Source of the DNA: Squalus acanthias
Lineage: Eukaryota
Direction: 5' to 3'
DNA length: 64,000 nucleotides
Assembly (NCBI GenBank): GCA_030390025.1
Contig: CM059432.1
Location: 96,474,001 to 96,538,000 of the forward strand
In this document: piece by piece, positions 1-64,000 of the stretch
How the letters are laid out: every line of letters begins with the position of its first letter
How positions within the stretch are numbered: position 1 is the stretch's first letter
The notes under the pieces: generated by a model
Database searches by the model: none
What the model saw: only the letters and a program-made list of their open reading frames with translations
What the model was told of the DNA's origin: nothing
Program-made: the position numbers and the translations under genes

Positions 1-17
1 TACACAGGATTGACATT

Positions 18-255
18 GGCCTGGAATTTGCAGTTAGCAGTGAAGTGAAGGCGTTCTCTGCTGGCCCCGAAATATGCTGCGTACAAGGATGCTGCAACCG
101 CTGTGTCAAGATGTTTGGGTTTTCCGACCTTCAATTTAATGGGCTGTAGTGGGGATTCCCTTGTGTGGTGGGGGGTGCTGCACAGCGCAGCCAGTTTCGG
201 AGCTGACATTGACAGACCGCAACTTCAAGATTTCTGCATGTGCAAATTCTGGGCC
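18..255. mobile_element. Short internally deleted non-autonomous DNA transposon (PIF/Harbinger-type MITE), same family as 54319-55086
   Basis: Starts ggcctggaatttgca and ends tgcaaattctgggcc (imperfect terminal inverted repeat). The first ~150 bp align by eye with 54319 onward (ttttccgaccttcaatt...gtagtggggat), and the last part aligns with 54950-55020. Confidence 0.6.
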
Positions 256-1891
256 ACGATGTATGTTATTAGGTGTTATTTCTACATTTTGCTTCATTAT
301 TATACTTACACAATGGAAAATATTAAAAATAATACATTACATTTCCTGAATACTATCTGGGGGAAAAAATAGTTCATGGGGGGGGGGGGGGGGGGGGAGG
401 TGAGATCTGGTGAAAATAACATAAGCCTGAAGATAAGAGAAATAGGAGATGAGAGTAAAGTTCTGACCAAGGTAAGGAATAAGGATAACATAAATGGTCA
501 GGGAACAAGTACAGTTATAAAACAGAAGTATAAAAGAACTGTTAAAAATAAAGTAAAAGGAACAACTATTAAAGACAAATTAAACTACCTGTACAGCGAT
601 GTACACAGCATCCAAAATAATGTCATTATTTGCAGTAGAAAAAGGAACATAACTAACAGAAGGATAGAAACAGAATCCATATGGATTAAAAGAAAAGACA
701 AGGAATCGATTACGCTAATAAGGGTATACTAGAGACCACCTAATAGTGGAATGGAGGCAGAGGAAGAAATATGTAAGCAAATATGTGAAATGAGTAAAGG
801 ACATAGAATAATAATCATGGAAGATTTTAACTACCCACAAAAAAACTGGCAAGAAGAGGTAGTGAAAGGGGTAAAGGGAATGGACTTTTACAATATGTGC
901 AGGACTCCTTTCTTACCTAGTATGTAAATAGCCCAACAAGAGAGGGAGCACTGCTGGATCTAGTAATGGGAAATGAACCAGAACAGATAAGAGAAGTAAG
1001 CATAGAGGAACACCTAAACCACAGTGATTACAATATAATAAGGTTTAAGACAAAGATTGAGGACATAAGTGAAAACATTTAAGTTAAAAGGGGAGGATAA
1101 TTGATAAACTAATCATACTTAGAGAGGATAAAACCCCTGGTCCAGATGGATTGCATCTGCGCTTATTAAAAGAAGTTAGGGAAGAGATAGCAGAGGCACA
1201 ATTACATTTATATAAAAAATTATTAGAAAAGGGAATACTGTCAGAGGACTCATGGACAGCTAATGTGATTTCTATTATTTAAAATGGAGATAGAACAAGT
1301 TTAGGGAACTACAGACCAATTAGCTTAACGTCGGTGGTAGGAAAGGTAATGGAATCCTTACTCAAAGATGTAACAGAAAAATATCTAGAAACTGAAAATA
1401 TAATAAAGAATAGTCAGCACTGATTTCAAAAGGGAAGGTCATGCTTGAACAACTTTACTGAATTATTTGAAGAAGTAACAGAAACGATAGACAAGGGTAA
1501 TGCAGTAGACATAACATATTTGGATTTTCAAAAGGCCTTCAATAAGGTAGACTCATGACAAAAGTCAGAACATGTGGAATCAGGGGACAAGTAGCAGAAT
1601 GGATAGCAAGCTGGCTACAAAACAGTAAACAGAATAGGGGTTAAAGGTGGTTACTCAGACTGGCAAAAGGTGGGAAGTGATGTTCCACAAGGAACGATAC
1701 TGGGACCACTGTTGTTCACCATTTACATAAATGATTTAAACTTGGAAATCATAAATACAATTTCAAAATTTGTGGACAACACCAAATTGGGGGGTATAGT
1801 TAATAGAGACGACTGTGACAAAATACAGGAAGACATTAGAATCATAAAATCATAGAAATTTACGGCGCAGAAGGAGGCCATTTGGCCCATC

Positions 1892-3663
1892 AGCCAGGAT
1901 TTTACTAACCTCGGTGGGTCCATGGCGGATGACGTCGTTGGCGGGTCCTGACCCGACTGCTGGCTCCAGCCCGCTTTGGAAATTAATTTCCCTTGATGGG
2001 GTTTGTTCAGCCTGCCCAGTGCGTTTCCCGGCCAATTAGAGGAAGCGGGTCTGCTGACGCCATTTGATGACACGTCATCAGCCAGTTTCCTTAAAGGGAC
2101 CATGGCCAACTTTAATTTGACATTAGTGCTGTCAGTGTTCTACAGCATTGAGGTGCTGCAAACACTGACAATGACTGCACAAAGGCACAGGACTGCACCC
2201 AGGCTCTCCCATGACTCCCTCCATATGCTTATGGAAGGAGTCACAGCATGCAGGGAGGGCCTCTTCCCTTCCCAAGGGCGGAAGAGACCTCCCCAGGAGA
2301 TCAACACAGCCTGGTTGCACATTGCACAGGAGGGCACAAGCAGGGATGTGGTCAGGAGGACCTGGGTGCAGTGCCGCAAACATTTCAATAATCTCAGTAG
2401 ATCACAAAACGTTAGTACAAAGCTACACTCAACCTCATTCTGCTGTGCCTCTCATCACATCCCCATCACTCTGCCTTCCCTACCCTACCCCTGCACATCC
2501 TTCTCACACCAACTTACCTTGCACCTCCACCCATCCCTCTCTATCTATATTATCACATCCCCATCTCCCTAGCCACCCCTCACACTCACCCTCATCCTAG
2601 TGCAATCATACCAACTAACAACACACAAGGGTAGGCACTTGGGTGTTTTAACCAATGTCCATGTGAAGTTTCTGTTAATGTGGTATCAAACATTGAAACC
2701 TTTATTTTCAACACCTTGCGTTCTTGGACAGATTTGTGTGCACCTTTGGAAGTGGCTTAGTGAGTTGCAGTGAATGTTGAGATATAACAGTACCCCCCGC
2801 AATGGTGATGAGTGTGAAAGGAATGGCTTGGACATTGTATGGATGCTTTATGGTGTTGGTATTGGGTGGTGCCAACCTGGCGCATCATGTGGCAGCCAGG
2901 GTGTACAGTGTCAAGTGAAGTAAATCTGGCCATGGTGAGGCCATCCCTGGGCTTCCGGGAAGCAATGTGCTCGGGTGCTGTTGCCCTGTGTCCTGTGCAG
3001 CATCAGGTGATTGCGGAGAAGGTTGGTGGTGTTGTTGTTGGTGCTGCTGGTGTGCCTGGTGCTGCTGGTGTTGGGACAGATCGTGGTGGGATTCTGAGGA
3101 CCAAGGTGAGAGAGTATAAAGGGCACCCATGCTGATGGAATCGATGGCAGGTGAAGTAGAGATGACAGAAGCGATCTGTCAATGGTGAGAGGGGTAATCA
3201 GGTCAGACAGGATGGAGACTTGTGTAAAGACTTGCAGCATGGTGAATCTGTTGTGGAAATGCAGTGAGGAAGAGCTTGTGGCTGAGGGAAGATATCTCTG
3301 TAAGGTGGGAGCTTTTACTTGACATTTGAAGCTGTCAACTCAACAGCTGATTCAATGGGCACTGAACTCCTGCCTCAGCTTGACAGACATGATCCCCGAG
3401 CAGCGAGGACCCTGTGGGCGAGCACGTAAAATCAAAAGGTGAGCTCAAATGTGTTCTTAATGATCTCTAAACAAGGTCATAATTACCTGAATTGGGTCCC
3501 CTGCCGCTGCGTGTTGGGTCTGCTCAGCGCTGACAGACCCGACATTGGGAAAGGCGCGTGGCAGTGGGTTCACAGTGGGGTCCCGACCCGCTGGGGGGAA
3601 AAAACAATTTCCCACCCAACCCGCCACCGATCGCGCCCACTGATGCTCCGGAAAATCTCTGCT
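1892..3663 (+). mobile_element. Non-autonomous PIF/Harbinger element carrying a Myb/SANT-like ORF remnant
   Basis: 3-bp TSD ATC (1889-1891, 3664-3666). Imperfect TIRs agccaggatttt / aaaatctctgct. Internal sequence shared with 3849-5387 and 51577-53369. Confidence 0.8.
2171..2410 (+). pseudogene. Harbinger Myb/SANT-like DNA-binding protein, first exon remnant
   Basis: Translation MTAQRHRTAPRLSHDSLHMLMEGV...REGLFP...RKRPPQEINTAWLHIAQE...RRTWVQCRKHFNNL fits the Myb/SANT-like (trihelix) pattern of the Harbinger second protein. It is followed by a GTTAGT donor-like site at 2411. Confidence 0.7.
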
Positions 3664-3848
3664 ATCATGTCTGCACCAGTCGAGAAAGAGTTATCCAGCC
3701 TAATCCCACTTTCCAGCTCTTGGTCCATAGCCTTGCATTAATAAACTTGCAGAATGGGTATGCAATTGACAAATGAACTTCAATATAAGGTTGAGGTGGT
3801 ACATTTTGGTTGGAAGAATAAGGCGGCCACATACTCCTTGCAAAATAA

Positions 3849-5387
3849 GGCCGCAAATTTAATTCTGGAGGCAGGATGGGGGTGGGACAGCTGGTTTCCG
3901 GGTTCCGGTCCCGCTCCCAGCTGCCTCCGCTCTGCTGACGTGATTTTACATTGATTGGCCTTGTTAAGCCCGCCCTGTGGGCTTATCGGCCAATTAACAG
4001 GAAGCGGGTCTGATGACGTCATTTGAGGACACGTCATCAGCCGGTTTCCTTAAAGGGACCACGTCCACATGGATTTTGACAGTTGTTCTGTCAGTGTTTG
4101 ACAGCATTGAGGTGCTGCAAACACTGACAATCACTGCACAGAGGTGAATGCTTGCTCCCAGGCTCTCCAATGATGCAGGGAGGTTCTCTTTCCTTCCAAG
4201 GGCGGAAGAAACCTCCCCAGGACACCAACTTACCTTGCACCTCCACCTAACCCTCTCTATCTACTTTATCACTTCCCCATCTCACTAGCCACCCCTCACA
4301 CTCATCCTCATTCTACTGCAAGCATACCAACTAACAACACGCAAGAGTAGGCACTTGAGAGGTTTAGCTAATGTCCATGTGAGGTTTCTGGTAATGTGTT
4401 GGCCTACAGTGAAATCTCTTTTTCAAAAAGTGCCCCTTATTGGACAGATCTGAGTGCACCTTGAGAAATGTCTTACTGAGATCCAGTGATCGTTCAGTCA
4501 TAACTCCCCCCCCCCCCACCTCTGCTATAGTAATGAGTGTGGATGGAATGGCTTGGACATTAAAGGGATGCTTCACGGTGCTGGTGTGGGATGGTGTCAA
4601 CCTGGCACATCATGTGGCAGCCAGGGTTAACAGCATCAAGTGAAGAAACTCCGGCCATGGTGATGCCATCAGGGGCTGATGCCCTGTGTCCAGTGCAGCA
4701 TCAGGTGATGGCGGAGTAGGTTGGTGATGAGTTTGGTGATGTTGGTGTTGGGGCTGATCGTGGAAGGATTCGGAGGATCAAGGTCTGATTATGGAAGGAT
4801 TCAGAGGATCAAGGTCTGATTGTTTCATTGGCTCCGATGTTGCTGGAATAGATGGCAGCTGCAGGTGAGATGACAGAAACGATCTGTCACTGGTGAGAGA
4901 GGTTCTCCCAATGAGGTGGCACTGGACACAGAGTTGGATCTAAAAACTTGTAAGCTAAAGAAATCTCTATATGTACTAAAAATGCAGTAACCAACATTTT
5001 CTGTGCTCTGAAATGCACCATCTGCAACATGGCATCCTTTACACCACTTCTGCAGTTGTCAGCTTTTCACATACATCAGAGCAGACTCAAAACACGCCTG
5101 GTTGAGCTGGTGTGTTCCTGAACAGCGGGTAACCAGTGGGGGAGAAGGCAAAATTACAAGTAAGCCTCAAAATAGTCTTAAATTGGCTCTTAACAAGCCA
5201 TTTAAGTACCAGAATTGTCTCCCTCGCCGCTTGGTGTCGGGTCAGTTCTGCGCTGACAGACCCGACACCTGGGAGACTTGCGTGGAGGTGGGTTGACAGT
5301 GGGTTTCCTACCCGCCGTCAATCTTTGCGATTTTGACTGCGGACCCACCTCCAAACCAGCCCCCTCAGCGCGATTAAATTCGCGGCC
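3849..5387 (+). mobile_element. Non-autonomous PIF/Harbinger element (deleted relative of 51577-53369)
   Basis: TIRs ggccgcaaatttaat / attaaattcgcggcc. Flanks TAA / AAA (3-bp TSD, one mismatch). The interrupted CR1 resumes correctly on both sides. Contains a ~31-bp tandem duplication at ~4761-4821. Confidence 0.85.
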
Positions 5388-6286
5388 AAAGTGTCTAAAT
5401 GGGGTAGGGGAGCAGTGGGATCGGGGGTACAGATACACAAATCACTAAAAGGCGCAACGCAGGTTAATAAGGCCATAAAAATTGCAAACAAAGCACTGGG
5501 GTTCATTTCTAGAAGGATAAAAGTTATGTTAAACTTGTATAGAATCTTGGTTAGACCACACTTGGAGTACTGAGAACAGTTCTGGTCTCAATATTATAAA
5601 AAGGATATAGAGGCACAGGAGGTGCAAAAAAGATTTACTAGAATTATACCAGAACTGAGAGGTTATACCTATCTGGAAAGATTGAACAGGCTGGGTCTCT
5701 TTTCTCTAGAAAAGAGAAGACTGAGGGGTGACCTGATAGAGATCTTTAAGATTATGAAAGGGTTTGATAAGGTAGATGTAGAGAAGATGTTTCCACTTGT
5801 GGTGGAGACCAAAACTGGGGGGCCATAAATATAAGACTATCACTAATAAATCCAATAGGGAATTCAGGAGAAATGTTGTTACCCAGAAAGTAGTTAGAAT
5901 GTGGAACTCGCTACTACATGGAGGAGTTCAGGCGACTAACATGGATGCATTTAAGGGGAAGCTAGACAAACACATGAGGGAAAAAGGAATAGAAGGATAT
6001 GTTGATGGACTAAGATGAAGAAGGGTGGGAGAAGGCTCGTGTGGAGCATAAACACCGACATGGACCAGTTGGGCCGAATGGCCTGTTTCTGTGCTGTAAA
6101 TACTATGTAATGCTATGTACTATGCGCTATGTATCATGTAATGATTCTTGATATGAAATCTCTTTAAGTTGCCAAGGACTATACCCTGGTTTAATAGAGT
6201 TTTCAAGTAGGATTATTTTGTGTGGCAAACAGGCAAAACCTGCTCTAAAATCTTATCAGGTAGTTCACTCGGAGAACGCTCATTAT

Positions 6287-7270
6287 GGGGGGGGGAAATT
6301 CGTTAGGTTAGCGCCTCCCGTTAGTGCCTGCTGAGGGCGGTAACACGGCGCTGATGCAGTAGCACCAGGGCAAGGCGAATCCAGCGCCGCATGGCAAATC
6401 CGCGCCCCCCCCCCCTCCATTGCGCCGCCAGTAGGAGGTACCGCCGGGGACTTCAACGCCAGGCAGATCGTGACGTCAGTGAGTGTGTAACGCCCGATAT
6501 GCAAAATTCATTGTTGCCACTTATCTTTGTGCCTTGAGCAGACAGCGACATGGAGAGCAGGCGCACAGCTGATGGAAGCCGGCTCCAGCGACATTATTTA
6601 AAGGCATCAGCATTAATCACTTGCAGCTGTCAGAGCAGGTTAGTTTCAGTGGCTTCTTGTCAGTTTCAGCTAGTGGATCACTTTGTATGAGTAATTTCAA
6701 GCTTCTTTTTATCAGCAGTGTTCTGGCAACTGCAAAGTGCCTTCATTTATTGTTCAAAGATTCAAACTGCTACACTTAGCAACATTAATGGGGGCTGTAC
6801 TGGCATGCCTCCTCACCCTCCAGGATCTACGGTGGAGGGAGCGTAAGCAGCCAGAAATACGGGAACATATGTGCAGAGGGATGAGGAGGGACACCAGGGC
6901 TTTCTCCAGGAGGCCTTACCCTCCGAGGGTATTCCGACAGCACGTCTCCAACCTTCAATTAAGCGAGGATCAGTGTATTAGAAGGCTCTGCATCACCCAG
7001 GTGGTGGTCACAGAACTCTGCCACCTCCTCCAAACAGACCTCCAGCTTCAGGATGACTTAAACCCCAGATCCCTTTTGCTTACCACATGCCCATCATACC
7101 ATCCCTGTGTCATGCTATATCACAGCGTCCTCCTGGGTGCAAAGGTAAAATGAGAGAGACTCCAAAATATTGCAAACCCCATTAATAAATTTATTACTAA
7201 ACATATCATACATATCATATTCATTCTAATAACTAATGACCTTTGTGCCTGACATAGTTGAATGGCTGTC
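6287..7270 (+). mobile_element. PIF/Harbinger element fragment with the N-terminus of a HARBI1-like transposase
   Basis: GC-rich terminus ggggggaaatt...gcgcctcccgttag is the reverse complement of the right end of 56203-56867. ORF 6737-7153 contains RRPYPPRVFRQHVSNLQLSEDQCIRRLCITQVVVTELCHLLQTDLQ, typical of the Harbinger transposase N-terminal region. No DDE core is present. Confidence 0.65.
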
Positions 7271-7271
7271 A

Positions 7272-7810
7272 TTGTGTGAAAGGCGTGAGATGTGGGTGTG
7301 AGGTGCTGTTCCTCGAGCTCCACTCCCACTCTGACCTTTCCATCCTCGGCCTCTTATACTGTCCCAGCAAAGCTCAACGTTAGCTCGAGGAACAGCAATT
7401 AGGCACTTTACAGCCTCTGGACTCAACATCGAGTTCAACAATTTCAAACCATAACCTCTGCCCCTATTTTTTTTCACATGGCAGCTATTGATGATCTGCC
7501 ATTCTCATTTACACCTCATCTAGACTCATCTTTTGTTTCTTAACTTGTCCCATTACCATCTCCTTTTGCCTTGCACCATCATCCCTTTTGTCAGTTACTC
7601 TCTCCTGTCTTCCACCCTATCACAGACCTTCCCTTTTGTTCTTTCCTCCCCTCCTCCCTTTCCCTGCCCCTACACTTGCTTAAAAATCTGTTATATCTCT
7701 AACTTTTTCCAGTTCTGACGAAGGGTCATCGACCTGAAACGTTAACTCTGTATCTCTCTCCACAGATGCTGCCTGACCTGCTGAGTATTTCCAGCATTTT
7801 GATTTTATTT
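7272..7810 (+). mobile_element. Penelope-like element 3' end (GIY-YIG C-terminal remnant + pseudo-LTR)
   Basis: ...ctcgaggaacagc...ttaggcactttacagcctctggactcaacatcgagttcaacaatttc, followed by the pLTR ending cacagatgctgcctgacctgctgagtatttccagcatttt. Same family as 28522-29217. Confidence 0.85.
7711..7747 (+). ncRNA. Minimal type I hammerhead ribozyme in a Penelope pLTR
   Basis: AGTT-CTGACGA-ag-GGTC-atc-GACC-t-GAAACGTT-AACT: intact CUGANGA and GAAA cores, stem II GGTC/GACC, stem I AGTT/AACT, palindromic ACGT stem III. Confidence 0.8.
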
Positions 7811-7874
7811 TAAAAACTTAGCAACGTTTAGCAAAAAAAAAGTCTAAAAAGTTAGAGGCTGCTTCTGACCCTTC

Positions 7875-8535
7875 AACAACAACAACAACAACAATGTGCA
7901 TTTATATAGCACCTTTAACATAGTAAAACGTCCCCAGGCACTTCACAGCAGCATTAGCAAATAAAATTTGACATCAAGCTACATAAGTAGACATGCAGAT
8001 CCAGGCCGACTTGAACAACCTACCACCAACCCATCTCAAATCTAGGAGGCCATTTTGGACTGTCGCCGAAGCCGTTCAGCGATCTCCCCTCAGCCTTGCT
8101 GACCGATGGCAAAATGCTTGGAAGAACTGTGACATATGAAATGGATTCCTTATAGAGGACCCCACAGTATCAACCTGAAGGATCAAATCTTCCTCGCAAA
8201 CAGTGGACAACCATCAACCGCCTCAGAACCGCTCATGGTAGATGCTGCCACCTTCTCCATAGATGGAAGATTAAAGCATCCCCATCACTCGACTGTGGAT
8301 CTCCTAATCAGACCCTGGAGCACATCATTGAGCACTGCCCTCGGAGGAAATTCACAGGCAGCCTACAAGATATCCACGCTGTTACATCGGAAGCTTTGAC
8401 TTGGATATCCAACTTAGATATTGACATTCGATTTGCTTTGCTACTACCAGACCAAAGAAGAAGAAGAAGTAGATATTAGAACAGATCACCAAAAGCTCGG
8501 TCAAAGGAGTGTCTTAAAAGAGGAGGCAGAGAGGT
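7875..8535 (-). mobile_element. L2 LINE 3' end, interrupted by the retroposon at 7993-8468
   Basis: (caa)n tail followed by tgcatttatatagcacctttaac...aaaatttgaca. Resumes at ~8473 as tattagaacagatcaccaaaagctcggtcaaag. Confidence 0.7.
7993..8468 (+). mobile_element. 5'-truncated non-LTR retrotransposon 3' end, RTE-like, with (GAA)n tail
   Basis: Encodes an 'LKSRRPFW' remnant and ends gaccaaagaagaagaagaag. Flanked by agtagaca / agtagata (TSD-like). Confidence 0.55.
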
Positions 8536-9286
8536 TTCCAGACTTTAGTAGAATAAGTACCTCATATAAATCTAATCTCCACATAAAAACGCTGAGTGTA
8601 AAGAACTAATGGTAATTTCCTTTGCCTGAATTAATAGAAGGGGGTTTCGAGATCCGGAATGTGGATAGGGAACTTTATATCACCGCCCTGCATTGCCCAC
8701 TGGGCATCACATTATATAGGATTGGAAATGTGCATTGTTAATAATAGTTCACTTTTGCTTGTTTCTCTTTTACCAACTCGAAACAAACACCAGCTGTGGA
8801 CAGTGCCTATTCGGGGCTGCATTTACTATTGCGGGAGTACTGCAGAATATCTCGCTTTAACGCGAAAGAAATTTAAAATAAAAACGGTTTCCCACTCGTT
8901 TATTTTTTCCGGCGATTTTCTTCGTTTTAAATCTCGTCCTTCAATCGATTTTGTGGGGAAACAGGTGCAAACGGGCTTTGAAAGCATCAGGAACATACAC
9001 GATTCTGTATCCCGTCCGCATCAATACACCAAGCACAGTGACAGAGAAAGGAAAGGGGGACCATGTATCATGAAACAAAAACAGTCGATATAAAGTGATT
9101 GCAAGAATGTATACAAGTAAGGGAAAGAAGCACAAAAGTTAAAAAAAACAAGTATCAAAGCGATGTAAAACTGATTGGAAGGTGTAATTCAGAGAGAAGA
9201 TCTGGAGTAAGAAGAACAGTGGAGAGGTAGAAGCAAAAAGAATGCGATAAACTGCTATACAATGGAAGGAGCCGGAGGAAACCTAC

Positions 9287-9950
9287 CTGGGTGTGGGGTC
9301 AGGTTCTCCTCACTGATGAAGGTGCCGGGCAGAAGTTGGCACTCCCACGGGCTCCGGGGGCACTGGGATTGTCTTGCCTCGACCCAGTGGTGCCGCTGGT
9401 CTCCCGGGTTGTTCTGCTCTCGGTGCCGCAGCGCTCAGACTGAGAGCCGGAGCCGGGCAGCTCCCGGCTCAGTCTCCCAGATGTTTCATCCCAATCCACG
9501 TGGTCCCATGGGAAGCAAATTACATCTGCTTCCCCCCTTTTAAAAAAGTAACTCAGGAAGTCCCGGGTTTCTGTATTATCAGCCTCGCCAATATGACATT
9601 CTTCCTCACACTTCCAGCTGCCTTTGAACACTTGCTCCAGTTGTCCAAGGTTAATGTGTATCTCTCACATCCCAGGATCTCGGGTCCGCCCGCAGCGCAC
9701 CGGCAGCAATGCGGCGACTGTCACCCAAGAAAACTTTGGAGCAGTTTTATGTTGCCTGAAAACAAATCTCACACGCACCACCTGCAATCTGGCGAGTCTG
9801 CCCGGCGCAGGCTACTGCTCTCTAAGTCGGGACAGAGATACAGAGACCAGAAATGCAGTGATCGCCCAGTAACGGAGAAAAGTTCTCTTCCTGCAGCACT
9901 GCTCCCTGCAATGTTCACACGTCGGCTGTTAACATCACTCAGGCGGAACG
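9287..9950 (-). promoter_or_regulatory. CpG-rich putative promoter and non-coding first exon of an unidentified host gene transcribed leftwards
   Basis: Non-repetitive, locally CpG/GC-rich stretch ending in a strong donor CAG|GTAGGT (exon end 9287, intron from 9286). No ATG-initiated frame reaches the donor. The 5' boundary is approximate. Confidence 0.5.
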
Positions 9951-10314
9951 TGTCAACAGTGGTAGGACTGGCATTTATCATCAATCGATCAAATCCATTC
10001 AAGCCTATCAGCTATGTTCATTTTTAAGCGATTCATATAAAATTGAGTTGAGTTTTCAAAACAAGGTATTTGTCACGTGTGAAGTGTGGCACATGACAGT
10101 TGTGACCGCTGGTTTCTACATACTGTTAAAGCAGTTGGGAGGGAGCCCATGCTATAGAGAACAGGGGACGCTTCATAGCGAGCAGGAGCCATTTTAAATA
10201 AAACCAAAACATTTAAAACTTCTGCTAGCCCCTTTCTCCCTATCCCCTTCTATTCTTTCTACCTCCCTATTCTCTCTGCCCTTTTAAATTTTAAGTTTGA
10301 TTCAATTATTTCTG

Positions 10315-10595
10315 TACAAAAGCAAAATACTGCAGAAGTTGGAAAATGTTGGAAATACTCAACGGGTCAGGCAGCATCTGTGGAGAGAGAAACAGTTAAC
10401 GTTTCAGGTCGCTGACCTTTGGTCGGAACTGGAAAAAGTTAGAGATGTAACAGATTTTAAGCAAGTGTAGGGGCAGGGAAAGGGGGAGGGGAGGAAAGAA
10501 CAAAAGGGGAGGTCTGTGATAGGATGGAAGGCAGGAGAAATTAAAAGACAAAAGGGATGATGGTGCCAGGTGAAAGGCGATGTAACGGGGAAGTA
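10315..10595 (-). mobile_element. Penelope-like pLTR fragment (hammerhead core mutated)
   Basis: acaaaagcaaaatactgcag...ggcagcatctgtggagagagaaacagttaacgtttcaggtc. The core reads CCGACCA instead of CTGACGA. Confidence 0.8.
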
Positions 10596-10619
10596 ATTAT
10601 TTCTGTAACTGCTTTCAAT

Positions 10620-10740
10620 GTATCATGTTTCCTACATTACAACAGTGACTACACTTTAAAAAGCACTTAATTAGCTGTAAAGCACTTTGGAACATCCTGT
10701 GGTCGTATAAGGCACTATGTAAATGCAAGCCTTTCTTTTA
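10620..10740 (+). mobile_element. SINE 3' end with L2-type tail (Deu/SacSINE-like)
   Basis: tgtttcctacattacaacagtgactacac...ctgtaaagcactttgg...aaggcactatgtaaatgcaag. Confidence 0.6.
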
Positions 10741-12364
10741 TATTCTAACATTTTTCTTTTTATCCAACTTTAAAATCATTTACTTATCTTTTCTCTCTAC
10801 CTTCGCACCATCCATTTTGGAAGAGGAGGGGAGTTTTCTTTTACAAAAAGACTTTTGTTGACTGAAAACTGACTTTTGCAGCAACTCAAAAGCCTAGATT
10901 TATAGATGCAATTATGTCAGTCTTTGATGTGAAAAGGTGTTTAGATATACAGTGCTTGCCATACTTGGCCATGCATATTTACTGACTGATCCACAACAGG
11001 ACAATTTCCAAATGAGTAAATTCATCTGTGAAGGGCATTTGAAGGGTCAAGGATGGAATAGCATTATTACTCTTTTTAAATAATTATTTTTGTAAGATAT
11101 TTAGTATTTTCTCCTTTTCTCCCCCTGTGCTTCATGTACAACACCATCTCCAACAGGGATTCATTGGGAGATCTGCTCTTCAGTTTTCTCTCCATCCCAA
11201 TTGGGAATGTTCTAAGCTTCAGTTGCCATCAGCACACAATGGCAGTGGTAGGACTGGCGCCTTTTCTGGGGAATGAGATCATGTACTCATTGAAGTGAAA
11301 AATGTCAGAACTAGGGACTAGGGACTGAATGCTTTTTCCACACTCATCACACAATGCCGATGTCAATCACACCCAGGTTAAGTGCAGTGTGGGTCAGGTA
11401 CAGAGCAGAGTCCTGATAATGCACCTTAACCTTAGCTTCAGAAGAGTACTCCCTAATGCACCAGTGTGAGATTTTCTTCCCCACTTGCCAGACTAGCCAT
11501 CCCAGTTAATACCAGATCTGAAGAAATTTGTATTGTAGTTTTGCACTCACTAAGTTAAGATTGACCACATGCATTTTAAGTTGGATCTTACAGCTAGCAA
11601 AGAGAGAAAGCCTTTCATCCCATCAGTCTGTTCTGCATTAAATCCTAGATTCCAAAGGTGAAAGGTTTCTGTGCTAAACCATTATGCTACCCAACTCCCA
11701 GAAATGAGTAGCTTACCACGCGGAGAATTGTAGGTGTGAACTGATGTCTGTACCACTCCGTCAGACAGTAGAGCTCCAAGTGCTGTACTAACATATTTGC
11801 AAAAAAGTGATAATTTTTCAACTCATACAAGAGACAAATGTGTATTGGATGGCAATAGTTCAAGAAAGCACAATTAAAAAGTTGAATGTTCAAAATTTCT
11901 ATGATTGTGTGATGTTAGATATCAATTGCTGTAGCTGTCAAAATATAAAGGGTACAATGCAAGTATTCTACTCAGAGAAAGATCTTCTCAGCTAACTTGT
12001 GGCTTTGCCACTTGTCAGTTATCAAGTGATTCTCAGTCATAGAATAAAATGAGTATTCCAGTGTTCCCTGTTTTATGCTCTGTCTGCACAACATGTGTGA
12101 GATTTAAGAATAAACAAAACTGGTACCAGTCACCTTTGGCTAGGTGCCTTCATCTCTTACATCACTATCATCTTTACTACTCTTTAACATTTTTGACATT
12201 ACTTACGGAGGGAAAGTGTGTGTGTGTCGGGGGGAGAGTGTGGGAGTGTCGGGGGAGAGTGTGTGTACCCTTGCATTAAAACAAAAGGAAGAAAATATCG
12301 CTGGTGTTGAGTTTAATGTAATAATTTAATGTGAAGATCCTGCTGATTTTCATAAACTGTTAAT

Positions 12365-13625
12365 TACATAGGATTACATATGATATACAGCACAGAAACG
12401 GGCCATTCGGCCCAACCAGTCCATGCTGGCATTTATGCTCCACTCGAGCCTCCTCCCATCTTTCCTCATCTAACTCTATCAGCATAACCCTCTATTCCCT
12501 TATCCCTCATATGTTTAACCAACCGCCCCTTAAATGCATCTATACTATTCGCTTCAACCACTCCCTGTGGTAGCCAGTTCCACATTCTCACCACTCTCTG
12601 GGTAAAGAAGTTTTCTGAATTCCCGATTGGATATCTTGCATTGATGGCCTCTAGTTTTGCTCTTCCCCACAAGTGGAAACACTCTCTCTGTATCTACTCT
12701 ATCAAAACCTTTCATGATTTTAAAGACCTCAATTAGGTCACCCCTCAGCCTTCTTTTTTCAAGTGAGAAGAGACCTAGCATGTTCATCCTATCCTGATAG
12801 GTATACCCTCGCACTTCTCGTATCATCCTTGTAAATCTTCTCTGCACCCTCTCCAGTGCCTCTATATCTTTTTTATAATATGGTGACCAGAATTGTATGC
12901 AGTACTCCAAATGTGGTCTAACCAAGGTTCGATACAAATTTAGCATAACTTCACTACTTTTCAATTCTATCCCTCTAGAAATAAACCCGAGTGCTTGTTT
13001 TTTTTTTATGGCCTTGTTAACCTGTATCGATACCTTTAGCGATTTGTGTATTTGTACTCTGAGATCCCTTTGCTCCTCTACCCAATTTAGATTCTTTTTT
13101 TCCAAGTAATATGTGACCTCCCTATTTTTCTTACCAAAATGTAATACCTCACATTTATCTGTGTTGAATTTCATTTGCCAATTATATGCCCATTCTGCAA
13201 GTTTATTAATGTCTTCTTGTAAGTTATTGCAGTCCTCCTCAGTATTGACTAACCCCCCATTTGGTGTCGTCCGCAAATTTAGAAATTGTGTTTTGATGCC
13301 AAAGTCTAAATCGTTAATATAAATTGTGAACAGCAGTGGTTCCAGTACTGAACGTTGTAGAACACCACTTCCCACTTTCTGCCATTCTGATTAGATACCC
13401 TTTACTCTGCTTTCTGTCTTGAAGCCAGCTAGCTATCCATTCTGCTACTTGTCCCCTGACCTTATTCATTAGTCTATTATGTGGTACCTTATCGAAGGCC
13501 TTTTGAAAATCTAGATAAATTACATCTACTACATTACCCTTGTCTACTTTTTCTGTTACCTCTTCAAAAAATTCAATTAGGTTGGTCAAGCAAGACTTTC
13601 CCTTTTGAAATCCATGCTGACTATT
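12365..13625 (-). mobile_element. 5'-truncated CR1 LINE (RT C-terminal half + 3' UTR)
   Basis: ORFs 13314-13589 (TNLIEFFEEVT..YLDFQKAFDKVPH) and 12554-13375 (WQMKFNTDKC, VRPHLEYC, RRLRGDLIE). Tail ttacataggattacata. Confidence 0.92.
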
Positions 13626-13709
13626 CCGTTCGGACCAGTGGTTTTATCCTCTTTGAGTTTCATTAGTTTATTTAATATATCTCCTTGTTTTATTTTAAAT
13701 GCAGTTATT

Positions 13710-14062
13710 ATTCCAACTATTCCAATGTATTCCTGGCTCGCCTCTCACATTCTATCCTCCGTAAACTTGAGGTCATCCAAAACTCTGCTGCCCGGGTCCT
13801 AACTCGCACCAAGTCCCGTTCACCCATCACCCCTGTGCTCGCTGACCTACATTGACCCCCGGTTAAGCAACACCTCAATTTGAAAATGCTCATCCCTGTT
13901 TTCAAATCCCACCAGGGCCTCACCCCTCCCTATCCCTGTAATCTCCTCAACCCTCTGAGATATCTGCACTCCTCAAATTCTGGCCTCTTGAGCATCCCTG
14001 ATTTTAATCACTCAACCATTGGTGGTCATGCCTTCAGTTGCCAAGGCCCTAAGTTCTGGAAA
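13710..14062 (+). mobile_element. L2 LINE fragment (C-terminal ORF2)
   Basis: Aligns by eye with 37110-37470 of the long L2 copy (aactcgcaccaagtcccgttcacccatcacccc). Confidence 0.8.
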
Positions 14063-14452
14063 TCTGTGATGGGGTGGAAGGCAGCAGGGATTAAATGACA
14101 AAAGGGATAATGGTGCAAGGCAAAAGGGGGTGGTAATGGGACAAGTAAAGAAACAAAAGATGGATCTAGAGGAACTGTAAATGGCAACAGCAGAACCATT
14201 ACCAGCACCTGCTGTCTGAAAAAATGGGAGCAGTGGTTATAATCTGAAATTGTTGAACTCAATGTTGAGTCCAGAAGGTTGTAAAGTCCCGAATCGAAAG
14301 ATGAGGCGCTTTACCTTAAGCTTCCATTGAGCTTCATTGGAGCAGTGTATGAAGCCGAGGACAGAGAGTCAGAGTAGGAGTGGGATGGAGAATTAAAATA
14401 AGAAGCGACCGGAAGCTCAAGGTCATGCTTGCGGACTGAACGGAGGTGTTCA
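14063..14452 (-). mobile_element. Penelope-like fragment (GIY-YIG C-terminal remnant + part of pLTR)
   Basis: tctgaaattgttgaactcaatgttgagtccagaagg...cggactgaacggaggtgttc matches 28940-29150. Confidence 0.8.
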
Positions 14453-14454
14453 GT

Positions 14455-14700
14455 GGTGATATCAGGAAGTACTTCTTCTAACAAAGGGTAGTGGAAATCT
14501 GGAACTCTCTCCCCAAAAAGCTGTTGAGGCTAGGTCAATTGAAATTTCAAAACTGAGATCGATATATTTTTGCTAAGCAAGTGTATTAAGAGTTACGAAA
14601 CCAAGGCGGGTAGATTGAGTTAAGATACACATTAGCCATGATCTAATTGAATGGCGGAACAAGCTCGAGGGGCTGAATGCCCTACTCCTGTTCCTATGTT
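14455..14700 (+). mobile_element. CR1 LINE 3' end
   Basis: ...gtagtggaaatctggaactctct...ttgaatggcggaacaagctcgaggggctgaatgccctactcctgttcctatgtt. Confidence 0.8.
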
Positions 14701-15693
14701 AAGATGTTCGAATGTTCCTATTAAAATGGTGGACAAAGGAATGTCTTAGAATGTGTTAAGCATTTGTCTGCTAATATTGGCAACTGTGATTTCTGGTTTA
14801 TTATTACTTAAGTGGTTAAGTACCAGGTGGAGTTCAAACAGCTCACTGTTGCCATCTACAGTGTAAACATTTACACATGTCTCTTTGTATCCTTCTTTGT
14901 TACATTTATTTTCAAACTTTTGGACATATTCCCGTGGAATTTTCACAGGGGTCCTCGCAGGTAACTTCAGCAAGAGATTGGCGGAACCATCATATAAACG
15001 CCCATTCTCTGCCATTCCCTCTGTTGCTCTGTGGTTCTGCTGATCTCCCACTGATGTTACAGGAGGACATTGGGAGAACCCTCGTGGACATTCTGGGCCA
15101 AATGCACTTTCGATAATTTTATGATATTAACTCGATTCACTTGCTGTCAAATTAATCATGGACCATTTTAGCCACCCTTGGATTTTGTAATTAGAAATTT
15201 AAGCCATTTAAACATTGGGATCAACCATGATCAAAGGTAAGTGCTTAAACAAGCGTAAAGGAAGACCTGACCCAAGTAACAAGTAACAAGTAGTAACTCT
15301 GATGACTGAGCTGATCAAAAAAGTAATTGGAAACAACATGTTCAGAGCATGCGGAGGACCTCCTGGTGAATCCATGATGCTCATGAGTGTCAAGATCTCT
15401 GGAACTAGGCTGAAAAGCCCTCAAGCTCCAGGTCAGGAGGCAAGCCTGGGATGAGTGAATTCAAGTCAACACAATCATAATGAATCGGTACATATTGCAG
15501 GAAATTAGAAAAAAGTTACAATGACGTGAAGAAGTCAATCGAAGAAATTATTGCATTCACCTGCTGAGGTAAAAGTGTGATAGGAAAGAGCCCAACAAAT
15601 AAGGGAGCTCACACCCTTAGAAATGAAGATGACTGAATTGTTCTGCAATTAAAGCTAAGGGAATAGGAGTGCTGCTAAAGTGTCAAACTCCCT

Positions 15694-16241
15694 TGTTAAG
15701 CAACCTCCTTTCTCCTCTGGTTCACAACATGTTTCGAGTAAGCACGAGACTTCGTAGTGGAGTATACGGAACAGACTTTATTGATACACAGTAAAGGGGA
15801 TCAGCCTTAACTGTATACAGAGAGTGGATATTTGGTTTCTGTATCTTTCAAGTACACTGTGACAAACTGTTGAAAACCATGCTCTTTTATACACCATATT
15901 TTGATACTTCAAAGGAAAATGTCAAAATGACTTATTTATTTACTAAATCCTCTGAAAACAGACTATCTATGTAAACAGTTTGCAATTGTTTAGCTCAGAA
16001 CCACTTCCCTTAAACAAGACTTCATTACCCTAAAACTAAAATTACATTTTATTACCTACACTTATTTCCTTACACAAGTACTTTACATATCAGAAAATAA
16101 GCCATGCTTTCTCCTCACGACACTTCAAAGTCATCCTGTTTATATCTTGGAAAGCCTGTTGCTTTAAGATACAAAGAAGTTCGACTGTTAACCCTTAAGT
16201 CCCCTAGATGTCCAACATACATCTCTCTGGGATGACTAACA
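15694..16241 (-). repeat. LTR 1 (outer 3' LTR of the array)
   Basis: tgttaagcaacc...gatgactaaca. Minus-strand AATAAA (tttatt at ~15777) and TATA-like ttttata at ~15886. Confidence 0.9.
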
Positions 16242-16329
16242 TATCTACCAATTTTTATTTCTTCTTCTAATGCATGCTCAAATAATGAGGTAGACTGTTT
16301 ATACAGTATAATTCTAATCCATGGGTGCT

Positions 16330-18170
16330 GAACTATGTTTTAAACGTTCACCCACCATTCATAATTTCCAACGGTAGATGTCCCCTTTTCAACGTTAGCA
16401 TTACATCATATCATATACACTGTCAGTCATTTAATGTTAGGGTTTTAAACTAAAGAAGTCTTGTCTATGTTTATCTTGGGTAATATTACACATCATGACA
16501 CAAACAAAGAATATCATAATACATTGTACAGAACACTACAGTTTATCATATGATCAAGTAATCATGGACTTAAAAGAATTCTCCAGCTCTCCTTTTACAA
16601 TTATGCATCTTGTGGATATTCTCGCTGAGTATCATTTCACACTAACTTTCAGTTATTCCAATTTCATTGTGATCTCAAAGGAATTGAACCCTGAATTTTA
16701 GAAATCCAAATCCTATGTCCCTCTTTACTTTAATTTCAGTCCCTCTGATAGGTATCAGTACATTTAACTCTATATTGTTTCATTAAAAAGTCAGTTTCAT
16801 TATGGAGCATATGTCAATGCCTTGAATAAAATTTGTCTCACTCCCCTGAGCCACATTAACCATTTCACGTCATGCTGTTGTCAAGTAACTGAGCATGTCT
16901 GAGACCCATTCTTCAGTGCATCTTCACCATGCATTTCTGCATTCTAGTTACCTCATGTGCAACATATCACATTTGCACACACACTGGTATCCCAATATCA
17001 TACCACACTTGACATCAGATACAAGCCATTCCTGGGCTTGAAAGTTATCTTATGAAAAGATCGGAGGTCTTTTCTCATCTCCACCTGTCTAGGGTTGTGG
17101 CCAGGCTATCAAATACATTTTCTTCATAACAAAAGCAAAATACTGCAGATGCTGGAAATCTGAAATGATAACAGATTGGGTGACTGCTTTGCGGAACACC
17201 TCCATTCAGTCCGTAAGGGTGACCCCGCGAGCTTCCGGTCACCTGTCACTTTAATTCTCCGCTCCACTCCCACCCTGACCTCTCCGTCCTCGGCCTCTTA
17301 CAGTGTTCCAATGAAGCTCAACGTAAGCTCGAGGAACAGCAAATCATCTTTCGATTAGGCACTTTACAGCCTTCTGGACTCAACATAGAGTTCAACAATT
17401 TCAGACCATAACCTCTGCCCCTATCTTTTTTTCATTTTTTTTTCTCTCTCACATGGCAGCTGTCGATAATCCTGCCATTACCATTTACACTTCATCTAGA
17501 GTCATCTTTTGTTTCTTATCTTGTCCCATTACCATCTGCTTTTGCCTTGCACCATCATCCCTTTTGTCTCTTAATCTCTCCTGCCTTCCATCCTATCACA
17601 GAACGTCCCTGTTGTTCTTTCCTGCCCTCCCCCCTCTCCCTGCCCCTACACTTGCTTAAAAACCTGTTCCATCTCCAACTTTTTCCAGTTCTGACGAAGG
17701 GTCATCGAACTGAAACATTAACTCTGTTTCTCTCTCTACAGATGCTGCCTGACCTGCTGAGTATTTCCAACATTTTCTTTATTGTTCAGTATAGGCAAAG
17801 AAACAAACATCTCACAGAGAAACCTATCAATTAATGATTCTCACCTACACTTTCCTGACATTCAATGGAATGTACCTCAATACCAAATTTAAATATTTTC
17901 AGGTATCATGTTACTCAGGGGTGCACTCACACATCTTTTCCTAACCCCTGTTTGAGTTCCTGAAATTCACCCATAATCACCTAGGAAAATTATTTTAGAA
18001 AAACTCCCATTATATTTCCATTTCATCTCATTCAGGAGCCCTGGAGAATCTTTACTGTCCAATACAATACGATCATTACCATTTAACAAAATTCCCAAAT
18101 CAATCCAAGCTATCAACACATTTTTCGTCATTTTGCTTAAACTCTTATTGGACCTTTTATTCCTCAAAAT
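16330..18170 (-). pseudogene. Heavily decayed env-like glycoprotein gene remnant (repeated in units 2 and 3)
   Basis: Minus-strand translation across stops and frameshifts gives, in order: GVRKR (furin-like), NNKENVFDSLATTLDIGTLQVEMRKDL, QAQEWLVSDVKCGMILGY, NVLIPIRG...DIGF, a Cys-rich segment, and EWWVNV*NIVQHPWIRII just before the 3' LTR. Position fits env. Confidence 0.5.
17129..17767 (+). mobile_element. Penelope-like insertion in array unit 1 (shared by all three units)
   Basis: Inverted pLTR piece acaaaagcaaaatactgcagatgctgg, then GIY-YIG 'GDCFAEHLHSVRKGDP', then pLTR. TSD acattttctt(c/t)at. Confidence 0.85.
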
Positions 18171-19678
18171 ATTGTAATTCCAGAGAGCAATTCAGTCTGC
18201 AAGATGAGAAATGTTAGTTACCTTTGACACAACAGCCTCTCCCCAAAAAACTTCTTTCTTAACACACAGTTTGGATGGAAACCACTTAGACTGGACCTTT
18301 TCAAAAACAAAATTTGATTATCCCATTAAATTTCAGATAAATTTCCCTTCCCGAGTGTTTGAACTGCAACTTGTAACAATTTAGCTTATCAATTTTAATT
18401 TCACAAAAAATTATGTCCAGGCTCGTGATTTTACAAAGGAGACAAAAATAGTTGTAATTACTTTTGAATGTAAGTCTTTTATCTTCCCCCTCGAGCAATG
18501 TGTCTTGGAAGATACCAAACGATCCCAATAGGTTAAAGTCTTAAGTCTAATTTTGTCACCACGCTGCGACATTCAAAATCCATCGATGCCTGCAGATAAG
18601 AACTTAAATTCTGAACAGTACTGGAGTTCCCTCTGCACTTTTTCAGCAAAGTTCGAGCTCTGTAACACCTTGAAGTAATTTCTCTATCAAAGAACCCTCT
18701 TGGTAATCTTGCACCATCAACACTCTTCTTAAAAGAAAAAAATAGAAAATCCACTGTGGCATTCCTGGCAGCCCAATAGGTTAATTTTGTCATTTGTCAA
18801 TTTCTGATTCCCTTCTGTCACTGTGTGAAAACATCCATTCAAATTTAACGAACTTAAAATTTAAAAATACCCAAAATGTTTATAAAACACAAAGCTGCTT
18901 GTGGAGTTAACTTCTTTTTGTTCATTTCAAAAGAAGACAAACCCAGATATCATCAATCAATGTCAGCTTGTGTCACAGAACTTCTTACAGCTTTCAAATA
19001 AATGTAAAAACATTTGCCAAGTAAAATGCTTAAAATTTGCAATTCAATTCAGCAGGGAAAACATCAGACGTCATTATCATGCACATAACAGTCACATTCT
19101 CCCTTTATCTCTCTTCTGGCCACACATTTTAGTACCATTAAGACGATTAATCTCATCACATATTCCAGCTTGAAAAATCCTTTGTAAAAATGACGTTAAC
19201 ATTCACACTGAAAACAAAAACTTCTGAAGAACAGTAGGAAAGAGACATGATCTTCCATTTTCTCTTTTATTTCATCATAAACTATTTATCTTTTTACCCT
19301 TAAACCAATTTTCAATTTCTGATGCTTTCTCCACAAGACACCTATTCCCATACAAAGCCCCTGCAATAGGTATGTTCTCTGTCTCCTTTCATTTAGTTTC
19401 TGCTGAAACAGGATCATTTTCTGTCTACTATCTTTTTGTCTCTGCAGACACACATTCTCCAGTGCCTGCTCAATCTCCTCCCAGCTCCCATTTAAAATTT
19501 CCTTGGAAACACTGTAAGGTTTTACTTTTAATCCGGTCAGAAATTTTCAAAAGGACCAACTTGGTCGAGAAACCAACTATCTCGTCTGATTCCACCCTAT
19601 TCCCTAGATCGCGATTCCCAGGAGCTAGTTATACCCACTATCGATATTAATTCATACTCACCATCTGCGTATTCGTTG

Positions 19679-19696
19679 GACGAGTTCACGGCACCA
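19679..19696 (-). promoter_or_regulatory. Primer-binding site, tRNA-His-like (copies at 25313-25330, degraded, and 32644-32661)
   Basis: Minus strand reads TGGTGCCGTGAACTCG, 2 nt after the LTR end. The complement of the tRNA-His 3' end is TGGTGCCGTGACTCGGAT. A splice donor ATG|GTGAGT follows (19656-19661). Confidence 0.8.
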
Positions 19697-19698
19697 AA

Positions 19699-20240
19699 TG
19701 TTAAGCAACCTCCTTTCTCCTCTGGTTCACAACAACATGTTTTGAGTAAGCACGAGACTTCGTAGTGGAGTATACGGAACAGACTTTATTAATACACAGT
19801 AAAGGGGATCAGCCTTAACTGTATACAGAGAGTGGATATTTGGTTTCTGTATCTTTCAAGTACATTCTGACAAACTGTTGAAAACCATGCTCTTTTATAC
19901 ACCATATTTTGATACTTCAAAGGAAAATGCCAAAATGACTTATTTATTTACCTAATCCTCTGAAAACAGACCATCTATGTAAACTGTTCGTAATTGTTTA
20001 CCTCAGAAACACTTCCCTTAAACAAGACTTCACTACCCTAAAACTAAAATTACATTTTATTACCTTCCTTACACAAGTACTTTACATATCAGAAAATAAG
20101 CCATGCTTTCTCCTCACGACTCTTCAAAGTTATCCTGTTTATATATTGGAAAGTCTGTTGCTTTAAGATACAAAGAAGTTCGACTGTTAACCCTTAAGTC
20201 CCCTAGATGTCCAACATACATCTCTCTGGGATGACCTACA
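19699..20240 (-). repeat. LTR 2 (internal, chimeric)
   Basis: tgttaagcaacc...gatgacctaca. Homologous to LTR 1 over its full length. Confidence 0.9.
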
Positions 20241-20951
20241 TATCTACCAATTTTTATTTCTTCTTCTAATGCATGCTCATATTATGAGGTAGACTGTTTA
20301 TACAGTATAATTCTAGTCCATGAGTGCTGAACTATGTTTTAAACTTTCACCCACCATTCATAATTTCCAACGGTAGATGTCCCCTTTTCAGTGTTTGCAT
20401 TACATCATATCATATACACTGTCAGTCATTTAATGTTAGGGTTTTAAACTAAAGAAGTCTTGTCTATGTTTATCTTGGATAATATTACACATCATGACAC
20501 AAACAAAGAATATCATAATACATTGTACAGAACACTACAGTTTATCAGATGATCAAGTAATCATGGACTTAAAAGAATTCTCCAGCTCTCCTTTTACAAT
20601 TATGCATCTTGTAGATATTCTCGCTGAGTATCATTTCACACTAACTTTCAGTTATTCCAATTTCATTGTGATCTCAAAGGAATTGAACCCTGAATTTTAG
20701 AAATCCAAATCCTATGTCCCTCTTTACTTTAATTTCAGTCCCTCTGATAGGTATCAGTACATTTAACTCTATATTGTTTCATTAAAATTCAGTTTCATTA
20801 TGGAGCATATGTCAATGCCTTGAATAAAATTTGTCTCACTCTCCTGAGCCACATTAACCATTTCACGTCATGCTGTTGTCAAGTAACTGAGCATGCCTGA
20901 GACCCGTTCTTCAGTGCATCTTCACCATGCATTTCCGCATGCTAGTTGCCT

Positions 20952-22567
20952 TGAAGGGATAATTACAAGTCCTAGCTCTTTCGGACTACCCCAAATCAGG
21001 CGTATTCCCCAGACGTTCCCCTTCAACTAAAGTTAGAGATAGCCGGATCCCATAAAATGCTTAATTGGGTCTAAAGGTCAGACTACCTCTCCCTAAAGGA
21101 AAGAAATGGTCTAAAGATGTTACCGTCCTCCAGATAGTGCTTTTAATAAGTTTAACTAGACTGTAACCTTCCGGATATTATGACGGTCCGGAATACCCCC
21201 CAGAATTCTGCAACTCCTTTGTGAAGATAGTACAGAAATTTGAGTTTGCGAGATGATACAGAAATACACTGTGAGACAATTTAAAAATATATAGATTTAT
21301 TTAAGAACCGACATTTAGCTAACATCTGTTATGGCAATCGCAATTTTAACTGTTCAAAATACAAATAGCTTACATTTCTTATCAGAGATCCTTATTCTCA
21401 AATCTTAACTTCGTTACATTTCCACACATCGACTTATTTCTTAATCCAGAATATGTTAAGTCAATCGCGACTTTAATAGTTCAAAATACAAATAGCTTAC
21501 ATTTTCTTATTCTCAGAGATCCTTATTCTCAAATCTTAACTTTGTTACATTTCCACACTTCTACTTATTTCTTAATCCAGAATATCCACCAAAATCAAAT
21601 ACCTTGATTACGCGAGACTCAATGTTAAAAACTTACAGATCGTGCCTGTGAAGTTGAGAAATGCTTGCCTTCCCAGCGACTTCTGACTTTCCATTTGAAA
21701 AGCTCTTATTTTTATATCTTTTTTTGGTGGTTTATCCTTTGAAGTTTTCTTGCTGGTGTAAGCTAATTGTTTTACGTCATTCTTTGCTGAATTGTTTTCT
21801 ATTCTTTACTGCCATATCAGCTGTTAGCTTTTAGACTTGTCTCCTGTTTAGGTGCTTCAAAAACCATCATAAAAAACAATATGACAGTAGTATTTATTTG
21901 ATGTGATTCTTAGGAAGTCTTTCTATAGAATTTCTAATATCACTTAACTACTTGTAAGCCAGACGTCGTGTCTCCTAACTATTCCATTTTCAATACAAGA
22001 ACAATGTAATTGCTTGATGCATCCATTGAAGTAATATTTTCAAAGCCTTCCTATAGGTATATTTTACAACTTGTAAATTGAAAACACTTCTCTTAGGGTG
22101 TTTACTTGTTTTCTTGCTATCTCAATTGGTTGCATATTCAATCATGTTTCCTGTTTCTAAGTTTAACATAAAACTATTTTACGACAGGCATTTCTTTTAC
22201 TTGATGTCATTTTTTTCAAAGGCACTTGCTTTTTTTAATGTTCTGTGCACCTGTTCGACGTGTTCGATTATAACACTTTACTTGGGTCATTCCATTGTTT
22301 TGTTTCCAAACTCTAGACATAGAGGAACTGCCAATGGTTTGCTTCAATAGGGGCTTTGTCTCTGTATTTACAAACCAATTCCCATTTCAAAGCTTGTGTC
22401 CACAGCTTTGTGTTAACAAACTATCTTCTCTCATCAGCCTGTATTGTGCCTGCAGCCTGTGTCGCCGAGGCTTTCAGACTTTTAAACCCAGTATGTCTTT
22501 TTTTAATAATATCAAAAATCTGTTTATAGGATGGTGTATTTTTCTGAAATATGGCTATTCAATTACA
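20952..22567. mobile_element. ~1.6-kb solo-LTR-like insertion in array unit 2
   Basis: TG...CA ends with 4-bp TSD GCCT (20948-20951, 22568-22571). Unit 1 shows the empty site (agttacctcatg, ~16946-16957). Non-coding and AT-rich. Confidence 0.75.
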
Positions 22568-22759
22568 GCCTCATGCGCAACATATCACATTTGCACACAC
22601 ACTGGTATCCCAATATCATGCCACACTTGACATCAGATACAAGCCATTCCTGGGCTTGATAGTTATCTTATGAAAAGATCGGAGGTCTTTTCTCATCTCC
22701 ACCTGCAAGGTCCCAATGTCTAGGGTTGTGGCCAGGCTATCAAATACATTTTCTTTATT

Positions 22760-23406
22760 ACAAAAGCAAAATACTGCGGATGCTGGAAATCTGAAATAAA
22801 AACAGATTGGGTGACCGCTTTGCGGAACACCTCCATTCAGTCCGTAAGGGTGACCCCGCGAGCTTCCGGTCACCTGTCACTTTAATTCTCCGCTCCACGC
22901 CCACTCTGACCTCTCTGTCCTCGGCCTCTAACAGTGTTCCAAAGAAGCTCAACGTAAGCTCGAGGAACAGCAAATCATCTTTCGATTAGGCACTTTACAG
23001 CCTTCTGGACTCAACATCGAGTTCAACAATTTCAGACCATAACCTCTGTCCCCATCTTTTTTTTCATTTTTTTTTCTCTCTCTCTCACATGGCAGCTGTC
23101 GATCATTCTGCCATTACCATTTACACTTCATCTAGAGTCACCTTTTGTTTCTTAACTTGTCCCATTACCATCTGCTTTTGCCTTGCACCATTATCCCTTT
23201 TGTCTCTTAATCTCTCCTGCCTTCCATTCTATCACAGACCTTCCCTTTTGTTCTTTCCTGCCCTCCCTCCTCTTCCAGCTCCTACACTTGCTTAAAAACC
23301 TGTTCCATCTCCAACTTTTTCCACTTCTGACGAAGGGTCATCGACCTGAAACGTTAACTCTATTTCTCTCTCTACAGATGCTGCCTGACCTGCTGAGTAT
23401 TTCCAA
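22760..23406 (+). mobile_element. Penelope-like insertion in array unit 2, with intact hammerhead core at ~23323-23359
   Basis: 14-bp TSD acattttctttatt on both sides. 'GDRFAEHLHSVRKGDP'. ctgacgaagggtcatcgacctgaaacgttaact. Confidence 0.85.
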
Positions 23407-25332
23407 CATTTTCTTTATTGTTCAGTATAGGCAAAGAAACAAACATCTCACAGAGAAACCTATCAATTAGTGATTCTCACCTACACTTTCCTGACTTTCA
23501 ATGGAATGTATCTCAATACCAAATTTAAATATTTTCAGGTATCATTTTACTCAGGGGTGCACTCACACATCTTTTCCTAACCCCTGTTTGAGTTCCTGAA
23601 ATTCACCCATAATCACCTAGGAAAATTATTTTAGAAAAATCCCATTATATTACCATTTCATCTCATTCAGGAGCCCTGGAGAAACTTTACTGTCCAATAC
23701 AATACAATCATTGCCATTTAACAAAATTCCCAAATCAATCCAAGCTATCAACACATTTTGGTCATTTTGCTTAAACTCTTATTGGACCTTTTATTCCTCA
23801 AAATATTGTAATTCCAGAGAGCAATTCAGTCTGCAAGATGAGGAATGTTAGTTACCTTTAACACAAGAGCCTCTCCCCAAAAAACTTCTTTCTTAACACA
23901 CAGTTTGGATGGAAACCACTTAGAATGGACCTTTTCAAAACCAAAATTTGATTATCCCATTAAATTTCAGATAAATTTCCCTTCCCGAGTGTTTGAACTG
24001 CAACTTGTATCAATTTATCTTACCAATTTTAATTTCACAAAAAATTATGTCCAGGCTCGTGATTTTACAAAGGAGACAAAAATAGTTGTAATTACGTTTG
24101 AATGTAAGTCTTTTATCTTCCCCCTCGAGCAACGTGCCTTGGAAGATACCAAACGATCCCAATAGGTTAAAGTCTTAAGTCTAATTTTGTCACCAAGCTG
24201 CAACATTCAAAATCCATCGATGTCTGCAGATAAGAACTTAAATTCTGAACAGTACTGGAGCTCCCTCTGCACTTTTTCAGCAAAGTTCGAGCTCTGTAAC
24301 ACCTTGAAGTAATTTCTCTATCAAAGAACCCCTCTTGGTAAGCTTGCACCATCAACACTCTGCTTAAAAGTAAAAACAGAAAATCCACTGTGGCTTTCCT
24401 GGCAGCCCAATAGGTTAATTTTGTCATTTGTCAATTTCTGATTCCCTTCTGTCACTGTGTGAAAACATCCATTCAAATTAAAAAAACTTAACATTTAAAA
24501 ATACCCCAAATGTTTACAAAACACAAAGCTGCTTGTGGAGTTAACTTCTTTTTGTTCATTTCAAAAGAAGACAAACCCAGATATCATCAATCAATGTCAG
24601 CTTGTGTCACAAAACTTCTTACAGCTTTCAAATAAATGTAAAAACATTTGCCAAGTAAAATGCTTAAAATTTGCAATTCAATTCAGCAGGGAAAACATCA
24701 GACGTCATTATCATGCACATAACAGTCGCATTCTCCCTTTATCTCTCTTCTGGCCACACATTTTAGTACCATTAAGACGATTAATCTCAACACATATTGC
24801 AGCTTGAAAAATGCTTTGTAAAAATGACGTTAACATTCACACTGAAAACAAAAACTTCTGAAGAACAGTAGGAAAGAGACATGATCTTCCATTTTCTCTT
24901 TTATTTCATCATAAACTATTTATCTTTTTACCCTTAAAACAATTTTCAATTTCTGATGCTTTCTCCACAAGACACCTATTCCCATACAAAGCCCCTGCAA
25001 TAGGTATGTTCTCTGTCTCCTTTCATTTAGTTTCTGCTGAAACAGGATCATTTTCTGTCTACTATCTTTTTGTCTCTGCAGACACACATTCTCCAGTGCC
25101 TGCTCAATCTCCTCCCAGCTCCCGTTTAAAATTTCCTTGGAAACACTGTAAGGTTTTACTTTTAATCCGGTCAGAAATTTTCAAAAGGACCAACTTGGTC
25201 GAGAAACCAACTATCTCGTCTGATTCCACCCTATTCCCTAGATCGCGATTCCCAGGAGCTAGTTATACCCACTATCGATATTAATTCATACTCACCATCT
25301 GCGTATTCGTTGGACGAGCTCAAAGCACCAAT

Positions 25333-25883
25333 TGTTGAGCAACCTCCTTTCTCCTCTGGTTCACAACAACATGTTTTGAGTAAGCACGAGACTTCGTAGT
25401 GGAGTATATGGAACAGACTTTATTAATACACAGTAAAGGGGATCAGCCTTAACTGTATACAGAGAGTGGATATTTGGTTTCTGTATCTTTCAAGTACACT
25501 CTGACAAACTGTTGAAAACCATACTCTTTTATACACCATATTTTGATACTTCAAAGGAAAATGTCAAAATGACTTATTTATTTACCTAATCTTCTGAAAA
25601 CAGACCATCTATGTAAACTGTTCGCAATTGTTTACCTCAGAACCACTTCCCTTAAACAAGCCTTCACTACCCTAAAACTAAAATTACATTTTATTACCTA
25701 CACTTATTTCCTTACACAAGTACTTTACATATCAGAAAATAAGCCATGCTTTCTCCTCACGACACTTCAAAGTCATCCTGTTTATATCTTGGAAAGACTG
25801 TTGCTTTAAGATACAAAGAAGTTCGACTGTTAACCCTTAAGTCCCTTAGATGTCCAACATACATCTCTCTGGGATGACTAACA
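25333..25883 (-). repeat. LTR 3 (internal, copy of LTR 2 type)
   Basis: tgttgagcaacc...gatgactaaca. Shares catgttttgag and tattaatac variants with LTR 2 only. Confidence 0.9.
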
Positions 25884-27386
25884 TATCTACCAATTTTTAT
25901 TTCTTCTTCTAATGCATGCTCATATAATGAGGTAGACTGTTTATACAGTATAATTCTAGTCCATGGGTGTTGAACTATGTTTTAAACTTTCACCCACCAT
26001 TCATAATTTCCAATAGTAGATGTCCCCTTTTCAATGTTAGCATTACATCATATCATATACACTGTCAGTCATTTAATGTTAGGGTTTTAAACTAAAGAAG
26101 TCTTGTCTATGTTTATCTTGGGTAATATTACACATCATGACACAAACAAAGAATATCATAATACATTGTACAGAACACTACAGTTTATTATATGATCAAG
26201 TAATCATGGACTTAAAAGAATTCTCCAGCTCTCCTTTTACAATTATGCATCTTGTGGATATTCTCGCTGAGTATCATTTCACACTAACTTTCAGTTATTC
26301 CAATTTCATTGTGATCTCAAAGAAATTAAACCCTGAATATTAGAAATTCAAATCCTATGTCCCTCTTTACTTTAATTTCAGTCCCTCTGATAGGTATCAG
26401 TACATTTAACTCTATATTGTTTCATTAAAAAGTCAGTTTCATTATGGAGCATATGTCAATGCCTTGAATTAAATTTGTCTCACTCTCCTGAGCCACATTA
26501 ACCATTTCACGTCATGCTGTTGTCAAGTAACTGAGCATGTCTGAGACCAGTTCTTCAGTGCATCTTCACCATGCATTCCCGCATGCTAGTTGCCTTGAAG
26601 AGATAATTACGAGTCCTAGCCCTTTCGGACTACCCCAGATCAGACGTATTCCCCAGACGTTCCCCTTCAACTAAAGGTAGAGATAGCCGGATCCCATAAG
26701 ACGCTTAATTGGGTCTAAAGGTCAGACTACCTCTCCCTAAAGGAAAGAAATGGTCTAAAGATGTTACTGTCCTCCAGATAGTGCTTTTAATAAGTTTAAC
26801 TAGACTGTAACCTTCCGGATATTATGAGGGTCCAGAAAACTCCCCCAGAATTCTGCAACTCCTTTGTGAAGAGTGTACAGAAATTTGAGTTTGCGAGATG
26901 ATACAAAAATACTCTCTGAGACAATTTTAAAAATATATAGATTTATTTAAGAACCGACATTTAGCTAACATCTGTTATGGCAATCACAATTTTAACCATT
27001 CAAAATACAAATAGCTTACATTTCTTATCAGAGATCCTTATTCTCAAATCTTAACTTCGTTACATTTCCACACTTCTACTTATTTCTTTATCCAGAATAT
27101 CCACCAAAATCAAATACCTTGATTACCCGAGACTCAATGTTAAAAACTTACAGATCGTGCCTGTGAAGTTGAGAAATGCTTGCCTTCCCAGCGATTTCTG
27201 ACTTTCCATTTGAAAAGCTCTTATTTTTATATCTTTCTTTGGTGGTTTTTCCTTTGAAGTTTTCTTGCTGGTGTATGCTAATTGTTTTACGTCATTCTTT
27301 GCTGAATTGTTTTCTATTCTTTACTGTCATATCAGCTGTTAGCTTTTAGACTTGTCTCCTGTTTAGGTGCTTCAAAAACCATCATA

Positions 27387-28495
27387 GAAACATAGAAACA
27401 TAGAAGATAGGAGCAGGAGTAGGCCATTCGGCCCCTGGACCCTGCTCCGCCATTCGATGAGATCATGGCTGATCATCCAAACTCAGTACCCTGTACCTGC
27501 CTTCTCCCCATATCCCTTGATACCTTTAGCTTTAAGAAATATATCTAACTCATTCTTGAATATATTTAATGACTTGGCCTCAACTACCTTCTGTGGTACA
27601 GAATTCCACAGGTTCACCACTCTCTGGGTGAAGAAATTCTTCCTCATTTCTGTCCTAACTGGCTTAACCCTTATCCTTAGATTATGACCCCTGGTTCTGG
27701 ACTCTCCGACAATCGGGAACATTCTTCCTGCATCTAGTTTGTCCAGACCTGTCAGAATTTTATATGTTTCGATGAGATCCCCTCTCATTCTTCTATACTC
27801 CAGCAAGTATAAGCCCAATCGACCCAATCTCTCCTCATATGTCATTCCTGCCATCCCAGGTATCAGCCTTGTGAATCTTCGCTGAACTCCTTCCATAGCA
27901 AGAACATCCTTCCTCAGATAAGGCGACCAAAACTGCACACAGTACTCAAGGTGTGGTCTAACCAAGGCCCTGTACAACTGCAGCAGGACATTCCTGTTCC
28001 TATACTCAAACCCTTTCGCTATGAAGGCCAACATACCATTTGCCTTCTTCACCGCCTGCTGCACCTGCATGCTTACCTTCAGCGACTGGTGCACAAGGAC
28101 ACCCAGGTCTCGTTGCACTTCCCCTTCTCCCAATCTATTGCCATTCAGATAATAGTCTGCCTTTCTGTTTTTGACACCAAAGTGGATAACCTCGCATTTA
28201 TCCACATTATATTGCATCTGCCACGCTTCTGCCCACTCACCCAACCTGTCCAAATCATCCTGGAGTTTCTCGGTATCCTCCTCGCAGCCCACACGCCCAC
28301 CCAGCTTTGTGTCATCTGCAAACTTGGAGATATTACATTTAGTTCCCTTATCTAGATCATTAATGTATATTGTGAATAGCTGGGGTCCAAGGACCGATCC
28401 CTGTGGTACCCCACTAGTCACTGCCTGCCACTCGGAAAAAGACCCATTAATTCCTACTCTCTGCTTTCTGTCCGCCAACCAGTTCTCTATCCAAG
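27387..28495 (-). mobile_element. Young 5'-truncated CR1 LINE with an uninterrupted RT C-terminal frame
   Basis: ORF 27483-28601 contains GVPQGSVLGP, KFADD, VRPHLEYCVQFWSP with no stops. (gaaacata)n tail. TSD TCATA (27382-27386, 28496-28500). Confidence 0.95.
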
Positions 28496-28521
28496 TCATA
28501 AAAAACAACATGACAGTAGTA

Positions 28522-29217
28522 CGATAGCAAAATACTGCAGATGCTGGAAATCCGAAATAACAACAGAAAACACTGGAAAAACTCAGCAGGCCAGGCAGCA
28601 TCCGTGGAGAGAGAAACAGAGTTAACGTTTCAGGTCGAAGACCTTTCGTCAGAACTGGAAAAAGCAGGAAATGAAATAGATTTAAAGCAAGGATAAAGCT
28701 GGGAAAAGGGAGAGGGGATGAAAGAACAAAAGGAGAGATTAAGAGACATTGAGAGACATTAAGAGATGATCAAGGCAAGAGGTGGTGTTAATGTGACAGG
28801 TTGAGTCTAAAAGAAGTGTGAAATGCACTGGCAGAATGAAGGACAGCTGCCAGCTTCTAGGAGGGAAAAAAAAGGGGGGGGCAAACAAAAGGGTGGATGA
28901 AAAAATAAAATATAAATGTGATAGGGGCTAGGTTATGATCTAAAATTGTTGAACTCGATATTGAGTCCAGAGGGCTGTAGGGTGCCTAAACGAAAGATGA
29001 GGTGCTGTTGCTCGAGCTTACGCTGCGCTTCCGTGGAACAGTGTAATAGGCCGAGGACGGTGAGGTCAGAGTGGGAGTGGAGCAGAGAATTAAAGTGACA
29101 GGCCATCGGGAGCTCGGCGTCCCCCTTACGGACTGAACGGAGGTGTTCCGCAAAGCGGTCACCCAATCTGCGTTTGGTCTCCCCAATGTAGAGGAGACCA
29201 CATCGTGAGCAGCGAAT
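28522..29217 (-). mobile_element. 5'-truncated Penelope-like element with GIY-YIG C-terminus and intact hammerhead (28620-28656)
   Basis: YIGETKRRLGDRFAEHLRSVRKGDAELPMACHFN...LEQQHLIFRLGTLQPSGLNIEF. TSD atgacagtagta. Minus strand reads agttCTGACGAaaggtcttcgacctGAAAcgttaact. Confidence 0.9.
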
Positions 29218-30095
29218 ATGACAGTAGTATTTATTTGATGTGATTCTTACGAAGTCTTTCTATTGAATTTCTAATATCACTTAACTACTTGTAAGCCAGT
29301 CGTCGTGTCTCCTAACTATTCCATTTTTAATACAAGAACAATATAATTGCTTGATGCATCCATTGAAGTAATATTTTGAAAGCCTTCCTATAGGTATATT
29401 TTACAACTTGTAAATTGAAAACACTTCTCTTAGGGTGTTTACTTGTTTTCTTGCTATCTCAATTGGTTGCATATTTAATCATGTTTCCTGTTTCTAAGTT
29501 TAACATAAAACTATTTTACGACAGGCATTTCTTTTACTTGATGTCATTTTTTCAAAGGCACTTGGTTTTTTTAATGTTCTGTGCACCTGTTCGATGTGTT
29601 AGATTATAACACCTTACTTGGGTCATTCCATTGTTTTGGTTCCAAACTCTAGACATAGAGGAACCGCCAATGGTTTGCTTCAATAGGGGCTTTGTTTCTG
29701 TATTTACAAACCAATTCCCATTTCAAAGCTTGTGTTCACAGCTTTGTGTTAACAAACTATCTTCTCTCATCAGCCTGTATTGTGCCTGCAGCCTGTGTCG
29801 CCGAGGCTTTCAGACTTTTAAACCCAGTATGTCTTGTATTAATAATATCAAAATTCTGTTAATAGGATGGTGTATTTTTCTGAAATATGGCTATTCCATT
29901 ACAGCCTCATGCGCAACATGTCACATTTGCACACACACTGGTATCCCAATATCATGCCACACTTGACATCAGATACAAGCCATTCCTGGGCTTGAAAGTT
30001 ATCTTATGAAAAGATCGGAGGTCTTTTCTCATCTCCACCTGCAAGGTCCCAATGTCTAGGGTTGTGCCCAGGCTATCAAATACATTTTCTTTATT

Positions 30096-30740
30096 ACAAA
30101 AGCAAAATACTGCGGATGCTGGAAATCTGAAATAAAAACAGATTGGGTGACCGCTTTGCAGAATACCTCCGTTCAGTCCGTAAGGGTGACCCCGCGAGCT
30201 TCCGGTCACCTGTCACTTTAATTCTCCGCTCCACGCCCACTCTGACCTCTCTGTCCTCGGCCTCTTACAGTGTTCCAATGAAGATCAACGTAAGCTCGAG
30301 GAACAGCAAATCATCTTTCGATTAGGCACTTTACAGCCTTTTGGACTCAACATCGAGTGCAAAAATTTCAGACCATAACCTCTGCCCCTATCTTTTTTTT
30401 CATTTTTTTTCTCTCTCTCTCACATGGCAGCTGTCGATCATTCTGCCATTACCATTTACACTTCATCTAGAGTCATCTTTTCTTTCTCAACTTGTCCCAT
30501 TACCATCTGCTTTTGCCTTGCACCATCATCCCTTTTGTCTCTTAATCTCTCCTGCCTTCCATCCCATCACAGACCTTCCCTTTTGTTCTTTCCTGCCCTC
30601 TCCCCTCTCCCTGCCCCTACACTTGCTTAAAAACCTGTTCCATCTCCAACTTTTTCCAGTTCTGACAAAGGGTCATCGACCTGAAACGTTAACTCTGTTT
30701 CTCTCTCTACAGATGCTGCCTGACCTGCTGAGTATTTCCA
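30096..30740 (+). mobile_element. Penelope-like insertion in array unit 3
   Basis: Same structure and acattttctttatt TSD as in unit 2. Hammerhead core mutated (CTGACAA). Confidence 0.85.
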
Positions 30741-32281
30741 ACATTTTCTTTATTGTTCAGTATAGGCAAAGAACCAAACATCTCACGGAGAAACCTATCA
30801 ATTAATGATTCTCACCTACAATTTCCTGACTTTCAATGGAATGTATCTCAATACCAAATTTAAATATTTTCAGGTATCATGTTACTCAGGGGTGCACTCA
30901 CACATCTTTTCCTAACCCCTGTTTGAGTTCCTCAAATTCACCCATAATCACCTAGGAAAATTATTTTAGAAAAACTCCCATTATATTACCATTTCATCAC
31001 ATTCAGGAGCCCTGGAGAAACTTTACTGTCCAATACAATACAATCATTACCATTTAACAAAATTCCCAAATCAATCCAAGCTATCAACACATTTTGGTCA
31101 TTTTGCTTAAACTCTTATTGGACCTTTTATTCCTCAAAATATTGTAATTCCAGAGAGCAATTCAGTCTGCAAGATGAGGAATGTTAGTTACCTTTAACAC
31201 AAGAGCCTCTCCCCAAAAAACTTCTTTCTTAACACACAGTTTGGATGGAAACCACTTAGAATGGACCTTTTCAAAAACAAAATTTGATTATCCCATTAAA
31301 TTTCAGATAAATTTCCCTTCCCGAGTGTTTGAACTGCAACTTGTATCAATTTATCTTATCAATTTTAATTTCACAAAAAATTATGTCCAGGCTCGTGATT
31401 TTACAAAGGAGACAAAAATAGTTGTAATTACGTTTGAATGTAAGTCTTTTATCTTCCCCCTCGAGCAACGTGCCTTGGAAGATACCAAACGATCCCAATA
31501 GGTTAAAGTCTTAAGTCTAATTTTGTCACCAAGCTGCAACATTCAAAATCCATCGATGTCTGCAGATAAGAACTTAAATTCTGAACAGTACTGGAGCTCC
31601 CTCTGCACTTTTTCAGCAAAGTTCGAGCTCTGTAACACCTTGAAGTAATTTCTCTATCAAAGAACCCCTCTTGGTAATCTTGCACCATCAACACTCTGCT
31701 TAAAAGTAAAAACAGAAAATCCATTGTGGCTTTCCTGGCAGCCCAATAGGTTAATTTTGTCATTTGTCAATTTCTGATTCCCTTCTGTCACTGTGTGAAA
31801 ACATCCATTCAAATTAAAAAAACTTAAAATTTAAAAATACCCCAAATGTTTACAAAACACAAAGCTGCTTGTGGAGTTAACTTCTTTTTTTTCATTTCAA
31901 AAGAAGACAAACCCAGATATCATCAATCAATGTCAGCTTGTGTCACAGAACTTCTTACAGCTTTCAAATAAATGTAAAAACATTTGCCAAGTAAAATGCT
32001 TAAAATTTGCAATTCAATTCAGCAGGGAAAACATCAGACGTCATTATCATGCACATAACAGTCACATTCCCCCTTTATCTCTCTTCTGGTCACACATTCC
32101 AGTACCATTAAGACGATTAATCTTAACACATATTCCAGCTTGAAAAATACTTTGTAAAAAAGACGTTAGCATTCACACTGAAAACAAAAACTTCTGAAGA
32201 ACAGTAGGAAAGAGACATGATCTTCCATTTTCTCTTTTATTTCATCATAAACTATTTATCTTTTTTCCCTTAAACCAATTT

Positions 32282-32560
32282 TCAATTTCTCCACAAGGCA
32301 CCTATTCCCATACAAAGCCCTTGAAATAGGTATGTTCTCTGTCTCCTTTCATTTAGTTTCTGCTGAAACAGGATCATTTCCTGGCTACTATCTTTTTGTC
32401 TCTGCAGACACACATTCTCCAGTGCCTGCTCAATCTCCTCCCAGCTCCCGTTTAAAATTTCCTTGGGAAAATTGTAAGGTTCCCCCTTACTTTTAATCCG
32501 GTCAGAAATTTTCAAAAGGACCAACTTGGTCGAGAAACCAACTATCTCGTCTGATTCCAC
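32282..32560 (-). pseudogene. Possible gag N-terminal remnant of the array element
   Basis: Open frame just downstream of the PBS and splice donor (KISDRIKSKGEPYNFPKEILNGSWEEIEQALENVCLQ...). Called on position only; no diagnostic motif. Confidence 0.3.
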
Positions 32561-32663
32561 CCTATTCCCTAGATCGCGATTCCCAGGAGCTAGTTATACC
32601 CACTATTCATATTAATTCATACTCACCATCTGCGTATTCGTTGGACGAGTTCACGGCACCAAA

Positions 32664-33387
32664 TGTTAAGCAACCTCCTTTCTCCTCTGGTTCACAACAA
32701 CATGTTTCGAGTAAGCACGAGACTTCGTAGTAGAGTATACGGAACAGACTTTATTGATACACAATAAAGGTGATCAGTCTTAACTGTATACAGAGAGTGG
32801 ATTAAAAACAGAAAATGCTGGAGATACTCAGCAGGTCAGGCAGCATCTGTGAAGAGAGAAACAGAGTTAACGTTTCAGGTCGATGACCTTTCATCAGAGA
32901 GGTATTACAGAGAGTGGATATTTGGTTTCTGTATCTTTCAAGTTCACTCTGACAAACTGTTGAAAACCATACTCCTTTATACACCATAGTTTGACTACTT
33001 CAAAGAAAAATCTCAAAATGACGTATCTATTTCCTAAATCCTCTGAAAACAGACTCTGTAAACAGTTTGCAATTGTTTACCTCAGAACCACTTCCGTTAA
33101 ACAAGACTTCCTTTACCTACTGTTATCTTTAGCAAATGGATGCACTTCCCTGTTTCATTACCCTAAAACTAAAACTAAAATTACATTTTATTACCTACAC
33201 TTATTTCCACAAGCACTTTACATATCAGAAAGCATATCAGAAAACAAGCCATGCATTTTCCTCACAACACTTCAAAGTCATCCTGTTTATTTCTTGGAAA
33301 GCCTGTTGTTTTAAGATAAAAAGAAGTTTGACTGTTAACCCTTAACTCCCCAAATGTCCAACATATATCTCTCCAGGATGTCTAACA
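32664..33387 (-). repeat. LTR 4 (outer 5' LTR of the array)
   Basis: tgttaagcaacc...gatgtctaaca. Carries a private ~100-bp Penelope insert (32803-32905, TSD tacagagagtggat) and a ~45-bp segment (~33110-33155) missing from LTRs 1-3. Confidence 0.9.
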
Positions 33388-33965
33388 CCCCTCACCCACC
33401 GACTCTGGTTAATTGCCTGAAAATAATGTTCACAACATGATTGGAATCTGCGCTGTCAATAATTAGATCTATAAAAGCTACGGTTTAGTAATTGAATGTT
33501 GTAGATTGATCTAAGTAACCCCCTATAACTAGGCATTACTAATTCATCCTTAATTGCATGTGAAGATCTGATCAGATAGCCCTAATGATTATTATCCTCT
33601 CTCCACAGATGAAATGGAACCATCTCAAGTCCAAGGTCAAAACAAGAATTACCACTGTCACCATCACAGAAGCTGCACACACAAATCCCTACATACCGCC
33701 ACCAGAAGAACACACACCTGGCACAGAGGATGTGAAGAGAACTATGTAACTGTACCATACCTTGGTCAAAATGTGATTTATTGTGCATGTAGTATTACTT
33801 TTTTGTAACATCTGAAACTTGCATGTTAGTTCAGTTGATTGAGTCCATCCCTAATATTGGGTTCAATTGTGTCTCAACTGTTTACTGGTCATAACTGTTC
33901 AATGCCAGATTAAACCAATAAATTAAAATACAACTCGGCATTCATAATGGGTAGAAAGGGTTTTA

Positions 33966-34295
33966 CATAAGAACATAAGAACATAAGAAATAGGAGCAGG
34001 AGCAGGCCATTTGGCCCCTCGAGCTTGCTCCACCATTCAATAAGATCATGGCTGATCTGGTCTTGGCCTCAACTCCACTTTCCTGCCCGCTCCCAATAAC
34101 CCTTGACTCCCTTATCGTTCAAAAATCTGTCTGTTGCCACCTTAAATATATTCAATGACCCAGCCTCCACTGCTCTGTGGTGTAGAGAATTCCAAAGATT
34201 CATGACCCTCTGAGAGAAGAAATTCCTCCTCATCTCCGTTTTAAATGGGCGACCCCTTATTCTGAAACTATGCCCCCTTGTTCTAGATTCCCCCC
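33966..34295 (-). mobile_element. CR1 LINE 3' end
   Basis: (acataaga)n tail, aggagcaggccatttggcccctcgag. Translation ESRTRGHSFRIRGRPFKTEMRRNFFSQRV. Confidence 0.9.
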
Positions 34296-37200
34296 GTGCC
34301 CATTCACGTGTGTACTTTGGCTGCCGCTCTGGACCCAAGCCGTTCATTTTTCCCCACATTTTCTCCCCCCTTTTCCTTTTCTCTCTACCCCTCCCTGACT
34401 GCGCTCTCCTGTCGTCGTGCCTCCTTTCATCTCTCCACTCTCGGATACTCTGCCCGCCCAAATCCCTACCCCAATCATTCATTCCTCTTCGACCTTCCCA
34501 CTCTCTTACCATCGTCCCAGGCTTGATTCCCTCTTAGATAAGCCTACAGCTTCCCTCTGTTCCTCTCTTGGCATCTTACGAAGGGCCAATCGAGGCACTC
34601 ATCGCTGCCTCCTTAAGAGCAGCAACCCCAACTATCCCGTTCTACTCTCTCGCCAACCTTCCTGCCCAGCATGCCCACTGGGGGCTAATCTTGCCAATCT
34701 CCTCCCCGTCCAACTCTCCCCTCCCAGCGCTGACCCTGTGGACGCTAGCAGTGGGTCAGCCATCACTGACCTTTTCCGCATCTCCCTCCAGAATGTCCGT
34801 TCACTTGCGAACAAGGCTCTTGCCACACATGAGCTTATTGTGGATGATTGCATCGACATCATGGCCCTGACAGAAACTTGGTTGAGGGGTGATGACACCT
34901 TATCCTTAAATGAAGCCTCCCCGCCTGGCTATACCTTCCACCACTTGCCCTGCTCAAACCGCCATGGTGGCGGTGTGGCTCTCATCACCAAATCTCACCT
35001 TGGTCTGTCCCCCTACTCCTCCAACACTTTCTGCTCCTTTGAGCATCTCACCTTATTCCACCCCCTCACCTCTCATTTAAAATTCTCGTTCTCTACCGCC
35101 CACCCAAGTACCAAAAATATTTTATTACCGAGATATCTTCACTGCTTTCCTCCCTCAGCCTCTGCACTGAGCAAATTCTCATCCTCGGTGATTTCAACCT
35201 CCATCTCAATTCATCATGCTCTCTCTCCTCTGAGTTCACTGCCCTCCTATCCTCCCTTAATCTCTCTCTCCATGTAAACTCCCCAACCCATATTCACGGC
35301 CACTCCCTCGACCTTGCCAGCTCTTGTGGCCTCGCTACTCCCATCGTGTCAAACGCAGATAAGGCCACCCCCCTTCCCTCCACCCCCCAACACTACTTCC
35401 TTCTTTGCCCTCCCCTGAAAAAAACTTTCCCAACTCTCTTACAACTGCACTTACGAAATCCCAACTGTCCAGCCTCTGGCCCTCCATTCATCACGACATT
35501 TCTGCAGCTACCGATCTGCTCAACCACACCCTCACCACCACCTTTGATGCCCTAGTCCCTACTAAAACAATTACTCTCTCTCACCCTGTCCATTTCCCCT
35601 GGTATGGCCTTAATTTTCACTACCTTAAGTCCAAGGGACACAGATGTGAATGGATATGGCGGACAATTGGTTTAGCCATTCACCGCCAGATCTGGCTGGA
35701 CCACATAAAGCATTATCGGGTCCTGCTCTCGTCTGCCAAAATTGCTCACTATTCTAGAATCATTCTGGAATGCAAAGATAAACCTCAGCTTTTATTTTCC
35801 ACTGCTAATCGTCTTCTTAAACCCCTCTCCCCTGTCTCCTCCACCCTCACCTCCGACAACAAGTGTAAGGAGCTCATGGACTTCATTGTCTCTAAGATTG
35901 AGACCATCCGTTCAGCTGCCTCTGCCACTTCCCTTCCTTTTCCAAGCCCACCGAGCCAAACCTCCTCTAAGGTTCCCCCCGCCCTAGCACTGAACTCACA
36001 TCTTTCTCCAGTTTCTCTCCGATCTCCCCTCATGACCTCTCCGCGCTCATCTTGTCCATGAGACCCACTTCCTCTCCCTTGACCCTAGTCCCACCAAACT
36101 GCTGACCACCCAACTTCCTTTTCTGGCTCCCATGTTAGCTGACATTGTTAACGGTTCTCTCTCCTCAGGTACTGTCCCCCTCTCCCTCAAATCTGCCGTC
36201 ATCACCCCTCTCAAAAAAACAACCCTTGACCCCTCTGTACTTGCAAACTACCGCCCCATCTCCAACCTCCCTTTCCTCTCCAAAGTCCTTGAACGTGTTG
36301 TCGCCTCCCAAATCCGTGCCCATCTTTCCCACAACTCCATGTTTGAATCCTTCCAAACAGGTTTCCGCCCTTGCCACAGTACCGAAATGGCTCTTGTCAA
36401 AGTCACAAATGACATCCTTTGTGACTGTGACAAAGGTAAACTGTTCCTCCTCGTCCTTCTTGACTTGTCTGAAGCCTTTGACACGGTTGACCACTCCATC
36501 CTTCTCCAACGCCTCTCCACTGTCGTCCAGCTGGGTGGGACAGCACTCGCCTGGTTCCATTCTTATCTATCTAATCGTAGCCAGAGAATCACCTGCAACG
36601 GCTTCTCTTCCGCTCCCGCATCATTACCTCTGGTGTCCCCCAAGGATCTATCCTTGGCCCCCTCCTATTTCTCATCTACATGCTGCCCCTTGGCGACATC
36701 ATCCAAAAACACAGCATCAGTTTCCACATGTACGCTGACGACACCCAGCTCTACCTCACCACCACCTCTCTCGACTCCTCCACGGTCTCTAAATTGTCAG
36801 ACTGCTTGTCCGACATCCAGCTCTGGATGAGCAGAAATTTTCTCCAATTAAATATTGGGAAGACCGAAGCCATTGTTTTCGGTCCCCGCCACAAACTCCG
36901 TTTCCTAGCCACTGACTCCATCTCTCTCCCTAACATCTGTCTGATGCTGAACCAGACTGTTCGCAACCTTGGTGTTATATTTGACCCTGAAATGAGCTTC
37001 CGACATATCCAAGACCGCCTATTTTGACCTCCGTAACATTGCCCATCTCCGCCCTTGCCTTAGCTCATCCGCTGCTGAAACCCTCATCCATCCCTTTGTT
37101 ACCTCTAGACTTGACTATTCCAATGCACTCCTGGCTGGCCTCCCATGTTCAGCCCTACGTAAATTTGAGGTCATCCAAAACTCGCTGCCCATGTCCTAAC

Positions 37201-37567
37201 TCGCACCAAGTCCCGTTCACCCATCACCCCAGTGCTCGCTGACCTACATTGGTTCCCGGTTAAGCAATGCCTCGATTTTAAAGTTCTGATCCTTGTTTTC
37301 AAATCCCTCCATGGCCTCGCCCCTCCCTATCTCTGTAATCTCCTCCAGCCCCACAACCCCCCAAGATATCTGCGCTCCTCTAATTCTGCCCACTTGAGCA
37401 TCCCTGATTATAATCGCTCAACCATTGGTGGCCGTGCCTTCTGTTACCTAGGTCCTAAGCTCTGGAATTCCCTGCCTAAACCTCTCCGCCTCTCTACCTC
37501 TCTTTCCTCCTTTAAGACACTCCTTAAAACCTACCTCTTTGACCAAGCTTTTGGTCACCTGCCCTAA
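34296..37567 (+). mobile_element. Near-complete L2 LINE ORF2 (AP endonuclease + RT), frameshifted, 3' UTR missing
   Basis: LQNVRSL..ALTETWL..GGGVALI (endonuclease); NYRPISNLPFLSKVLE, LLDLSEAFDTVDH, HMYADDTQLY, LHWFPV, FKTLLKTYLF (L2 RT and C-terminus). Confidence 0.93.
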
Positions 37568-37607
37568 TGAAGTTATCCACTTTGGTAGGAAAAATAGAAA
37601 AGCAGTG

Positions 37608-38085
37608 TGAAGTAAGATATTAAAAAATTGGAAATAACAAAGGCAAGACGGGCATGACTCATTTGCAGAGAAGCAGGCCTATAACGAGATGAACAGAAGC
37701 AGGTCTATAACGAGATGAACAGAAGCAAGCCTATAACGAGACTAACAGAAAACGGCTAGCACATTTCTGGAAACCACATCATGGGCTAGCACAACTTTGT
37801 GTGGAAATTATGTGTTATCTTTGTATAAACCACCACCCTCGGATAATGAGTAAATGTGTAACTTTTAAAATTAATTGGATCTCCGTAAGGGTAAGGCAGC
37901 AATGTTGTATAAATGTGTGTGCTTTGATTAGCTCGGCGGAGTTGGACTTACGCAGCGACGTAGGAAGTTCTCCCCAGGCCTGAATAAACCGTTGTGACTT
38001 CAATTACTTGGTCTGTCTTTCCTTCAACAAGCCAGTAGCGTCGACCTTGTATATCACTTGGTCCGCACTTTGGGGGCTTACTTCA
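37608..38085 (+). repeat. ERV 5' LTR
   Basis: TGAAGTAAG...CTTACTTCA 9-bp inverted termini; three ~26-bp U3 tandem repeats (agaagcaggcctataacgagatgaac); TATAAA ~37908; AATAAA 37983. Confidence 0.95.
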
Positions 38086-38087
38086 AT

Positions 38088-38105
38088 TGGCGACGAGGAT
38101 GGGAT
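38088..38105 (+). promoter_or_regulatory. Primer-binding site, tRNA-Ser(GCU)
   Basis: TGGCGACGAGGATGGGAT, the 18-nt complement of the vertebrate tRNA-Ser(GCU) 3' end as recalled (ATCCCATCCTCGTCG-CCA). Major splice donor CGG|GTGAGT at 38151. Confidence 0.85.
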
Positions 38106-38713
38106 ACGCGATCTGAACAAAAACTCTCGGACAGCGATAACCTAAGACGGGTGAGTACGCTTAAAATTACCACCTGTAAAATTAGAGGTTAATCGCTGGT
38201 GAGACGTTAAGTAAGATCGACGTACAAAAGAACTATAAAAAGAAAGACACCTTTAATTGAAGGCGGTTAAAACTGCCGGACTGCGGTACCGGAAAACAAG
38301 GGTTTAGAAACCCGGTAGGCCCACAAGGTGCGGCTCTTAAGAAGTAGTTAAACGGATTGTTTTAACACTGGGTGAAGGACGAGTCCTTCTGGCCGAAAAG
38401 TAGACTAAGCGCGTGACTGCTTAAAGTATAAGGAGATCCGTTGTGTCAATAAAGTATAAAGTTGAACTGAGAATCACGGAGTGATCGACTCGGACAAGGG
38501 TGGTGCCTGTCTCAAACACCTAGCCTGAGCCTGAATTAAGAGGATGTAGTCCCACGTGACGGCCAGGATCAAGTAGGCGTAGGGACTACAAAGCACCACA
38601 GGATCGTGATCACGTGACAAGTAAGGGTGTATAAAATATTGAATAAAGTATAGGAGTACTCGAAAACTTTGGATATGACTAGTAAAGAGGATAAGGAACC
38701 CTGGGGAGACCCA

Positions 38714-39485
38714 GGGCTGAATTTTGTCTTGGGGTCGGGTTGGGGTCGTGTAATCCGCATTTCGTGTTTCCCCCTCGACTCCAGATTAATGTGGATGCCT
38801 GATGCAATTTTCACTTAATTGGGCAATTGAGTTGGAGCATGTGGGAACCCATGAACTAATTAGTGTTTTCAGTCTGAAAGGCGCCTCTGATGATGTCATC
38901 ATTGCTGACTGTCTAGTCTCAGAGACTGTTGGTGACAGAGGACCTGCCTGGCTTTTGATGTGAGTGGACCTGGATGCAAAAATGCGGGGGGGGGGTGTGT
39001 TGGGGAGAGAGAGAGAGAGAGAGAGAGAGATAATTTTTTTGCCTAGCAAGTCCTCCCAGGCAGTCTTTGAAGACATTCAATGCAGCAGCATCAGAGGCGA
39101 CGTTCAGACCTAATACTACTACTACTACCTTCACCACATCTCTGTTGTAATAGTGGACCTGCAGCCGATAGTCAGCTATCCACTTGTGCTCCCGCCAGGT
39201 TTCACTGGAGTGTTTCACACCAGGCGTGCTTCACGTCAGAAGAGGGTTAAACTAGCTACAGCATTTCAAAATGGCATTACAGAGCCAATTTAGAGCTTGT
39301 TAAGGGCTTTAATGGCCTCTCCCGCCTCTTGAAGGCGGGACGGAGTCGGGAACCCCGCGACTGATTATGTCAAAATTGCGTGGAGGCGGGATGGAGTCGG
39401 GATGGGCTCGGAAACCCCGACCCTGCAAATTTAACCCCCCACACGCCTCCAAACCCGACTCCATGGGTCATTCAAAATCCAGCCC
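38714..39485. mobile_element. PIF/Harbinger-type MITE inserted in gag
   Basis: TIRs gggctgaatttt / aaaatccagccc. TSD CCA (38711-38713, 39486-39488). Same family as 57404-58002. Confidence 0.85.
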
Positions 39486-40078
39486 CCAGAGTCTGTAACA
39501 CGATATGCTTATGACAAGAATAAAAAACTAATTAAGAAAATGAGGAAGGCAGGGTGGAACCGAGAGGATAAACTAGACATACAAAGGGACTGGTGGATGA
39601 AACAAACCAAATATAAATTGGAAAAAGCGTACATTATCGTGGCGGCACGTTACCATCGGGAATGTACGCTCCAGCGCGGAGTCCTTAAGACATATCCAGT
39701 AGCTGCAACCGCCCCAAACCCGGGTGACTCCCGGGAAAAGGTATACCCAGAACTGCCCTGGGGGGGCCGACCGGCTGTCCTCCCCCGTATTCAGGACACC
39801 AGTCGGTGGCCCTGGAGCCTGTTCCGATGGCACCAGTGACACTGCAATATAGGCCGGCAATCCCCACGGTCCCGGCAGTTCCCGCGGTGGGGGGAAATCC
39901 GGCTGTTCCGGCAGTACCGAGCAGGCCGGCCACCGCAACGATGACCTACACACCGTTAAGCCTGCAGGACCGGGTGATTCTCCTCAACGAATTGCCAACC
40001 TTAAAACACCGCCAGAATAATCAGACATTCTGGCACAAACTGAGCGAAGTACGCATAAACCATGCCCTACATAGTATA

Positions 40079-40678
40079 TGATGCGGAGATGCCGGTGTTG
40101 GACTGGGGTGGACAAAATTGAGAGGTCGCACAACACCAGGTTATAGTCCAACAGTTTTATTTGAAATCACAAGCTTTCGGAGCTATCGATTGCTCCTTCC
40201 TCAGGTGAAGTAAATTAGATACAGAATCGCCAAAGCATATATAGATAGAAAACAAAGCATGTGTACCTTACAATTGCAGACCACTAAATTAAATCATCCT
40301 GACTATCTGCCGAGGTGTGATAAAGTTAATTAAGTCAGCCAGGAAGGTACCACATCAAAGACATAGCAAGATACAACTGAGACAATGAGGTGTAGTCGCA
40401 GGGGTTCTAACGTGTCAAAAGCTGCCGTCTGTATGTAAAACGAAAAGCTTTAAAATTTTTACATTTTTACTGGGAAAATTTTTACTTTTTTACTGGGAAT
40501 CACATCTGTGAACAAGCTAACGACGACTCGAATCCGGATCACGTCATGTATCGTGACATAAACCCAAGATCCCGATTGAGACCGTCTTCATGAGTGCGGA
40601 ACTTGGCTATCAGTTTCTGCTCGATGATTTTGCGTTGTCGTGTGTTTCTAAGGTTGCCTTGGAGAACGCTTACCCGCA
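40079..40678 (-). mobile_element. 5'-truncated Penelope-like element of a second family inserted in gag
   Basis: 11-bp TSD TACATAGTATA. The minus strand encodes a GIY-YIG C-terminus RVSVLQGNLRNTRQRKIIEQKLIAKFRTHEDGLNRDLGFMSRY, followed by a pLTR. Confidence 0.85.
40168..40207 (-). ncRNA. Minimal type I hammerhead ribozyme (second Penelope family)
   Basis: Minus strand: CAC-CTGAGGA-a-GGAGC-aatcgata-GCTCC-GAAAGCTT-GTG. Cores intact, stem II GGAGC/GCTCC, stem I CAC/GTG, palindromic AGCT stem III. Confidence 0.7.
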
Positions 40679-41607
40679 TACATAGTATAGACATCGATCA
40701 ATTGGTACGAGCTAAATGTCCCGAGGAACAGTGGAGATTAGTGCAGGGCAACCACGGAAATGGCCAGTGGGCCGCAAATACAGGACAGACAATCCAACAA
40801 TTAAACACTGAGTTCGACCAATTCAAGGCCGCTGTGGAAGCAGCAATGGGACAGGCCCTCGTAAATTGGGCAGCTATAAGCGGAATCACACAAAAAAAGG
40901 GAGAAAGCGCCATCGATTATGGAAAACGAAAGTGGTCCGCCTTTGAGGGTAACTTTGGGATCCCAGGCCCCTTAAACAAAAACAACGCTTGTTTTCTGCA
41001 AACATTTAAACAGGGACTAAGTCCAATGCACCAGAATGCAATAAAAATGGGGCTAGTGGTCCACAATAATTGGGATGATTTAATACAGTGGGCGTGCGAA
41101 GTAGATAATCAGGCCCAAGAACAAGCCAAACCTAAAATAGCTGCTCTAAGGACGGATAGCGACAATGAAGATGCATTAAGTGTGGCGGCATGCTTCGGTT
41201 GCGGACAGGAGGGCCACATGAAAAGGGATTGCCCGAGGCAACAGAACAAGGGGGGTAATCAGACATCTCAGCAAAAGGCTTCCTGTCATAACTGTGGAAA
41301 ACCAGGGCATAGGAAACAACAATGTTGGAATAAAGGAGGAGGAAGGGAAGGTCAGGGACCTAGACAGGGAGGAAAACCGGGGTCAAGTATTGGAAGGTCA
41401 GAGAATAATGAGGAAAACGTGGCAAAACTGATCAAGAAGGGAATGCAAGACTGGGAGGATGACAGGGAAAGAGAAGAAAGGAAGAGGAGAAAGAGTAGGA
41501 AGTATAAGAGAGACGATTCCTCAGACACCTCCGACGAGGAAGACATAGTGGAGCTGACAAGGAAAATGGAAAAACTGGTCAAACAAATAAAAAAGGGCAA
41601 CGCCTGA

Positions 41608-43167
41608 CAGGTAGCGGCCCTCGGAGACCCGGCAAAGGGATACCCTAGAATGTTTATTGAGGCACTGGTAGGGGGCCGACAGTGCAGAATGCTCATAGAC
41701 ACCGGGGCAGCAATATCTCTAACAAACGTACCCTTGCCGCTAACCAAGAAAAATATTTTTATATCCGGGATAGGGGGAGTAAAAATTAAAGCATGGAAAA
41801 GTGAGACAGTATTACTAGAATTAGGAAAAATCATTATACCTACATGTTTCTGGATCTGTGAAAATACTGAGGGGACCATCCTGGGTATAGACATACTAAG
41901 GGAAGTGGGAGTTTTAATAGACCCCAAGCAGGATAAGTTGCTAAGGCCTGATAACCATAAGGAAGAGAGACATAAATCAAAGGGATCCAAGACAGCATGC
42001 GCCATCAGCGCTCTCTGAATAATAGACCCCAAATGGGACGAAAAGGGAGGATGGGGGGAAATTTGCCACCGATTCCCCGAACTATGGGCCAAACACAAGC
42101 AGGACTGCGGACTGGTCAAGATAAACCCAGTCAGAGTCCCCGGGCCAACCCACCGACCCCATAAACAGTATCCCCTAAAAATGGAGGCCCAGACAGCCAT
42201 ACGGAGTATAGTATTGGAACTAGTTAAACAAGGAATTTTGCGAGAAACAGTGTCCGGCACTAATTCTCCAGTGTGGCCCGTAAAGAAACCTGATGCGTCA
42301 TATCGACTTACAATCGATTACACAGCCTTAAATAAAGTGACCCCAAAGGAATATCCAATTGTAGCAAGCCCAGCTACTATCTTTAACGGTTTAAAACCAG
42401 AACACAAAATATTCACCGTGTTAGACATCGCAAACGGATTCTGGTCCATTCCCCTGCATGAAGAATCACAAGAAAAATTCGCCTTTACAATAGGCGGCAA
42501 ACAGTATACATGGACACGGGTCCCACAAGGATTCCATAACAGTCCAGCCATTTTTCACCGCCACATGGCCAGAGCTCTTGAAGACCTAGACTTAGAGGGT
42601 GAAAATAGTACCCTCTTACAATACGTGGATGACCTCCTAATAGCATCAGAAACGAAAGAGGGACACAAGGGGGCCCTGACAAAGGTCTTTTCAGCCCTAC
42701 GGGATGCGGGTTTTAAGGCAAACCCAGCCAAAGCCCAGGTAGGAAAATTGGAAGTCATATACCTGGGGTATAGGGTCAGTATGGGAAAAAGGGCTATGCC
42801 AGAGGAAAGGAAGGAGGCAATCCGCCAAATGCCAAGGCCCATAAACGTGAGAGGAGTACGTCAGGTACTCGGTCTCTTTAACTTTAGCCGGAACTTTATA
42901 GAAGGCTTCTCACACGTGGCCGCGCCCCTGTATGAATCAACAAAGTGGGGTAGGGCAGCAGAAGAACCCATCGAGTGGACATCCACTCAGGAGGAAGCTT
43001 TTACCAAACTTAAACAAGCCCTGACCGCCGCCCCCGTGTTAGGATTACCTGACCAAGAGAGACCCTATCACATATTCTGTCACAATCATGACGGACACTA
43101 TAGCGCCGTAGTAGCCCAGGAGCACGGAGGAAACATGAGATCGGTGGCCTACTATTCCACTAGATGA
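41608..43167 (+). pseudogene. pol: ERV protease + reverse transcriptase + tether/connection domain (one internal stop at 42016-42018)
   Basis: LIDTGA and ILGID (aspartic protease); NSPVWPVKKPD, YRLTIDY, VLDIANGFWSIP, WTRVPQGFHNSP, QYVDDLLI (RT); LTAAPVLGLPD...VAYYS. All in the gag frame. Confidence 0.93.
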
Positions 43168-43239
43168 TCCCCCATCGTGGCAGTGTAAAACCGATAGGGG
43201 AGTCCCAGTCCCATTAATACCCCTTGAGTATAATATTGT

Positions 43240-44377
43240 TAAATTACATCGAGACATACCAGAACCTGAGCTGAAAATTTGGGAAGAGAAGGGAGTAATG
43301 CTATCCAGAGATAAGGTCTGGAGAAAGGAGGGACGGGTCTGTGCACCCGAGTGTATCCAACAGGAACTAATGAGGTTGTATCATGGACAAGCCCATACAG
43401 GGGCCAGCCGAATGATAAATAACATAGGCCAATGCTGGTGGTGGCCCGGACTATCAAGCAGTGTAAGGAAGTATTGTAAGGATTGCCACATTTGTGCGCA
43501 ATGTAACACCGGAAAACCAGTAAAGGTAAAATGGGGTAGACAGCCGAGACCCAAGGGACCCTGGGAGAAACTACAAATAGACTTTACCGGACCATTAACC
43601 AAAAGCAAAGGAAAAACCTACTGTCTGGTAATAATCGACCAATTCACAAGGTGGGTGGAAGCTTTCGCCACCCGAAACTGTACCGCCAGTACCGTGGCCC
43701 GGATCTTGGCAGAAGAAATAATACCCCGGTGGGGAGTCCCATTACAAATAGATTCAGATAATGGAACACACTTTACCGGAAAGGTAATGAAAGAGGCTTG
43801 CGTAAGGCAGAAATTTCACATACCTTACCATCCCGAAAGTTCAGGAATGGTGGAACAAATGAATCGGACCTTAAAACGATCTCTCACAAAGGCAATTGTG
43901 GAGACGGGGCAGGGATGGGCGGAACTGATACCCACGATCCTAATGAGACTAAGGGCCACACCAAATAGCACCACCGGACTGACCCCTTTTGAATTAATGA
44001 CGGGACGGGCAATGGCGCTTCCCGAAGGAGTAGTGACCGGAGGGGAAGATGTGGGACCTTTAAAAGACAGAATCAGAAGGTTCATAAAGCAATTATGTGC
44101 GGAACTGCACGGGCTGAGACAGGAGGTTAGAGACCAGCAGATAATCAAGGATCTGGAAAGGGATACCAAGGAACAAAAGAAAGTTATACCTGGGGTGGGA
44201 AGTCAGGTAATGTCCAGAATTATTCCAATAAAACCTGGGTTATGGCCCCAGTGGGAAGGACCCTATTTGGTATTAATGACCATCGACACTTGTGCGTGTA
44301 TAGACTTGCACGGCACTGGAAAAGGAAGATGGAAACACTGGACACAATTAAAATTATACAAAGAACCCGATGAGTAA
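43240..44377 (+). pseudogene. pol: ERV integrase (open frame; RNase H deleted upstream)
   Basis: HHCC (H GQA H ... CHIC), LQIDF, IDQFTRWVEAF, IDSDNGTHFT, YHPESSGMVEQMN (D,D,E), TGLTPFE, WEGPY. Confidence 0.93.
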
Positions 44378-44800
44378 CCCAGAAATCATATTGCACAAGG
44401 AAAGCAAGGATTATTGGCATAAAGTCCAAAAGGAGCCGGACGACCTTGTATTCGCGTGAATAGGATCCTGTTGCATTATGATAGTAATATTCTTCGTGGT
44501 CTGTATGTTTCAATAGATCTGGGAAACGGGCCAGGAGAGAAGAGACTGGAACAGGATTGAGTCAATAAGGATGAACAAAATAAACTAATCACACAACTCT
44601 CTAAAAAAATTACAGAAAACGGAACACTTAATGAAACCAATGCCTGCTAACAAACAAAGGTTACAAGATGAGGAAGTGGAAGGCATTCTACTAATTTAAT
44701 TGGATGTATCTGCATGGCTTGAATAATTGTAGGTTCTGTATGCGTCTATCAAGGAGTGTGTATCCGGGTACGGGGTAACCCAAGGCCCGAGATAGTAGAA
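44370..44800 (+). pseudogene. env: Internally deleted env remnant
   Basis: ATG overlapping the pol end, hydrophobic signal-like IGSCCIMIVIFFVVCMF, then heptad-like KDEQNKLITQLSKKITENGTLNETN with N-glycosylation sequons, and a Trp-containing membrane-proximal remnant. Several stops. Confidence 0.5.
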
Positions 44801-45456
44801 GTAGTAAGAATGGAATAATTAACTGCTGGTGACGACCAGCCTTGTATTTCCACAGGGCAAATTAGAAGAACGACGGAAGAAGGGACGGCCGACAACAAGG
44901 AACAAGATGATCAAGTATCTGCTTATATATGGCCTTATAGGCCTAGGCATACTCCATAATGTAGAAAGGATGCCTAAAACTAAGAAAGGAGGATGAGGAG
45001 CTTCTCGCAGGAGATCCCTCAGCCACTCTTATGAGAATGGTGTAAGACCCGATCTATAGCCCTAAAATTACAAAGAATGAATTGGACACGATAATTAATA
45101 ACCAGGCCGGCCAACCGTAAGACAGGAGTGGCAGAAACAGGATTGGTGAGTGATGACAGTCTCGAAAGGACACGTCACGCACCCACCGGGGGATGGAGGA
45201 TGAGCTCGAACCAAAAGCTCAAACCATTGATGCAGGGCTCTGGGGCCCCGGGAATGGCAACATAAGAACAAAGACAAAAAAAAAGACCACATATACCGCG
45301 TGGGGTGAAACCGGCTCATAAGTTGGTTTATGTAATACCCATGTATAACCTAGACTGGTAGAAGGCCAGAGAGTGCACGCTCGGGCAAACACCAGGCAAC
45401 AGGAATACATGTTGACCTGTATTGGAACAGTTGTCCAATAGGTCAAAAGGGGGGAC

Positions 45457-45933
45457 TGAAGTAAGATATTAAAAAATTGGAAATAACAAAGGCAAGACGG
45501 GCATGACTCATTTGCAGAGAAGCAGGCCTATAATGAGATGAACAGAAGCAGGCCTATAACGAGATGAACAGAAGCAGGCCTATAACGAGACTAACAGAAA
45601 ACGGCTAGCACAGTTCTGGAAACCACATCATGGGCTAGCACAACTTGTGTGTAAATTATGTGTTATCTTTGTATAAACCACCACCCTCGGATAATGAGTA
45701 AATGTGTAACTTTTAAAATTAATTGGATCTCCGTAAGGGTAAGGCAGCAATGTTGTATAAATATGTGTGCTTTGATTAGCTTGGCGGAGTTGGACTTACG
45801 CAGCGACGTAAGAGGTTCTCCCCAGGCATGAATAAACCGTTGTGACTTCAATTACTTGGTCTGTCTTTCCTTCAACAAGCCAGTAGCGTTGACCTTGTAT
45901 ATCACTTGATCCGCACTTTGGGGGCTTACTTCG
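45457..45933 (+). repeat. ERV 3' LTR
   Basis: Direct repeat of 37608-38085, roughly 14 differences by manual count. Terminal CA mutated to CG. Confidence 0.95.
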
Positions 45934-46186
45934 CAGTGTATTTTTTAAATGGTGAGAGATTGGGAAATGTTGGTGTTCCGAGGGACCTGGGTGTCCTTGT
46001 ACACGAATCACTGAAAGTTAACATGCAGGTACAGCAAGCAATTAGAAAAGCAAATGGTATGTTGACCTTAATTACAAGAGGATTTGAGTATAAGAGTAAA
46101 GACATCATACTGCAATTATATAGGGCTCTGGTGAGACCACACCTGGAGTATTGTGTACAGTTTTGGTCTCCTTATCTAAGGAAGGA

Positions 46187-47610
46187 TCTTCTTAGGCAGG
46201 CAGTCCCTCGGAACCGAGGATGACTTGCTTCCACATTAAAAATGAGTTCGCAGGTGACTGATGAGTCCAATGCGAGACCTACAGTCTCTGTCACAGGTGG
46301 GGCAGACGATGGTTGAAGGGACAGGTGGGTGGGCTGCTTGGGTTGACATGCGCTCCTTGCGCTGCCTGCGCTTGGCTTCCGCTTGCTCCCGGCGAAGAGA
46401 CTCGTGGTGTTCGGCGCCTTCCCAGATGCTTCTCCTCCACTTTGTGCGGTCTTGGGCCAGGGATTCCCAGGTGTCGGTGGGGATGTTACACTTTTTCAAG
46501 GAGGCTTTGAGGGTGTCCTTGAAGCATTTCCTCTGCCCACCTGGGGCTCTCTTGACGTGCCGGAGCTCCGAGTAGAGTGCTTGTTTTGGGAGTCTCGTAT
46601 CGGGCATGCGGACAATGTGACCCGTCCATCGGAGCTGATCAAGCGTGGTCAAAGCTTCGATGCTGGGGATGTTGGCCTGAGCAAGAATACTGACGTTGGT
46701 GTGCCTATCCTGCCAATGGATTTGCAGGATCTTGCGGAGGCAGCATTGGTGGTACCTCTCCAGTGCTTTGAGATGCCTGCTGTACATGGTCCATGTCTCT
46801 GAGGCATACAGCAGGGCGGGTATCACTGCTGCTCTGTAGACCATGAGCTTAGTGCCGGGTTTGAGGTCCTGGTCTTCAAACACTCTCTTCCTCAAGCGAC
46901 CGAAGGCTGCACTGGCACACTGAAGGCGGTGTTGGACTTCGTCATCGACGTCTGCCCTTGTTGACAGTAGGCTCCCGAGGTATGGAAAGTGGTCCACGTT
47001 GTCCAAGATCTTGTCGTGGATTTTGATAATCGGGGAGCAGTACTGTATGGCGGGGGCAGGTTGGTAGAGGACCTTTGTCTTACGGATGTTTAGTGTAAGG
47101 CCCATGCTCTCGTACGCTTCGGTGAAGGTGTTGACGATGGTTTGGAGTTCGACCTCCGAGTGAGCGCAGACGCAAGCGTCGTCTGCATACTGTAATTCGA
47201 CGACAGAGGATGGGACGACCTTGGATCTGGACTGGAGGCGACGGAGGTTGAACAATTTCCCGTTTGTTCTGTAAGTTAGCTCCACTCCAGTGGGCAGCTT
47301 ACTGAGGGTGAGATGGAGCATTGCAGCAAGGAAGATCGAGAAGAGCGTTGGTGCGATGACACAGCCTTGCTTGACCCCGGTTCGTACGTGAATTGGATCT
47401 GTGGTGGAACCGTTGGTCAGGATCACGGCTTGCATGTCATCGTGAAGCTGGCGGAGGCTAGTGAAAACTTTTGAGGGCAGCCGAATTTGAGGAGGACACT
47501 CCATAATCCCTCACGGTTGACAGTGTCGAAGGCCTTTGTGAGATCAAAGAAGGCCATGTACAGCGGTTGGTGCTGTTCCCTGCATTTCTCTTGTAATTGA
47601 CATGCGGTGA
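46187..47610 (-). mobile_element. 5'-truncated RTE-clade LINE
   Basis: TGVKQGCVIAP, LQYADD, FPYLGS, LLYASETW, QLRWTGHIVRM..RLPK, C-terminal CPTCDRDCRSRIGLISH. Short (gaa) tail at 46187. Confidence 0.93.
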
Positions 47611-48224
47611 AGCCCTCGCTTTCTGTGCCAGAGAAGTTGATTGGCATTGCAGGAACATAAATCTCCTCATTAAAAAGGTAATTTTTTTAATTCATTCATG
47701 GAATGTGGACATCGCTGACAAGGCCAGCATTTATTGACATAGATATACTTGCCATAGAGGGAGTGCAACAAAGGTTCACCAGACTGGTTCCTGGGATGGG
47801 GGGATTGTCCTATGAGGACAGATTAAGTAGACTAGGCCTATATTCTCTAGAGTTTAGAAGAATGAGAGGTGATCCCATTGAAACATACAAAATTCTTACA
47901 GGGCTTGACAGGGTAGATGCAGGGAGGATGTTTCCCCTGGCTGGGGAGTCTAGAACCAGGGGTCACAGTCTCAGAATAAGGGGTCGGCCATTTAGGACTG
48001 AGGTGAGGAGAAATTTCTTCACTCAGAGGGTGGTGAATCTTTGGAATTCTCTACCCCAGAGGGCTCAGTCGTTGAGTATATTCAAGGCAGAGATCGATAG
48101 ATTTTTGAATATTAAGGGAATTAATGGATATGGGGATAGTTCAGGTAAGTGGAGATGAGGTAGAAGATCAGCCATGATCTTATTGAATGGTGAAGCAGGC
48201 TAAATGCTCCTATTTCTTATGTTC

Positions 48225-48901
48225 AATGGGATCACCATTGTCGAAGCCCCCACCATCAACATCCTGGGGGTCACCATTAACTTAACTGGACCAGCCACAT
48301 AAATAATGTGGCTACGAGAGCTGGTCAGAGGCTGGGTATTCTGCAGCGAGTGACTCAACTCCTGATTCCCCAAAGCCTTTCCACCATCTATAAGCCACAA
48401 GTCAGGAGTGTGATGGAATATTCTCCACTTGCCTGGATGTGTGCAGCTCCAACAACACTCAAAAAGCTCGACACCATCCAGGACAAAATAGGCACCTTAA
48501 ACATTCACTCCCTCCACCACCGGCGCACCGTGGCTGCAGTGTGTACCATCTACAAGATGCACTGCAGCAACTCACCAAGGCTTCTTCGGTAGCATCTCCC
48601 AACCTTGCAACCTCTACCACCTAGAAGGAGAAGAGCAGCAGAGGCATGGGAACACCACCACCTGCAAGTTCCCTCCAAGTCACACATCATACTGGCTTGG
48701 AAATACATCGCCGTTTCTTCATTGTCACTGGGTCAAACTCCTGGAACTCCCTCTCTAACATCACTATGGGAGTACCTTCACCTCATGGACTGCAGTGGTT
48801 CAAGAAGGCAACTCACCATCACCTTCACAGGTCAATTAGGGATGGGCAATAAATGCTGGCCTTGTCAGCGATGTCCACATTCCACGAATGAATTAAAAAA
48901 A
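48225..48901 (+). mobile_element. 3' fragment of the Zenon-like CR1-group LINE (same family as 58516-60749)
   Basis: ATRAGQRLGILQRV..QVRSVMEYSPLAW; ends gggatgggcaataaatgctggcc...attaaaaaaa. Confidence 0.85.
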
Positions 48902-49631
48902 TTACCTTTTATGGAGGAGATATATGTTCCTGCAATGCCAATCAACTTCTCTGGCACAGAAAGCGAACAATTTGAACTGTGAATCTCATTCCTATTGGTA
49001 GTAAATTGTTGTTGGAGATTTTTAAATTAAAAATTTTTACATTTTTAATTCTTTTTTCTTACTTTTTTTTCGGTTTCTTTTCTCACTCTCTTAATCCAAT
49101 CTTTCTTTTCTTCTCATTATTTCTCTTTCTGTACCTGATTTGACTCTAATTCCCCCTATTTCCTTCTCGGTCATTCCTGCTTTTCTCACAGTCCTTAAAT
49201 TTCATTAGTTAAGGAGATACATTGTTGGTATAGTCATTCACCAAGATGCCCTGTTGCCCGAGCCGCTCTGTTATCAGCTAGCACTTCCGTCAACTTACAG
49301 GACAAAAATTTATCAGCTTGTGGATACATGTAGCATGGCCTCATTTCGGCCCCCAAATTCACATGTTACAAAATACAGCGAGCACCTGTCTAATTTTTTA
49401 TTAGATACAAAGTGAGTTTGCTGCAGTTGCCATGCATCCAATTTACAAAAAAATGCATGTATCTGTAACCATACATTCCCATAATTTAATCACATTATAA
49501 AACACAAATTAAAATATATATACTTAAAAGGGTATTTTTCTAAGTGTTTATTATTAAGTTGTGACAGAAGGAACATTTACAATGATTGTGATTTTGTAAT
49601 TTTGAGTATTTAAACATTGGTGTAATACTAA

Positions 49632-49657
49632 TATATGTATATATATATATATATATA
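49632..49657. repeat. (TA)n microsatellite
   Basis: tatatgtatatatatatatatatata. Confidence 0.9.
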
Positions 49658-51157
49658 AAAATCTTGCATAGGACATGCACCTCCTGTGCACGAACCTTGC
49701 TTCCTGTTGTCATGATTTTTGATCATGCTTTTCTGTCAACAGTTATTATTGTAAATTGGTGTGTCAACATTTTCCATTTAATTTTGCCATGTCAACTGTC
49801 ATGATGTAGTTGTAGGCTCTGACCACTAGGTGACTCTGTGGCGTGAGTTTCTGAAGCCTTTCTGTCTCTGCTAACTTCATCACCATCTTGTACATAAAGA
49901 AAACTTATAATCATCAATTGACCATGGGCAACACCACAGGCAGTTTATTAGTATTTTATGATAATGGGGGCAATTTTTAACTGAACCTTCTCAGTGTGAA
50001 ACTAACATGATCAGATCGGCCACCAATTTACATGCTGCCCGATTTTACTTTCCATGGTGGGTTAGATTAAAAATACCTACAGTGAGTTTACCGTTCCTCT
50101 CAATGCACTCATTGTTTTCTGTTATTGTAGATATTTCAAAAAAACATGGCTAATCTGAGCTTGTACTTTTCTAAATTGCCATTATGTACTTCCTAGGGAT
50201 TTGATAAATTATACATATTGCTTTGACATAAAGACATACACAGCAAACAGGGAAATAACCTCCCTAGCCAGCTATCTAAAGCTTTCAGATCACAATTATC
50301 CATCACTACTTCAGTCATCCCATTACTACTTACTTCTTCAGCACTTGATTATACTTTTTGTTTAATAAACGACATCATCTTGCTATTACACAACCCTTAT
50401 GTGAATTAGTAACAAGGCAATGTACCTGTAAGAGTTTTGCAATTTGATAATGGTATTCACTGAACATGTTTTAAAGGGTTCCTTTAAATACATTTTACAC
50501 ACTGACTTACAGTGCAGTGGAATCTGAAGCAGAAAACACATGCAAGTTAAGGATACAATATAATATAGATACAGTGGTTAGATATTAGGAATCCACTTTT
50601 TGAGCTATAGAATTCTTTTGTAAAGTAAATTTAAGAGAAAACTGTATTAAACACTCACCATTAAATAAATTACAATAAAATATGGAGCTGAGCTATCAAA
50701 AGACTAAACCAATTATCTATAGACAATTTCAAACAGCAAACTGCAACTTGCAAAGGTTCTTTGAAGTATCAGTTCCTTAATATTGTAGAAAGATTATTGT
50801 TATGACAACTATACTAGCCAGAAATCTTCAGATAGCATCTGGTTCTTGCTTTAGTGAAACATTTATGAGTTTTAATGACACTTGATAAACAAATCATAAA
50901 GTAAAAGTGGTGTATGCTGGCACATTCATAGATCAGGAAAAAATAGTAAATTATTGTGAAGGCTCTAATTTGCCTAATTAAACTTTCTGGGCATCTGGAA
51001 GGTATCAGTTCTTGAGTCTTTCTCTCCATTGTAGTTGTAGTAGCCTGATTCAAAGTTGTAATTTGTTAGGAAGAGTGATTAAAGTGAGTGAATAAAAAAA
51101 TGTAGCTATAACACCATCAGACTTCTCAATGTTGCAGCACTTAGCTTGATATAAATA

Positions 51158-51272
51158 TTACATAGAATTACATAGAAATTACAGCACAGAAACAGGCCAT
51201 TCGGCCCAACAGGATTATGCCGGCGTTTATGCTCCAGACGAGCCTTCTCCCACCCTACTTCATCTCACCCAT
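51158..51272 (-). mobile_element. CR1 3' tail fragment
   Basis: ttacatagaattacatagaaattacagcacagaaacaggccattcggcccaac. Confidence 0.75.
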
Positions 51273-51576
51273 CAAATATTGCTTTAGGGCTTGTCTTCTG
51301 TTCTGTCTAATCTGCAAAATCACAACAAAGATACTTATATAAATGCAAACACAAAGGTAATCGACAGAAGAGGTTGAATTTGTCATCTAAGGATTATATG
51401 GTTAATTGACTTGTGAAAATACAAAACATAACACACAATTCTCCATGATATGCCCTCTAATTACACTCAGTAATGTCTTATTTCAAATTCTTAAACGAGA
51501 GGACTATATATTTTCACAAAAATGCAAGCTTTTTGACACAAGGCACTTTTATGTTTTAGGAAAACTGAGAATAAGA

Positions 51577-53369
51577 GGCTGTGAATTTAATGGAGGAGGC
51601 GGGATGGTGGCGGGAGAGCTGGTTTCCTGATTCCGGTCCTGCTCCCAGCTGCAGTGGCTCTGTAGATGTGATTTTCCTTTGATTTGCCTTGTTAAGCCCG
51701 CCCTGCGGGTTTCACGGCCAATTAACAGGAAGCGGGTCTGATGACGTCATTTGATGACGCGTCATCAGCCAGTTTCCTTAAAGGGACCATGTCCACATGG
51801 AATTTGACAGTTGTTCTGTCAGTGTTTGACAGCATTGAGGTGCTGCAAACACAGACAATCACTGCACAAAGGTGAATGCTTGCACCCAGGCTCTTCAATG
51901 ACTCCCTCCATATGCTTATGGAGGGAGTCACAGCATGAAGGGAGGTTCTCTTCCCTTCCAAGGGCGGAAGAGACCTCCCCAGGACACCAACGCAGCCTGG
52001 TTGCACATTGCACAGGAGGGCAAAAGCAGGGATGTCGTCAGGGGTCCCTGGCTGCAGTGGCGCCAACCTTTCAATGGTCTCAGTGGATCACAAAACTTTG
52101 CTGCAAAGCCACACTCAACCTCATCCTGCTGTGCCACTCATCACATCCCCATCAATCTGCCTTCCCTACCCTACTCCTGCACATCCTTACTCACACCAAC
52201 TTACCTTGCACCTCCGCCCAACCCTCTCTATCTACTTTATCACTTCCTCATCTCACTAGCCACCCCTTACACTCACCCTCATCCTACTGCAAGCATACCA
52301 ACTAACAACACACAAGGGTAGGCACTTGAGAGGTTTAGCCAATGTCCATGTGAAATTTCTGGTAATGTGTTGTCATACAGTGAAATCTATTTTTCTAAAA
52401 GTGCTCCTTATTGGATAGATCTGAGCACACCTTCAGAAGTGTCTTACTGAGTTCCAGTGATTGTTCAGACATAACTTGCCCTCACCTCGCCACGCTATAG
52501 AGTGTGTGCATGGAATGGCTTGGACATTAAAGGGATGCTTCACGGTGCTGGTGTGGGATGGTGTTAACCTTGCGCATCATATGGCAGCCAGGGTTTACAG
52601 CATCAAGTGAAGTTAATCTGGCCATGGTGATGCCATTGCTGGCCTCCCGGACAGCAATGTTGTCAGAGGCTGATGCCCTGTGTCCAGTGCAGCATCATGT
52701 GATGGCGGAGAAGGTTGGTGATGTTGTTGGTGATGTTGGTGTGCTTGGTGATATTGGTTTTGGGGCTGATCGTGGAAGGATTCGGAGGACCAAGGTCTGA
52801 TTGTTTCAATGGCTCTGATGTTGCTGCAATAGATGGCAGCTGCAGGTGAGATGACAGAAGTGATCTGTCAATGGTGAGAGAGGTTCGCCAAATGAGGTGG
52901 CACTGGACATACAGTTGGATCTAAAAACTTGTAAGCTAAAGAAATCTCTATATGTATTAAAAATGCAGTAACCAACATTTTCTGCACTCTGAAACTCACC
53001 ATCTGCAACACGGCATCCTTCACACCACTTCTGCAGCTGTCAGCTTTTCAGAAACATCAGAGCAGTCTTAAAACACGCCAGGGTGAGCTGACGTGTTCCC
53101 CGAACAGCGGGTAACCCGTGGGGGAGAACGTAAAAATAGAAGTAAGCCTCAAAATAGTCTTAAATTGGCTCTTAACAAGCCATTTAACAATCTGAATTGT
53201 CTCCCCCGCCGCTTGGTGTCGAGTCAGTTCTCCGCTGACAGACACGACACCTGGGAGACTCGCGTGGAGACGGGTTGACAGCGGGTTTCCTACCCACTGT
53301 CAATCTTTGCTATTTTGACAGCGGACCCGCCTCCAAACCCACCCCCTGAGCGCTATTAAATTTGCGGCC
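51577..53369 (+). mobile_element. Non-autonomous PIF/Harbinger element with decayed Myb/SANT ORF
   Basis: TIRs ggctgtgaatttaat / attaaatttgcggcc; perfect TSD AGA; RKRPPQDTNAAWLHIAQE remnant; colinear with 3849-5387. Confidence 0.88.
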
Positions 53370-53445
53370 AGAGAGTTTAGCTACAGAAACTATATAATGC
53401 ACAGTTAGAAAACAAATCCCAAACTGTTTGGGATTTCAAACTTAT

Positions 53446-53950
53446 GGGGGCCTATTTTAACGTGGGGCGAGATTGGAGCGTGGGGGGGTCAGGGCCTAAG
53501 TGGGCGGCACATCCAGAAGTTGGGAAGTGAGCAGGGTCCGGCTGATTTTAACTGCCAGGTCTGATTTTAATATTGCACATCTGTCTCCAGCCAAAACCAG
53601 TGGGAATGATATCAATGGCCGACGAGCGGGAGCGGGAATTGGGTCTGGAGCTGGACGCCACTGGGGACCCGGCATAAGGTACCTGCTGGGAGGGACAGCT
53701 GCAGAATCAGTGCTGGTTGGAGGAGGGAGAGCGAAGATCACGGCAGGGCAGATCCAAGGATTCCTTGTGGGATCACTTCTGCTCCTTCTGGCCCCAAAGG
53801 AATCCTTTGAAAATTAAACTGAATTTACCTTGCCCTCTTCCGGCCACTGTGCTGCATTCCACAAGGTTGCTCTGGCAGGTTTGTCACCATGCGGGCCTTC
53901 ACCCCCCTCCCCCCCCTCCCCCCACCCCCACCCCCTGAGTACTAGCTAAA
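53446..53950. mobile_element. GC-rich MITE-like fragment
   Basis: Abrupt GC-rich block starting gggggcctattttaac, resembling the gggNNNNattt termini of the other MITEs here. No clear right TIR. Confidence 0.4.
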
Positions 53951-54318
53951 ATAGCATTGTAGCTCTGGTGACATGCTCACTTCAGTGGTAACATGGCCAA
54001 GAACACAGGTTAAAAGATGGGAAAGCCCGACTTAGGGCCCAAATGATAGCTGTAGCTTTCCATGTTTATGTTTTTTGTCACGATGCAATGCCTTGGATCT
54101 GCATTTGACTCATGCCAAGAATCTCACAGCAAGGATTTGGCAAATGCTGCCAGCTCTTCCTGTTAGTTGACACTTTAAGGAGGAATCATGACCTTTCTGT
54201 GAACTCAGGAAATAGAGGTGTTTGTGTAGTGAGATGGAGACAGGCATCTGTGAGACGTGCTGGTTGGAGAGAGTGTTAGGAGGTCTTACTCTGGTGCAGC
54301 TTTTATGATGAATTTTAT

Positions 54319-55086
54319 GGCCTGGAATTTGCGGTCAGCAGCAATGCGAAGACGTTCGCTGCTGGCACTGAAGTACGCTCCACGCAAGGATCTCGCAATC
54401 CCTGTGTCGAGAACTTCGGGTTTTCCGACCTTCAATTCAATTCAATGGATTGTAGTGGGGATCCCCTTGTTCAAACTGCTGTGACATCAACAAGTTGTCT
54501 AAGCAGAAACATCAAAAGGCAGAATTCTCACAGAGCACGCACAAGGTAGTGAGCAAGCTCTTAATATAGTTAGAGAGAGCAAAAGAAAGATTGGGGCTCT
54601 CACATGGGGAAAAGGCAAACCTGAAATAAAGATGGACAAACTTAAAAAAAAGTAAAACTTTTTTTTGAAAAGTTTCTTAAAAATTGTAATTTTTATTAAA
54701 ATGGACAGATTTCACACTGCACAAAATTAAAATTAGTTTTTCAGGCCCTTAACATTTTTTTAGCAGTCAATACGCTGTTAAAACTCCAGTTACACCTAAT
54801 CCCTTTGGGTCTAACTTTTAGTGTGGAATTTAAAAGTGTACTTACTGCGGAAGAGCCGAAGTTTTCATCAGTTTCAATGATCGATTTCACTGATTGCCGG
54901 CTCTGTGGCGGGGCGGTTGCGGGGGGGGGCACAGTACAGCCTGTTTTAGAGCTGTCAATGACAGACCGAAACTTTTGGATTTCCACATGTGCCTGTGCAT
55001 GAGCCAAATCCCGAAGTTGCGGTCAGTTTCAATGGTGGAATGACGGCGAACGCTGCCAGTTCGCCATCATCAGGACTGCAAATCCA
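54319..55086. mobile_element. PIF/Harbinger-type MITE (longer relative of 18-255)
   Basis: ggcctggaatttgcggtc at left and gactgcaaatcca at right (inverted), with subterminal gttcgc / gcgaac repeats. Confidence 0.65.
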
Positions 55087-56202
55087 TTGTTTTAACTAAA
55101 GAGCAGCAGTCTGGCTCACATTCTGAGGATGATCAGCTATTTGGGTGGGAATGAATCCGATTGATGTTGCTCACCTACTTAACAATCAGTACCATGGGAT
55201 GACTTATCTTCTGCCTGCATCATTAGTAAAACTGTGAGAAATGGTAGAAGAAGAAAACCTTACTCATTGGTTTAGTCTGAGCTATATTAAGGGGAGCTGA
55301 AACAGGCAAAACTAAGCTTCTGAAAACAAACCAAAAATATTTCAGCCTCCAAACCTGGCCACCTTCATAAGTGTTATTCATCACCATTGGAGGATTGTTT
55401 GTCAGCTTATAATTATAGTACTGCAAACAAAATTACCTACTAATATTCAAAATCGATGGGTGTGATTTTAACCCCCAAGCCGGACAAGAACAGTGCATGG
55501 GAGGGGTTAAAATCAGGTGAGTCACTCTGTTCCCGCCCAGTGGCATTTTATCTTCGCTGATTTTCAAGTTGGCTGAGTCTCCCGCTATAGGCAGGAGGAA
55601 CATAATTAAAATATAAAGCCATTAAAGAGTTGTGACTCAGTGATGCCATCAGCACTACAATGCTATTTGTAATGGAACTCGGTGGGAGGCCCATCTGTTT
55701 TTCTTTATTTATTGTTAGACGACCTGAGTCGCAGCTCCTGGTAACCACTTTCAGCCAGTCAGAGGTGGTCCCTCACCAGCAAAGATGAGTAGTATCGAGA
55801 GGTTGAAAGCAGCTGGTATGAAGCCCCATCAGAACAAAAAGGCAAGCTGTTAAGATGAAAACAAACTCTGATGGCCTGCTGTGGTTCTGTTCATATTTTA
55901 TAGTTGAAAAGCAGTACCTTGTCAACTCTTTAAAAAAAATCGCAGTGCTGCCAACTACTATAGTATTAATGTGTCACATAGGATAGAGAAGGAAATAATG
56001 GGCAGCAGATGGATATGAGTATTGTTTTAACAATTAAAAAATTGTGGGGGGAAATGTGGCTTTAAATGGAGCTACCTAGCTGCCAAAAAAAAAAACAGCT
56101 TATCTTTTCAAACTTTGAATTATTATTTCTCTGCATGATACAATAACATTATTTCACAGAGGTGGCCAGTCTTCTGTGCTCCTCGACCAAGGAAAAGCTT
56201 TG

Positions 56203-56867
56203 GGGCTAAAAATTAAAGAATTGCTCCATTTGGGGCGCTAACTTCGCTGGGGCGCTACTGGAAGCGCCCTGCATCCCTCTTGGGGCGCTGCGAGTCAATA
56301 TCGCAGCGCTGTGGCACGTCGCGCCGCGGTATTGCAGGCCTTCCTCCCCTTCTTAAAGGGGAGGGGCCTTGCGCAGCGCGACCCGGGGCCCAGCTGGGCC
56401 CCCGGGGATTGGGAGTGCCGGCAAAAGAGCCCGGCACTCAAGAGAAGTGCCAGGCTCTTGGAGCGCAGCTAGCACTCCGCGGGGTGGGGGGGTGGTGGGG
56501 GGGGCGTTCAGGAGGCTGGGGATGGGAACGCAGGCAGGTGCTGGCAGGCGGCCAGCAACAAAAATGGCCGCCCCATACTTCGCCTTTAAATTGCATCTCC
56601 CCGGCCGCAGGCAGGCCCCCCTGACCCCGTCGGACATAGCGTCTGGAGGTAAGTCAGGGGCGCTCCCGAAGATCACGGCCGGGGCATGACGTCATCGCTG
56701 GCGGCGCAGCGCTGGTGGGGCGCTACTGTTTAGCGCCGCCGCTAACCTCCCGCTGAATTTCACAGGAGGCGTGGGCGGCGCCGCGCCCGGGCGCTAGTTG
56801 CTTTGTGCCCCGTTAGCGCCCTCTTAGGGTGCTAACGGGAGGCGCAATGCGACCCAATTTTTCCCCC
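56203..56867. mobile_element. CpG-rich PIF/Harbinger-type MITE
   Basis: ggg..aaaatt / aatttttccccc termini, TTG on both flanks, many gcgcta/tagcgc subterminal repeats. The right end matches 6287-6345 inverted. Confidence 0.65.
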
Positions 56868-57179
56868 TTGGACTTTCATGCCAGGAAAGCATTTCTTTAG
56901 GGTGCCACCTAGTTGCCAAATTAAATGGTAGACACACAATAAACCTCAAGTGCTTGGCTCCAACCAAGAGAAAAGTCAAGTCCATCATGGAAAACTCTGA
57001 AATAAATAAAAGCTCAGTAATTAAAACACGGGTATCTTTAAAAAAGAAGAGTTGCCCGCCACTGACCATCTCCCTGTAAAGAGGTAAGTACCTTATGTAC
57101 CCATGCATACATTCGAATGGAGGGATCCTTCTGTGTGTGGCCTAAAGGGACTGGGAAAATAAACTGGGATTTATAGAGC

Positions 57180-58085
57180 CCCTGATCAATTCCTCAGGAT
57201 GCCCCAAAGAGCTTCACACCCAATGCATTATGTTTGAAACATAGTCAATTGTGGCAGGCAATCTGCGCACAGCAAAATCCCAGAAATAGCAAATGGGATG
57301 AATGAGCAGTTAGTCTGTTTTTGGTGGTGTTGGTGAAGGGATATATCTTAGCCAGGAAATAGTGTTATGGGATCTTTTATGTCCATCTAAACATGAAGAC
57401 AGAGGGCTGGATTTTGATACTGGGGTGGGTTGGGGTCGTGTCATCCACTTTTTGTGTTATCCACCCGACTGTAAGATTGATGCAATTTTCACTTAATTGG
57501 GCAATTGAGTTCCAGCATGTGGGAACTCATGACCCAATTAGTGTTTTCAGTCTGAAAGTCGCCTCTGATGTCATCATTGCTGCTGCATTGAAGGTCTTCA
57601 GAGACTGCCTGGCCTTTGCTGTGAGAGGACCTGGATGCAAAATGAGTAGCAGCCCTAAGTCTGCTCCCAGATAGTTTACACCACCACTCCCAGATATGTC
57701 TCCTCTCCATCCATCCATCCAGCCAGCCAGGTTTCACATTCGTGGTTCAGAACAGGCGTGCTTCACATAGAAAAAGGGTTAAAATCACAAAGGCCTTTCA
57801 AAATGGCATTATAGAGGCAATTTAGTGCTTGTTAAGGGCCTTAACAGCCTATCCTGCCTCTTAGAGTCGGGACCAGCAGACACGACTTAATGAAAATTGC
57901 ATGGAGGCGGGATGCGGGCTTGTGCCTGCCCGCCAGTTTTTGCAATTTTAACCCCCCACATGCCTCCAAACCCACCTCCACAGGTCAATGAAAATCCAGC
58001 CCATAGCCTCAGTTTGAGATCTCATCTGAAAGAACACTCCCCCAGTACTGCTTTGTAGTGGCAACTTAAGTTGTGAGCTCAAGTA
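57180..58085 (-). mobile_element. Old Deu-domain-like SINE interrupted by a MITE
   Basis: ggcaatctgcgcacagcaaaatccca...tctgtttttggtggtgttgg...gggatctttt, resuming at 58006 as gcctcagttt...tcatctgaaaga..cactcccccagtactgc. Confidence 0.55.
57404..58002. mobile_element. PIF/Harbinger-type MITE, family of 38714-39485
   Basis: TIRs gggctggatttt / aaaatccagccc; flanks AGA / ATA; shared internal gatgcaattttcacttaattgggcaattgagtt. Confidence 0.85.
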
Positions 58086-58515
58086 CCAATATAATTCAAC
58101 AAAGTGAAATGACAATTAGATGCCCATAACATAGATAGATGTCAAAATAGTCGAGAAGAAAATGTTTCAGATTTATCGCTGTCAAAAAGTGATTTTTCCA
58201 CATACCTTGATCGAATTTGTCATAAACATTTTTAAACAAACATTAGAAGTAGAATTCCTCTGGTCGTTATAGTATTGAAATCACTTACATGTTCTTTTCG
58301 AATGCAGTTATGAATTTGTTAAACATAGTGACCAAAGCAATTCTTTCCCCACACTTATCATTCATCACACATAGTAATCACGCATTTTATGTTGTGGTAT
58401 CTATGGAAAACCTCAAAAAGTTAACATCTATCTTTAAAATTGTTATCACATATAAATGGAACAAAAGACAGCTTTGCCAAATCAATAACTGGCTTATAAC
58501 AACAACAACAAGACA

Positions 58516-60749
58516 AAGTCCCGTCCTCACACTGAGGACACCCTCCATCGTGTCGTGTGGCACTACCACCGTGCTAAATGGGATAGATTCAGAACAGATC
58601 TAGCAGCTCAAAACTGGGCATCCATGAGGCGCTGTGGGCCATCAGCAGCAGCAGAATTGTATTCCACCACAATCTGTAATCTCATGGCCCGGCATATCCC
58701 TCACTCTACCATTACCACCAAGCCAGGAGACCAACCCTGGTTCAATAAGGAGTGTAGATGAGCATGCCAGGAGCAGCACCAGGCGTGCCTAAAAATGAGG
58801 TGCCAACCTGGGGAAGCTGCAACACAGGACTACATGCATGCTAAAAAGCGGAAGCAGCATGCTATAGACAGGGGTAGGCGATCCCACAATCAACGGATCA
58901 GATCAAAGCTCTGCAGTCCTGCCACATCCAGTCGTGAATGGTGGTGGACCATTAAACAACTAACAGGAAGAGGAGGCTCCATGAATATCCCCATCCTCAA
59001 TGATGGTGGAGCCCAGCATGTGAGTGCAAAAGACAAGGCTGAAGCATTTGCAACCATCTTCAGCCAGAAGTGCTGAGTGGATGATCCATATCGGCCTCCT
59101 CCTGAGGTCCCCACCATCACAGAAGCCAGTCTTCAGCCAATTCGATTCACTCCACGTAATATCAAGAAACGGCTGAGTGCACCTGTTACAACAAAGGCTA
59201 TGGGCCCCGACAACATCCCGGCTGTCGTGCTGAAGACTTGTGCTCCAGAACTAGCCGCGCCTCTAGACAAGTTGTTCCAGTACAGCTACAACACTGGCAT
59301 CTATCCGACAATGTGGAAAACTGCCCAGGTATGTCCTGTCCACAAAAAGCAGGACAAATCCAACCCAACCAATTACCGCCCCATCAGTCTACTCTCAATC
59401 ATCAGCAAAGTGATGGAAGGTGTCATCGACAGTGCTATCAAGTGGCACTTAATCACCAATAACCTGCTCACTGCTGCTCAGTTTGGGTTCCACTAAGACC
59501 ACTCGGCTCCCCACCTCATTACAGCCTTGGTCCAAACATGGACAAAGGAGCTGAATTCCAGAGGTGAGGTGAGAGTGACTGCCCTTGACATCAAGGCAGC
59601 ATTTGACCGAGTGTGGCATGAAGAAGCCCTAGTAAAACTGAAGTCAATGGGAATCAGGGGGAAAACGCTCACTGGCTGGAGTCATACCTAGCACAAAGGA
59701 AGATGGTTGTGGTGGTTGAAGGTCAATCATCACAGCCCCAGGACATCACTGCAGGAGTTCCTCAGGACAGTATCCTAGGCCCAAACATCTTCAGCTGCTT
59801 CATCAATAACCTTCCCTCCAACATAAGGTCAGAAATGGGGATGTTCGCTGATGACTGCACAGTGTTCAGCGCCATTCACAACTCCTCAGATAATGAAGCA
59901 GTCCATGCCCGCATGCAACAAGACCTGGATAACGTTCAGGCTTGGGCTGATAAGTGTCAGGTAACATTCGTGCCACACAAGTGCCAGGCAATGACTATCT
60001 CCAACAAGCGAGAGTCTAACCACCTCCCCTTGACATTCAGTGGCATTACCGTCGCCGAATCCCCCACCATCAACATCCTGGGGGTTACTATTGACCAGAA
60101 ACTTAACTGGACCAGCCACATAAATACTGTGGCAACAAGAGCAGGTCAGAGGCTAGGTATTCTGCAGCGAGTGTCTCACCTCCTGACCCCCCAAAGCCTT
60201 TCCACCATCTACAAGGCACAAGTAAGGAGTGTGATGGAATACTCTCCACTTGCCTGGATGAGTGCAGCTCCAACAACACTCAAGAAGCTCAACACCATCC
60301 AGGACAAAGCAGCCTGTTTGATTGGCACCCCATCCACCACCTTAAAACATTCACTCCCTCCACCACCGGCGTACCGTGGCTGCAGTGTGTACCATCTACA
60401 AGATGCACTGCAGCAACTCGCCAAAGTTTCTTCGGCAGCAACTCCCAAACACGCGACCTCTTCCACCCAGAAGGACAAGGGCAGCAGGCGCATGGGAACA
60501 CCACCACCTCCAAGTTCCCCTCCAAGTCACACACCATCCTGACTTGGAAGTATATCGCCGATCCTTCATCGTCGCTGGGTCAAAATCCTGGAACTCCCTC
60601 CCTAACAGCACTGTGGGAGTGCCTTCACCACACGGACTGCAGCGGTTCAAGAAGGCAGCTCACCACCACCTTCTCAAGGGCAACTAGGGATGGGCAATAA
60701 ATGCTGGCCTTGCCAGTGATGCCCAGATCCCATGAGCAAATAAAAAAAA
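58516..60749 (+). mobile_element. 5'-truncated Zenon-like CR1-group LINE, inserted into an L2 tail
   Basis: KPGDQPWFN, KAMGPDNIP..LKTCAPELA, NYRPISLLSIISKVME, ALDIKAAFDRVWH, GVPQ, MFADD, with several stops and an A-rich tail. The clade label is tentative. Confidence 0.85.
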
Positions 60750-62330
60750 CCTTGCATTTGTATAGCAACTTAGAAGAATGTCCCAAGGCACTTCACTGGA
60801 GCGTTATCAAACAAAATTGACACAGAGCCAAAGGAGATATTAGGAGGTGTAACTAAAAGCTTGGTCAAAGAGGTGGGGTTTACGAAGATTCTTAAAGGAG
60901 GAGAGGTGGAGAGACAGAAAGGTTTATGGAAGGGAGGGAATTCCAGAACTTAGGGCTTAGATGGCTGAAGGCACGGCTGCCAATGGCGGGGCGAAGAGAG
61001 TGAGGGATGTACAAGAGGCCAAAGTTGGAGGAATGCAGAGTTCTTGCAGGGTTGTAGGGCTGGAGGAGGTTACAGAGACAGGGAGGGGTGAGGCCACAAA
61101 GGGATTTGAAAGTGAGGATGAGAATTCTAAGTTAGAGGAATTGGGGGACAGGGAGCCAATGTAGGTCAGGGTGCACAGGGATGAAGGGTGAACAGGACTT
61201 GGTGTGATTTAAGATGCAGGCAGTAGAATTTTGGATGAGATGAAGTTAATTGAGGGTGGAGGATGGAAGGCCGTCTAGGAGAGCATTAGAATAGTTGAGT
61301 CCGGTGGTGACAAAGGCATGGATGAGGTTTTCGGCAGCAGCTGGGTTGAGGCAAAGACAGAGATGGGCAATGCTAGAGAGGTGGAAGTGGGCAGTCTTTG
61401 TGATGGAGAGGATATGGAGTTGGAAGCTCAGCTTGGGCTCAGAAAGGATGCCGAGGTTGCAAACAGTCAGTTTCAACATGAGACAGTGGCCTAGGAGGGG
61501 GATGGAATTGGTGGCGAGGGTTTGGAGTTTGTGGGGGGAGGCGGACGAAGATGATGGCTTTGGTCTTTCCAATTTTTAACTGAAGGAAATTGTGGCTCAT
61601 CCAGGACTGGATATCAGACAAGTAGGCTGACAATACAAAGGCAGTGGAAGGGTCGTGAGAGGTGATGGAGAGGTACAGCTAGGTGTTGTACAGTGGTACA
61701 TGTGGAATCTGACATGGTGTCTTCGGATAAGGTCACCAAGGGGAAACATGCAAATGAGAAATAGGTGGAGGCCGAGAATATATCCTTGAGGAGCTCCGGA
61801 GGTAACGTTGCTGAGATGGGAAGAGAAGCCATTACTGGAGATGCTACGATTGGATAGGTAAGAGTGGAGCCAACTGAAGGCAGTACCACTAAGCAGGACA
61901 ACAGAGGAGAGGCATTGGAGGTGGATGTTGTGGTCAACCATGTCAAAGGCTGCATGAAGTCAAGAGGACAAAGATTAATAGTGCAACACAGTCACAGAGG
62001 ATGTTATTTGTGACTTTAATTAGGACTGTTTCGGTGCTGTGACAGGGCTGGAGACCTGATTGGAGAGAGTCAGACATGGAGTTATGGGAAAGGCAGGCAT
62101 GAATTTGGGAGGCGACAACACGTTCTAGATCTTTGGAGGGGAAAGGGAGGTCGGAGATGCGGGGTAGTTTGCAAGATCAGAGGGGTTGAGGGTGGGATTT
62201 TTGAGAAGGGGTAATGATGGAGGTTTGGAAAGGGAGGGGGACACTACCTGAGGATAGGGAACCATTTATAATGTCAGCTAACATGGGGGCCAGGAAGGCG
62301 GTCAGCAGTTTAGTTGGAATGGGGTCGAGA
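60750..62330 (-). mobile_element. Decayed L2 LINE (RT + 3' UTR); its (caa)n tail is displaced to ~58499-58511
   Basis: cttgcatttgtatagc tail. Minus-strand remnants VDHNIHLQCL, GAPQG.ILG, WMSHNFLQLKIGKT, LIHAFVT. Confidence 0.85.
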
Positions 62331-63489
62331 ATTTTGATGGGGTTGAGAAATAGATGACAATTTGAAGTGCAGCTAGACCCTTAGGCAGTTTTAGGCAGTT
62401 ATTGTTTCTTTTTAATGGCTTTATTGCTGTTGAACCACTTTAATCATATTTTTGGTGGATTTAAACATGCTTAAAAGTGTCTATTCGTGTCTCTGTCAAT
62501 CGAAATGTAAAAGATCCGAATAATATAGATTTTTTTAGTCCGACTGCTGCAATATTGCTCTCTGGTGGTATCTCTGCAGAACTGCATGGATTAATATCCC
62601 TCATAACTTGAACAGCATAGCTGAAAAGCATGAGTGCCTTTATAGAAAATATTCCATTTTGTCGATGTATTCACCCCACAAGTGGAGGAGCACTGAATAA
62701 TTAATGAGCACAATTAACTTGGGTGAACTCTATACACAGAAAATACCAGAAATACACAGCAGATCAGTCAGAAGTTTAGCGAAAAAGATAGTTTAGCAAT
62801 TGAGTTGGGGCCTTTAATTCGAAGTTTGTTAGAGTTGTGAGATAATGCTGCATTCTACACCTCAGCTGGCAGTTTATTAACTTTTTTTGTTATGTCTGTT
62901 ACCAACCTTTACACTGCAGAATATCTCGTCATAGTGATTGTGCCAGCATGCCGCGTGAAACAGGAAGCTGTTAGTGTGGTAGTTGAATACTAGATAAGGG
63001 CAACATTGATGGAGCTTGGAGTACACAAAGAGGCAATTATTATGAATGTGAAGTTGGTGCATGTAAATTGTGCCTCAGTGGGCTGTGCCATGTGTGTTGG
63101 GGCAGTTGACGTCAGTGGGTTAAGATTAACTGGATTCCAAAACCCCGCCATGATGACTAAATTTAATCCTGGGGAGTAACCACTAGATTAACAAACAAAC
63201 CACAACAGTGGTAAAATACTCCACGGCCCCAAAAATCTGCAGGTCCAGTGAGCGCGGCACTTAGGTCGGGATCACACCTGCTGGAAGCCTCTGCTGCCGA
63301 CCTCAGTGAACTTTCCGGGGTCGGGGGAGGTTTCCTAATCAGCCTGCAAATGGCAGGTGCCTGTATCATTAAAAGCACATATGAGGCGCCTGCCACATGA
63401 AATAAGCCAGAACATCCAATGTAGGAGCTATACTATAAATAGGAAGAACTGTTAGCCCCATGCTGTGCAATCCCAGTCACAGCTACAGT

Positions 63490-63650
63490 AGTTTAGTGGT
63501 TATTTTACTGGACTAGTAATCCAGAGGCGTGGACTGATAATCCAGCGAAAGTGAGTTCAAATCCCACCATTGAGAACGTGAATCCGCTTTAAAAATTCAC
63601 TCATGTCCTTCAGAGAAGGAAACCTACTGTCCTTACACAGTCGAACCTAT
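63490..63650 (+). mobile_element. tRNA-derived SINE head, truncated by a MITE
   Basis: tagtggttattttactggactagtaatccagagg...gagttcaaatcccacca (A/B box-like), then atgtccttcagagaaggaaacct. Confidence 0.55.
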
Positions 63651-64000
63651 GGGGGGAATTTTCCCAGCCCTGGGGAGGTGGGTATGGAGGCGGGACTGCC
63701 GGGAAAATGGCAGAAACTGGGAGCAGAAACCGACCCCGCTCTCAACCCGCCTCCGTGCCATCTTCCCAGGAGGCGGGTCCCCGAGTCGCGCAGGGACCAG
63801 TCCCCTCGAGGCGGGAAGGGGATTAGAGCCAATTAACTGCCTGTTAACAGGCAGTTTTGAGGCTTTACCCATTTTACGCCTGCAAATGCGGGCTTCCCGA
63901 CTGCTGCAAACCTCGCCAGGGTCAGCAAGGCGAGCAGTGGGTCTGCGGGGGTGAGAGGGGTCAAAATGTCAGCTGTAGAGGTGAGTGATGGGTGCAAGTG
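63651..64000. mobile_element. Left end of a GC-rich Harbinger-type MITE running off the window
   Basis: Starts ggggggaattttcc; CpG-rich; similar terminus to the other MITEs. Confidence 0.5.

Follow-up and report, generated by a model that had tools for sequence, protein, structure and literature searches.

Within the window analyzed here, a stretch of 64,000 nucleotides, positions 15694-33387 hold a head-to-tail array in which four long terminal repeats (LTRs A to D) alternate with three homologous internal regions in one orientation, and our results indicate that this array probably arose from a single aged element, amplified where it lay through two rounds of unequal recombination between LTRs. 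The anatomy of the array, the distribution of its inserts, the divergences within it and its patches of near-identity were observed directly. The layout had been proposed in an earlier sequence-only reading of this DNA, and self-BLAST together with terminal motifs recovered the four LTRs and three internal regions where they had been placed.

The array starts and ends with an LTR, and displays the shared-LTR tandem layout, here L4I3. The element lies on the minus strand, with LTR A (15694..16241; 548 bp, TG...CA ends, AATAAA 460 nt into the minus strand) as the 3' LTR of the array and LTR D (32664..33387; 724 bp including a private 103-bp insert) as its 5' LTR; LTR B (19699..20240), common to units 1 and 2, and LTR C (25333..25883), common to units 2 and 3, were recognized on the same strand by their terminal motifs. 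The internal regions, also on the minus strand, extend over 16242..19698 in unit 1 (A), where no coding similarity was found, 20241..25332 in unit 2 (B) and 25884..32663 in unit 3 (C), displaying 95-97% identity over blocks of 1.3-4.5 kb in self-BLAST. The LTRs have TG...CA ends, TATA and poly(A) motifs and a primer-binding-like site, located for LTR B at 19680..19696 of the minus strand, 2 nt from the LTR end, which we take to be of tRNA-His type. This site adjoins LTRs B, C and D, being degraded at C, and the same purine-rich stretch adjoins LTRs A, B and C; as the latter is interrupted, it is only a candidate polypurine tract. LTRs B and C are whole, with the primer site on one side and the purine stretch on the other, in agreement with the proposal that each inner LTR serves two units. 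A target duplication had been claimed at the outer ends only, and the outer flanks, TCCCT (15689..15693) and CCCCT (33388..33392), do match at 4 of 5 positions, the best among 10 left/right flank pairs and with a chance of 0.018 for that one length, so that they constitute a candidate 5-bp target-site duplication. The flanks of the inner LTRs are element sequence, with 0-1 of 5 positions matching around each and no target duplication of their own.

After subtraction of the nested inserts, the host element measures about 3.9 kb, with 548-bp LTRs and an internal region of about 2.8 kb, and the unit comes to 3,350 bp with the Penelope insert subtracted. It appears to be a single non-autonomous LTR element, dead and gene-less: its longest minus-strand open stretch, of 103 codons, is without match, and the three minus frames of unit 2 gave no Pfam family. 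In single host-element frames, three of three homologue searches for a protein were empty, the best PDB match had an E of 1, the best in the Atlas search was 0.84, and the sole phmmer match was the Penelope piece; all these frames carried X at stops, which lowers sensitivity. In tblastn of three ORFs of a neighbouring endogenous retrovirus against the array, the best E was 0.21, and a frame near the 3' end of the element that by eye resembled an envelope tail had no match in a homologue search. The earlier label of the array as proviral is not confirmed, as no gag, pol or env similarity was found in the minus frames searched. The element shares with miniature terminal-repeat retrotransposons (TRIMs) and their tandem arrays (TA-TRIMs) the lack of coding capacity, but not the miniature size, which in TRIMs is well under about 1.5 kb. 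No Rfam family was found in the window. The same reading had placed a putative promoter about 6 kb away; such a promoter near the array is unsupported, since the CpG-rich stretch at 9001-10000 makes up 2 of 23 such bins among 128, many of the 23 lying within repeats, and neither the 9.3-10.1-kb region nor the array flanks gave a significant Pfam match.

As had been claimed, one and the same position is occupied by a Penelope-type insert in all three units (17115..17783 including its target duplication, 22746..23419 and 30082..30754 in units 1, 2 and 3, respectively); the duplication flanking it measures 14 bp. This insert is insufficient as proof of amplification in place, because a master copy could have carried the Penelope piece. 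A nested block of 1.5 kb, from its structure and abundance, looks like a high-copy solo LTR present in units 2 and 3 only. It lies on the minus strand at 20952..22567 in unit 2 and at 26596..29903 in unit 3, where two later insertions interrupt it; it has TG...CA ends, a TATA motif followed by a poly(A) motif, and GCCT on both sides, and unit 1 retains a single copy of the 4-bp site at 16950-16953. In run X1 the depth at nested-insert sites was 4,125-63,016, against 11-1,771 at host-internal sites, while in run X8 the insert is nearly absent at 90% likeness, though the host family is present; no significant Pfam match was found in it. An initial reading as a 1.6-kb deletion in unit 1 was dropped for an insertion in units 2 and 3. 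Other insertions are private to one unit or LTR. Unit 3 alone contains a minus-strand LINE 3' fragment, presumably CR1-type (27386..28496; RVT_1, E 5e-14), and a second Penelope-type fragment with a 15-bp target duplication (28522..29214; GIY-YIG, E 0.002, below the Pfam cut-off); LTR D alone has a 103-bp Penelope tail with a 14-bp target duplication (32803..32905), and unit 2 a 131-bp tandem duplication inside the nested insert (21327..21585). The minus-strand orientation, the nested insert, the excess divergence of LTR D and the exchange patches are observations that the sequence-only reading did not contain.

LTRs A, B and C are 3-4% apart, and LTR D, at 6.3-9.2% from them, is about twice as diverged. 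Over 479 gap-free columns, D has 27 private substitutions, whereas A has 2, B has 9 and C has 4; a test rejects the same age for all four LTRs (p about 1e-7), and seven of eight LTR indel blocks set D apart. B and C have six changes in common against A and D, while the two alternative pairings have 1 and 0 (p 0.007). All unit pairs are about 3% apart outside two adjacent patches of about 0.8 kb, where divergence falls to 0.7-0.9%; private sites over 15694-17780 stand at 43/32/32. In patch L (23684..24535), units 2 and 3 differ at 6/852 sites, against 106/3310 elsewhere (p 8e-6), and in patch R (24536..25300) units 1 and 2 differ at 7/765, against 91/2656 elsewhere (p 7e-5), the bounds of both having been picked from the data; a permutation test for the change point between them gave p 0.0005. 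Both patches show that units exchanged sequence at a later time. One second crossover at about 24,540 explains the switch between patches but not the 3.2% distance between units 2 and 3 further left, and was therefore discarded as a complete explanation. Taken with the nested insert, the asymmetry of LTR D lends support, and more than the sequence-only reading could offer, to the earlier proposal of DNA-level amplification in place by unequal LTR recombination, although not to the proviral nature of what was amplified.

From these observations we infer a single integration, a recombination mechanism, an order of events and neutrality of the array. A non-autonomous LTR element would have integrated once in the minus strand, making the 5-bp target duplication, and would have aged as a single copy, holding or gaining the Penelope insert in that period. 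Unequal crossing-over of its 5' LTR with the 3' LTR of the sister chromatid or homologue would have generated two units joined by a common LTR and, reciprocally, a solo LTR. One of the two units would have come to hold a solo-LTR-like element from a different family, and a second out-of-register exchange would have duplicated the insert-bearing unit, giving units 2 and 3. At least two amplification steps are implied because two of the three units bear the nested insert, and both would have been close in time because all unit pairs differ by about 3%. The LINE and Penelope insertions in unit 3, the Penelope tail in LTR D and the 131-bp duplication in unit 2 would have come afterwards, and, long after that, unit 2 would have become near-identical to unit 3 in one patch and to unit 1 in the adjoining one, either by gene conversion or because the array repeatedly expanded and contracted. 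The array is most likely a neutral fossil that is still a substrate for recombination; no evidence of a host function was found for it.

Public reads provided further information on unit number. In runs X1 and X2, both samples contained contigs with exact unit-2 letters and contigs with exact unit-3 letters, and in X2 one contig (634 bp, 4 differences) bridges LTR D and the right flank; none of the 32 listed records, out of about 627,000, was a unit-1-specific contig. In the flank, the window differs from the two samples at 3/479 and 4/634 sites. Depth genotyping used 8 of the 32 listed records, with exact unit-letter matches, X2-18 and paralog-like records being dropped. Contig depths in both runs reach 0.70-0.78 of the prediction for three homozygous units; with one calibrating contig per run, the best correlation (r 0.96) is that of the three-unit pattern, which however must be scaled by 0.70-0.78, and mixed or two-unit genotypes fit better when no scale is applied. 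Copy-number polymorphism of the array is only hinted at. In the related organism I, two candidate contigs, which are putative orthologues, stand at 1.10-1.15x flank depth, versus 1.8-2.7 expected for the present array. Paralogous family copies in the reads appear about 7-10% apart, and LTR-bin depth, which is not a true copy number, suggests that the LTR is far commoner than the internal region. Twenty-six host-internal sites, drawn from the best-supported 40 of 602 rows, were looked up: at 12 of them the three units agree on one letter and the reads show another, 10 are private to unit C, at 2 B and C agree against A and the reads, and the remaining 2 follow other patterns. Such counts fit a single-copy period roughly equal in length to the time that has elapsed since it ended.

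Several observations weigh against the stepwise history. The target duplication has a mismatch, LTR A has 2 private changes and fits a clock poorly, and substitutions give ((B,C),A) weak support except in the LTR and patch L; the nested block could also have been lost precisely from unit 1 via the 4-bp repeat, and the shortfall in depth and the lack of a unit-1-specific contig among the listed records count on the same side. In a hybrid junction LTR the left part is expected to resemble D, whereas B and C resemble A from position 66 onward, so that the first crossover must be placed within the first ~65 bp. Moreover, the distance of D from A-C matches that at which paralogous family copies in the reads appear to stand, so that D could be the result of conversion or of replacement by another LTR. 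Amplification in place, with D converted by or recombined with another family LTR instead of being the aged original 5' LTR, is an unlikely alternative, possibly in the variant of a nearby second insertion with loss of the intervening DNA and a 4/5 flank match by chance. The divergence of D and the apparent abundance of the LTR favor it, and ectopic LTR conversion is documented in humans in the portion of PMC4921805 available to us; however, the 12 of 26 looked-up sites shared by the three units against the reads point to a long single-copy period independently of D, and the chance of the flank match is low.

A ready-made trimer, from a read-through transcript or a rolling-circle product, integrated at one go would account for the one outer target duplication and for every unit pair being about 3% apart, and this route is left open for rice tandems in the accessible text of PMC11899658. 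It is nevertheless quite improbable, given that it predicts one common age for the four LTRs, which is rejected, that a later duplication or a 1.5-kb conversion would be required to place an insert with its own target duplication in two of three units, and that the candidate contigs of organism I hint at a single unit; the divergence of LTR D and the nested insert thus favor stepwise growth in place. We consider even less probable an assembly artefact joining in tandem the allelic copies of a one- or two-unit locus. The low depth in X1 and X2, the missing unit-1-only contig among the listed records and a patch divergence near the flank level between window and samples are in its favor, but outside the patches the unit pairs are five times as far apart as that flank figure and carry private insertions, and both samples contain exact unit-2 and unit-3 contigs. 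That family members inserted independently into each other's LTRs, conceivable in a multi-copy family, is contradicted by the junction sequences, where whole inner LTRs abut the primer site and purine tract exactly and without target duplication, and by the locus-specific inserts that the units share; this explanation is extremely improbable.

Shared-LTR arrays are already known from HERV-K, rice, Drosophila and TA-TRIMs, and the present one adds inserts and patches that record the order of its growth. In HERV-K(HML-2) tandem arrays such as that at 7p22.1, consecutive copies share LTRs and are explained as the reciprocal product of solo-LTR formation, as stated in the available part of the preprint (bioRxiv 10.64898/2026.09.22.753638). 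There, as here, copies 2 and 3 of three-copy arrays are the closest pair; those arrays, however, consist of coding proviruses that are polymorphic in people and whose copies differ at no more than about ten sites, whereas in the present array no genes were detected, the units are about 3% apart, and nested inserts and exchange patches occur. Tandem LTR-retrotransposons of rice and other plants likewise show alternating LTRs and internal regions, with one outer target duplication and a single insertion, to which the candidate 5-bp duplication and the proposed single integration would correspond here, and the portion of that study accessible to us is undecided between complex insertion and later recombination (PMC11899658), while here the LTR asymmetry and the nested insert favor stepwise recombination. 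TA-TRIMs are non-coding LTR elements in LnI(n-1) arrays resembling L4I3, but the examples in the accessible text measure 0.3-0.9 kb in all (PMC4717578), against a unit of 3.3 kb or more here. In Drosophila, ectopic LTR recombination likewise gives shared-LTR tandems that are seeds for unequal exchange; as far as the available text describes them, these were detected as population junctions without a reconstructed order of events (PMC5932611), whereas an order is proposed here. No shared-LTR array from a cartilaginous fish was found among the papers listed in a literature search, at the level of titles and abstract openings.

The locus has internal markers that favor stepwise recombination and show that units continued to exchange sequence long after formation. 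This suggests that aged LTRs still recombine, and that dating an insertion from an inner LTR pair would yield roughly half its true age. A more specific scenario, which we regard as rather doubtful, is that the array post-dates the split from organism I, where a single unit would be present, that it has persisted for the time its units needed to diverge by 3%, that two- and three-unit alleles are still segregating, and that the adjoining patches reflect one break in unit 2 repaired from two templates. If true, the array would constitute a dated, population-testable record of LTR-LTR unequal exchange and of two-template repair in a cartilaginous fish.

Self-BLAST of the window revealed a tandem of three homologous blocks between 15694 and 33387, and placement of the LTR ends confirmed the head-to-tail array described in the sequence-only reading, in which four minus-strand LTRs, A (15694-16241), B (19699-20240), C (25333-25883) and D (32664-33387), alternate with the homologous internal regions of units 1 (16242-19698), 2 (20241-25332) and 3 (25884-32663). 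A TGG primer-binding-like site, presumably of the tRNA-His type, lies 2 nt off the end of LTRs B, C and D (degraded at C), a purine-rich stretch directly precedes LTRs A, B and C, and AATAAA is found 460 nt into LTR A; thus, D is the 5' LTR and A the 3' LTR of the array, and the element forming it (the host element) is oriented on the minus strand. Units 1 and 3 have identical primer sites, and a cluster of four substitutions is present in the 32 bp containing the unit 2 primer site (25301-25332). As for the proposed TSD-like repeat at the outer ends only, comparison of flanks showed no target duplication around the inner LTRs, and the outer flanks (TCCCT/CCCCT) match at 4 of 5 letters (chance 0.018 at that length), the best among 10 flank pairs.

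The units differ in length (4005, 5634 and 7331 bp) because of insertions, whose subtraction yields a host element of ~3.9 kb. As previously noticed, a Penelope-type insert is shared by 3/3 units; it has a 14-bp target duplication. In contrast, a 1.5-kb block is confined to units 2 (20952-22567) and 3 (26596-29903); it starts with TG, ends with CA and displays GCCT on each side, with a single copy of the site in unit 1. A deletion in unit 1 was set aside in favor of insertion in units 2 and 3, and the block is read as a probable solo LTR from another family; its length and 4-bp duplication are reminiscent of foamy-like elements. Depth in public run X1 was 4,125-63,016 at six listed sites of this nested insert vs 11-1,771 at host-internal sites, and in run X8 it was 4-12 in three nested-insert bins vs 57-764 in host-internal bins; organisms A and I have very many copies of the insert, and organism D shows almost none at 90% likeness. 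Unit 2 alone has a duplication of 131 bp, LTR D alone an insert of 103 bp, and unit 3 alone a LINE fragment (RVT_1, E 5e-14) together with another Penelope fragment. The latter two (27386-29214) are independent insertions ~25 bp apart within the unit 3 nested insert.

Over 479 gap-free LTR columns, private substitutions numbered 27 in D, 2 in A, 9 in B and 4 in C; LTR D differs from the other three by 6.3-9.2%, compared with 2.9-3.8% among those three, and equal age of the four was rejected (p about 1e-7). LTRs B and C have 6 common changes vs A and D, the other pairings having 1 and 0 (p 0.007). These data, together with the nested insert, point to an order in which one element would have aged as a single copy, been duplicated via its LTRs, received the nested insertion, and been duplicated again. 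The in-place amplification of one integration suggested earlier is thereby favored by the LTR divergences and the nested insert in units 2 and 3, and we consider it probable that the array was built in place, in steps. Against this scheme, LTRs B and C resemble A from position 66 of the LTR onward, which would confine the first crossover to ~65 bp; LTR A has few private changes; and private sites over 15694-17780 (43, 32 and 32) set unit 1 only weakly apart. Among 26 host-internal sites drawn from 40 selected rows of 602, 12 were the same in all three units yet unlike the letter read, 10 were private to unit 3, 2 had a letter common to units 2 and 3 that neither unit 1 nor the reads showed, and 2 were other; these counts fit a prolonged single-copy phase, with the reservation that rows were selected and paralog reads may not show the earlier state.

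The units also appear to have exchanged sequence later. A change-point test placed a switch in unit 2 between 24517 and 24554 (177 sites; permutation p 0.0005), unchanged without CpG-type sites, and another near 23670 (p 0.003). Left of the former, units 2 and 3 show 6/852 differences, vs 3.2% farther left; to its right, units 2 and 1 show 7/765, vs 3.4% elsewhere. A single unequal crossover was ruled out as the source of both patches because the remainder of the period is 3% diverged, and gene conversion or repeated expansion/contraction would be needed. Since the patches adjoin and are of about equal age, it may be speculated that both arose from one break repaired from two templates.

The array had been labeled proviral, a class we do not retain, as single-frame searches (Pfam, phmmer, word-based, PDB, Atlas) found no gag, pol or env similarity in the host element; these used X at stops, and a decayed gene could escape them. 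Pfam gave matches in 0/3 minus frames, phmmer with one frame against 1.84 billion representatives matched the Penelope piece alone (3 hits), 3/3 word-based homologue searches were empty, and the PDB and Atlas comparisons returned nothing significant. The host element would behave as a non-autonomous LTR element.

Four of 20 listed public runs, all of short contigs, were compared over 25884-35000 (32 records listed of ~627,000). In organism A, contigs from samples S1 and S2 carried difference counts exactly as unit 2 predicts (9/9, 10/10, and 3 plus 5 gaps), others were identical to unit 3 at positions distinguishing it from unit 2, and an X2 contig spans the LTR D/flank junction, with 58 bp inside the LTR and 4 differences over 634 bp; no unit-1-only record was found among the 32 listed. 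The window may derive from one of these two samples. Contig depth was 0.70-0.78 of the homozygous three-unit prediction, and unscaled depth was better fitted by mixed or two-unit genotypes; because depth does not equal copy number and each run had one calibrator, this is a hint of copy-number polymorphism. For organism I, one contig aligns 30 LTR D letters, one under the bridging criterion, plus flank (13 differences in ~385), and two internal contigs ~5% from unit 3 display 1.10-1.15x flank depth (array expectation 1.8-2.7), faintly hinting at a single unit, with these contigs as candidate orthologs.

The putative promoter near the array was not upheld: the CpG-rich stretch at 9001-10000 (GC 0.50, CpG o/e 0.61-0.68) covers two of the 128 bins of 500 bp, 23 of which are similarly CpG-rich, and there is no evidence for a regulatory link. 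Within it, the moderately CpG-rich 9288-10000 (minus strand) ends in a GTAGGT donor-like motif and is a candidate first exon, for which protein searches gave no match. Another CpG-rich stretch (39-41 kb) falls within a young endogenous retrovirus distinct from the array (37608-45933, plus strand), with 477-bp LTRs 97% identical, a 5-bp duplication free of mismatches (CAGTG), zinc knuckles, RT, RNase H and integrase, and later inserts in the leader and gag region. The left flank of the array (14730-15693) contains a 126-codon minus-strand open frame, and the right flank (33600-33750) an acceptor-like site, a short open frame and AATAAA; neither gave a Pfam match, and the array may lie inside an older element or intron. 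Near-full-length LINE-like ORF2 remains with endonuclease and RT-like frames occupy 34750-37560 (plus strand), with a 75% relative on the opposite strand at 60839-62329; another LINE-like element (46236-47510, minus strand) has a 424-codon open frame, and self-BLAST identified three copies of a dispersed repeat family (1987-5397, 51576-53379; 71-86% identity). Judged by its repeat types, the window would come from a cartilaginous fish.

Shared-LTR arrays are already known, and the present array adds another of the same sort. Published work describes HERV-K arrays that occupy 13 loci, hold as many as six copies and are interpreted as reciprocal products of solo-LTR formation (bioRxiv 10.64898/2026.09.22.753638), 266 tandems in rice, of undecided mechanism (PMC11899658), TA-TRIMs in 35/43 plant genomes (PMC4717578), shared-LTR tandems in Drosophila (PMC5932611), and ectopic LTR conversion (PMC4921805). 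No shark ERV tandem array appeared among the titles and abstract openings listed in a literature search with few subscription papers. The array displays no sign of function, and its worth is as a well-marked record of mechanism.

Follow-up and report, generated by a model that had tools for sequence, protein, structure and literature searches.

A decayed provirus in Squalus acanthias represents a multi-copy endogenous retrovirus family with a gamma-type envelope

The element at 37608..45933 of the window, a 64,000-nucleotide stretch of Squalus acanthias DNA, is a decayed, dead copy of a multi-copy endogenous retrovirus family; we refer to them as the focal provirus and the focal family. It is very probable that the polymerase of this family lies inside the retroviruses and outside class I, class II and the foamy viruses, most likely in an SnRV-like group (clade Huo) with Rh_ty_ERV4 and Ch_my_ERV12, and that it is accompanied by a gamma-type envelope; the clade label SnRV-like / Huo is not firm. 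A preliminary description had proposed a loki-like element, sister to other retroviruses. RT and Pol trees placed it inside the retroviruses instead, and a join with lokiretroviruses was rejected. The same description had stated that the element fits no classical genus, and this was borne out: the focal family is outside every ICTV genus and is not an epsilonretrovirus, and its host is a probable cartilaginous fish.

The element is a dead provirus inserted in a LINE

The provirus is real, as are nearly all of the features first listed for it, and its elements follow the order LTR-PBS(Ser)-gag-UGA-pro-pol-small ORF-env-PPT-LTR (Table 1). The 5-bp target site duplication was found again, with CAGTG at both flanks. 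The insertion splits a LINE RT fragment, the reading of which resumes beyond it. Integration with this duplication was followed by decay of the focal copy, which is dead: gag carries two inserts, pol contains stops, and RNase H and most of env are deleted. The two non-viral gag inserts, the stop between PR and RT, the losses of RNase H (~780 nt) and env (~1.2 kb) and the small ORF after pol had all been overlooked. The insert at 38715..39484 appears to be MITE-like.

The two LTRs differed at 12 of 476 aligned positions (K2P = 0.026), giving an unreliable age of ~58 My at the rate assumed in PMC4422223 and ~6 My at one tenfold faster. The PBS assignment to tRNA-Ser(GCU) held, as tRNA genes of the same genome have a 3' end complementary to the PBS; ARAGORN identified them as Ser(GCT) at 4/4 loci scanned. 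The splice donor proposed just after the PBS agrees in sequence with GTGAGT at 38151, a donor-like match; spliced reads were not observed.

Table 1. Features of the focal provirus and its flanks, in window coordinates
Feature	Position	Strand	Remarks
Target site duplication CAGTG, left copy	37603..37607	.	within LINE RT fragment
5' LTR	37608..38085	+	TG...CA ends; TATA-like 37908, AATAAA 37983
PBS	38088..38105	+	complementary to tRNA-Ser(GCU)
Predicted major splice donor	38148..38156	+	sequence only
gag	38675..41607	+	interrupted by two inserts; UGA stop 41605-41607
Non-viral insert in gag	38715..39484	.	short imperfect inverted ends; absent from sister copies
Non-viral repeat insert in gag	40079..40678	.	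11-bp flanking duplication; absent from sister copies
Protease	41608..42018	+	DTG at 41698; ends at stop
RT and first part of tether	42019..43183	+	stop 43165-43167
Integrase	43184..44377	+	HHCC, DDE core, GPY motif at 44252
Small ORF with hydrophobic stretch	44370..44516	+	directly 3' of pol
Predicted env splice acceptor	44836..44855	+	from sequence alone; acceptor-like site at 44855
env remnant	44907..45045	+	first 25 codons and extreme C-terminus; ~1.2 kb deleted near 44982
Polypurine tract	45445..45455	+	
3' LTR	45457..45933	+	ends CG instead of CA
Target site duplication CAGTG, right copy	45934..45938	.	

gag and pro-pol share one frame split by UGA

In insert-free copies, gag was ~515 codons long. 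It carried late-domain-like YPEL and PPPY motifs and an MHR-like segment at 40891; single-sequence structure prediction of Gag was unusable (pLDDT 43.7). The two CCHC knuckles reported earlier were recovered at 41191-41232 and 41284-41325 (Pfam zf-CCHC, E 3.8e-9). Analysis of the junction agreed with the view that gag and pro-pol form one frame split by UGA: the codon at 41605-41607 is in frame and is kept in 29/30 copies examined. Folding of the 80 nt after the UGA revealed no stable structure (z -0.1), in a test that also misses the MLV signal. The second stop, between PR and RT, was found in only 3/30 copies and is therefore a lesion.

The RT motifs LDIANGFWS, PQGFHNSP and YVDD were located at 42421, 42523 and 42622. 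A tether domain was found as described, but it is incomplete (Pfam RT_RNaseH_2 positions 1-63 of 100); ~780 nt, corresponding to the rest of the tether and RNase H, were lost from the focal provirus between 7-bp direct repeats at 43177-43183. In sister copies the tether is followed by a second RNase H. Six sister-family loci had open gag and pro frames up to the junction, all of them (6/6) with two knuckles, TGA and LDIANGFW.

Two of these traits had been presented as unusual. NGFW is known outside spumaviruses, as LDISNGFWS in SnRV and as NGFW in the elephant-shark element CmiERV1, and Xen-1 also has two knuckles.

The polymerase lies inside the retroviruses

The RT tree comprised 59 rows (LG+C20), and the Pol trees (RT+RNase H+IN) were built with LG+G4, without class II rows. 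The SnRV sequence (record L019) was recognised by its published length and its RT. Lokiretroviruses were represented by two fish proteins (P0127 and P0130) picked by motif instead of the published consensus sets, and the trees were made without ERV-L, HERV-S, fish foamy-like, Odin and the published Xu sequences. In the RT tree, a branch supported at 100/98 split all retroviruses, including the focal element, from the loki-motif proteins. Class I and II (100/99) and the foamy rows (100/100) formed groups without the focal element, and the gypsy rows were a separate group (100/99).

A lokiretrovirus or a sister of that lineage, with an F-like Env, would have brought lokiretroviruses into cartilaginous fish; we reject this reading, which is highly improbable. 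Loki RTs do carry NGFW, and the focal family has the tether by which lokiretroviruses are recognised, but the tether is common to all retroviruses and so is not diagnostic. The AU test rejected the join of the focal element with the loki rows on RT (p=0.0008) and on Pol (p=3e-6), and the focal RT has PQG and LQYVDD against PFG and IYVDD in loki. The integrase did not group with loki in a tree built without the CGIN1 row, and RNase H was 24-30% identical to loki and foamy sequences, a figure that measures similarity only. Spumaviruses are contradicted by an RT outside the foamy clade, two Gag knuckles and a pol in frame with gag; fish foamy-like ERVs were compared with the focal element by eye.

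Some related proteins have been automatically named 'Gypsy retrotransposon integrase-like', but a Ty3/Gypsy retrotransposon with a captured env is scarcely credible. In the RT tree with Gypsy rows, the focal RT did not fall outside the group made of loki and retroviruses, and the gypsy rows stood apart; the second RNase H of the sister copies also argues against it. The best PDB match of the RT was MLV (235 bits), with 199 bits for foamy and 123 for Ty3. This affinity to MLV and the resemblance of RNase H, IN and Env to class I are consistent with an epsilonretrovirus-like class I ERV bearing an odd RT motif. That explanation is quite unlikely, as crown class I leaves the focal element out (100/99) and the AU test rejected, within the sampling used, its join with the epsilon-like rows (p=3e-10, and p=7e-5 on Pol).

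An early branch toward class I (gamma plus epsilon) that kept an ancestral-type RT is a real possibility, in which case 'clade Huo' would be a grade. The RT+RNase H+IN trees placed the focal family on the stem leading to class I (98/99 and 95/100), its integrase grouped with class I (98/90 and 96/96), and its RNase H was closest to class I (42-52% identity, with 38% to SnRV). The AU test on Pol (LG+G4, without class II rows) also rejected the focal family with SnRV (p=0.014). RNase H, integrase and whole Pol thus lean to the class I base over SnRV. The family shows the class I (ERV1) features of 1-2 zinc knuckles, here two, a GPY/F motif and no dUTPase (PMC4299795 Table 1), but the 4-bp duplication of ERV1 is not matched by the 5 bp of the focal locus. 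A 5-bp duplication is ERV3/ERV4-like (PMC4299795) and fits ERV3/ERV-L and ERV4; the lack of knuckles and of GPY/F that characterises those groups is contradicted. On RT alone, a single clade with SnRV was not rejected (p=0.13; p=0.28), and the joined trees can mislead, since lineages are known to have exchanged RNase H and IN. We provisionally retain SnRV-like / Huo, a group in which RT falls with SnRV and class III ERVs, as the most likely placement of the focal family. This family joins an ancestral-type RT to an RNase H, an integrase and an envelope that resemble those of class I. Its lineage is otherwise known mainly from fragments, and a shark family in good preservation is therefore useful for retrovirus classification.

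Envelopes differ between related families and a small ORF follows pol

The env remnant noted previously is present in the focal provirus. Env of the sister copies is 444 codons long, with CWVC at 46, RSKR at 250, ISD at 312 and CX6CC at 328. It matched TLV_coat (E 4e-18) and gave no match to Fusion_gly (PF00523) in Pfam; its best PDB matches were syncytins, and the nearest named Envs were those of sharks and rays. The focal family has an ordinary gamma-type envelope. A standard gamma-type TM in full-length relatives had been named in advance as evidence against the lokiretrovirus reading, and this is what we found.

In the closest sister family, Env is of a non-gamma type, and its F-like signal was weak at most. 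Weak Fusion_gly matches (E 0.01 and 0.058) in sister families with a non-gamma Env, whose RTs are 66-82% identical, speak for lokiretroviruses. PDB sequence searches with the non-gamma Env found nothing, comparing its profile to that of SnRV Env gave a weak result (probability 4%), and structure prediction (9 rows) was unusable (pLDDT 36.3). The F-like Env suggested as a possibility for relatives of the provirus is thus absent from the focal family and weakly supported in sister families. Envelope types were likely swapped among relatives of the focal family, and a closest sister family with a different envelope class would give a clean case for the study of envelope exchange.

A hydrophobic ORF of 48-76 codons directly 3' of pol was conserved in four families. 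It has 48 codons in 13/16 other env-type loci, and in the focal provirus a premature stop truncates it at codon 30. Third-position excess was significant in 2/6 family pairs only. Searches with this ORF returned no credible match in Pfam and no match in Atlas, and a narrow literature search found no report of such an ORF in this position in ERVs of sharks or fish, although an earlier description is possible. Relatives of the focal family likely carry an extra small membrane-protein gene; its product is likely to be a single-pass accessory membrane protein serving the extracellular phase. If it is a true gene, fish retroviruses gain an accessory membrane protein.

An env-less subfamily points to recent activity

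In a young env-less subfamily, LTR identity was 99.8-100% (3/3 pairs), and eight copies were identical across 701 nt. The genome evolves slowly, and this young subfamily suggests that there was activity in its germ line recently. Contigs from four runs guessed to be RNA spanned the focal provirus and bore the deletions of the env-less subfamily, and no donor-to-acceptor joint was found in them; a control stretch in the same check was covered chiefly at repeats. Viral contigs scanned with RT alone gave no match.

By analogy with related retroviruses, reverse transcription would be primed by tRNA-Ser and Gag-Pol would be produced by occasional UGA readthrough. Env would be translated from an mRNA in which splicing joins donor 38151 to acceptor 44855, cleaved at the furin site and joined by a CWVC-CX6CC disulfide. 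The structure of the copies points to an env-bearing form that may have spread by infection, and to a later form, without env and the membrane stretch of the small ORF, that may have multiplied within germ cells. A broader proposal, conceivable but put forward tentatively, is that the focal family is an unnamed fish-and-reptile lineage at the class I base with an undescribed small membrane gene after pol, that gamma-type and F-like Envs were exchanged between close relatives while the small gene was kept, and that new copies of an offshoot lacking env continue to arise in the shark germ line.

Comparison with known retroviruses

Lokiretroviruses (Wang and Han; accessible text of PMC7947760) resemble the focal family in having a tether plus RNase H and NGFW in RT. 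They differ in RT position, PFG and IYVDD, an F-like Env and the affinities of IN and RNase H, and some carry an smc gene, unlike the focal family. SnRV shares with the focal element an NGFW-type RT (43% identical), gag and pol in one frame and a fish host, but has a UAG junction, one knuckle and another PBS. Its env of 1134 codons, without CX6CC, is unrelated to that of the focal family, and its IN groups elsewhere.

CmiERV lineage I of the elephant shark (scaffold 2; Han 2015) is reported to cluster with SnRV in the available portion of PMC4422223. Compared by eye with the portion at hand, it resembles the focal family in its NGFW-type LDISNGFWS and PQGFHNSP, an in-frame gag-TGA-pro and a donor right after the PBS. 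Its env, also gamma-type, is short and has an N-terminal CxxC, ISD and CX6CC. In what is available of it, it differs by one knuckle, FVDD, another PBS and a different-looking RNase H, and a small ORF between pol and env is not apparent. We take its PBS to be Ser-type.

UGA and a Ser PBS, likewise among the traits presented as unusual, occur together in XtERV-S of Xenopus, where the UGA separates gag from pol. According to excerpts of PMC8278194, XtERV-S further resembles the focal family in a gamma-type Env of 441 aa with N-terminal CWIC, furin near 250 and CX6CC, carried on a non-class-I pol; it differs in being ERV-L-related, with YIDD, a dUTPase and no zinc knuckle.

The closest known elements are Rh_ty_ERV4 of the whale shark and Ch_my_ERV12 and Pe_si_ERV12 of turtles (Xu et al. 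2018; parts of PMC6001957). The separate shark lineage suggested at first does lie outside the ICTV genera, but it is not shark-only, having been sampled earlier in the whale shark and turtles. In the portion seen of PMC6001957, Rh_ty_ERV4 and Ch_my_ERV12 stand in the last rows of the Huo block; the Huo placement of Rh_ty_ERV4 was read from the row order of the figure text, with no visible bracket. Rh_ty_ERV4 and Ch_my_ERV12 belong to other hosts and another family, and their likeness, judged by eye on partial sequences outside the computed alignment and trees, extends to LDIANGFWS, PQGFHNSP, LQYVDD and long RT stretches. Pe_si_ERV12, compared in the same way, has LDVANGFWS and PQGYHGSP, with LQYVDD as in the focal element. 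By eye, Rh_ty_ERV4 further agrees with the focal element in showing the last part of a first knuckle and all of a second one; its protease begins in a similar way, and a TGA stands in frame ahead of pro. From what is accessible of PMC6001957, the feature set of the focal provirus is already known, as Rh_ty_ERV4 combines two knuckles and these RT motifs with a UGA in frame.

The provirus and its decay

The element is a genuine provirus that no longer functions, and it adds one more member to a known group whose classification is loose; it is not a lokiretrovirus. Its layout, insertion and decay are established from sequence. Coordinates, Pfam searches and a tRNA scan bore out the LTR-bounded provirus of the preliminary description, with its 5-bp target site duplication, tRNA-Ser primer binding site (PBS) and two knuckles. 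The LTR pair showed 12 mismatches over 476 aligned positions, CAGTG was duplicated on both sides, and the insertion splits a LINE reverse transcriptase (RT) fragment. The PBS-complementary tRNA genes were called Ser(GCT) at 4 of 4 scanned loci (249 pattern matches in all). In this genome (G000:C26, ~38.9-41.9 Mb), large tandem arrays with a period of ~1,623 nt match the tRNA-Ser(GCT) 3' end.

Features of the provirus and its flanks in the window
Feature	Position	Strand	Remark
Element	37608..45933	+	bounded by two LTRs
PBS	38088		complement of genomic tRNA genes called Ser(GCT)
LINE RT remnant	36036-37567		one side of provirus
LINE RT remnant	46236-47510		other side of provirus
RNase H deletion	43177-43183		between 7-bp direct repeats; GT..AG ends also readable

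Pfam recognised two knuckles, protease, RT, integrase and the tether domain described earlier, the last incomplete in the window copy. Compared with sister copies, gag of the window copy is interrupted by two foreign inserts, and the copy also lacks ~780 nt of the RNase H region and ~1.2 kb of env and contains extra stops; it is unable to replicate. In run X5, one contig had the same RNase H deletion joint, with just 23 letters on one side. The UGA between gag and pro-pol, also reported earlier, was present in 29/30 copies and is a family trait; a stop after protease, found in 3/30, is a lesion.

An older and a younger subfamily

The RT search scored 144 candidates, 71 of them at least 95% identical, and a 1187-codon pro-pol frame surrounded the RT in 34 of these 71, a lower bound. 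The family consists of an older subfamily with env, which includes the window copy (16 loci match the env query at ≥93%), and a younger one without env. LTR pairs of the younger subfamily were 99.8-100% identical (3/3), and a 701-nt stretch was identical in 8 of the 9 env-less copies examined. Env-less copies at G000 loci L181-L186 and L191-L194 had a changed U3 and tandem 68-nt leader repeats, and many kept pro-pol open. Copy structure suggests that the env-less form multiplied inside cells; that env loss promotes proliferation is established, as cited in 10.1101/2021.11.23.469661.

The env of another copy was interrupted by a ~4.2-kb element with a Myb/SANT domain, probably Harbinger-like (L013:5630-L014:3870). 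The nearest named RT came from Heterodontus, and the top RT cluster included a Mustelus member; together with the 3.7-Gb genome and the nearest named Envs given below, this makes a cartilaginous fish the probable host. Six sister-family loci keep gag and pro open as far as the junction, and every one of them has two knuckles, TGA and LDIANGFW.

Phylogenetic placement

Tree references were drawn from IMG/VR and protein searches. SnRV was represented by record L019 (published length and RT) and Xen-1 by L030 (RT); foamy and class II rows were picked by motif, and two fish proteins bearing loki motifs stood in for loki. Rows labelled WDSV and SSSV are presumably these viruses, the labels being based in part on length. 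RT rows were hand-selected from 124 to 80 to 59 by removing near-duplicates and partial rows, and trees were built without ERV-L, HERV-S, fish foamy-like ERVs and Odin.

The 59-row RT tree reproduced the published order (gypsy, then loki, then retroviruses) and placed the element within retroviruses; class I+II and foamy both excluded it, and it fell in a group (99/91) with shark, cyprinid and unnamed proteins. AU tests rejected the element with loki and with epsilon. The loki-related reading proposed earlier is not supported: neither the RT nor the integrase phylogeny gave a loki placement.

A clade of the family with SnRV was not rejected by AU tests on RT. In the integrase tree (67 rows) the family lay on the stem to class I, RNase H similarity leaned the same way, and RT+RNase H+integrase trees (41 and 29 rows, without class II) agreed; AU on the combined data rejected family plus SnRV (p=0.014). 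These results count against a plain SnRV label.

Envelope type and its proposed exchange

A 444-445-codon env frame was found in 5 of the 15 env loci read (16 stretches), the remainder being broken pieces of the same gene. In the encoded Env, CWVC lies close to the N-terminus, and RSKR, ISD, CX6CC and a transmembrane helix are also present. The protein matches TLV_coat in Pfam and syncytins in PDB, and gave no Pfam match to Fusion_gly; it is gamma-type. Its nearest named Envs were from Heptranchias, Scyliorhinus, Pristiophorus and Hemitrygon. The preliminary description, which suggested checking Env of full-length relatives for F-like folds, had itself set a standard gamma-type TM against its proposal, and gamma-type is what these relatives carry.

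In the stretches examined, no gamma-type Env match was found in the closest sister family (RT 80-82%) or several at 66-70%. Their Env is a different one, 32-38% similar from family to family. Three of nine pieces gave weak matches to Fusion_gly (E 0.01, 0.058) or Baculo_F (E 0.0026); PDB sequence searches and structure prediction did not confirm an F-like fold. The RT tree joined the family and its closest, non-gamma sister at 100/99, a topology that requires envelope type to have changed at least twice. Non-gamma Env with the same RT type was seen at L198, L199, L212-L219 and L226. The SnRV record (L019, 6131-9532) encodes an Env without CX6CC; compared by profile with the shark Envs of non-gamma type, this Env gave a weak match (probability 4%).

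A small ORF behind pol

Directly behind the pol stop lies a small hydrophobic ORF, which is 48 codons long at 13 of the 16 other env-type loci. In the window copy a stop cuts it off at codon 30, and in 6/6 young env-less loci it is frameshifted to 29 codons and loses its hydrophobic stretch. Homologues of 65-100 codons occupied the same position in families with RT 80-82%, 67% and 61% identical, aligning gaplessly across the 48 codons; several other sister families had none. This frame was the sole stop-free one across all four families, and 139 of 150 matches to one homologue lacked a stop. pN was below pS in 15/15 pairs, with pS nearly saturated, and third-position excess was significant in 2/6. 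Downstream of the small ORF, env has a start to itself in every family, and also a separate acceptor in those where one was seen. The small ORF is probably a real gene; by analogy, one might guess that it aids virus release or counteracts the host.

The closest sister family retains the small ORF beside its non-gamma Env, and some copies of a sister family (L228, L229) fuse it in frame with integrase (413 codons). One sister family without a homologue has an unrelated small hydrophobic ORF. At L195, L201-L203, L224 and L225 an unrelated 57-87-codon ORF behind the pol stop has Gly at position 2 and a hydrophobic stretch, followed in its longer form by a basic patch; it may loosely resemble the FAST/sORF2 proteins of PMC11952523.

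Comparison with known retroviruses

By analogy with gamma- and epsilon-type retroviruses and the Xenopus XtERV-S, tRNA-Ser would prime reverse transcription, the UGA would be read through, env would be expressed from spliced RNA, and a disulfide would join SU and TM.

The claim that the element fits no classical genus held for its position outside class I+II, foamy and epsilon, but its feature combination is not new; what gives the finding weight is the small ORF, the proposed change of envelope type between close relatives, and a position that leans towards class I. In the supplements of PMC6001957, whale-shark Rh_ty_ERV4 has, by eye, the last part of one knuckle, a second knuckle similar to that of the element, a TGA in frame ahead of protease, and the motifs LDIANGFWS, PQGFHNSP and YVDD, and the RT of turtle Ch_my_ERV12 is closely similar. 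Both are listed last in a block that falls between class II and the foamy group; we take this block to be clade Huo, the published SnRV-like group (SnRV: PMC12193657). PMC4299795 leaves SnRV- and Ovex1-related ERVs unclassified and notes that they may carry knuckles and GPY/F. According to the anamniote envelope survey (10.1101/2021.11.23.469661), six cartilaginous fish have gamma-type Env, and SnRV-related Pol is among its carriers. Elephant-shark CmiERV1 shares the RT motifs, TGA junction and env type but has one knuckle, and XtERV-S shares the Ser PBS, UGA and gamma-type Env.
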